A DNA stretch of 44,851 nucleotides from Andalucia godoyi And28 (Eukaryota; Protista; Jakobida), in NCBI GenBank assembly GCA_009859145.1, contig VRVR01000034.1, forward strand, positions 69,425-114,275. The letters are read 5' to 3'. Below, in pieces: positions 1 to 44,851 of the stretch. Each line of letters starts with the position of its first letter. Within the stretch, counting starts at the first letter, position 1. The position numbers and the translations under genes were made by a program. The notes beneath the pieces were generated by a model, which was not told the DNA's origin, made no database searches, and saw nothing but the letters and a program-made list of their open reading frames with translations.

Positions 1-2
1 AG

Positions 3-22
3 GAGAGAGAGAGAGAGAGAGA
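3..22. repeat. (GA)n microsatellite at window start
   Basis: Direct GA dinucleotide run; the window also ends in a GA array, suggesting contig breaks at these repeats. Confidence 0.95.
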
Positions 23-36
23 GGAAAAAAGGAGTG

Positions 37-1404
37 ATGGCGATTTCTGCTTTTCTTTACTTGTTTCAGCCTTCGTTGCAGCAGCACATTTCTTCATGGT
101 ATTCGAAGCTTCCGACTTCTGAGCAGTCTCGGATTGACTCTTTGTTTTCGTCGATTGCGCGTCCGATCCCGGCTACTGTGTCGCGATCGCTGGCCTCTGC
201 AACGACCTCGACAGCCTCGACGGCAGATGCAGCGCTAAGCGCGTTTGCTCGCGACCATCCATCGGAATTCTCGATTGCAAGGCTCTATGCTGGACGGTCG
301 TTTGCACTGCCTGCGCTGTACTATGCAGGAATCTTTCTGCGCGACTTCCCGGCGCTGAAACAGGAGTTTACGTCTGTGTTTTCGTCGCTAGAGACGCACC
401 TGTCCAACGCTACAATCCCAAAGTCGCTCTACAAGGAGTCGTTTGCAATGTCAATCACGGACAACTCTGCAGAAGCACAGAAGCATCGCAGAAAGGCTTT
501 TGACAAGCAGCCGCAACCTGCCCAGTCTTTGCAGCAAACCAACACCAATGCATTGTCGCAAAAGTCGGCGAGCAGTGGCACCAATGAGAACAGTCTCAGC
601 AATAGTGGTCATGACAACAGTAGCGGCAATCACGACCATAACGGGAGCAGCGGTAGCAGTTTTAAGAGCAAGAACGGCAGGAACCAGGAAGACCGAAAGA
701 GCGAAGAATCGCTTGGCATGCGGTCCACGAATGCATCTGCGTATGCATGGCATGAGGGAACTGCAAGGGCAATCGAGGCGAACTTTGATGCAAGAAGAGC
801 ACAGACACAGAACCGGAGAACGAAGCAGCCCGGTCCCGTAGCCAATGGTGGCGTCGTTCTAGCCGGAGTATCCTCCTCGACGCGATCATTTTTCGGAAAG
901 CCACCGCGCAATGCCGGTGCCACCCACGACAATTCCTACGCACAAGATGCGTTCATGTCGGCTGCAACGGGTCGTGTTCTGAACAACACGCAGCTGCCGC
1001 GCACTGGGGCCACCGGCAAGCTGCCGCACAAGGGATCAGCGGATCAAGCCAAGGAAATGAGTATTCCTGTAGAAGTAAGCTGCAGTTCGTCTGCCAAGCT
1101 TACGTACCGCGATCCAAAGGGAGGCATTGAAAGACCGGAAATGCTGAAAAAGTGGGTTGCAGAGGCAGAGGCGAACCCGGCACTGCTGACTGGAGGCCGG
1201 GCCGTGATTGGAGGAGGCAACGAAGGGCCGCTGTCGACTGCGAGAGCGACAATGGGACCGCCACCGCTGTCATTCCCAGCAAAAGGTAAGCCATTCAAGC
1301 CGATCCGAAACTCTCAGCCGTATGCAACACAAGACACCGGGTTCATCGACGGCTGCGCCTCCATCAACCAGCTCGACTTTGTCCCGCAGAAGACCTCCTT
1401 TTGA
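37..1404 (+). CDS. Hypothetical protein (~455 aa): helical N-terminal ~150 aa, then S/N/G-rich low-complexity region
   Basis: Long open frame; first ATG at 37 (track start 34 is GTG). No family recognised. An upstream exon beyond the window cannot be excluded. Confidence 0.75.
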   Translation: MAISAFLYLFQPSLQQHISSWYSKLPTSEQSRIDSLFSSIARPIPATVSRSLASATTSTASTADAALSAFARDHPSEFSIARLYAGRSFALPALYYAGIFLRDFPALKQEFTSVFSSLETHLSNATIPKSLYKESFAMSITDNSAEAQKHRRKAFDKQPQPAQSLQQTNTNALSQKSASSGTNENSLSNSGHDNSSGNHDHNGSSGSSFKSKNGRNQEDRKSEESLGMRSTNASAYAWHEGTARAIEANFDARRAQTQNRRTKQPGPVANGGVVLAGVSSSTRSFFGKPPRNAGATHDNSYAQDAFMSAATGRVLNNTQLPRTGATGKLPHKGSADQAKEMSIPVEVSCSSSAKLTYRDPKGGIERPEMLKKWVAEAEANPALLTGGRAVIGGGNEGPLSTARATMGPPPLSFPAKGKPFKPIRNSQPYATQDTGFIDGCASINQLDFVPQKTSF

Positions 1405-1961
1405 TCACCGTGCCCATCGTCTGCATGATGCAAATGTCTGCGACTTGGCTGTGTGCCCTTTGTTGTTTTCCCCCTTCCCCTTCCCCTTCCCCAGCCCTCC
1501 CCAACCTTGTTGTCTCTATAGTCTTTCCATAGTTATTAAAGTAAAAAAAGAAATAACAATAAAAAACAAAAAACGAATACAATTGATAAAACCAAGGAAA
1601 GAGGTGCGTCCTTATTCCTGAAAATTATGCGCATCCTTTTGGATTTCTGTCCGCTCGCTGAAACATGAAAATTCATTATAGATCATTATCGGCAAAGCTG
1701 TCATCGAAGACACATCCAATTTGGGGCGAGCACCAACTCTTCAATGCAGATTGCTCTGCATCAAGGGATCATCGCTGCTTCTTGCTCTCCGCCTCCGACG
1801 AGAGGGGATCAACGGATCTCTTGGTTCTCGGCATCTTCGGGCATGGCCAGTTTGAGTTTGTCGGGGAGTTCCTTCTATGGAATCATGCGATGTTTTGTCT
1901 GTTTGAGGGTTCGATAGCAAAACACGACAAACAGAAAATCGTAGAAAGAAGAAAGAAAAGA

Positions 1962-3440
1962 ATGACGATTGAAGAGATTCTGGACTTGACTACGGTAGGA
2001 AAATCGTATTGCCGGATGCTCAACGATGGTGATACACAGCTGTCAGCCGTTTCCCCTTTTTGCTTTTCTTTTCTTGTTGTTCTATTTCTGCTTATAATTA
2101 CTACGACTAGGACTACGAGTATTTGAGTTGGTATTTTCGTGACTTGCGAAAAGGATGGAATGGTGAATCTCCGCTGTGTGTTTGGGAGCCATGAATCGAT
2201 TGTGAGGATTGCGAATCTTCCTGAAAAGGAATATCTGGCTCATCATTTGCGCGGACCGATACTCCGAGCATTTCCGTACTTGAAAAAGCGGTACTTTCAC
2301 ATCAAAGTGCATCCGAAGCCAATTGCTGCTGCATCGAGGAAGCCGCCTACTGCATATGATGCCGATGACAACATGGCTCATTTTGTTGCGGAAATGAAGC
2401 GAAACACGATTCACCACGTCGAAATTGTCCTCGATCGAAACGAAGACATGTACGTTTTGCGCACGACGGGTGTCATTATCAGATGCCTTATGGTAGCGGT
2501 TATGTCGCTTGCAGGCCTTGCGATCGCCGCCATTTCATATGCAATTCCGCTGTTTATTGCGTATTTGGTGCTTTTGGGCTACTTGGCTCTGTGGATGTAC
2601 GTGAAGCAATATGCAGAATCGCGGCGACAGGTCATTGTTCTTGCTGTGACGCTGGTTGCCATTTGGTTCGTTGTTCTCGCCCTGCTGATTGTGTTCGCGC
2701 GGGAAAACGTGTCTGATGCTTGGGACATTCTGATTGTGTGCTGGACTGTCGTCATCGAAGTGCTGTGTCTTGAGTTCGTCGTTCATCTCTCTTTTGTCAT
2801 CCGGTCATATTTTGTATTCCTTCGCGAAATGGACAAGCAGGTTAAAGAGGACATGGAAGCGCTTCAGATGCCGGTCACGAAATGGGATCCGCACTCTGTG
2901 GAGGACGATAAGGAAGACGAATCGGAGAAAGTGAACCGCATCAAGAAGAAGGATAGGATGCGCGCAACAGACGTCTCGCACTTGGCTCCGTCTCGACCCG
3001 AGGAACTGTCCGACGATGAGCAAGACTGGAGAGACGAAGGCGAAGACGGAAGTGACAGCGGAGCTGGGGCTGGGATGGGGCGGCGTCATGGTTCTTTCAA
3101 CGGCGGCGCAAGGGGAAAACCGTCGAAGAGTCGAAGACGAGAATCTGGCCAGTCCAACTATGAAGTGGATGATCCGCCTGAGTTTCTTGACGAAGCACTC
3201 GCAAGCAATGATGCCGATGATTTTGCAGACGAAGAGGGTTTTGGACATGAGGATGAATATGTGTCTGCACGCCCGTCGAACCGCACGGGACAGCAATCTC
3301 TTTATGACACTGACGATGTGGTCGAAGAGCCAGTTGGTGGTGGTGCTGACAATGAGTATGGGGGACAAGAGGAAGAGGAAGATGAAGATGAAGCAGACAT
3401 GTACGGCGACAATGACCGGGAGCTGCTGTTGTCGCACTGA
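1962..3440 (+). CDS. Putative 4-TM membrane protein (~439 aa) with small soluble N-terminal domain and long acidic C-terminal tail; exons 1962-1994 and 2154-3440
   Basis: A-rich leader then ATG at 1962; donor GTAGGA at 1995; branch-like GTGAC then AAG acceptor at 2153 gives an in-frame join (MTIEEILDLTT|DGMVNLRCVF). Four hydrophobic segments, then a D/E-rich tail. An alternative start is ATG 2160 with no intron. Confidence 0.7.
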
Positions 3441-3723
3441 CCAAATCGCTCGCAGCCTATCTGCCGCAGACGCTGGTGTCTAGGTGCGTAACATTCACGC
3501 AAAAAACAACACTCGCCACGAAGGAGTTATTGAACAGTTCTCGGGAAGGAGGAGGAAACGACAACGTCCTCCTATTTAACACACCGAAATCATAATAAAA
3601 ATAAACACACGACTACTTCTTGACCTTTTGGAGAAATGAGATAGATCTGTGGATTGAAGTCTCAAGAAGGCGACGACGAAAAAGGGACAGAGCGGACGAC
3701 GATGATGCGTGCTGGATGATACG

Positions 3724-4521
3724 TTAAAAATCATCCGTCATGTCCATCGCAACAGGATCGCCATCGCAATTTGCGAAAGAATCGTTCTCGAACACGAATT
3801 CCGGTTTGCTGTTGCTCTCCAGCAACTCGTCCGCAGACGGCATTTCAATGATGGCGGGGGAAACGCTGCAGTCGACGGCAACCCATCCCGGCAGTTCTTC
3901 AATGATGCAACGAGATTCGGCGTTGTTCATCATCCCATCTGTGCTTGCAGAGCCAATGGAGCTGAAGGAGCTGTTCCTGGATAGTCCGGATGTCGTTGAT
4001 GAGGCAGGATATCCAGATTTTTCATTCTCGGCTGCATTGTCAGCTTCATCCTCCTCCACGACACCGTTGTTGGATGACACTGCAGCCACCGAGCGGTCTT
4101 GGCCGAGATCTTCAATAATGACCCTTTTATCGAACGACTGGACATACGCCTCCGCGACTCGGACATTTCCATTGGTTGACGTCTTAAACGTCAGTTTCTG
4201 ATGTCCATCTGGCTGTGTCTCTGCCATCACGGATTGGGAAATGGACGATGCATTCGACTCGTCTCCAACCCGGAACGTCCTTACCGTTCGTGAAAAGAAG
4301 ACTCCAGTACCCGCAGCCGCAGCCGCCCCCCCAGGAGCGGACGATGACGATGATCCAGCATGAAAACTTAGACGCGGATCAGCATTCGCAGACCCAGAGT
4401 GTCCGGAATTCGAAACAGAGGCAGACGAAGGAACAATGCTCGAGCTGCTGGAAAAAAAGCCAGAAGAAGCACTCAAAGCAGACGCATACCGTTGAAACGT
4501 ATCCTGCTCACGCCCGGTCAT
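3724..4521 (-). CDS. Hypothetical Ser-rich protein (~265 aa) with repeated IIE(D/E)L-type motifs; weakly MLF-like
   Basis: Open frame with first ATG at 4521 (MTGREQ...); central beta-rich segment (FFSRTVRTFRVGD...); motifs VIIEDL, CIIEEL, AIIEMP. Confidence 0.7.
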   Translation of the reverse strand: MTGREQDTFQRYASALSASSGFFSSSSSIVPSSASVSNSGHSGSANADPRLSFHAGSSSSSAPGGAAAAAGTGVFFSRTVRTFRVGDESNASSISQSVMAETQPDGHQKLTFKTSTNGNVRVAEAYVQSFDKRVIIEDLGQDRSVAAVSSNNGVVEEDEADNAAENEKSGYPASSTTSGLSRNSSFSSIGSASTDGMMNNAESRCIIEELPGWVAVDCSVSPAIIEMPSADELLESNSKPEFVFENDSFANCDGDPVAMDMTDDF

Positions 4522-4945
4522 CGAGAAACTCACAACCCAGCAACAACAACAACAAGAATTATAATTATAATTATAACTACTACTATAATAATGATTACAG
4601 TGAAAAACTCGTCGTCGTCTTTTGTCCGTAAAAGGCTTCGAAGGTCCCGTTCTTGAGTTTGCTACAAAAACCTACAAAACCATAATGTGAACACGCACAC
4701 GCACACGCACACGCACAAACTCTCCCTCCCTCCCTCTCTATGACTTTTTTCCTTGACAGAAAATCCCTAAGCGTGATTCTTGCAAACTCTGAAGCAATCT
4801 TGTTTAGAAGAACGACAAGAGCAGAAGAGACACACACCAACACGGAAGCACTTAAAAGTAACGAACGAAGCAGCCTTTTCCCTGTGAAATATGTATGAAT
4901 GAAAGGAAGAGGAATTCTCCGCAAAAGGGAATGACCGCTGTCGGA

Positions 4946-4960
4946 TGACGTCATTTCCGG
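4946..4960. promoter_or_regulatory. CRE palindrome abutting an ETS-like core (TGACGTCATTTCCGG) in a divergent promoter
   Basis: Perfect TGACGTCA at 4946-4953 and TTCCGG at 4955-4960, between head-to-head genes; GC-box-like CCGCCCC near 4993. Function is inferred only. Confidence 0.3.
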
Positions 4961-5042
4961 CTCGGAATTGACCTCAAACCAGTACTTGAGTCCGCCCCTG
5001 TGTTGAGCTGACTGAAAACGAAAGGAAACGTACACCAACAAA

Positions 5043-5061
5043 AGAGAGAGAGAGAGAGAGA

Positions 5062-5099
<38 letters not shown>
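5043..5099. repeat. Compound (GA)n(GT)n(GA)n microsatellite
   Basis: Seen directly upstream of PEX10. Confidence 0.95.
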
Positions 5100-5101
<2 letters not shown>

Positions 5102-5163
5102 GAATGAGAGAGAATAAGAGAGGAAGGGAAAAGGAGTGATAAGGAGGCTACAAGGGAGAAGTA

Positions 5164-5741
5164 ATGAGTGTTGTGCTTGAGAGGCTGCTTTCGATTGTGA
5201 ATGGGCCGCCGTTAGCACGCGGTGTGGCAACAGACGCAGTGCACTTGTCCTGGCTTCACGCGAGGATATGCGAGCTTATTCCGGAGCGGCATCGAAGTCG
5301 CGTATCGGCGTCTGTATGGTGCAAGAGCATCGTGTACGTTTCGTATTTCATAGCGCAGAAGTGGCACATGGGGTTTCCGTCGATTGGCGAGGCATACGCG
5401 GGAATCATTGCGGTTCCGCAGGCACCGCTTAGGAAAATCGCAGCGGTGCTAATCGACGCGTTTGCAGGACAGTCGCGCGAGCTCTCCCGAATCGCGCTCT
5501 TTTTGTTCTTGCTCAACCGCGATTTCGTGTCGGTTGGGAAGCGCCTGTTTGCCATCAAGTATCTCCCGACGAGCGTGCCGAAGCTTACAGGCGCGCCACG
5601 CAGCCAGTGGTATTTCCCGCTGTCGGTCGTTGTGCTCGCTGTCATTCTCGCCCGTCTCAACACGCACTTTAAGAGGGCTCTCGCTGCAGGGCCGGCAGAG
5701 AATGCCAGCAGGAGCGCAGCGACTGCAGATCCACACCATCT

Positions 5742-5775
<34 letters not shown>

Positions 5776-5955
5776 GAGGAAGACACAGTGTGTGGGCTGT
5801 GTCTTGGTCAGCGATCCAAGCCTTCCATGGCTCCTTGTGGGCACGTTTTTTGCTGGGATTGTCTCGTTCGTGCCGCTATTGCCACCCCAAACTGCCCTCT
5901 CTGCCGCTCCTCGTGTGCACCCAATCAGATTGTCCCACTTTGCAACTGGTCGTAA
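5164..5955 (+). CDS. PEX10: Peroxin-10, RING-type peroxisomal E3 ligase subunit (263 aa), with a Q10 tract before the RING
   Basis: C-terminal RING CGLCLGQRSKPSMAPCGHVFCWDCL...CPLCR matches the Pex10 pattern (CxLCL...PxxxPCGHxFCWxC...CPLCR); upstream GEAYAGII resembles the Pex2/10/12 GEEY motif; (CAG)10 at 5743-5772. Confidence 0.8.
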
Positions 5956-6135
5956 TGGAGCGCACTACGCCACGCTGTTTTTTTGGCCTGTTTTTCAAAA
6001 AGCACGTGACTTCGATGGTCCGTGGTTTTCACCGTTTTTTGTGTTTCTTCTTTCTCATCGGTATGGTTCTGCTGCTTCCTACCCCCCACTCTCTTGTGTA
6101 CACAGGCATGCATTGCATTCCGCGGACAGTGAATC

Positions 6136-7341
6136 ATGATTACAAATCTCGTATGTCTCCTCCACATAAATTTGGGGCCAAATGAAGTTTCAGCCTTTAA
6201 CCCACCCCCCTTTTCTTCTTCCTCTGTTTTCCTGTTGCATTTCCCCCCTTAAGCGTTTCCATTTTACATTCTATTTCTTCTTTCTGAGCGGAATACTGCT
6301 GTTAGGTGTCTCGAAAAGTTGCCTCTGCGCAAGGTGTGATCTCCTCTATTTCCGCGTCGTCAGCTGGAAAACATGAGCATGTCCCTCCGGTATGTACTCC
6401 CACACGTGTGCTGGTTTTCATTATGATGCTCCCAAGCCCTCCTCCCCGCAATTTGACCGTATTTTAAGTGTTAATGATGTATTTTCATTTTCATTACAAA
6501 CGAAAGAAATTATCGGACTTTTTGAATGCTGCTGATGATGGACAGCCAATATCTCGATCGTACTGTCGACAAACGAACAGTCCAGTGAACGGAGGGTCAC
6601 ATGGCGAGGATCTACGCGTGCTTGGATCGCTGTCTAGTGGTGTGCAGCTGAATCAAGAGGGCTGGTCGAAGCTTCAAGATTTACAAAGCAGTGTTCTTCA
6701 CAAGGGTCCGCGTGCCGAAGAAGACCAAGAGATGTGGCGATTGGTTCCAAAGACTTGGACTGCTCCGTATCCTCCACGCTGCTCTTCATTGCCGTACTCA
6801 ATCGAGAGCTCAGTTCTCAGTTCCCTGTCTATCGCTCCGTCGACACTATTTGTGTTTTCGAAACGGCCCAAACAGGGATTGTTCGCACGTGCACCAAAAA
6901 AATCGGAGACCCGTTTCGCATTTACGTTTCGTTTTGCATCATTGATCGAGGTGCCGAGAATTCTTTTGCGGTTCCGAATTGTGGACAGCGAGCACAGACC
7001 GCTATTGGAGTGGAACCAGCATGTATGTGCATTAATTTAATTTATTTTATTTTTTCCCCCTTTGGCCTTTCTTTCTTTTATGCCATGTTTTTTTTTTGTT
7101 TGGGGGGAGGGAAGAGAAGAAAAAAGTGACAGATCCTAATCTTCTTGGGCGTCGTTTCTAGATTGACAACGTGCTTCCGCGTCAACGAATCGAGATTTCG
7201 GAGCCGCTTCGATTTGACCCGCATAAGCAAACCCCGGGAGTCTACTTTGTAATGAGCTCCGTGTATTTAGTGTTTCCGGAATCCAAAGAAGAACCGATTC
7301 TTGCAAGAAACAATCCGCCGTCCAGAATTGTGATTCATTGA
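6136..7341 (+). CDS. Four-exon hypothetical protein (~264 aa); exons 6136-6150, 6306-6389, 6507-7022, 7162-7341
   Basis: Three GTATGT donors (6151, 6390, 7023) and acceptors TAG 6305, AAG 6506, TAG 7161 (branch CCTAAT near 7135) all join in phase 0 into one frame ending at TGA 7339-7341. The C-terminal half looks beta-strand rich. Confidence 0.7.
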
Positions 7342-7373
7342 ACCACGAACGGGCATAGCGAGAAGTCGCATGG

Positions 7374-8624
7374 TTATTTCTGCGTCACCGCCGACATGAA
7401 TGCATCAATGACTTGTTGAGCTGCTTCGCGTGGAGTCATTGTTTCTGCTTCGACGCTGTTGGACACGCTTTTCATGCGTGCCATTACGTCGTTATTCTGC
7501 AACAACATGGTCATCAGCTCCTCGCGAATCTGTTTCTTGAGCCACATTTGGCGAATCCGTAGCCGTTTTCGCTGCAATTCGCCGGTCTCTGTCATGATGT
7601 CCTTAAACTTGGCCATTGTCTCCCAGACAGCGGATACTGTCGCAGGCTGAAACGCCGAGCACTTTAGCACAGGTGGCTTCCACGACACCGACTGCGGCCT
7701 CAGTAGGCTCAGCGCGCTCTCAAAGTCTGCCTTGGTGTGATCGGCGCGACTGGCATTTTCGCCGTCGGCCTTATTAACAACGATCATGTCTGCAACCTCG
7801 ACGATTCCCTTTTTGATGCCCTGAAGCTCGTCTCCACCTCCAGGATACACGACAAGCGCTACCATGTCCGCCAGCTCGGCAACAACCGTTTCACTTTGTC
7901 CAACTCCGACCGTTTCCACAAAGACGACTTCGAACCCGGCAGCTTCGCACAGCAGCATTGCATCGTATGTGCTGGCTGTCACTCCTCCGAGAACGCCCCG
8001 CGTGGGAGAAGGCCGCACGTACGCCAGCGGATGTCTGGACAGCTCTGTCATTCGCGTCTTGTCCCCGAGAATCGATCCACCGGTAACCGTAGACGACGGA
8101 TCGATCGCCAAGACTGCAACCTTTACACCGCTGTTGCATAAATGAATGCCAAGCGATTCAATGAGCGTAGACTTTCCGGCACCGGGAGGGCCAGAAATTC
8201 CAATTCGGAACGCCGATGTATGGGATCGACGTCTTCTCTGCACCAGAATTCGCGACACTGCATCTTGGACGCATACATGATGATCGGTTTTTGTTGACTC
8301 CACTAGCGTACAATCACAGCAAAAAGGCACACATCAAAATATATGAAAGAAGAAGAAAACGGTCAGCGAACAATGAGCATAAGCACGCCATTTTGTGTGT
8401 TTCTTTTTTTCATTTCATGGATGATAGCATTGTAAAAATAAATGAGCACATAGAAGAGAATCAGAATGCAAGCACACACACATACACAGAGTAATTCCAC
8501 GAGACAGTGCAATTCGGTCAGCACTAATGATGCGGTCGGCAAGTTCACGGCCCGTAAGCGAGTAGTTTCTTACGAGAGCAGTGGTTCTTGGCACGCAGGA
8601 TGCACGCAATACTCCAACGAACAT
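7374..8624 (-). CDS. MMAA: Methylmalonic aciduria type A / MeaB GTPase, mitochondrial (~355 aa); exons 8624-8486 and 8302-7374
   Basis: GPPGAGKST P-loop, DPSS..GGSILGDKTRM, ETVGVGQSE, NKAD. Intron 8303-8485 (GTATGT...CTAG) restores RGITLLEST (family motif RAITLVES). Arg-rich, acid-poor N-terminal targeting-like peptide. Confidence 0.93.
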
Positions 8625-8935
8625 TGTCCTGCTGAACAGTTTCTGAAAAGGCATTTAAATCGCCAAAACCACCAAAACCACCAAAACCACCGGGTCCGAA
8701 ACGCCACAAAATGCAGCGCAAAGAAGACGATGACACGCAGCAGCATCACTTGAATCCTCACTTCCACCTGGAAAAGGGGGGAGCTTTCCCCAATGTCAAG
8801 TTTTCCCGCCTTCATTTGCACCTCGATTTTTTCTTCTTCTCTGCTCTAATGCGCTTTCCGGTTTTTCTGCTGCTTCTTTTCTCACTCAGCGCGATCTCGT
8901 GATTAATAGTAGGTTCGGAGACATCTGAATGTGCA

Positions 8936-11900
8936 ATGAGTGACCGGCAGGACAAGATTGCGGCAGGACGCGCAAAAGTATGATTTCTTCCCTTCTTTTT
9001 TTTCCTCCCCTTCTGTTTACGATGTTGCATGCATCTGTCCCGCCTGCATCCTATGAAAAAGATGAAGTCTCACAGATTTTCTTCCCGCCTTTCGTTCTGT
9101 CTGGTTCCCCTCACCTTTTTTTCCAACCTCTTTTTTTTTCCTGGTTGAATTGATGCGCGTAGTGGAATGAAGAAAAGGCACGCCGAAAGAATGAAGCAGA
9201 TCGAGCTTCGTTGGAATCTACAAGTTCCAAAACTTCGAACGATCGACTCTCTTCTGAATCAAGGGACGCACTGCTGCTACAACCACCACCGCCGTCGTCA
9301 TCCACCACTACCTCTTCCTCTTCCACAGGTATCACAGCCACTTCCCAGACCTCGGCACCATCTTATGCGTCCAAATCGGGGGAAATCGAAAAGATCACGC
9401 AAGCTTTGGGAATTGGACCGTCGCATCCGGTATGTCTTGATACAATTCTGACGACTTTTCTTTTTGATTTCTGTTTTTAATAATCCTTTATACGCCGTTT
9501 CTGCAGTAGTACTCACTTGCCCCCTTTCCCTTTTTTTCCCCCAATTCCGTAATTACGGTGCCAGCTGTTCGAAACGATCCAACACATTGTCCAGAACGTT
9601 GATGTGGATGTATCTTCTATGTTGGCAGGCAAGCAGCTGCCCACAGAAGGCTCTCCCAAGGAACTGTACGTGTCGCTGCTCAAGGATGCGTATATTGATA
9701 TTGCAAATCTGAAATCGCGCATTGTCCAACTGAAAGATGAGGAATTGGATCTTGCGCAGTCCGAGTGGATTGAAGAATCTCGACGACTGTCGATGTTGAT
9801 GCGAGAGACGCTTGACAAGGATGTGACGATCGAAGAATTACGCATGAAGCTTACCGCGTCGCTCGATGACGGTGAGCGGCTACGCAAGCGCATTGGCCAA
9901 ATGGAAAATCGGTTGAAAGAATTGACTCCTTTCGAAGCCAAGTCAAAATCCCTTTCGGACCTCGTGTCGAATCTCGAAAAGAAAAATGAGGCGCTGAGCA
10001 AAGACATCATGTCTCTGCATGTCACTGTCGAGAAGTTGACAGAAGAAAAGAAGGAAACGGAAAGATTCTTCAGGGGCGAATCGCAGAAGCAGCAGGATAT
10101 CGCCCTTGCGCTGAAGCAGGAGTGTACGGCTTTGCGGGAGGAAAAGGAAAAATTGCAAGGCGAACAGCACATTCTTTTGGAGGACTTGTCTCGTGCAGAG
10201 AAGGACAAAAGTCGGATCGCGCAGGACAAGGAACGGGCAAAAGCGGAACTTGAGGAGTTGATTGCGGCTTTGCGACAGGAAAAGGCGTTGTTGATTGAAC
10301 AGTTCACGGCAGACAAGCACCATTTGAAAAATGACGTGGACTCTGTGAATTCTGAAAACGAGGTTTTGAAGCACCAGGCAGATTCTGTCAAGAACCAACT
10401 GCGAGAAGCCTTGACTGCTCTCAACCAGAAAAACGCGGAGATCAAAGTTCTACAAGCGAACATGTCGAATTTCTCTCAAGAGCGCGTAGATCAGCTGGAT
10501 CTGTTGAAAAAGAAGCTGCAAGCTGCGATAGACGAAAGAGATGCGGTGTTACAGGATGCGGCAGCAGTGTCACAGCAGTGTCAAACTCTTACTGTGCAAG
10601 TTCATCACGCCGATGCGGAGAAAATAGCGCTTTTGGCATCCGTTGATGAATTGCAGAGTCTGCGCTCCAACGTCCAAAGCCTTCAGGATGCCGTGGCATC
10701 TGCAACAATGCAGCTGCAAGACGCCCAGAAAGAACGGGAATCTCTGTCATCGGAAGTTCATCGTCTGCGGGCAGAAGTCGAATCGGTCACGTTGGCATCT
10801 GTGGAGCTGCAATCGAAGCTGGACGCTGCCGTGCACGATCGCGAATCTGCACTCAGCGAACTGGCGCACATGAAAAAAGACCATCTTGCGTCTGTGAATG
10901 CAAAGGACTCGGAAATTTCTGATCTGCTCGCGCAAAATGCATCGCTGCTGTCATCCGGTCAAAACAGTCTTGTTTCGGTGAGCGAGATGCTGCAATCGGT
11001 AACTGCAGAGCGAGATGGTCTTTTGGAAACCAGCCACCAGCTTTCGGCAACGATCAGCGAGTTGAAGCAACAGCTGACCGAGCTGTCCTCTTCGCACGAG
11101 TCCAACTTGCAGCAGTGGAGGAGTCGCGAAGCAACAGCAGCGGAGCGTCTTGCTGTGGCCATACAGTCGTTGCAGAATGCTGAATTGCTCTCAGCGTCAT
11201 TGAAGAGTGAGCGAGATCAGGCACTGCATACACTCGCAGAGGAGCGCACTTCATTTGCTACTCAGATGGAACAGCAAAGTGTTGATGTGAAGAATGCCTT
11301 GTCGAACGCTTCTCAGCTCTCAGCAGAAAAACAGACACTGATCCAGCAGGTTGGTGTCCTGCAAGGAATCATTAACACCTTTGAGATATCCAAGGATTCT
11401 ACAGTGACGAACTTGTCTAGAGAACGAGACGAAGTCGTGGAGCGCATCAAAGAACTGCACAAGGACCTGGAACTGGTGACACAGGATCGAGATGCTCATC
11501 ACCACCGATTCTCAGAAGCACTTGTTGAATTGGAAGCAATGCGCGACGACCTGTCGCAAAAAACAAAGGTTTTTGAGAGCGAACTTGCAGAACTGGCAGA
11601 TCTGAGGTCGACACTGTCTGATGAACGTGCCTCGCATTTTCGAATCGTCGAAGAATTCGAATCCAAGATTGAGTCTCTGAAGCGAGAGAATGAGACGTTG
11701 ACCGAGACACTGGAGAGTGCTGAAGAGGAGCATCGGGAATTGCAGGAGGTTGTGGAAGTTGTGCGCGAGACTCAGGAGAATCTTGCTGTGCAGAATACCG
11801 AGAATTTCAATTTGAGACAGAGTCTGTCGCGCTTGCAGGACGAACTCTCTGCGCTTCGACCCCTTGTACATTCGAAAGATCAACAATTGTCAACCGCTCT

Positions 11901-14900
11901 TACTCGATGCGAATCGTTGGAATCGCAGCTCAAGATGTTGGAATCAGAAACGGAGAGTGGCCATGTTCGTTTGGTGCAAGATCTTGCTGCCGCAACAGAG
12001 GAAAAGTCGAAGTTGCAGCTGGAGGGATCCCAACTTTCCAAAACCGTCCAAGAAAGCTGTGCGCTCGTTTGCGAGAGAATTCTTCACCCGCTGCGTGAAA
12101 TTTTGGATAGAACTGCTGCATCAGAATCCAGGGAACCGCTTTCTATTCAGGAAGCCATCATTGCTGCTGCTGTTCTTTGTGATGAACTATCCGTTGTGTT
12201 TACGTTTAACAAATCGCGTGCTGCCCAGTTGTGCGACGAAATCAGTGCCGTGCAAAACAATCTTTCTCAAACCCAGGCGCTCCTTGCAGACTCGGAAAGA
12301 GAGGTACAGAATCTTCACCACCAGTTGCAGCAGGCGTCCAGTGAGATGCAGAAGAGTTCGACGGCTCTCATGCAAGCACAGGAGCGTGAGTCGCTGGCGG
12401 CTGCCGAGTTGAAACTGCTTCAAGAAGGTGCAGTGCTGAACCAAGAACAGATCGCTGCCGTATCCGCAAGACTGGAGTTTCAGCAGCAGCGGCGCGTGGA
12501 GTTGGAGGCAGAACGCAATGCAGCAGACGAGGATCGTCGAGCGCTTTCTGCAGAAAATGAGCGCTTGAAACAAGAGTCTTCCAAACAGCATTCGGAATTC
12601 ACTTCCGTAACAGATGCGAATCTTGATTTGCGAGACAAGTTGCTTGCAGCTGAAATGGAAGGATCGTCGTGGAAACAGCGATTCGAAGAGATCGAAGGGC
12701 AGCGAAAGCAGGAAGCGGCAGCACTTGTCGAAGCGCGATCTTTGCTGTCGTTCCACGCAGACCAGAAAGAGGTTTTGGCGGTCGCACAGGAATGCATGCT
12801 GAAATCCTTACAGGACCAGTACCAATGCGCTCTTGTCGAAAAGGAGTTGCTGACATCCAGCTCTGACGAGTTGAGAGCGACTTTGGACGTCGAGAGAGCC
12901 GAGCGGATCCAACTGGCGCAGAATTTCACAGTCGTTCGCCAAGAATACATGCAGACGATGGAGAGATTGCAGGCGTTGGAATTGCGAAACTCGCAGCTGG
13001 AAGAAGAAATGTCGAGATTGAAATACGATTTGCTGAAGGCGAATGCGGATTTATCGTTCAGTTCACGAACACAGGCGGCAGTGGACTCCTTGACCGAACA
13101 ACTGTCCGTTACCAGCCGTGAAGCGCAAAGTCTTTTGGAGGAATTGCAGTTGCACAAGAATCGTCTGCAGAGTGCTGCGAGTGCTCTCGAATCATCACAA
13201 TTGGAGAATCAACGACTGTTGAAGTCGTTATCGGAAGTACAGGAATCAAGTTCTCTTGCAAGTGTTTCTCTTCACGAGGCCGTTTCGCAACGGGACCTGG
13301 CAATACAGAAAGAACAGTTGTGTGTTTTGCGAATTCTCGACCTGGAAAGAGAGCTTGCATCGAATCACGCCTCGATGGAATCAACTTCTAGTCTCCTGCG
13401 CGACTCTCAATCTCGAATTGCAGTGCTCATTTCACAAGTCAAGGAGCAGGAGGCGACAGGATCGCATGTTCGCGCTGAGGACGATGTGACCTCGACTTCC
13501 GATTCAACCATTGATACTCTGATGCACAATTTGGAGTCCCAAGAACAACGCGTACAGGAGCTTGAGGCTGACCTGGAGCGCAAGCAGGAGATCATTCTGC
13601 GGTTAGAAGAGGACCTCTCAGACCTTGCATCCCGTGTAAAGAATGGTCAGTCGCATGCTGCAGAAGTGGAGCGTCGGTTGGCAGAAAAGGACTCAGTGCT
13701 GGTGGACGTCCAAGCAGAACGTGAAGCACTGTTGCTCCGATTGGCAGCCATGCAAGAAACCGTGGACGCGCTGCAGCATGATATTGGCCAACGAAAGAAA
13801 GAGGACGAGGCCGCTGCCATTTCCGAAACCGTGGTTGTGCTGAAGGAAATGAACAATCAACTGGATGCGAAACTGTCGAAACTTGCTGGTGAGAAACAGG
13901 ATGTTGAACGGCATCTGAGATCTGCAGTCGAAACCATCAGGGAATTTGAGTCACACAATCGTTCGTTGGCAGAACAGTTGGAAGATGCGAGACAACAGCT
14001 TGCGGATGCGATTGCACAGAACATCCATATTGCGATGGAGTTAGCGGAGTCTCATGGAGAAGTGACTGGCTTTACCAGGATTGACACCTCCATGTCGACC
14101 AGTCCCATGGCAAGCGGGTATGTTGATATTGCTGTTGGTACTCCGAAGCCATTACTTGTTTCGAATGTTTCGCTTCAATCTACCAACGAACACATGGTCC
14201 TGATGTTGGAACGGAAGCTATCCGCCGCCATGGATCAAATACGAGAACGCGATTCGCACATTTTGATTTTGAAGGATCAGATTTCCGATTTGCGGGACCA
14301 GCAAGCCCACTTAATAGAAGACTCAGTCCACATTAGCCGCGAACTTGATGCGCAGCGGTCAGTCTTTGAACGATCTACATCTCCAATGGTATCCGCAGCT
14401 TCGGGCTTTCCCAGTGCTGCGAATGGGCGAGGTGAGTTGGTGGATGAGGATGCGGCACGTGAAATCGAAGGCAAGGAGTGCATCAACTTCCAGGAGGAAG
14501 AGCATGCGCTTGAATCCGCACTGCGCTCTCTTCAGCAGGCATACGCTTCGCTTCGAGAGGAAAACAGCCGCCTCGAATTGGTCAAAGTTGAGCAGACCGC
14601 CTGGATTTCCCAACTTGAAATGCGATTGCGCGAGTGTGCCAAGGAAATTTCCGAAAAGGAATCTCACCTATCCAACTTGCGGAGCTCTTATGAAGATACC
14701 ATCTCTCGTGTTGCTTCTTTGGAGGACGAATACCGCGCGTTCCGAAAATCCGGTTCTCAGGAAGAAGCCGAGTTGAAGCGACGACTTGCACTCTCGGAGG
14801 AGGAGATGAAATCCTTGCGAGGGACGCATGCAGCAACCGTGCGTGACCTGAATACGGCGAGAACCCAAATCGAATGCTATCGAGAAGAAATCGGACACGT

Positions 14901-16071
14901 GATGAAGGAACTGTCAGTTGCACTGGCGGAGCGCGATTCGCTGCGGTCCGAATATGAACATCGGGATCGAGAGAGGGAACAAAGGACGTTGCATGAGAAG
15001 CGGCAACTTGAAGAATCCAATCAGGTCCTGCGTCAAGAATGCGACACAGCGCGCAAGGTTGCTGCCGAACTTGAGAGCGAAATAAGGCATCTGGTGCGCG
15101 TCGGCCACACGCAGAGATCTGAAGATGCAAAGGATCAACAACTGGCCTACATCAAGGACATGAATCGTGCTTTAGTAGAGCAGAAGAATTTGATGCGTAA
15201 TTTGCTGTCACCGCGTCTGTATCGATTGCTGTATCAGCCAGGCAAAGGCTTTATGGTGGGTCTGGAAATGTCGGACTTGTCTGCATTCCCAGGAGGCCGG
15301 GGTCGTGCGTCGAAAGCATCACGTTTCTGGAAGCACGCGTTCACGATGGTGTTGTGCATTGTACGCCTCAGACGGCTGGCTGTTCTTCGACGCAGCCACC
15401 CCATCCCGTTTGTCATGCCACAGCAGCAGCCCATGCCCCAGCCCCATGCCCACGTGCCATTGCATAACAGGGAAGCAGAAATCGCTTCGTATGTGTCGTC
15501 ATTGAAGAAGCTGCTCAAGCAAAAGGATGAGGAGCTGACGATGTTGAAGACGCACCTCTCCACTTCAAATACAGCGGGTCTTGGTGTGCCCGCGCCGTCG
15601 TTCAATCCATCGGGAAGTTTCTCCGCAAGCAGCGGTCCTCTACGTGGCGGATCCGGTGTTCTGCCACTCGAAGCGTTACGCACAGAATATCGCGTGCTGG
15701 CCGAAAAGGCTCGCCAGCTGCGATCGGATCTCGAGTCGTCTCAGATGCGCGAGAATGCCGAAAAACGTGCGAGAATTCGAATCGAGCAGGAGCTCGAAGC
15801 AGCCTGTAAGCGGATCCGCGAAGAAGAAAGCAAATCTGCAGACTGGCGTCGAGAGTATGAACAGGCGCTGAAAAGGTTGGAGGAGGAACGCAGAGTAGGT
15901 GTGTACATGGCCTCGTCTGCTGGTCGCTCGTTTGGAGCGTCTGGAGTTGCGATGACGGGGATGGCTGCCGCCGCGGACCTGCGGCCAAGTGCTGTCTCTC
16001 CGGAACGCGAAAACCGTCACTTGTATTCGGGGGCAAGTGGGGTGGTCCGAAGCAACTATCGAAGATATTAA
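8936..16071 (+). CDS. Pericentrin/AKAP9-like giant coiled-coil protein with PACT domain (~2271 aa); exons 8936-8977, 9163-9429, 9565-16071
   Basis: Donors GTATGA 8978 and GTATGT 9430 with acceptors TAG 9162 and CAG 9564 join in frame. N-terminus MSDRQDKIAAGRAK resembles AKAP9/PCNT RQKKLEAGKAK. PACT-like motifs RALVEQKNLM and RFWKHAFTMVLCIVRLRRL at ~15140-15393; heptad-rich throughout. Confidence 0.75.
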
Positions 16072-16215
16072 TTTCGCCGTCCCCTTCCCCTTTCCATTTT
16101 TGCTGCCATGTTCCCCCTTCCTTTCCCCTTTCCGTTTTCTCTCTGTTGATTCATAATTTTTTATTTTTTTTTAATTAAATTAAATTAATTGATAAAATAC
16201 GTGATGTGTTCAATG

Positions 16216-19200
16216 TTATGCTTCTTTTCGCAGCCTTTTGGAGTTCGTCTCGAGGGCGTCGTCTGAATGCAATCGCTTGCGGCCCGATACACTACCTGTC
16301 TTTTCCTCAATGAGATTCGCCCATCTTTCCAGTTGTGTCTCAGAATCAGCCGCAGCAAGCTTGTTGGTCTTGAAAATTCCGGACACAGTCGCGACCTGGA
16401 TTCCATGCTTGAGCCATTCCTTCACCTTGTCGCAAAACCGAGTTTCCTCGTCCAACACACAAACCGGGAGCGCACCAAATACACGCAGAAAAATGGAATG
16501 AATGAGAGACCACTCGCGTTGAGCAGTTGACCATTCAAACTTCCCCCGGACCATAAGAAGTCTGCAGGAGGCATCCAAATACGCTCTACAGGATTCCATT
16601 GCGATGTCCGGGTGCACGCCATACTCATCAAGAGCGAATTTCCACAGCGGCGCTTGCAACGCTGCCCATCGATCCACCACAATTTTCAAATCTGATGCAT
16701 TCGAAAATGCGGCAAGGGCTCCATACACAAAAACAACCGTGCGCTGCGCACGTCGCATTGTCAGATGGTATCTAGAATCCGACCGCATGATGCAATAACG
16801 AGTGCTACCAACAAATGCCATGCGGCGATCCGGAAAACGCACGTCCAGCGAGCCCTTGTCGAAGAGCGCGGTGATCAGCACATCAGCACTCTTCAACAAC
16901 AGTGGATCTGAAATCAACGTCTGAAATATGTTGAGGGACAGCCGTGCCAAGCGGATCATCAATGGGAAAACGACATTCGAACCACGATCCATCAAGTCTC
17001 GAATGCAGGAACTCACATCGCGAAGCTGAGGTAACAAAACAGAAAGGTGCGAATTCTCCTCCTCCGCATCTTGAGTGGCCATCTGTACATCATTCTCATG
17101 GACAGAGAGTGGGTAATTTTCTACTTCCCAGGGGAAACGAACCCGCTCCAGCTGCTGAAAGTAGATATTACGGCTCCGCTTCGCGGAATCGATGCAGCGG
17201 CGGACTCTCTGAACCCAGCAGCCCCACTTGTCGAAAATGGGGGCGAAGCTTGTGCTTGACCGATACTTCTGATTGCCCAAAACTTTTGCAATCCAAGACA
17301 CAAGAGACGAGCAAACATCTAAGGAGGTTGGTTGAGAATCCAGAGCATCGAAGTAGGATGTCAAACAGGCATTCACATCATCTAAAATAATCTCGGAGCC
17401 TCTCGAACCAGACAACAAGAACGCACGCTTCCGGTAAAGCTTGGCGGAAAAGAAATACTTGAGCCAGTGTGGGATATCCGAACAGCGGCCGAGAACAAAC
17501 AGCATCTTGTTGATAAGAAAAAGAACAAACTCCTTTCGAGATTTCTTCTGAGAATATTCAAAATCAGCAAGAAACCCAAATGACAGACACTGCGGGACAG
17601 CGATATTCTTCATTTCTCGACAAGGAACGATCTTACCGTCCGAAGACACGTCTCCATAGACTCCGGCATACAGTCCGGTAACGGACCGGACACTGCGAAG
17701 AAATTCCCACAGAACGTCCACGAGCGACGCGCTACACGACTTCAAGGACAGCCAGTAACAAGCACGCTGGACAATCACGGTGCGAGTAAGATAGCAGGAA
17801 TTCAGAGACAGTTCGTGACCAGCATAAAGGAAAGAGTCCAGTCCAAGTTCATGAATGACCTCAATACGTGGATAGCATTGATATGCAAGCTGAGTATAGC
17901 CGTCGCGCAAAATCCCAACCAGCTCGTTCTCGTCATCAACATCGACCGACGATTCTCCGGAAAAACTCCTCCAAAAGATCATCAGCAGAGCCTTTTCTGC
18001 GTACTCGACAGCATTGACTCTCAGGAAAGCCTTGTCCGCTCCCTTTGAACCGCCAACAGAATGGTAAGTTGCAGTGGCTAATGCGTAGAAAAACTCAGGA
18101 TACGCCTGAACTGGGTCAGGTACTTGCAGTGAACAGAATTCGGACATGAAAAGTTCCCGTCTTCCAGAAAGAACCAGCGAAGTTTCTGAACTCGAGCCGA
18201 CATCCACGGGCGGGATTGCGAGATACAAGAGATGTCGGGAATCCGCGAGAAAGCGGTCAAATCCAAATCGTGAGTAAATGCTGGAAAGAGACTCCTGAAT
18301 GACATCGAGGTCATCGCACTCATCGATGAGAACCTGCAGGTTTACCAGGAAAATGTTCCGAATTCCCGGCGGAAAAGGAACAGAGAGGCCTCGTTCTTCT
18401 TTGGCTTCCGGAGCAGGAGTGGATCTTGGATACTTCTTCAGCCTGTGCATCGGTGGTTCATGGGAACGAGATCCTGCGGAACCAAAATCCGTCATGTCAA
18501 AGAGCGCCAAACACTCTAAAATCCAGTCTTCTCCGTAGGTGACATGCCCATATTCATTCTTTTCCATCCGATAGTAAGGCTCGAGCTCTTCAAGCAAATC
18601 CGACCACCAGCCTAAGCCCGGACTGGAAAATGAAACCCATTGAAATCGTTCTCTAAGCCAGCGCAAAAACGGCAGCTTCCTGCCTTGTTCCAAATTCAGA
18701 CACAGATATCGAGCGCAGCACGCTGCCAGCGACGGCGCTGGCGAAGAGACAAAAAAAACACACGCTTTGACGATTTCTCTCTCTCGAGCAACCACAGACG
18801 GAGAGCAACGGTCGGAGCTGACAGACAGACTTTTCTCAGTCAACAAGAGGTCCATAATAAAATAAACGCAGGAACCCCAGGGAGCGGTAGGGGGCATGGA
18901 TACCAGAGAAACAAGATGCAACAATGTTCGCAGCAGAGTATACGCCACCTGAAACAGCAGCTTCGCTCCTTCAAGAGGCAGCAACAGGTCGTCCACAAGA
19001 ACAAAGGCCTTGTTTTCACGTGCCACCATTCTCGACAAGACGACTTCACAAACACGGTCCACAAATGCAACAATATTACCACGGGAGAACCAGCTGAACT
19101 CCTCAATTTGCACTGGATTGACAAACGGCCACCGGCTGGAAGCGGTCTTGAGACGCTCCATCACCGACGGCTTCGGACTCTCGGGTGTTGCGGGTAAGAA

Positions 19201-20970
19201 TTTGGACCGAAGACGCTCGAACGCGGTTTCCTGCAATACGCAGCGCTCAGAAACAAGAGTCATGAAGTCATAGCAATCACATAAAGTGAGAGAATTCGTG
19301 TTTGAAATGAAGACAGAAAACTGAAGAGACGACAAGTGAGATTGCAAGAAGTCGCTATCAAGAACGCAGCCGAATACATGCCCAACACCCGCTTGCGTTC
19401 CAAAGCCACACATCTTCTGGGCTGCTTCATGCGACGGGTGGAGCACCCACTTGCACCAGCACGCAAGGAGCTCGCGAGGAACATTCTGCAATCCGTCTGT
19501 TGCCAGCGGATCCTCTTCAGGACGACTCGACGGCAAATCACGGAACAGGACATGCAAGTATTCTAGGAAATCCTTCTTGGAGATATCGCCAAGAAAACAT
19601 GACGAAGCACAAAACGCCGCAAACAGGATACGTATGAACAGCGGAGAACTCCAAGTGAATCGAGAGCTGTGAACGTGAAAGATGATCTTCCGAATTGATT
19701 GGCCAATAGTGAAGGGAATGCGGGAGGCCAGATGGCTTCGGAGGTAGGAGAATGCAACTTTGAGCACAAATTCTGCAAATCCCATGCTGCTCTGTCTTTG
19801 ATCCAGAACCGTCTCGATGAAGAGCTGACAATCCAGCCGAGACTGGTAGTCCGCGTGGGCTTCCATGTTTTTGAAAGGTACCAAGCCACTCTTCTGAACA
19901 GGCAGCGCATCGTCTGTTCTCGGGAGCCCAAACAGTTCCATCAAATACCTTTCCACCGGCCTGTCAGTAATCTTTGCGGCTGCGGATGATGCAGCACCGG
20001 AAGTTGGCTTTTCCACAGCCAGCGAGTCCTCGTCTCTTTCGCTTAGATTCATTTTCCATGTCGGAATTGACGGCTCAGGCGTCACGAGACTCCAATGTAC
20101 GGAGTCCAGCCCATGGGCTGGCAACGACGCCACAGCCTTCGCAAGTTCATTGAAAAGGCACTCAAAGGTGCCTTGCACAAGAGAAATTGCAATCCACTCT
20201 CGCGGCTGCTCTTCTTGAACTTTTTGTTCAGTCAACCCACTGAACATTCGAAGATCTTGAAGAGAACGACACACCAGAGCATCTTCCTCGCCGAAAAACG
20301 CACGATTTGTCAATTTGACAGAGGATGGGTGCAGTATTTGCTGAAGCACCTGCTGCTCATTGTCCAACAGTTTGAGGCGGGAATCCACAAGGACTCTGTA
20401 TGCTTGCGCATCCAAACCGAGGTTGAAGAAGATGTGAAACAGTTTCCGAAAACACCGGTCTCGAAGACCTTTCATAGCATACGACTGTGGAATAAGTTCG
20501 ACGTAGTTCTGCAGCACAATGATGTACGGTCTTGAAACGGGGCACACCGAAAGAAAATGCTGGCATATCCTCATTGACTCTGGGTACGCGTCAACCGCCT
20601 TGGCCGCGGACACGATGACTTCCACGAGGGACGATGGGAACGTAGACACACTTGCCTGGGGAATGTGAAAAACATCCTTTGAAGAATCCACGATGATCGA
20701 GGATGCATGCTCGCTGCGTCGTAGTTTTCGGAATAGCAATTTTGATAAATTATAGCAAGCATATCCATATAATTGAAGCATAGGTCTGCTCCACACGCTC
20801 TGTATCTGTTCCCAAAGTCGGCTGGCAAGAACGCTTCGAAGGAGGGATTCGGCACCCGTGTCGTCGCCTCGTAGCATGCACTTTAGCGCAGCATTGTACT
20901 TGTCCAAAAGCTCAGCCAACGATGGATCTCGAGAGAGATTCGCCGGTGGAACCAGCGAAAACCGAAACAT
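16216..20970 (-). CDS. CABIN1: Cabin1/Hir3-like TPR/alpha-solenoid protein (~1584 aa), HIRA complex subunit candidate
   Basis: ATG at 20970. N-terminal KYNAAL...AESLLRSVL...MLQLYGYACYNLSKL parallels Cabin1 LYHKAL...LILKYSTYKNLAQL; HWLKYFFSAKLYRK resembles the Cabin1/Hir3 WxxHYMLGK motif. Strongly diverged. Confidence 0.6.
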   Translation of the reverse strand: MFRFSLVPPANLSRDPSLAELLDKYNAALKCMLRGDDTGAESLLRSVLASRLWEQIQSVWSRPMLQLYGYACYNLSKLLFRKLRRSEHASSIIVDSSKDVFHIPQASVSTFPSSLVEVIVSAAKAVDAYPESMRICQHFLSVCPVSRPYIIVLQNYVELIPQSYAMKGLRDRCFRKLFHIFFNLGLDAQAYRVLVDSRLKLLDNEQQVLQQILHPSSVKLTNRAFFGEEDALVCRSLQDLRMFSGLTEQKVQEEQPREWIAISLVQGTFECLFNELAKAVASLPAHGLDSVHWSLVTPEPSIPTWKMNLSERDEDSLAVEKPTSGAASSAAAKITDRPVERYLMELFGLPRTDDALPVQKSGLVPFKNMEAHADYQSRLDCQLFIETVLDQRQSSMGFAEFVLKVAFSYLRSHLASRIPFTIGQSIRKIIFHVHSSRFTWSSPLFIRILFAAFCASSCFLGDISKKDFLEYLHVLFRDLPSSRPEEDPLATDGLQNVPRELLACWCKWVLHPSHEAAQKMCGFGTQAGVGHVFGCVLDSDFLQSHLSSLQFSVFISNTNSLTLCDCYDFMTLVSERCVLQETAFERLRSKFLPATPESPKPSVMERLKTASSRWPFVNPVQIEEFSWFSRGNIVAFVDRVCEVVLSRMVARENKAFVLVDDLLLPLEGAKLLFQVAYTLLRTLLHLVSLVSMPPTAPWGSCVYFIMDLLLTEKSLSVSSDRCSPSVVAREREIVKACVFFVSSPAPSLAACCARYLCLNLEQGRKLPFLRWLRERFQWVSFSSPGLGWWSDLLEELEPYYRMEKNEYGHVTYGEDWILECLALFDMTDFGSAGSRSHEPPMHRLKKYPRSTPAPEAKEERGLSVPFPPGIRNIFLVNLQVLIDECDDLDVIQESLSSIYSRFGFDRFLADSRHLLYLAIPPVDVGSSSETSLVLSGRRELFMSEFCSLQVPDPVQAYPEFFYALATATYHSVGGSKGADKAFLRVNAVEYAEKALLMIFWRSFSGESSVDVDDENELVGILRDGYTQLAYQCYPRIEVIHELGLDSFLYAGHELSLNSCYLTRTVIVQRACYWLSLKSCSASLVDVLWEFLRSVRSVTGLYAGVYGDVSSDGKIVPCREMKNIAVPQCLSFGFLADFEYSQKKSRKEFVLFLINKMLFVLGRCSDIPHWLKYFFSAKLYRKRAFLLSGSRGSEIILDDVNACLTSYFDALDSQPTSLDVCSSLVSWIAKVLGNQKYRSSTSFAPIFDKWGCWVQRVRRCIDSAKRSRNIYFQQLERVRFPWEVENYPLSVHENDVQMATQDAEEENSHLSVLLPQLRDVSSCIRDLMDRGSNVVFPLMIRLARLSLNIFQTLISDPLLLKSADVLITALFDKGSLDVRFPDRRMAFVGSTRYCIMRSDSRYHLTMRRAQRTVVFVYGALAAFSNASDLKIVVDRWAALQAPLWKFALDEYGVHPDIAMESCRAYLDASCRLLMVRGKFEWSTAQREWSLIHSIFLRVFGALPVCVLDEETRFCDKVKEWLKHGIQVATVSGIFKTNKLAAADSETQLERWANLIEEKTGSVSGRKRLHSDDALETNSKRLRKEA

Positions 20971-21285
20971 CTTGAAAAGTAGGTTAAATAACAAATTTGA
21001 ATTATAAATGAAAAAAGACGCACATCCCGACTCTGGAACTCTTATCTCTACAGCTTCGGATCGCTGAGAAAGAAGAAGAAGGGGAGAAATAGCCAAACAC
21101 GAAGCAAATGGGTTTTCGGCGGGATCGCGACTGATTTTTTCTTTTGCATTTGTTTTCTTTTTATTTTAATATTTTTTGCGAGGGGGGCGTTCTCATTTTT
21201 CGTTTCCTATCTTTTCATTCCCGATTCGAACTTTTTGGTGGACTGTTGACTCGTGATATTTTACGATTTATTTAAAGAAAGAGAG

Positions 21286-21393
<108 letters not shown>

Positions 21394-21434
21394 ATTTCCG
21401 AACTTCTGGACGTCTGACGTGTTTTTGTGACATT

Positions 21435-22580
21435 ATGACAGATTCTGTGAAGACGTTTGTATGCGAGGCAAAAGGGTGGGACGGGTGTCCATTGCATGTT
21501 ACTGTGCACCTGCCTCCGCAAGCCAAGGGACTCGTTCTGTGCGGTCATGCGATGGCTGTTGATTCTCGTACAATGTACCGACCACCCACGACCGTCACGA
21601 CCAGCACCCCAAAACCACGTAGCACCACTCGCGAAACGATTGGGTCAGTGCTTCTGAAGCAAGGATTTGGAATTGCTTTGCATGAAAGCCGAAACCGACG
21701 GCAGAGCGGGTTGCCGGCAAACAAGGGTGGATGTGCGACGTACGAAGACTATGTGCACGATGTCGGATCGCTAGTGGACTGTATTTGCGAACATCCGCAA
21801 CTCAAGCACTTGCCCCTTGCAACCCTTGGCCATTCTCAGTTTGCACATGTTGTTCTCGCGTACCTCTCGATGAGTCTGGACCCTCGCGTTAAGGCCCACG
21901 TGATGTTTGGGGGGAATGCGTGGGTGAAGCGGTATGAAACGTCGACCTTGAAGTGGATGCTCAAGGTTCTGATTATGGTCGCGGTGCAGCTCTGTGCATT
22001 GATTGTTGGCTATGTGCCATTTGTGCGGCTTGGAATGGGCACGTGCGACGAAAGCGCACTCTTCTGGTCGTCGTTTCTGCGGTTCAACTGGAGAGATGAG
22101 TGGTGTACAGATCGGCGTGCTCCGGAGCCTGTTCATGGCAAAAACGCCAGGAGGTCGAATCGGAAAAACGAATGTCCTACTTGGACTCAGTATCGCAGCA
22201 GATTTGGCACAGATTCGGCTGCTATCCGCAACAGCGTGTCTTCGCTCGATTTCGACTATGCCGCGCATCTTTCCGAGATCAAAACGCCTGTTCTTGCTGT
22301 CTTTTCTTCAGCGGATACATTGGAGTGCAAAACAGAACAAGGAATCTTGTTCTCTGCTGCGGTCCCCAACAGGAGCATCGTCGTGTGTGATACAGGGATG
22401 TCGAAGCTGGACAAGCGAGATGTCGCGGCCATTGAGAGAGCGAGAATGGACGGACACTCGGTGCAGATTTTCCAAACCAGCCGGCTCAATCACATGGGGC
22501 TCTTGACAAGTGCGGGTGGTCAGCCCGTCTGGGAGTATGCGTCGACGTGGATCCATGCCACGGTCCTCAGTCGACTTTAA
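21435..22580 (+). CDS. Alpha/beta-fold hydrolase (381 aa), bacterial-like, with atypical nucleophile elbow GHSQF
   Basis: GLVLCGHAM (oxyanion loop), TLGHS (nucleophile), PVLAVFSSAD (acid), LNHMGLL (His); intronless. Confidence 0.85.
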   Translation: MTDSVKTFVCEAKGWDGCPLHVTVHLPPQAKGLVLCGHAMAVDSRTMYRPPTTVTTSTPKPRSTTRETIGSVLLKQGFGIALHESRNRRQSGLPANKGGCATYEDYVHDVGSLVDCICEHPQLKHLPLATLGHSQFAHVVLAYLSMSLDPRVKAHVMFGGNAWVKRYETSTLKWMLKVLIMVAVQLCALIVGYVPFVRLGMGTCDESALFWSSFLRFNWRDEWCTDRRAPEPVHGKNARRSNRKNECPTWTQYRSRFGTDSAAIRNSVSSLDFDYAAHLSEIKTPVLAVFSSADTLECKTEQGILFSAAVPNRSIVVCDTGMSKLDKRDVAAIERARMDGHSVQIFQTSRLNHMGLLTSAGGQPVWEYASTWIHATVLSRL

Positions 22581-22724
22581 TTATCTGATTCTCATTTGTT
22601 TATTGATTATTGATATTATTATTTTCTTTTTGAAAGGGTTTGTTGATTGCTCGATGTCCGCTGCCCAGTTTCCCTTTGGAAGCTTCAACAGTTGTCGTAT
22701 GGAGAACATCCATATACTGAGTAT

Positions 22725-23133
22725 GCATGACCGTCGCTAATCATGCCGTAATCAAATGTTTCAACCGGGGGCCCTGCCGGCGTTCTCAAGAGAAATGCTG
22801 TTGCGCGCACCATTCCAATCGCGACCAATCCGGCATGCACGCTGTGGACATGCAGGCATCCTCCAATCGCGGCGCTTCTTCCCTTCTGCCGGCTCCCTCC
22901 GCACCGTACGAGAGGGACGGTCGAATTTCGGAAGTAGAATGCAGTCATGCTCACTCACACAGCCATTTTTGCAAGCTTAAAATAAAAAAAGGATGAACAA
23001 ACAAAGGAGGTTGCTGCTTTAAATAGTGTTCCCAGAAATTAGCATCTGAACAATTTGGGGCTTTCCCAACCTAAACAGCCTCGAACCTTGGATTATTAAG
23101 CGAGCAAATCCAGAATGTCAATTTCGTTTGCTT
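22725..23133. repeat. Dispersed non-coding element, long copy (409 bp)
   Basis: 22725-22778 matches 41514-41567 (3 substitutions in 54 nt); 22961-23133 matches 41568-41741 (1 substitution plus 1 indel in an A-run). Confidence 0.95.
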
Positions 23134-23356
23134 GTAGTTGTTTTTTTAATATTATTTTTTTACGTACGTTTATGCGTGTTGTTGCTTGTCGCCACCTTTG
23201 TGAGAAACGGAGCAAACCCTCAAAAAGAAGGTGCCGATTCCACGATTTTATTCCCCTTTTTCATTCGGGATATTGGATTATTCGTTTATCTATTTTATTA
23301 CCATTCTTATTATTTATCATTATATTTTTGGTTCTATTCAATCGGTAATCAAAGAT

Positions 23357-23417
23357 TTACTATTATTATTATTATTTTAATTATTATTATTATTGTTGTT
23401 GTTGTTGTTGTTGTTTT
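23357..23417. repeat. (ATT)n-(GTT)n compound microsatellite
   Basis: Seen directly upstream of the LRR gene. Confidence 0.9.
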
Positions 23418-23467
23418 GAACTGTACCGGACAAGGCTGCAGAATTGCTCCACACAAACATTCGAGAC

Positions 23468-26400
23468 ATGCGGCATTTTGCAACCGCGACTCTTCTCGTT
23501 GTCCTTGTTGTTCTCGGACTCTCACAAGACTGCTTTTCCTATTCGGGTATGCCAGTTACGGAGGGACAGATGACGTCTCCTGTCCACCGATCCCGAAAAC
23601 CAAAGGGTCCCATTCAAAGCAGATCTCTAGCTGTGGATCCCGAGCGGCTGTCTCAGCTGCATTCAAAGAGAGCCGAGCATGATCGCCATCTAAGAAAGCT
23701 TGGCTACGGGATGGATCGCATGCGATGGGACCCTGTTCTCCACGGGTCTCGAGGCATCATCGAGAGTGGCCATGTGAATGAGAATATCCATACGTCCTGG
23801 TCAATGTTCCGCAAGCATAATAGGCTCAAAATTTCGAGAGGGAATGACCAAAGTTCTGCTGGCAGGAGACGGTCATCTAGGGCGCTTGGAATGGAGGTGG
23901 AGTATTCTCCGGATTGCGCGGTTCTTTGCAAGCTTATGGACATGCAGCCTCCTGGGTATCAGATCCCGTTGGTGATGCCAACGTTTGCTTTGCAGTGGGA
24001 AACGTGTGCGAATGCTTCCAGCTGGAGTTGCTGCAATCCAAACACCGCTGGTGTCAGCTGCCAGGTGATTAACGGTGTCAATCGAGTAACGAAGATCATT
24101 GGCAGCTCGTGGAACCTTGTTGGAAACGTTCCGGTGGAATTTAGTCAGCTGGAATATCTTGTCTCGCTCGAATTGAACGATAACAACTTTATCGGCTCTT
24201 TTCCCACGTGGTTGCTGAATCTGTCGCATTTGACGGACTTGCAGATTGCGGGCAACTTTTTATCCGGACCGCTGCCGTCCAATTGGACTGGGGTACCTGC
24301 ACTGCAGATTCTGTATCTCGGGTATAATCTTTTCGAGGGGGCGATCCCAGACGCCATTTACTCTCTGCGAGATCTCGGAGGACTGTATCTGACCGAGACA
24401 TTCATTGGAGGCCCAATTTCACCGATGATCGGTCAAGCCACAAGTCTGACGCTGTTTGTTTCGGAAGCGACAACTTTGATTGGCGAGTTACCTGATGTGT
24501 TTGCAAATCTTACCCGGCTTCGTCGCTTTTCTGTATCCGCCAACTCTCTCAACGGAACACTCCCTCCAAGCATTTACGAATGCCAGTCGTTACAATTTTT
24601 GTTGCTGGACGATAACTTCTTCTTTGGGGAAATTCCGAATAGCATATCGCAATTGACCTTTCTTCGAGTCTTGTACATCAACGAGAACAATTTCACAGGA
24701 ACAGTGCCGACGGCACTGGCCAGTCTATCGGGCTTGGAGTCTCTCGGGTTGCAAGTCAATTCGTTCAGCGGGACATTACCAGGAGCTCTGGCGAACTGCA
24801 CATTGCTGGCAGAACTGCAAGTCTATTTCAACGATTTTTCGTACATTGATCCAAGCCTCTTCAATCCGACAAGCATGCTGACGTACGTCGACGTCTCCTT
24901 CAATTCGCTGACAGAGATCCCCGATTCTGTTGGGCTACTTTCTAAGCTTTTGGTCCTCAAGGTTGATGCCAACAACTTGACGGCCTTTCCCATCAATGCC
25001 ATCACAAGCGTTTCCACTCTGAATCTGTTGTCCATGTCTTTCAATCTCATTTATGATAGTTACTATGACAACAATGATTACAATTGCCAAACTCTTGATG
25101 CTGCCAGTCAGTCGTACGTTGCTGTGCTGGATATTTCGAACAATCCAAACATCTTTTGCAACTTGTATTCTATGTACTTGTGCAATGCAGCAAACTACGG
25201 AGGCGGTGCTCTTGTCGTGCTGAATGTTGCGCATTCGGGAATCTATGTTGAAGAGTCGTACACCATGGTTGCGTACTCGGAAGAACATTCGTGTGGTCTG
25301 CTGTCTCTGATTACACTCGATCTCACAGGTTGCAATGTGGCCGATGTGGACGCTCTTGATGTCGTTGGGCGATCTTTCCCTGCATTGGAGGAGCTGATGG
25401 TTCCAAATTCTCAGCTACAATCAGACATTGCACAAATGCAACTGCTGCCGTTCATGCTGTTTTTCAATGCATCGCACAACCCGAATTTCCAATTCAACGT
25501 TCTGGACTATGGGGCTTCTCTGGTTGTCCAGCCGTCGGCTTCAACGATGTACAATGCATCTGCCAATGGCCACTACTTTTGCTTTGAAGTCGAGTCGATT
25601 ATTCAGCCTTCTGCTCTGTTTGTCGTAGACATTGACATCTTGTCACAGTACCAACTGTGTTTTTGCGACAAGGGATTCTATGGCAAGCCTCCGCACTGCG
25701 CGCTTTGCCCGACAAACGCTGTCTGCCCTGGTCCGGATCTTGTTGCGGCGCGCACGTCTGAGTTAGACAATGTCGATGCGCGATACTTGGCCTACTTGCA
25801 AGGAGGAACCATGTTTGCAGAGACGGGCTACTGGGCTTCTCCGCCATACGATTTGGATGATCTTCAACGAGGGATGTATCCGACTACGTTTATTCAGTGC
25901 AATGGATTTGGTGCTGCGCTGTCGAGGTGTCGACCCAATAGCTCAAACTTCACGCAAGCATGCGAAGACGGGTATACAGACCGGTTGTGCTCGAAATGCA
26001 GCTCTTCGTATTTCTCGGTTTCTGCTGAATGGTCTGCTGTTACGACGTGCTTGTCTTGCAGCAATCAGGTCTCCCTTCCGTGGTTCCTTTTCATTCTGAT
26101 ATTGTGCTTGATCATCGTTATGATCGTCGCCTTCGTATCCTCCGCTTCTACTTCCGGCTTCCTGAAGATTCTCATCTTCTTCTTGCAGTTTGTTGCGCAG
26201 TTGCGGCTACCAATACCGTCAGGTGCTGGCGGATTTTTCTCGACCATTTTTGCCATGAGTTCCCTCAGCTTGTTCGGACCTGAATGTTATGTTGACTGGT
26301 GGAACTACGAATCTCAGTTTATCCTTGCCATCCTGGTGCCGGTTGGCTGTGCTATTGCCATTGGCTTTGTGTGGATTTCGGGAAAGCTGCTCAGCTTGGT

Positions 26401-27262
26401 GATCGGTAGGTCTCTCGATGCGCCGTTCTTGTCGTGGAATGATCGTTGTGTTCGAGCGCTTCTGTTCTTGATGTACGTTGCTTATATTTCTACCTGCTTG
26501 GCAATCTTTACTCCTCTGAAATGCTCGCTGGATTCCGGGACTGGAGAGCGCTATCTCACAAATGTTCCTTACAAGTCGTGCAACACATGGATACGTCCTG
26601 TTGCAATCACGTACATCATATTGTTTGTTTTTGGCCTCCCTGCGCTGTTGTTTTTCATTGTTTATGCAGCTTTGAAAAAGGGCGGCAAAACCGAAGACAT
26701 TGCACGTGCGAGAAAGGTGTACGGACTCCTGTTCGGCACATTCATTTCCGGCTTCGAGTATTGGGAGATCCTGATTACGTTTCGACGCCTTGGTCTTGCA
26801 GCGGTCTTTCTAAACCTCGACTATCACTCGTCTTTTCAAGGCATGATTATCCTGTTTATTCTGTTCTCTGCTCTCTATTTGCAGGTGCTGTACTCTCCAT
26901 ACAGTCTAAGAACTGAGAACATAATGGAAAGCTGCGGGCTGATCCTTGTCGCACTGAACTACGTTGTATCATTGCAGTTTGAATCCAGTACAATTGCGGA
27001 TGCAACGTCAATTGCTGTGTTTCTGATGCTCCTGAACGTAACGTTCATATTCGTCGACTTGCTCCTGTTGTTTATGACGACCAAAATTTTCGCACGAGTT
27101 TTCCGTCGATCTGCTCTGCGCCTTCGAAAACAGTCATTTCGCCGGAGCTGGAATGGGGTCCCTGGTGAGGATGTAGCGCTGGAGGAAGTGTTTTTGAAGC
27201 AGAACGACCGAGAACTGGTCGATGGCCGGCCAGTTGATGCCAGTTCGTCCGTGAAATCGTAA
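23468..27262 (+). CDS. Receptor-like protein (~1264 aa): signal peptide, plant-type LRR ectodomain, Cys-rich stalk, multi-pass (about 7-8 TM) C-terminal domain
   Basis: Signal peptide MRHFATATLLVVLVVLGLSQDCFS; LRRNT-like WSCC..GVSC; many LxxLxxLxLxxNxFxGxIP repeats; CxC/CxxC stalk (CEDGYTDRLCSKC); TM region with YGLLF..F....EYWE....RR. Confidence 0.9.
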   Translation: MRHFATATLLVVLVVLGLSQDCFSYSGMPVTEGQMTSPVHRSRKPKGPIQSRSLAVDPERLSQLHSKRAEHDRHLRKLGYGMDRMRWDPVLHGSRGIIESGHVNENIHTSWSMFRKHNRLKISRGNDQSSAGRRRSSRALGMEVEYSPDCAVLCKLMDMQPPGYQIPLVMPTFALQWETCANASSWSCCNPNTAGVSCQVINGVNRVTKIIGSSWNLVGNVPVEFSQLEYLVSLELNDNNFIGSFPTWLLNLSHLTDLQIAGNFLSGPLPSNWTGVPALQILYLGYNLFEGAIPDAIYSLRDLGGLYLTETFIGGPISPMIGQATSLTLFVSEATTLIGELPDVFANLTRLRRFSVSANSLNGTLPPSIYECQSLQFLLLDDNFFFGEIPNSISQLTFLRVLYINENNFTGTVPTALASLSGLESLGLQVNSFSGTLPGALANCTLLAELQVYFNDFSYIDPSLFNPTSMLTYVDVSFNSLTEIPDSVGLLSKLLVLKVDANNLTAFPINAITSVSTLNLLSMSFNLIYDSYYDNNDYNCQTLDAASQSYVAVLDISNNPNIFCNLYSMYLCNAANYGGGALVVLNVAHSGIYVEESYTMVAYSEEHSCGLLSLITLDLTGCNVADVDALDVVGRSFPALEELMVPNSQLQSDIAQMQLLPFMLFFNASHNPNFQFNVLDYGASLVVQPSASTMYNASANGHYFCFEVESIIQPSALFVVDIDILSQYQLCFCDKGFYGKPPHCALCPTNAVCPGPDLVAARTSELDNVDARYLAYLQGGTMFAETGYWASPPYDLDDLQRGMYPTTFIQCNGFGAALSRCRPNSSNFTQACEDGYTDRLCSKCSSSYFSVSAEWSAVTTCLSCSNQVSLPWFLFILILCLIIVMIVAFVSSASTSGFLKILIFFLQFVAQLRLPIPSGAGGFFSTIFAMSSLSLFGPECYVDWWNYESQFILAILVPVGCAIAIGFVWISGKLLSLVIGRSLDAPFLSWNDRCVRALLFLMYVAYISTCLAIFTPLKCSLDSGTGERYLTNVPYKSCNTWIRPVAITYIILFVFGLPALLFFIVYAALKKGGKTEDIARARKVYGLLFGTFISGFEYWEILITFRRLGLAAVFLNLDYHSSFQGMIILFILFSALYLQVLYSPYSLRTENIMESCGLILVALNYVVSLQFESSTIADATSIAVFLMLLNVTFIFVDLLLLFMTTKIFARVFRRSALRLRKQSFRRSWNGVPGEDVALEEVFLKQNDRELVDGRPVDASSSVKS

Positions 27263-27275
27263 TGGTCGTAACGGT

Positions 27276-27278
27276 CAT

Positions 27279-27311
<33 letters not shown>

Positions 27312-27342
27312 AGCAACAGCAATAATAATAATAATAATAATG
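27276..27342. repeat. (ATC)/(ATCATA)/(AAT) microsatellite run
   Basis: Seen directly in the LRR gene 3' region. Confidence 0.85.
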
Positions 27343-27638
27343 CAGTGATCAAAGTTTTGTAAATCATGGCCACACGATCGTGGATTCTATGACAGCGTCT
27401 ACATTGTACACTAACCACGGATAATCATCGCCGATCACCCATAATCAATACTGCAACCCAACAACATGCATAGTGCAACGCGGCTGCGTGTTTATAGGGA
27501 TTTCATGATCATAATGGGGCGAAACGAATCGGGCATCGTGTGACAGAGTTGCTTAAGACAGCAAACGCATGCGCATGGCGCGCGGCAGTGCTTATGTTTT
27601 TACGTGTGGGTTAGATTGCTTCATCATATCGCAATAAA

Positions 27639-30530
27639 TTACAGCGGTTTTGCCAGTGATCTCAACTGGTTTGCAATTTTTTCGACAGAAGCACTGAATG
27701 TTGGCAGATCGACGTCAGAAGACAAGAGCGATAATAGATTGTTCAAATCACTGGAAGACAGCGAAGGAACAACCTGTGGGCACACATTTCCAATAAAGTA
27801 CTCTCGGAAATTTTGAAAGTGCACCGCTTGGGCAATCTCAAAGATCGCCACGAGAATGTTGTCCTTTCGAAGTGCTACATCTTGGGAAACCAACGCCGAC
27901 AACAGGGAAACAAGGAAGCGACTCTGAAATTGCTCAACAAAAAACGATCGCTCAAACAACAGCTTTGACTTGTTCAGTTCCGCAAGATGAGAAAGGTTGA
28001 CGTCAAACATGGCCAATTCCCTCGAATTCAATGCAGACAGCATCAATTCCAAGATCGTTCGCACCACGAAGGCAGCACTTTCGCTTTTGAATGCACAGTT
28101 TGACTGCATGTCAAAAAAGTACCGCCAATTATCTGCCAAAATCGTATACAACAGCCCGAAGAACTCCATGCCAACATCCAACATGTCGCCACGCAGTGCC
28201 GCGAAGTCCGAGATTCGAGGATACACAATATCGAGAGAAAACTTCACGATGTTGTCAATGAAAGCATGGTAGGCTCCAGAACCATCCCGCAGCATTGACG
28301 TCAAGAGTCTCAAAAGCTTGACAAGCAAGCGAGTACAATCATTTGCGTGATACTGGAACAGCTGTGCAAACACTGGGGAGGAGAAGAAGTTCAAAAACAC
28401 GAACACGCACTTTTCAACATACTCATTTCCAATTGCACGCCGGAGAGACTCGATAATTGAATTAAACACGTCGAAAATCTTGTCAAAGACCACAAAATTC
28501 CCTGTATTGTTCTTGACAAGCTCCAGGAGAGGAGACAAGAGAGGGTGCAAAGACTGCAATATGCGAGCTTTCAGTGGAGAGTTCTTTGATTTGGAGAAAG
28601 CAGCAATGCTTTCAACGAGACTTAGCAGTCTCAATCCCTCAGTCATGCTGTGCTCATCACGAAACGAGCCATCTTGCAGTAGATTCAGCAACGGAGAAAC
28701 AATGACATGAGAAATTGACTGGGAAAACGCTTGCGCTCGCTCAAGCACGGAAGCATTCCCGCTCTCCTTTGCTAGATCCGCTCCGTCTGCCACCAACAAA
28801 GCATGCGCCATAATGCTGACAACAATCTGCTGAACGGACACTGGAATGGAACTCTGAGATGCACAGAGAACAGACACATTCGACAACAGCAGCGAAACAG
28901 ACGAGTACTTTGACAAATTTGGAGGGCGTACCTGAGTGCACATAACCCGAAACACTTTGAGCGAGGACTCGATAAGATCCGTTGGTGCACAATTCTTGGG
29001 ATCCAAAGAACTGAGGCATGTATCAAACACCGCCGAAGTCAAGAGCTCGAAGTTTCTCGGAGTCACAAACTCGCTGGCATTCGTACTGTCATACGCAACA
29101 GATCGAAAGCGCTCCATCCAGGGACAAAACGAGGACACGGCGCTTAGGGTCTCCAGAGAGACCTTCAGTCCGGGTGCATGCATTCTGAAGAGCTGCAGGG
29201 AAAAGCAACTTTGCAGAATCTGCAAAAGCGACTGTACCATCGAAGCAGAATCCAAAAATCTCTCTGAAAAGTACTCTCCAGAAGTGAGAATTGCGACTTG
29301 CTGAATGATTTTCAGAATGGAAACAACATCCTGACACAAGGAAACAGAGAGAACATTCGTGGAATTCGCTTGGAGCTGTTGCTGAAATGGATTCATGGCA
29401 GCAGTGACAATGTTTAGGCAGTCCTGAGGAAACAAATCAGCGACATTGTCAATCGATTCTGCACAGGAGCGCAGGAACGAGTCTCGTGCAGTCTCATTGA
29501 AAAAGTCTCTTTCTGAATCGTCGAGATCCGCGAAAAGCCCGGGCGATTGCGTCTGTAGCATACAGCGAATAATCGACTGAACAAGCGAGAGACAAACATC
29601 GCGATATGCAGGCGCAAGACGCAAGTCCAATCGAATAGAATCTAGCCATTGGTTCCAAAAATCTAGACAGGTGATCAGAGAGTCACTGTTGCACGTGTGA
29701 GAGAAGGTAAACTGGAAAGCAGCGCTCAAGAACGCCATGTCGCCGTGCACGTACTGCAGTCCCACTCTGCTGAACATGTTAAACAAACGAATGACCTGCG
29801 AAGTATACTCTTCGAACGACGCATCAGCAGACAGCGTGGTTGACTTTTCCAGTAACTGAGTCAAAAATCGAACATCTACGGGAATGGATAGTTCGGCAAG
29901 GCACAGAATGGCAGATGGAGCGTCCACATCAGAAGGGCACAAACAAATGTCGTAAATCGCCTGAACGATGGTCGGATGGGTGATTCGACACTTGCCGATG
30001 CAGTCCAGCAGAGCCTCCACATGCCGCTTTTCAGCAAGCATGGTTCGAAACGCAGTCAACACGTCGTCATTGTAAAACTGCAGTTCCCCGACAATGAGAA
30101 TCCCAATAGAAGTCAGGTTCTTGTCTGCTAAAAGATCCATAATTCTCTCGCCGTACAGATTCGATGCTTGCGCTCCCTGAGCCTTGATGAGCATACACAG
30201 GACTTGGACAAACTTGTTCACGACAAACTGTTGCTGGACTGCCGAGTTTGGCGGAGACACCACCATGCGGAACACTTCGTCTTGCAAAAACAAAATATCG
30301 TCCGCTTTCATATTGGATATCTTCTTTGAAATCACCGAAACAGCAAAAAAATACAAAAACGGAGACGAAGAGTTTGATCGAAGAAGAGAAACAGCCAGAC
30401 TCCGCGGATCCGATTGATTTTGGATCGTCGCAAACGTCGACTCAAGATCCTTTCTTCGCTGTGGCGTCACTTGCGAATTGTAGAATTCTCCAAGAAGGTT
30501 CTCTAATACTAGAATATCGTTCGCGCTCAT
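27639..30530 (-). CDS. XPO6: Exportin-6-like karyopherin-beta (963 aa)
   Basis: N-terminus LENLLGEFYNSQVTPQRRKDLE parallels XPO6 LESLMTEFFHDCTTNERKREIE; internal ILADNWRYFF (XPO6 HHNWRYFF); C-terminal DLPTFSASVEKIANQLR (XPO6 DLPSFTQNVHRLVNDLR). Confidence 0.82.
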   Translation of the reverse strand: MSANDILVLENLLGEFYNSQVTPQRRKDLESTFATIQNQSDPRSLAVSLLRSNSSSPFLYFFAVSVISKKISNMKADDILFLQDEVFRMVVSPPNSAVQQQFVVNKFVQVLCMLIKAQGAQASNLYGERIMDLLADKNLTSIGILIVGELQFYNDDVLTAFRTMLAEKRHVEALLDCIGKCRITHPTIVQAIYDICLCPSDVDAPSAILCLAELSIPVDVRFLTQLLEKSTTLSADASFEEYTSQVIRLFNMFSRVGLQYVHGDMAFLSAAFQFTFSHTCNSDSLITCLDFWNQWLDSIRLDLRLAPAYRDVCLSLVQSIIRCMLQTQSPGLFADLDDSERDFFNETARDSFLRSCAESIDNVADLFPQDCLNIVTAAMNPFQQQLQANSTNVLSVSLCQDVVSILKIIQQVAILTSGEYFSERFLDSASMVQSLLQILQSCFSLQLFRMHAPGLKVSLETLSAVSSFCPWMERFRSVAYDSTNASEFVTPRNFELLTSAVFDTCLSSLDPKNCAPTDLIESSLKVFRVMCTQVRPPNLSKYSSVSLLLSNVSVLCASQSSIPVSVQQIVVSIMAHALLVADGADLAKESGNASVLERAQAFSQSISHVIVSPLLNLLQDGSFRDEHSMTEGLRLLSLVESIAAFSKSKNSPLKARILQSLHPLLSPLLELVKNNTGNFVVFDKIFDVFNSIIESLRRAIGNEYVEKCVFVFLNFFSSPVFAQLFQYHANDCTRLLVKLLRLLTSMLRDGSGAYHAFIDNIVKFSLDIVYPRISDFAALRGDMLDVGMEFFGLLYTILADNWRYFFDMQSNCAFKSESAAFVVRTILELMLSALNSRELAMFDVNLSHLAELNKSKLLFERSFFVEQFQSRFLVSLLSALVSQDVALRKDNILVAIFEIAQAVHFQNFREYFIGNVCPQVVPSLSSSDLNNLLSLLSSDVDLPTFSASVEKIANQLRSLAKPL

Positions 30531-30905
30531 ACTGCCTCAAAATCCAAAAATCCAAATCCAAAACCCAAAACCCAAAAATCCCAATCAGGCTCGCACAATG
30601 CAAAAACAAAGACAAGAAGAAAGGACAGCCGAACCCGAACGAACGAACGAAACGAGCGACTTGCAGAAAAATCAAAAATGAACGATTTCCCTGAGTGAGC
30701 AAAAATGAGTTGTTACGACAGGCGACATTTTAGACAAAACCCGATCGACCTCGACCAAACTCAACTTGGGGCATTTTTTAATGGCGGCTGCTGGTCGGCG
30801 TTCTTGTTTTTGTGTTTCCTGTGAAAGCTGTGCACCATCCAGGACGTGCTCACGACCCTAAATAGCGCGTAAAGGGAAGAGGCTGGTCTTCGTGCGAGGT
30901 TCTGG

Positions 30906-33900
30906 ATGACGCAGGCGTCTTCTTCTTCTTCTTCTTCTTCTTCTTCTTCTTCTTCTTCTTCTTCTTCTTCTTCAGCAAGTCAAGTGTTGTGCGTGTCCCT
31001 TGTGGACAAGCCGACTGTTGTAACCGGATGTGTTGTTGGGTGTTTTCTGGAGCCTGGCCGGCCATCTGCGGTCGTCTGTCGCGAGTGTGCGCTGGAAGTC
31101 TTTTCCATCCCGGACTTGATTCAGGGCAGACAAGCATGTGCGCGATATGAGCTTCCTCTCCGGTGTGTGGACTGGATGGGTGTTGTGCGCTCACAACGAG
31201 CCAGCTTCGATGTCCTGTTCATCCTGCTGTCAGATTTCACTTGGAAAATGCTTCGGACCTCCGACAGCAGCAGCAGCAGCAGCAGTGGTAGTAGTAGTAG
31301 TAGTAGTAGTAGTTGCAATAACGGTCGACTTGTTGTCATTCATGAAGGACGGTTCGATGTGACTGCGGCTGGAAATCCAGGCAAGGAGGAGCTGTTTGAT
31401 ACTGGGTGTGCACTGTGGAAACCCGCGGGGTTCGTGCATCAGAATGAAATCTTCCTTGCGCTGACGACGTTTCGAATGGAGAGAATCCGGGTCGATGGAC
31501 TTCACTTGCGATCCACGACTGTTGAGGTGTCTGTGCTGCCGCTTGATCATGCTTCGATGAATTCTGACCCGAAAGGACTGCAAGACTTTTGCGTTCTGCC
31601 GGGGACTGACTACTTTGGCCAGACTTGCATCGCCGGAATCGTCGATCAGTGCATCGAAACCTTTGTCTTGAAGAACACGGGGCAGGGGACGTTGAAAGAA
31701 GGACCCTTCACAGTCGAAAACATCTCCAACTTATCGACCAATGCACGAGTGTTCGCAATGCCGGCGTACGAGGGATGTCCGGCCCGGTTCAAGGGCTCCG
31801 TGATTCTGCTGTCTGAAGAAGGTATTGTAGTGACGAACGACACAGACGGGTCATCTGACATGCACTGTGCTTCCCTCATTCCGGAACTCTGTGCCCTGCT
31901 TCCAGCGGAATTCACGCTGTTTTTCGTGGACTCGGACTACAGGCTGTGGATGTGGGACATGCGATCTCCAGAGTCGCCACCGAGATTAAAGTCTCAACTG
32001 GCATCGATTGTTCCCTTGCTGACTTCCTACAGGAGGAAGACAAAATGGTTTGAATCCATCTGCATGGTGGTTCCGTTGGATGCAAACCACTTGTTTTTTT
32101 GCAACAGAGCTGGTCCTTCTGCTGTCGTGAGCGTCGCAACCCAGAACGCCAGCGTCGTTCGTCGCTTTCAGAGCGCTGCGCCATTGCACGCATTTTCCTT
32201 TGCAGACGACGGTCCGCAATCGGTCATGCTGTCTCGCTCTGGAATGGTCGGCTTGGAAGCCGTTGTTTTGGAGGAGCTTGCGTCGTCCGATCCTTTTCTT
32301 GATGGTGCGTATTCGTGTTTTATCTTTGGAAAGGGCGAGTATGCGCTGTTTTCATCGAGATTCAGCTCGTTTGTTCTCAGTCTGAAAACGTTTTCCGAGG
32401 CATCCGTGTCGCTCTCTCTTGAATCGGAAACGATTTGGATGGATGACAGTCTGCAAATCACAACAAAGGAGCTGCGAGCGCATGATGTCGTTTCGTCTCC
32501 CAAGATCGTGGCGGCACAGTCCCAGATGGCTTGCGCGAACAAGATGTTCATTGTATCCGTTTTCGGGAAATCACTAACTGTCTTTAGACGTTCGTCTGTT
32601 TCTATCCTGTCTTCTCTAGAGTTTGCCTCAGACATCTGTGGTCTGTCCGTTGATGACGAGGATTTGCTGGTTGTCACCTTCTGGGACTTTTCTGTTCTGC
32701 TATATTCGCTTGCGAACCTATCTCGAAACAGGAAGGAGGCGCTCATTCGTTTTTCTTTCCACGACTTTCTTTCTGCGTCCTCCTTGTGCCTGTGTCGTTC
32801 GATTGCCGTCTTTCATTCTGCGCAGGATTCTGCGGTGACGGTGGCTTGTGGACTCCAAGACGGATCTCTGATTCACGTATCCGTAGCGTACGCCTCTGGA
32901 AACAACAAATGCGACCTTTCTAAGATTGTTGCCTATCGATTAGGACATAACCCTGTTATTCTGTGTTCATGCGCTGGTTTGAATGCTTTCATTGCATTCT
33001 GTAGAGGGGAAAATCGGATTTTCCTGGTTGATGGAAGCGGATCGATCACTCGCTTGTCCGCACCCAGTTTGAAGCACATTACGCATTTGAGCTATGCGGA
33101 GGTCGCACAGTTCTCCGAAAAGGCGTTTGTAGTACTCGATGCAGCAGCTGACCGTCGCCTCCGTCTCTCTGTGCATTCGGCGCCCATTTCGACTCTGCCG
33201 TCGTTTTGCTGGACTATTCCTGAACAATATGTCGACTCCGCCAAGTATTGGTTTGTAACGCGCCTCGATGAATGCAAGTGTATTGTTGGAGTTCGAAAAA
33301 CCCTTTCTTCTGCGGGAAATGCGTTGTCCGATTCTGAAGAGTTGTTCGTTTTTGATGAAGTGTCCGGAGCGAAAGAATCAATGCCCTTTCCATCTAAGCT
33401 GGCTTCTGGAAACGCTTTGAATCTATCAGTGTTAGGAAAAGGGTGCTTGCTGGCTTTGTTTTCGCGTAGCGGGCTGCTGTTTGCGGTTTCTCGATCCGAA
33501 AAAGGAGCACTCGTCGTCGAGATGATCGGGTCCTTTCAGGCTACCCAGCTGGAGAGCGGTCCTTCGCATCCGGACGAGGATCCCTTGGAGTTTGTTTCGA
33601 CTGCTTCTGTTTTGTCGAATCCGTATCACATTGCACTTGCGGTGCGCGATCAGTTGTTTGTTGTCAATGTGGAACCTCTTGTTAGAGGTTCTGGGAATGT
33701 GTCCGTCGTGGCGAAAGTCGAATTGCCGTTTGGACAAGGTGGTTACCGAGTCGCATCGTTCGGTAATCGCATTGCCGTTGCGCTGCTGTTCGACGAGTTG
33801 CAGATCTTCGAGTTGGCATCCAGGGGAGACGAATTCTTGTTGACACCTCTGTGCCGCCATCGCCTCGCGTCGCCAATTTCTGCAATCTTGTGGCTTTCGT

Positions 33901-34403
33901 CGGACCAGCTGTTGATTGCAGACCACTCCTTTGACGTCGCAGTCGTTGCACTGGAACAGAATAGCCTCGCAAGCACTCCAGTGGCTGGTGAGATTGTGCA
34001 GGATTCGTTTTCCTTGCTGTGGCGAGAGCTTCTCCATGAAGAGCAGGGTGTTGGTGTTGCGACGGACGATGATATTCGCTGGGAACTGTTGCAGCGTACT
34101 GCCATGCCCCTCAAAACGTCGGTTCTTGCTAAAACACACTGCGGATTGTTGGTCAACTGGCTGTCCTTTGGGCCGTCCAAAATGGGTGTGCAGCCTCTTT
34201 GTACTTATTCGATCGCGTCTGGGAGTATTCATGAAGACGATCCGCAATTGCACCATCCGATTGTCTATGGAACCACGTCGTGCGGCAGTGTTGTGCAGTT
34301 CGACATTGCAAGTGCGGCGTCGGATGCTGTTTTGAAATGGACAAAATCGGTAGCGAAAGACGATGTGCTCTGCTGCGTTGTCGAGAGAAAGAACAAATTT
34401 TAA
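30906..34403 (+). CDS. Divergent DDB1-like triple beta-propeller protein (1165 aa) with N-terminal poly-Ser
   Basis: KPTVVTGCVVGCF (DDB1 KPTAVNGCVTGHF), DVLFILL (DLLFILT), GLQDGSL (ALGDGAL), LGHNPVIL (LGTQPTVL), HCGLLVN (HLGEFVN), IVYGTT (VLFGTV). (TCT)n encodes S19 at 30918-30974. Confidence 0.7.
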   Translation: MTQASSSSSSSSSSSSSSSSSSSASQVLCVSLVDKPTVVTGCVVGCFLEPGRPSAVVCRECALEVFSIPDLIQGRQACARYELPLRCVDWMGVVRSQRASFDVLFILLSDFTWKMLRTSDSSSSSSSGSSSSSSSSCNNGRLVVIHEGRFDVTAAGNPGKEELFDTGCALWKPAGFVHQNEIFLALTTFRMERIRVDGLHLRSTTVEVSVLPLDHASMNSDPKGLQDFCVLPGTDYFGQTCIAGIVDQCIETFVLKNTGQGTLKEGPFTVENISNLSTNARVFAMPAYEGCPARFKGSVILLSEEGIVVTNDTDGSSDMHCASLIPELCALLPAEFTLFFVDSDYRLWMWDMRSPESPPRLKSQLASIVPLLTSYRRKTKWFESICMVVPLDANHLFFCNRAGPSAVVSVATQNASVVRRFQSAAPLHAFSFADDGPQSVMLSRSGMVGLEAVVLEELASSDPFLDGAYSCFIFGKGEYALFSSRFSSFVLSLKTFSEASVSLSLESETIWMDDSLQITTKELRAHDVVSSPKIVAAQSQMACANKMFIVSVFGKSLTVFRRSSVSILSSLEFASDICGLSVDDEDLLVVTFWDFSVLLYSLANLSRNRKEALIRFSFHDFLSASSLCLCRSIAVFHSAQDSAVTVACGLQDGSLIHVSVAYASGNNKCDLSKIVAYRLGHNPVILCSCAGLNAFIAFCRGENRIFLVDGSGSITRLSAPSLKHITHLSYAEVAQFSEKAFVVLDAAADRRLRLSVHSAPISTLPSFCWTIPEQYVDSAKYWFVTRLDECKCIVGVRKTLSSAGNALSDSEELFVFDEVSGAKESMPFPSKLASGNALNLSVLGKGCLLALFSRSGLLFAVSRSEKGALVVEMIGSFQATQLESGPSHPDEDPLEFVSTASVLSNPYHIALAVRDQLFVVNVEPLVRGSGNVSVVAKVELPFGQGGYRVASFGNRIAVALLFDELQIFELASRGDEFLLTPLCRHRLASPISAILWLSSDQLLIADHSFDVAVVALEQNSLASTPVAGEIVQDSFSLLWRELLHEEQGVGVATDDDIRWELLQRTAMPLKTSVLAKTHCGLLVNWLSFGPSKMGVQPLCTYSIASGSIHEDDPQLHHPIVYGTTSCGSVVQFDIASAASDAVLKWTKSVAKDDVLCCVVERKNKF

Positions 34404-34512
34404 TAACAACAGCAACAGCAGCAACAACAACAACAATAATAATAATAATGCTGTTATCGTTATTATTTATTGTCGTTATTATTTCTTTATTTTCTAACGC
34501 AGGAATATAGTG

Positions 34513-37143
34513 CTATTCCGATTTGTACACACGCAGCTTAGAATCGTACGACGCACTGACAGCGACAGGGCTTTGCGGATGAAAAGCGCAGCATGACACC
34601 GAATCAAGTGCCCCGGCAAGCTTGCTCACCATCCTGCCAGTTCTCCTATCATACATGTACGCAGAATTATCTTCACTTCCTGTCGCGACAAAACGCATGC
34701 AAGGAGAGAATCCAACATGAACAGGCAGTGACCGGCATTGGTGTGAACCAGAAAAAGATTGGACGCATCTTGCAGATCGTAAATCCCACAATTTGATGAC
34801 ATTGTCCATGGAAGAGGTCAGAAACAAATCAAAATCCTCAAACGCTGTATTTCCGAACTGATTCGAATCGCAAAGTCCAATGGAATGGATACTGCGGCCG
34901 TGCGCATCTGGAATGGAAAGGACAGCAGCATTGGTGGATCCAGAACCGGAAGAACGGGTGACATCAAAAATCTCTATGGCCCTCGCGGAGGTGGCAGAAA
35001 ACAGGATTGGGGAAATGAAACCATTCATGCATCCGAAAGCAGACACTTGCTGGGCACCAGACGATTGAAAGACATCCACCGCTTTGTATCGATTTTGTGT
35101 CAACTGTCGATTGAGATCAGACTTTGGCTCTTCTTCCGCGACATACTTGTAGATTTGGATCTTGTTGGAGAATGTCAACGCAATGAACCGATCCTGCGCA
35201 TAAAATTGAGCATTCCTCACATCGGAGGGCAGATTTGGGTTGGATTTCAGTGACGAACTTGACGAAGAGGTTGCGGGCTTTGCCGTGCCCAGAGTTCGAT
35301 CGACAATCAATATTGGCTCCTTTTTCGACGTCGACCAGATGCGCGACGATCCGTCGTTTGCGCTGGAAATGAACAATCGGCTTGACAAGGACCATCGAAC
35401 GTCCGACACTGAGTTCTTGTGGCTCGCAAAAGATAGGAAGGTCTTGTCCTTTGGCTTTCCTTGAGAAGAAAATCGAACCATGGACAATGTTTGATCTCCG
35501 GAAGCTGTGACTAACCGCTTGCCGTCTGGAGAAAACCGGCACATGAATATGGGTCCATTGTGCAACGGCCCAGATCCAATCATGGCGGTTGCATCAGCAT
35601 CCATCGCAGAGATGCAGGCTCCATCAACCGGATACGTGGCGAGATCCACAGAATCCTCTGTGCTATCCAACTTCGAGGCACAATGCAATTTCTTTGAGGA
35701 CTGGCTCTTTGGTCTCCAAGGCACATCCTTACCGTAGCCAGTACTTCGTATCTTCGAATGAAAGACAATGGGCTTGTTTTTCGAGGGGAACACAACTCTT
35801 TTCGGTCCCTTTTGGGAGGATTCTTTTTCTTTTTCGTCAGCGGATTTGAACGAGGAAATGAAATGGTCTGGGAACGAATGCGGGGAATGAACAGACAGCG
35901 CATCGGAGCGCTCAACGATGTCGATTGGCGATTCCTGCACCAGGGGCAATGGACTTGCACGCGGCCTCAACAAAAATACGTTTGCCTGGTACGCTTCACT
36001 TACGAACCACTGCGGCGACGCAGCTTGGGATCCAATGTGACAAACACACCCTGCCAAAAAATCAGTCGAGGAGAACGCGGAAGGAAAAGAAACGATGTTT
36101 TCACAAGCAAGAGCTTTCATATCCACAAAGACGCCATAAAGCGGAGTGGCTACAGCCAGATGCTGCGGCGCGACGTACTTCATGAAGAACGGAAGCAGCT
36201 GCATAAGCTTCTCTTCTTCGCTCTGGGGCTCTGCGTGTGCTGCTAACGAGCTGATAGACTCAGCCTCAATCTTCTTCATTTTTTCCATGATCTCGTCCAA
36301 TGGATTTATGGTCCTCTTCTTTGTAGAAACCACAACAAAATCGGCGTCGTCATCCCCATCACCACCATCATCAGCGGTGCTCTTCGCATCTTGCACCGCC
36401 AGTTGTTTCATTCTTCTGAGGAATTTGGAAATGTCAACGACGCTTATCAGCTGTGCAGACACTCTAGATTCTGCGGATCCTCCCTGCTCGACGATATCGT
36501 ACGTTCTGATACGACCATCACTTGCACCAATTGAAAACCGGTCCAACATGGGATCTACGGACAGCGACACAAAGGGATGTGCGGCACTTTCAACACCAGA
36601 TTCAAACACCAGTGCTCGTGCGACTGAGTCCCACACCTTGTAACACCCATCTTCCGATGCAGACACTAAGAACGCTGGGTTCTTGTGGAAGAACCGAGCT
36701 GCCGAGACCACTGAAGTATGTCCTTCAAAACGCGCTCTTGGTTTCCCCGACTGGCCATCAAGAAGCAGCAAATAGTACTCGACACCAAGAACAACGTGTC
36801 TGCCATTCGGAGAGATGCAAAGAAATGAGCACTTTGGAACGGAGGGAACGTACAAATGCACAGAATCTTGGATTGAAAATCGCGGTTCAGTCAAGGAACC
36901 GATGTTCCTCCAAACCATCAGCGCATCCGCAGAAACACTCCACAGGTCGCCTTCGCTGCTGAAACACAGCGCATCAATTCGCTTCTGATGGCCACTATCA
37001 AGAACCAAAATTGGTTGCATGGAAGCGGAATCCATAATGTATATCCGAGGATTGGGATGTGCGGACAGTGCTAGCACTGTCGAGAACTCTGCAGCATTCG
37101 TTGGCACAAACCCAGTGCTAAAATGCTGCACTTGCCCATCCAT
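34513..37143 (-). CDS. WDR27: WD40-repeat protein WDR27-like (876 aa)
   Basis: Two WD40 clusters separated by a linker containing KNKPIVFHSKIRSTGY (WDR27 KNQPVTFHSKVRSSGY); C-terminal FSPCMRFVATGSEDNSAYMYD. Confidence 0.75.
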   Translation of the reverse strand: MDGQVQHFSTGFVPTNAAEFSTVLALSAHPNPRIYIMDSASMQPILVLDSGHQKRIDALCFSSEGDLWSVSADALMVWRNIGSLTEPRFSIQDSVHLYVPSVPKCSFLCISPNGRHVVLGVEYYLLLLDGQSGKPRARFEGHTSVVSAARFFHKNPAFLVSASEDGCYKVWDSVARALVFESGVESAAHPFVSLSVDPMLDRFSIGASDGRIRTYDIVEQGGSAESRVSAQLISVVDISKFLRRMKQLAVQDAKSTADDGGDGDDDADFVVVSTKKRTINPLDEIMEKMKKIEAESISSLAAHAEPQSEEEKLMQLLPFFMKYVAPQHLAVATPLYGVFVDMKALACENIVSFPSAFSSTDFLAGCVCHIGSQAASPQWFVSEAYQANVFLLRPRASPLPLVQESPIDIVERSDALSVHSPHSFPDHFISSFKSADEKEKESSQKGPKRVVFPSKNKPIVFHSKIRSTGYGKDVPWRPKSQSSKKLHCASKLDSTEDSVDLATYPVDGACISAMDADATAMIGSGPLHNGPIFMCRFSPDGKRLVTASGDQTLSMVRFSSQGKPKDKTFLSFASHKNSVSDVRWSLSSRLFISSANDGSSRIWSTSKKEPILIVDRTLGTAKPATSSSSSSLKSNPNLPSDVRNAQFYAQDRFIALTFSNKIQIYKYVAEEEPKSDLNRQLTQNRYKAVDVFQSSGAQQVSAFGCMNGFISPILFSATSARAIEIFDVTRSSGSGSTNAAVLSIPDAHGRSIHSIGLCDSNQFGNTAFEDFDLFLTSSMDNVIKLWDLRSARCVQSFSGSHQCRSLPVHVGFSPCMRFVATGSEDNSAYMYDRRTGRMVSKLAGALDSVSCCAFHPQSPVAVSASYDSKLRVYKSE

Positions 37144-37444
37144 ATTATTTAAATTTTTCCCTATCCTCGCGTCTGTTTTACATCAACGAAACAGAGAGGG
37201 CAGAGAAGGAAAGGAACGAAGCACCACGGAACAACAACCACTGACTCTGTAAATAAGCAACAATGATAATCATCATCATCATAATCATTCCCACATTCGT
37301 CCTATCGCACTCATCAAGGAGTGGAGAGGGAAAAGCTCAAGCAGAAAGCATCAAGCGTGAATGCTGCGGATCGGAGATTCTGCTACGGCGGAGAATTGTT
37401 TTTTTTTCTCCGACAAGTTTCGTCGTGTCATTATTATTTATATG

Positions 37445-37449
37445 ATTAC

Positions 37450-37490
<41 letters not shown>
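37445..37490. repeat. (ATT)n microsatellite
   Basis: Seen directly. Confidence 0.92.
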
Positions 37491-37608
37491 GGGTGTATTT
37501 TTTCCGGCTTTTCTTTTGGGGGTTTTTTTTTGTTGTTGTTGTTGTTATTGTTTTTGGTCGTTTGCTCTCTCGAGGACTGCAGAAACCTGGGGCGTATTCT
37601 TTGAGAAA

Positions 37609-38985
37609 ATGATGAAGGTCCATCGGCATGACTACGATGTGATTGTCGTCGGGGCGGGTTGTGCGGGACTGTATGCCGCGAAGAGTCTTCAGACGCTGGG
37701 ACTTTCTGTGAGAGTTCTTGAAGCGCAGGATCGATTTGGAGGTCGACTGATGCAGGATTCGTCGTTTGGGCCTTTCACAGTCGATCTCGGAGGCGAGTTT
37801 GTGCATGGGGAGATTGGTACTGTGTATGATATGTTTGAGGAAAACAGTTGGCCTTTGGCTGATGTGTACAGCTTCTCGGATACTTCGGCGTCGGAAGGGG
37901 CATTCTTCAAAGGAAAGGTCGTGGACTGGGTTGACTCGAATCCTTTGATCTCGGATATGCGAGACGCAATAGACTTTGCAAGCTCCGTTCAGCCAAAGGA
38001 CGATATTTCGCTGCACGACTTTTTTGTAGGCTGCGGTCTCCAAAAAGACAGGAACTTGTTCATGTTGACAGAAAACATCGTTGCACGGGATTGGGCCAAC
38101 GACTTGGTAAATATGGGCCTTCGCGAATATGCACGAGAAGAACTTTCGTGGCCGTATGGAGAGCGGAACTTTCGCCCAGATCAGAGTTTTGGAGTGCTGA
38201 TTAAGCATCTCGCAAAGGACGTTGACGTCCTGACCAGCTGTCCTGTGGAAATCGTAGACTATCGAAACGCAAAGCGCGTTGTGGTGCACTGCAGTCAGAG
38301 TGGCGAAAAGAAAGCCTTCTCTTCACGATTTGTAATTATTACCGTTCCAATCCCCATTTTGCGAGACGGAGATCTTCGGATGCTTCCTGCGTTGCCGAAG
38401 GTGCGGCGCGACGCATTAGATTCCATCGGCTACGGTCCTGCGATGAAGATCGTTTGCAAGTTCACAGCAGAGTTCTGGACAGACAGGCCGCATGCTGTTG
38501 TCATTACGGACCATCCGCTCATTGCACAGTACTGGTTCACAGGGCCTTCGACCCGTGTGAATAAGCACGTGGTACCCGATAAGGATGGTGCCATTTGTGT
38601 GGTCACCGCGTTCATTACGGGCTCGCAAGTTCACATGGTCAACGAAATCGGAGTTGAAAATGCTGTCACTGAGTTCCTTGCGTTACTAGACACTGCGTAT
38701 GCCGTCAACAGCACAAGGAAGAAGCCCTCGGATTTGTACGTGGGATGCATTTCGTACGACTGGACAAAGAATCCGTTCATCAAGGGCGGATATTCGTCCC
38801 CAGGCCTTGGTGCTGCAGGGGCGCGTGTCACCGTCTCGGAGCCTCTCGGAAACTGCGTGTTCTTCGCGGGTGAAGGCTTCAATACAGTGAGCTCCGCTTC
38901 CGTTCACGCGGCCGTCCAATCCGCCAGCCGAGCTGTATCGGAAATCTGCTTGCGTCTATGCCGAAGAATGCCCGGCTTTCTATAA
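37609..38985 (+). CDS. Flavin-containing amine oxidase (MAO/PAO/LSD-type family, ~458 aa)
   Basis: VIVVGAGCAGL dinucleotide fold, LEAQDRFGGR, DLGGEFVHG, conserved Lys in AMKI, W..NPFIKGGYS, FFAGE, SVHAA. First true ATG at 37609. Confidence 0.92.
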   Translation: MMKVHRHDYDVIVVGAGCAGLYAAKSLQTLGLSVRVLEAQDRFGGRLMQDSSFGPFTVDLGGEFVHGEIGTVYDMFEENSWPLADVYSFSDTSASEGAFFKGKVVDWVDSNPLISDMRDAIDFASSVQPKDDISLHDFFVGCGLQKDRNLFMLTENIVARDWANDLVNMGLREYAREELSWPYGERNFRPDQSFGVLIKHLAKDVDVLTSCPVEIVDYRNAKRVVVHCSQSGEKKAFSSRFVIITVPIPILRDGDLRMLPALPKVRRDALDSIGYGPAMKIVCKFTAEFWTDRPHAVVITDHPLIAQYWFTGPSTRVNKHVVPDKDGAICVVTAFITGSQVHMVNEIGVENAVTEFLALLDTAYAVNSTRKKPSDLYVGCISYDWTKNPFIKGGYSSPGLGAAGARVTVSEPLGNCVFFAGEGFNTVSSASVHAAVQSASRAVSEICLRLCRRMPGFL

Positions 38986-39165
38986 TCGCGATTCTTAAAC
39001 GCTATTTTTAAAACAAATTCTCATTCTCATTCACATACGCATACACATACACATGCAGATACACATGCGAACCCACACCCCATACCCGCACTCATGCGTA
39101 GGAATTCGCATTCACATTTCATACGTGTCATGAAAAGAACTGCATCATATCCTGAATGGCTCGGT

Positions 39166-40236
39166 TTACAGGCCACCCCGCCCTCTTCGTCCACCTCGTC
39201 CACCCTGCGATCCACGCCCTACACGCCCACCTCTATGGCCGCGGTCGTGTTGATGATGGCCTTGTGAGCCACCTCTATTGCCTCCGCGATGTCCGCGTCC
39301 AGCAGCATTCTGTGCGCTTTGTCCAAACACCTGCTCAGCAAATGCATCAGGATCCATCGACGCGAAGTCTGGCTGTCGTTGTTGCTGCCCACCTCGGCCG
39401 CCTCGCCCGCCTTGTGCTGAATGCGATTGCTGCTGGCCACGACCGCGACCTCCACGGCTCTGGCCATGCGACTGCGGTCTTGCAACGTTCACCTTGCGGG
39501 CACCACGCCCGCGACCGACCTGAGGGCCCCAAGGCATTCTCCCTCCCATTCTCCCCATCATAGATCCCATCATCATTTGCGCAAACATCATCTGCATCAT
39601 GTCATCCATTACATCCTCCTCCTCATCATCATCCATGTCGTAGCCGTCTGGATCAAATTCGACTTCCTCTTCGTCATCCTCGTCATAATACATGTCATCC
39701 TCATCATCCTCAAATGCATTTCCAAAGATGTATGATAGATCCTCCTCGTCGTACCAAAGATCATCATCGTCGTCATCATCATCAGCACCACCACCAGCAC
39801 CACCAGCACCACGGCCTCCTGCGTGCATAAAGTGGCGGAAGGCACCTGGCGGAACTCCACCACGATGAACACGTCCGCCGCCTCCACCAAACGCAAACTC
39901 AGCTGCAAACATACGCAACAAGTCCTCCATTCCGACCCCCGACATTCCAAAATCGTCATCGCCATCATCATCATCCCCATTTTGATGTTCCATATGTCCA
40001 AATCGGTCATACCGACTTCGCTTCTGAGCGTCAGAGAGGACTGCATAAGCCTCGGAAATCCGCTGAAACTGCAGTGTTGCTTCTTCCTTGTTGTCTGGAT
40101 TCTTGTCAGGATGCCACCGCATCGACAGTTTTCGATACGCTTTGCGAATGTCGCCCTCTTGGCACGTCTTTTCAATCCCAAGCACCTCGTAGTAGCACTG
40201 CTTCTTAGCCGATGCTGAGCGGTCGCGCTTACTCAT
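39166..40236 (-). CDS. J-domain (Hsp40) protein, 356 aa, with G/F-rich, D/E-rich, M-rich and RGG/Q-rich low-complexity tail
   Basis: YYEVLG...RKAYRKLSMRWHPDKNP...FQRISEAYAVLSD...RYDRFG; no recognisable substrate-binding beta domain. Confidence 0.93.
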   Translation of the reverse strand: MSKRDRSASAKKQCYYEVLGIEKTCQEGDIRKAYRKLSMRWHPDKNPDNKEEATLQFQRISEAYAVLSDAQKRSRYDRFGHMEHQNGDDDDGDDDFGMSGVGMEDLLRMFAAEFAFGGGGGRVHRGGVPPGAFRHFMHAGGRGAGGAGGGADDDDDDDDLWYDEEDLSYIFGNAFEDDEDDMYYDEDDEEEVEFDPDGYDMDDDEEEDVMDDMMQMMFAQMMMGSMMGRMGGRMPWGPQVGRGRGARKVNVARPQSHGQSRGGRGRGQQQSHSAQGGRGGRGGQQQRQPDFASMDPDAFAEQVFGQSAQNAAGRGHRGGNRGGSQGHHQHDRGHRGGRVGRGSQGGRGGRRGRGGL

Positions 40237-40556
40237 TCTATTGCACTAACCCCGGCTGCTCTTCTGAATATCCTATGTACTGTTACGCTGAAAAGCAGAG
40301 CAACCCGCGGGGGAAGAGCTAGGAAGAGGAAGGAAAAATGAGAAGGGAAAATATAATGAAAATCCAATCATCGAACACCGCGCTCATTCTGCGTTCTGTG
40401 TGCATTCCCAAGTCGGTGTCGACAACCATCGATCATGCACGTTTTTTATCAGATGTCTGCTGCGGAAACGTATGCTCCATTGTGTACAAAGAATATCATG
40501 GCGATTCAGTAGTAGTAAATAGCAGCATTGCAACTTGCGGTGGCTGCGTCGCAATG

Positions 40557-40587
<31 letters not shown>

Positions 40588-40615
40588 GAGGAAAAAGAAG
40601 AAGAAGAAGAAGAAA

Positions 40616-41284
40616 ATGCTGATTCAGGGGATTGCGTGGATTGTTGGAGCTCTAGCAGCTTCGCAGCTGCATTCGCTGCATAATGCACAGTTACAAAGAC
40701 CACTTCCTCCGCTCGAACTAGGGCTGTCGACAACGAAAACGAACATGAACACGAACACGAACACTGCGGGCTCAGGCGGCTTGAACGCCGTAGGGGAGAA
40801 GAACTACAAGTCGCCGTCCTCATCACCTGCATCCTCTGCGTACTTTGGAGAAAGACCGCACTACTTTTATCCGCCTTCGGATGTCGAACCGTACCGAAAG
40901 CGACCGTCATCATCTCCTTCCAGACGAAGGCATGTTGTGATTCCTTATCCAGATGATCCGCCACATACGTTTCCATCGATCAAAGTGCGACAGTTGTTTA
41001 CACGGCATCCCAAAGTAATCAGATCGGTGGATGTCCGAGACGGTCTTGCCAAGGCTCGTGTTGCCGGAACACCGTTTGTCAGTATGACTGCTGGATCACG
41101 GGCAATTCCTCTCAAAGCAATGGAAGACCGCTTTCGGTCCATCATGGAAAATGCAAAGGCGGATGGTCTGGACGTTGTGATCGGACACAGAGCCGCGACA
41201 CCGTCATCCGACCATTCCTCGACAACCATGCAGACATATGACTTCCACGGCGGTGCTGCACTTCGAAGCCCAAAGATCTTTTAG
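40616..41284 (+). CDS. Hypothetical protein (~222 aa) with hydrophobic N-terminus
   Basis: ATG at 40616 after a GAA-repeat leader; open frame to TAG 41284; no family recognised. Confidence 0.6.
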   Translation: MLIQGIAWIVGALAASQLHSLHNAQLQRPLPPLELGLSTTKTNMNTNTNTAGSGGLNAVGEKNYKSPSSSPASSAYFGERPHYFYPPSDVEPYRKRPSSSPSRRRHVVIPYPDDPPHTFPSIKVRQLFTRHPKVIRSVDVRDGLAKARVAGTPFVSMTAGSRAIPLKAMEDRFRSIMENAKADGLDVVIGHRAATPSSDHSSTTMQTYDFHGGAALRSPKIF

Positions 41285-41513
41285 AATACAAGATGTGCGC
41301 TATTACTCTGCCACGCGCATGCGTAGGCCTACCACCTTTTCGATTCTGATGCAAGACTGCACATGGATGGTCAGCAGTGCTAAGCCAGGCTTCGTGCACA
41401 ACATAGGCGTCGTCGTCCGCTGCCCTCGCCAAGTTGTTTGTTCTTGTCGTCCAGCTCAACTGCAGTCAGCATCGGCGCCCCCCTCTCAATTTTTCTGTGT
41501 TCGCCTACATTGC

Positions 41514-41741
41514 GCATGACCGTCGCTAGTGATGCTGTAATCAAATGTTTCAACCGGGGGCCCTGCCAGCCATTTTTGCAAGCTTAAAATAAAAAAAAGG
41601 ATGAACAAACAAAGGAGATTGCTGCTTTAAATAGTGTTCCCAGAAATTAGCATCTGAACAATTTGGGGCTTTCCCAACCTAAACAGCCTCGAACCTTGGA
41701 TTATTAAGCGAGCAAATCCAGAATGTCAATTTCGTTTGCTT
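41514..41741. repeat. Dispersed non-coding element, short copy (228 bp), lacking 182 nt of the long copy
   Basis: Junction CCCTGCC|AGCCATTTTT at 41567/41568 joins sequences that are 182 nt apart (22778/22961) in the long copy. Confidence 0.95.
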
Positions 41742-41954
41742 CCGCTCATGCATAGCGAAACCTTGGAACATTTTGTTTTTTAACACATATACTCATTTAT
41801 TTTTATATTTTTATAATTCTAATTATTATTATTAATATTATTTTTTTTAAATTATAAAGATGTGAATGACTAAATTAATTATTTATTTTTTGGTGTTTTG
41901 ATTTATTATCCATTGATTTTCACGAGCTGTTGGATTCGAGCACGTAAACTCAAG

Positions 41955-43202
41955 ATGGATGATTTTATGGATCCGCAACATGTTCACCTGGAAGATTCGT
42001 TTCACGTGGATCTTACGGAACCGCTGGATCACCGAAGCACGGATGTGCATGTTGACCACAATGAACACGATGAGCAGACTGAACAAGTGTCGGAAGCGGA
42101 GTCCGATAAGCTGGATCCGTCGCTGCCTTCGTCGTTGTTTGCTGCTCGCGTCTTTCAGCAATTGGATGAAGCTCGAGCGGAAATTGTAATGCTGAAGGAA
42201 CAGCTCGAGGCCGAAATGCAGCTGCGGAGAGATCTGGAAGACAAGGTGGCTCGCTATGAATCACGGTCATCTGACACCGCTGCGCCAACAGCAAGCATTC
42301 AACCTCCAATCAGTGCATCGGACGAAAGCGCTTTTGAATTCTACGTTCGAGTCTTACCGACAGTGGATTCGGGTGACGTGGACGTTGTGTTCCGCAGAAT
42401 GCCTCCAAAGAACGACGTTGAATCGTTCACAAGTGCGCTGCTGAAATCGGTTATTCCGCCGTTGTCACTGCCAGACGTCATCTCCATGAAGGACGAAAAG
42501 AGAGCTGGTGTCGATGATGCCTTGTGGGATCCTAAACGAGCGGTGGCTCTGTGTGTACGTGGTGATGCAAAACTGTGCGAACGTGTGATGATGCATTTGG
42601 CATCGGAGCTGATTGTTAACCAAAGCTTGAGTGAAGACGAGTGCGTCACGGCTGCCTACTTCCTCGGACGCCTGGCTCGGGTAAGTGGGCAACAGGGAGT
42701 TTCGCTTCTCCGAGTTTTTCTCATTGATGTAGTACGTATGCAGAAGCTCGACATCGCGACCATCTTTACGCTGGTGACTTCGTATCCACTAGCGTTCTCG
42801 CTCCGGGGATCCAGGCTTGTTTGTTGGTTTGTTGCGGTCTTGTATCAATGCCAACCAGAAGACGAGGCAGCTCACATGCTCTTCTCCGCAACTTGCAAAC
42901 GAGCTTGCTGGGCTTACCTCAAAATGCCCACCGCTGCCGAATACACAGAGCGCGACTTTCCGGCGTCGTTGATGCTTCCCGAAGGCATTGTGGAGTGGAA
43001 ACAGCTCAACCCGGCCACACACCGATTTCTCATCAGCTACTCTGTACAGCAACTCCAGGCGCTCGAGCAACCGGACGCAACGGCATTGACGGATTCTGGC
43101 ACACATAATCACGCAGTCTTTGCAACAGGCGATCGGCTTGCCCATCGTATCCCGTCGAATGAAATCCGTCGTGTAATGTCCACCGTCGTCAAGAGTAGGT
43201 AG
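41955..43202 (+). CDS. Hypothetical protein (~415 aa): acidic N-terminus, short coiled coil, helical C-terminal domain
   Basis: First ATG at 41955; heptad segment LDEARAEIVMLKEQLEAEMQLRRDLEDKV; long open frame. Confidence 0.75.
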   Translation: MDDFMDPQHVHLEDSFHVDLTEPLDHRSTDVHVDHNEHDEQTEQVSEAESDKLDPSLPSSLFAARVFQQLDEARAEIVMLKEQLEAEMQLRRDLEDKVARYESRSSDTAAPTASIQPPISASDESAFEFYVRVLPTVDSGDVDVVFRRMPPKNDVESFTSALLKSVIPPLSLPDVISMKDEKRAGVDDALWDPKRAVALCVRGDAKLCERVMMHLASELIVNQSLSEDECVTAAYFLGRLARVSGQQGVSLLRVFLIDVVRMQKLDIATIFTLVTSYPLAFSLRGSRLVCWFVAVLYQCQPEDEAAHMLFSATCKRACWAYLKMPTAAEYTERDFPASLMLPEGIVEWKQLNPATHRFLISYSVQQLQALEQPDATALTDSGTHNHAVFATGDRLAHRIPSNEIRRVMSTVVKSR

Positions 43203-43528
43203 CCCCCCACACTGTGCAGTGCACCCTCATTTCCTCGCCCCACAAGCAATGTAAATACGCATCGCCATCTACCAAAAAAACCTCTGATTTATCATTACTG
43301 CTATACCAACAACTCCCACCAAAAACAAAAATCCACTGTTCTTCTTCTTTCTTTCTTTCTTTGTTTCTTTGTTTCTTTCTTGATTTTTGTTTTGTTTCTC
43401 GTTTTCTCGTTATTTTTTTTTCCTCTCTTTGCTATTTCTTCAACAAAAGCATCCGAACTCCACGACGACGGCCACTACCGCCATCGTCGCCATGATGATC
43501 ATCTCGACCACGGGTGGACGAGTGCTGT

Positions 43529-44209
43529 TTAGATGGCAGGAGCAGGGCCCCCGGCAACAGCAGAAGGCTGATGAGCAGGATTATTAAACTTCTGGCCACT
43601 TGGAGCGGCTCCTCTGAGTGCGAGTCTCATGTTCTTCCAGTGCTTGAAGAGCATAAAGGACGCCGGGATGAAGATGAGGAACGTGACGGCCTCGATCAAG
43701 ATCGTGATCGTGTACGGAGTGTAGTCGCACTTCACGTTTTGTGGAGCACCTGTCGTCTTATCGCCACTCTCGCACCAGGTGGACGACGACCGGACATCAT
43801 CTGCATCGAACACCATGCACCCCATCAGCAGTGATCCCGAAACGAAGAGGATGGTGACGTGGATGATGACGCCGAGAGGAATGTACACGTACAGGCAGTA
43901 GACCGAGACAACGGAGGAAAGAAACACGATAAGCGAAAGCGACATGCGGAGACCAGAGTTCACGGGGCGCCAAGAGCACACGGAATACTTGTCATTTCCA
44001 GAGTTTGAGTCCTGGTTCGAAATCCAGCGCGACGGCCGATAGATTGCCGTAAATTGTCCTTTTGTGACGTCTGTGCACTGATCTGAGTTTCCAGTCTGTT
44101 GCTGATTTTGCGTCTGAGAGGCAGAAAGTCCAAACAGAACAAGTGCCACAAGCGTGCAGAAAACCACGCCCACAATTGCAAGATTTGTCTTTGGAATCAC
44201 AACTGCCAT
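43529..44209 (-). CDS. Four-TM (MARVEL/tetraspan-like) membrane protein (226 aa) with Cys pairs in both luminal loops
   Basis: Four hydrophobic segments; loop 1 C...CSW, loop 2 WC...CDYTPY. Confidence 0.8.
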   Translation of the reverse strand: MAVVIPKTNLAIVGVVFCTLVALVLFGLSASQTQNQQQTGNSDQCTDVTKGQFTAIYRPSRWISNQDSNSGNDKYSVCSWRPVNSGLRMSLSLIVFLSSVVSVYCLYVYIPLGVIIHVTILFVSGSLLMGCMVFDADDVRSSSTWCESGDKTTGAPQNVKCDYTPYTITILIEAVTFLIFIPASFMLFKHWKNMRLALRGAAPSGQKFNNPAHQPSAVAGGPAPAI

Positions 44210-44718
44210 TTTTTTTTCCTCTTTTCTTTTTTCTCTTCTTGTGTTTTAGAAACTCTCTCTTCTTGTCCACTCGAGGATATGCAAGATCAAAAAAAGTAAA
44301 TTCAATGAAAAACAATACAAGGAAAGGGGGGAATCAAAACCAATGGAATATATAATATAAAATGAAATTAAAATAAATTAAAATAAAGATAAATAATAAA
44401 AGAGAAGAAGAAGAAGAAGAAAAGGCAAGGCAAGGGAAGGGATTCAAAAAGTATTTAGGGGAAGCACCGAAGGACGGCTAGGCCTTTTGCAGACGGGAAA
44501 ATGACGGAAACGGAGAAAGGGGAAAACGAATGAATGAAAAGGGCATTCGACAATGGCGAGACAAGTTGATGGACAGTTTCTCATCCTGTTCTTGATCGAA
44601 TCAAATTAAGAGAGAAGGTGGTCGACAAATGACGACGAAATGCGTCACCAAAATTGAAATACTCTGGGTTCGAGAAAGTTGTATGCTGACTACAGTAGAT
44701 GAATTCACAGTTTGGCTC

Positions 44719-44751
<33 letters not shown>

Positions 44752-44764
44752 TGAGAGAGAGAGA

Positions 44765-44851
<87 letters not shown>
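44719..44851. repeat. (GT)n(GA)n microsatellite at window end
   Basis: Seen directly. Confidence 0.97.

Follow-up and report, generated by a model that had tools for sequence, protein, structure and literature searches.

A putative, very divergent member of the pericentrin/AKAP9/Pcp1/Spc110 family in the jakobid Andalucia godoyi

We propose that the jakobid flagellate Andalucia godoyi has a true but very divergent member of the pericentrin/AKAP9/Pcp1/Spc110 family, encoded by ANDGO_06928, a gene publicly labelled just as "hypothetical protein". This reading, which we consider probable (about 65%), is drawn from the sequence and is not proven. A first-pass annotation of the same DNA had suggested that such a protein would extend the ancestry of pericentriolar scaffolds if its host lay outside animals and fungi, and this is the case, since A. 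godoyi is a jakobid (Discoba), distant from both groups. The pericentrin/AKAP9 scaffold family is probably older than the animal-fungal lineage, because the jakobid gene has the N-terminal motif of AKAP9 and pericentrin (PCNT), an intron at the same spot and a weak, colinear PACT-like region. All coordinates (Table 1) refer to the window, the whole stretch of 44,851 nucleotides that was analysed.

Table 1. Coordinates of the features of ANDGO_06928 in the window
Feature	Position	Strand	Description
Upstream ORF	8929..8943	+	4 codons, ATG TGC AAT GAG TGA; out of frame, overlaps the main start codon
Exon 1	8936..8977	+	Encodes MSDRQDKIAAGRAK; AKAP9/PCNT-type N-terminal motif (D/E)R(Q)xK(I/L/V)xAG(R/K)xK
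Intron 1	8978..9162	+	185 nt, GT..AG, phase 0, directly after K of AGRAK; AAA/GTATGA...GCGTAG/TGG
Exon 2	9163..9429	+	89 aa; basic WNEEKARRK first, then Ser/Thr/Pro-rich low-complexity stretch; same in the public model
Intron 2	9430..9564	+	135 nt, GT..AG, phase 0; CCG/GTATGT...GCCAG/CTG
Exon 3	9565..16071	+	2168 codons and stop; one open frame
Long rod	9673..15120	+	aa ~140-1955; rich in L/E/S/A/R/Q, proline-free spans >600 residues, heptad periodicity enriched
CBD1-like helix	15121..15204	+	aa 1956-1983; contains R-ALVEQK-NLMRNLL; helix by AF2
Linker	15205..15303	+	aa 1984-2016; x-F-P element aligned with PACT G-x-(Y/F)-P (hhalign)
CBD2-like basic amphipathic helix	15304..15393	+	aa 2017-2046; SRFWKHAFTMVLCIVRLRRLAVLRR
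RRSHPIPF block	15388..15411	+	Adjoins the 3' end of the CBD2-like helix; 6/9 residues identical in P0002
Post-PACT helices	15460..15927	+	aa 2069-2106; aa 2138-2224, an 87-residue helix, pLDDT above 90 (AF2)
Disordered tail	15928..16068	+	Ends SG(V/I)VRS(N/S)YR(R/A)Y; pLDDT below 40

Gene structure and the N-terminal exon

Splicing of the three exons gives an in-frame coding sequence of 6816 nt, whose product of 2271 aa begins MSDRQDKIAAGRAKWNEEKARRK and is identical at every residue to the public model (EukProt EP00762_Andalucia_godoyi_P005811/ANDGO_06928). The proposal that two introns add an N-terminus, made from the DNA letters, is borne out by the GT..AG borders and, as indirect transcript support, by an annotation that drew on RNA-Seq and PASA (PMC7050145). 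Codon usage favours the proposed frame in exons 1 and 2, where log-odds are positive in that frame and below zero in both alternatives, and the length of intron 2 is typical for A. godoyi, where the mean intron measures 151 nt (PMC7050145). One orthologue is known, a syntenic protein from a metagenome (P0002); a metagenome scan for further orthologues returned 116 pattern matches, none of them confirmed, in a collection from which the P0002 contig is evidently absent. The DnaJ and WD40 products encoded nearby had no exact match on record.

The N-terminus of the spliced protein had been likened to those of AKAP9 and pericentrin, and it does match them. An HMM was made from four AKAP9/PCNT N-termini taken from databases (P0123-P0126); with it, exon 1 reached 12.5 bits, the background maximum being 7.2 bits (233,621 six-frame residues), and was the top non-animal match, next after the true animal exons. 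The spliced N-terminus scored 11.4 bits, a value attained by 5 of 20000 composition-preserving shuffles. In A. godoyi (residue 3) and in the animal lineage alike, the motif sets in between residues 3 and 5. Searching the literature with N-terminal peptide strings gave no match.

The site of intron 1 provides new evidence, not remarked in the first-pass annotation, since it is common to both vertebrate paralogues. The A. godoyi boundary (GCA AAA/GTATGA, phase 0) falls after AG(K/R)xK; intron 1 of vertebrate AKAP9 (L002; GCA AAG/GTAAGA) has the same position and phase, and so does the intron of a PCNT-type fish gene (L005; GTA AAG/GTGTGT ... CAG/CTT). For AKAP9, 15 read-through fragments terminate in ...EAGKAK+V. 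Because this position is found in both paralogues, the match of the N-terminal motif is strengthened. The A. godoyi genome is intron-poor, with introns in only 12% of 864 curated genes (PMC7050145).

The rod and the PACT-like region

Family members have a long coiled-coil rod ahead of the targeting domain; composition, proline map and a heptad heuristic indicate that ANDGO_06928 probably has one too. By the heuristic, which is crude, 13% of residues score above the 99th percentile of shuffles, versus 0.8% in shuffled sequence. The rod, of about 1800 residues, is probably a coiled coil; a Pfam scan detected no domain in it, and AF2 predicted helices in the C-terminal part that was modelled.

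At the end of the rod, RALVEQKNLM (aa 1971-1980) and RFWKHAFTMVLCIVRLRRL (aa 2023-2041; together nt about 15166-15378) belong to a region for which AF2 gives a helix-linker-helix topology. In the colinear hhalign alignment, L..QK.hh of the CBD1-like helix falls on FRKALIYQKKYLLLL of PACT, and its L..QK.L is retained in P0002, which has VGEFP at the position of the x-F-P element of the linker. The CBD2-like helix can be read as having a 1-5-8-14 spacing (W2025-F2029-V2032-L2038) and a net basic charge. RRSHPIPF is the best conserved short block of the PACT-like region in the comparison with P0002, and we know of no counterpart of it in PACT. About 225 residues follow the PACT-like region, including the confidently predicted 87-residue helix; the post-PACT helices share 38-42% identity with P0002, whereas the PACT-like helices share only 29-30%, and 8 of the last 12 residues of the tail are identical. 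In animals, on the contrary, PACT itself is the conserved island. The mean pLDDT of the AF2 model of the C-terminal 327 aa is 59.7, and a fold search is not meaningful, because the pLDDT is too low and the model too helical.

The claim that the protein ends in a PACT domain stands in part. Among Pfam families, PF10495 ranks first for a 90-aa segment scanned in isolation, at 14.7 bits (E = 0.042), which is below the gathering cut-off of 25 bits; the match spans the second calmodulin-binding helix only (profile positions 44-74 of 77), and it vanishes when longer A. godoyi pieces are scanned. PF10495 did not match P0002, nor did an HMM made from metazoan PACT only match the full jakobid proteins. 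On the other hand, yeast Spc110, an accepted member of the family, is likewise sub-threshold over the same part of the profile (18.9 bits, positions 49-74), the PACT of human AKAP9 scoring 98.8 bits, and profile-profile comparison gives colinear alignments (P ~0.001-0.005). The jakobid pair aligned with metazoan PACT at an hhalign score of 24.8-25.1 (P ~0.001), which none of 300 shuffles reached and which compares with 11.4 for the reversed control; hhalign P values were 0.0014-0.005, with a probability of 7-24%. When a domain-only template was used, the alignment was colinear across the QK, G-x-F/Y-P and RF...R(L/M)(R/K) blocks. Against Spc110 900-925, the pair scored 23.4 (P = 0.0019, 0 of 200 shuffles, 38% identity across 26 columns), so that the score of metazoan PACT against Spc110 (17.8) lies below that of the jakobid pair against either. 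Unrelated calmodulin-binding helices, used as controls, scored 8-12.5, and BLASTP on the CBD2-like helix gave 9 identities in 17 positions (E = 0.001).

Several searches set the level at which these scores should be read. In single-sequence hhalign, the PACT-like windows were no better than other windows of the same protein, and PDB searches brought up AMPK kinase with the jakobid profile (15.3 bits) and TONSOKU with the PACT profile (20 bits); a match of ~15 bits is noise level for this type of query. No PACT or Spc110 entry came up when PDB sequences were searched with the PACT-like region, with the CBD2 helix or with the jakobid profile, and no solved PACT structure was found for comparison. 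A homologue search with the C-terminal 327 aa gave no match at E <= 1.

CM1 and SPM motifs in the N-terminal region mark the SPM-CM1-PACT class of gamma-tubulin complex receptors (Lin et al., 2014; PMC4034690). We looked for CM1 (PF07989), using aa 1-200 and shorter segments, and obtained no match at E <= 10; the Spc110 segment scanned alongside (~aa 150-204) lies downstream of the CM1 of that protein (aa 117-146). The CM1 chains in the PDB gave no match either. The stretch NLK-RI--L of the jakobid protein resembles CM1 visually and is without the key Phe, and a second stretch, KELYV..., was considered as CM1-like and dropped, its Spc110 counterpart being Spc110 158-179, downstream of CM1. Lin et al. 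note that AKAP9 and D-PLP are without SPM/CM1.

Alternative explanations

The same observations could come from a coiled-coil protein specific to the jakobid lineage, such as a component of the flagellar root or of another cytoskeletal fibre, whose basic amphipathic C-terminal helix and basic N-terminus resemble PACT/Spc110 and AKAP9/PCNT by chance or convergence and whose first intron was gained in parallel at a favoured AAR/GT. Introns favour sites where a K-rich codon precedes GT, and parallel intron gain is therefore possible. Such an origin would also fit the facts that every PACT similarity is sub-threshold, that spurious matches (AMPK, TONSOKU) score equally high, that the PACT-like region is not preferentially conserved relative to P0002, that an exhaustive phmmer search (C-terminal 342 residues, 1.84 billion representatives) turned up no bridging relatives, and that a Naegleria study reported pericentrin/AKAP9 homologues from one supergroup only (bioRxiv 10.1101/2024.01.08.573270). 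We nevertheless consider it unlikely, since three independent family features occur together, each at the expected end of the protein and in the expected order; the motif at residue 3 stands well above background, an intron-poor genome has an intron at the identical site and in the identical phase, and the colinear similarity to PACT/Spc110 exceeds that of shuffles, of the reversed sequence and of unrelated calmodulin-binding helices.

Homology might instead be restricted to the N-terminal exon and its motif, which would be common to a wider set of long Golgi/centrosome tethers starting K-L-x-A-(G/A)-K-x-K-L; in that case ANDGO_06928 would be a tether of another kind that has no true PACT domain. 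GM130 starts with a similar motif, and the N-terminal evidence is much stronger than that for PACT; yet the CBD2-like helix resembles both PACT and Spc110 specifically, as judged against the controls, and is found at the end of the rod, where PACT lies, which makes this an improbable account. Still further down in likelihood we place the idea that the 5' exons are an artefact of the gene model and that translation really starts at the internal M122 (nt about 9619), leaving the N-terminal motif out of the protein. The 4-codon upstream ORF overlapping the proposed start and the low complexity of exon 2 speak for it, but an independent public annotation yields exactly the same product, both small exons have frame-specific coding potential, splice sites are canonical and intron sizes typical, and an AKAP9/PCNT motif that ends exactly at GT is not what one would expect of a chance mini-ORF.

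Comparison with known systems and evolutionary meaning

If ANDGO_06928 is a divergent family member, as we prefer to read it, its closest architectural parallels can be sought in vertebrates. PCNT and AKAP9/AKAP450 are likewise giant coiled-coil proteins with (E/D)RQxK(L/V/I)xAG(R/K)xK within five residues of the initial Met, followed by a basic stretch, and with a phase-0 intron 1 at the identical codon boundary. Near the C-terminus, they have a helix-linker-helix in which the QK, x-F/Y-P and RF...R(L/M)(R/K) blocks are similarly spaced (the distance from Q to RF is 47 residues in the jakobid protein versus about 44-46 in animals), and a tail of >100 residues comes after the PACT-like module. 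The long post-PACT extension, described as unusual in the first-pass annotation, is not so, as penguin PCNT and Nematostella also encode conserved sequence past the PACT exon; a metazoan terminal motif, SL(T/S)xYIxRLExxQxRL, is present in penguin PCNT and in Nematostella genomic DNA, whereas the jakobid proteins are without it (no match to an HMM of the motif). Unlike in the vertebrate proteins, the PACT similarity is far under the Pfam threshold; where animals have the highly conserved string YLRAESFRKALIYQKKYLLLLLGGFQ, the jakobid protein keeps R-ALVEQK-NLM--LL, and the W of (R/K)(R/K)W is missing. The jakobid protein is also shorter (2271 aa versus >3300).

The calmodulin-binding helix of S. 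cerevisiae Spc110 aligns with jakobid FWKHAFTMVLCIVRLRRLAVLRRS, and in both proteins a coiled-coil rod, putative in the jakobid case, lies N-terminal to the calmodulin-binding or calmodulin-binding-like helix. The CBD1-like QK motif is clearer in the jakobid protein than in Spc110, and a Pfam scan of the jakobid segment did not list Spc110_C. Spc110 carries SPM and CM1, which bind gamma-TuSC, whereas CM1 was not detected in the jakobid protein with Pfam or the PDB, and Spc110 is without the AG(K/R)xK N-terminal motif. In the working model for the PACT of Drosophila PLP and of PCNT (PMC6559791, PMC13174551), CBD1, which serves in dimerisation, ends a long helix and CBD2, the calmodulin site, is a separate basic helix, an arrangement like that predicted for the jakobid protein.

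By analogy with PLP, PCNT and Spc110, the rod would form a parallel coiled-coil dimer, closed by the CBD1-like helix and followed by the short linker and the basic amphipathic CBD2-like helix. The latter, with its 1-5-8-14 spacing, may bind calmodulin or a centrin-type EF-hand protein, and the C-terminal PACT-like module as a whole would anchor the protein at basal bodies or at a spindle MTOC; the N-terminus, with its AKAP9/PCNT-type basic motif, would point outward and recruit partners. The sequences themselves show the gene structure, the host, the match of the N-terminal motif, the common intron position and the weak colinear similarity to PACT and Spc110. For the jakobid protein we infer dimerisation, calmodulin binding, localisation and any binding of gamma-tubulin complexes solely from these better known systems.

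In surveys, the PCM scaffolds (pericentrin, AKAP9) appear as inventions of one supergroup, the core proteins of the centriole being traced to the last eukaryotic common ancestor. We lean towards the view that the pericentrin/AKAP9 family is as old as the split between Discoba and Amorphea, which puts it in or close to the last eukaryotic common ancestor, and that it already had the N-terminal exon, the first intron at its present site and a PACT-type anchor that binds calmodulin; ANDGO_06928 would then be the basal-body/MTOC scaffold of jakobids. If true, this would go against the prevailing opinion that only one supergroup has PACT proteins, and would place the origin of the PCM/MTOC scaffold and of calmodulin-dependent anchoring in early eukaryotes. 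The jakobid protein would, moreover, be intermediate in sequence between two modules that differ greatly, animal PACT and that of yeast Spc110, and the first intron held in common would offer a simple, checkable marker for members of the family in other protists.

Gene model, host and genomic setting

The window is eukaryotic in character and compact (~50% G+C). The three exons of ANDGO_06928, separated by introns of 185 and 135 nt (both canonical GT..AG), join in frame into a 6816-nt CDS encoding 2271 residues, and codon-usage log-odds, trained on long ORFs nearby, exceeded zero in the proposed frame only for each of the small exons. The spliced translation is identical to P0001, a 2271-aa protein corresponding to EukProt EP00762_Andalucia_godoyi_P005811 and publicly annotated only as "hypothetical protein", which confirms the three-exon gene proposed in the first-pass annotation and, through this match, identifies the host as the jakobid Andalucia godoyi (Discoba). 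The ~20 Mb genome of this organism was annotated under RNA-Seq/PASA guidance, and introns, averaging 151 nt and all GT..AG, were described in only 12% of 864 curated genes (PMC7050145).

An exhaustive phmmer search, with the C-terminal 342 residues as query and 1.84 billion representative proteins as the target set, retrieved two proteins only, P0001 and P0002, the latter a 5'-truncated protein of 733 aa from JGI metagenome 3300042934, with 29-36% identity to the A. godoyi protein. Downstream of its gene, as in the window, are a large unannotated opposite-strand gene and then Hydrolase_4 and LRR genes; since the contig retains these neighbours, P0002 is an orthologue from a related organism. 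Gene order is kept between 8936-27262 of the window and 69-12270 of the metagenome contig, so the sample holds an uncultured Andalucia relative, with protein identity only at that level.

Long ORFs at 16216-21096 (-), 27639-30530 (-), 41898-43202 (+), 34-1404 (+) and 2139-3440 (+) had no Pfam match at E <= 0.001, and the longest (1626 aa) converges on ANDGO_06928 with a spacer of just 144 nt. Directly upstream lies a gene for a MeaB/MMAA-type GTPase (318 bits), a methylmalonyl-CoA mutase chaperone; its ORF begins at GTG, so that a further 5' exon or another start is likely. In all likelihood, an ATG-initiated antisense ORF of 316 aa is no gene and arises from the skewed codon usage of the sense strand. 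An upstream ORF of four codons (ATG TGC AAT GAG TGA), overlapping the proposed start codon at 8936 out of frame, might lower or modulate initiation.

Features of ANDGO_06928, its surroundings and animal PACT genes (window positions unless stated)
Feature	Position	Strand	Basis or remark
Exon 1	8936-8977	+	spliced CDS
Exon 2	9163-9429	+	spliced CDS
Exon 3	9565-16071	+	spliced CDS
Upstream ORF	8929-8943		
MeaB/MMAA-type GTPase	7374-8327	-	
Antisense ORF	9513-10463	-	
RRSHxxPF	15388-15411		
SG(V/I)VRS(N/S)YR(R/A)Y	16033-16068		
CBD1-like helix	aa 1956-1983		AF2
CBD2-like helix	aa 2017-2046		AF2
Post-PACT helix	aa 2069-2106		AF2
Post-PACT helix	aa 2138-2224		AF2, pLDDT >90
(D/E)xSL(T/S)xYIxRLExxQxRL, penguin PCNT	L007 16248-16343		exon downstream of PACT exon
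(D/E)xSL(T/S)xYIxRLExxQxRL, Nematostella	L006 11509-11583		exon downstream of PACT exon

N-terminal motif and shared intron

A search profile of human AKAP9 and PCNT N-termini retrieved genuine database sequences of AKAP9 type (e.g., MEDEERRRKLEAGKAKLAEYRQRKA) and PCNT type (e.g., MEEQRRQKVEAGRAKLAHYRQRKA and MDQEERQRKLDAGRVKLAHFRQRKA). The HMM, built from four database AKAP9/PCNT sequences only, aligned eRrrKleAGraKLAeYR.QRKA to A. godoyi DRQDKIAAGRAKWNEEKaRRKN at 11.4 bits, a score that 5 of 20000 shuffles of unchanged composition also attained. When 233,621 residues of six-frame translation were scanned, true AKAP9/PCNT exons ranked first and A. godoyi exon 1 next, at 12.5 bits against a background of <=7.2 bits, and the AKAP9/pericentrin-like N-terminal motif noticed at first reading is thus borne out.

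The retrieved sequences also disclosed an intron, as 15 fragments read MEDEERQKKLEAGKAK followed by V and then diverge, which corresponds to read-through into the intron. Many short database "proteins" (P0127-P0141; L002 1501-1560) are prokaryote-style gene calls that start in exon 1 of vertebrate AKAP9 and run on into its first intron (…EAGKAK+V…), artefacts that are useful for placing exon ends. At the motif, AKAP9 genomic DNA (L002) reads GCA AAG|GTAAGA, a PCNT-type fish gene, from Aldrovandia affinis (L005), reads GGA AGA GTA AAG|GTGTGT, with a 3.4-kb intron and then CAG|CTT GCT CAC, and A. godoyi reads GGA CGC GCA AAA|GTATGA ... TAG|TGG. In each of the three genes, a phase-0 intron interrupts the motif at the identical codon boundary. 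That most A. godoyi genes have no intron makes this coincidence hard to dismiss, though the introns might have been gained in parallel at an AAR|GT proto-splice site; we regard the N-terminal exon and its intron as strong evidence for family membership.

C-terminal module and post-PACT extension

In Pfam scans, PF10495 (the PACT domain) had no match in the whole exon-3 product or in its C-terminal 371 aa. Scanned alone, a 90-aa segment had PF10495 as its top Pfam family, at 14.7 bits (E = 0.042, cut-off 25), over profile positions 44-74 only, the CBD2 half; the orthologous segment of P0002 had no PF10495 match. Scores of ~15 bits are noise-level for the jakobid query: in PDB searches, the jakobid profile matched AMPK at 15.3 bits and the metazoan PACT profile TONSOKU at 20 bits. 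No PACT structure was found in the PDB, from which the metazoan PACT profile did not retrieve Spc110. The C-terminus of S. cerevisiae Spc110, a divergent but accepted member of the family (805-944, verified against PDB 8qv2/4ds7), was scanned likewise for calibration and is also sub-threshold on PF10495 (18.9 bits, profile 49-74 only).

By profile-profile comparison, the jakobid pair (the A. godoyi protein and P0002) scored 24.8-25.1 against 18 diverse metazoan PACT sequences (P ~0.001; score reached by none of 300 column shuffles; 11.4 for the reversed control), 20.3 against a domain-only PACT template (P = 0.005; alignment colinear) and 23.4 against Spc110 (P = 0.0019; 0/200 shuffles; 38% identity, 26 columns); unrelated calmodulin-binding helices, as controls, gave 8-12.5. 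The domain-only alignment places R-ALVEQK-NLM on FRKALIYQKKYLL, x-F-P on G-x-Y-P, and RFWKHAFTMVLCIVR on RFRSAVRVVIAISR of PACT. Metazoan PACT against Spc110 scored lower (17.8, P = 0.02), so the module resembles each more than they resemble each other and, as judged from sequence, appears to behave as an intermediate between them. Two results speak against a PACT domain: among windows of the protein scanned as single sequences, the PACT-like ones do not stand apart, and the PACT-like helices are only 29-30% identical between the two orthologues vs 38-42% in the downstream helices. The PACT evidence is suggestive and "Spc110-grade" but statistically weak: for the domain claimed by the first-pass annotation, there is a weak colinear likeness to PACT and Spc110, and the Pfam match, the check that annotation itself set, is not significant.

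AF2 (two-sequence alignment, mean pLDDT 59.7) predicts helices in this module and beyond it. The CBD2-like helix, with seven basic residues and W2025-F2029-V2032-L2038 in 1-5-8-14 spacing, would fit classical calmodulin targets. The 225-aa jakobid post-PACT extension, thought unusual at first reading, includes helices and a terminal block that are conserved; penguin PCNT and Nematostella loci also run well past the PACT exon, so it is not unusual in kind. In both loci we confirmed the metazoan motif SL(T/S)xYIxRLExxQxRL, which was not found in the jakobid proteins; its longer form is kept in animal PACT genes from cnidarians to vertebrates and has, to our knowledge, no described function. Of the short blocks shared by the jakobid orthologues, the two best conserved are RRSHxxPF and, at the terminus, SG(V/I)VRS(N/S)YR(R/A)Y; they have no counterpart that we know of in PACT proteins and may be lineage-specific interaction sites. 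The CM1 motif had no match in ANDGO_06928 in Pfam and PDB searches; AKAP9 and D-PLP likewise lack SPM/CM1 (Lin et al., PMC4034690).

Family membership and proposed role

We put the probability that ANDGO_06928 is a true pericentrin/AKAP9-family member at about 0.65. The main rival, a lineage-specific coiled-coil protein whose likeness arose by chance or convergence, would accommodate the noise-level PF10495 scores, faces the shared intron and the shuffle controls, and seems rather improbable. By analogy with PLP/PCNT and Spc110 (PMC6559791, PMC13174551, PMC4034690), we propose that the protein would form a coiled-coil dimer, anchored to basal bodies or spindle MTOCs by a C-terminal module that an EF-hand protein would stabilise, with the N-terminus pointing outward.

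Centrosome-evolution papers treat the pericentrin/AKAP9 family in animals and fungi, and a recent survey reported homologues of pericentrin and AKAP9 in one eukaryotic supergroup only (bioRxiv 10.1101/2024.01.08.573270). If it is a true member, ANDGO_06928 would be the first candidate beyond that supergroup, and the origin of the family would lie near the eukaryote root.
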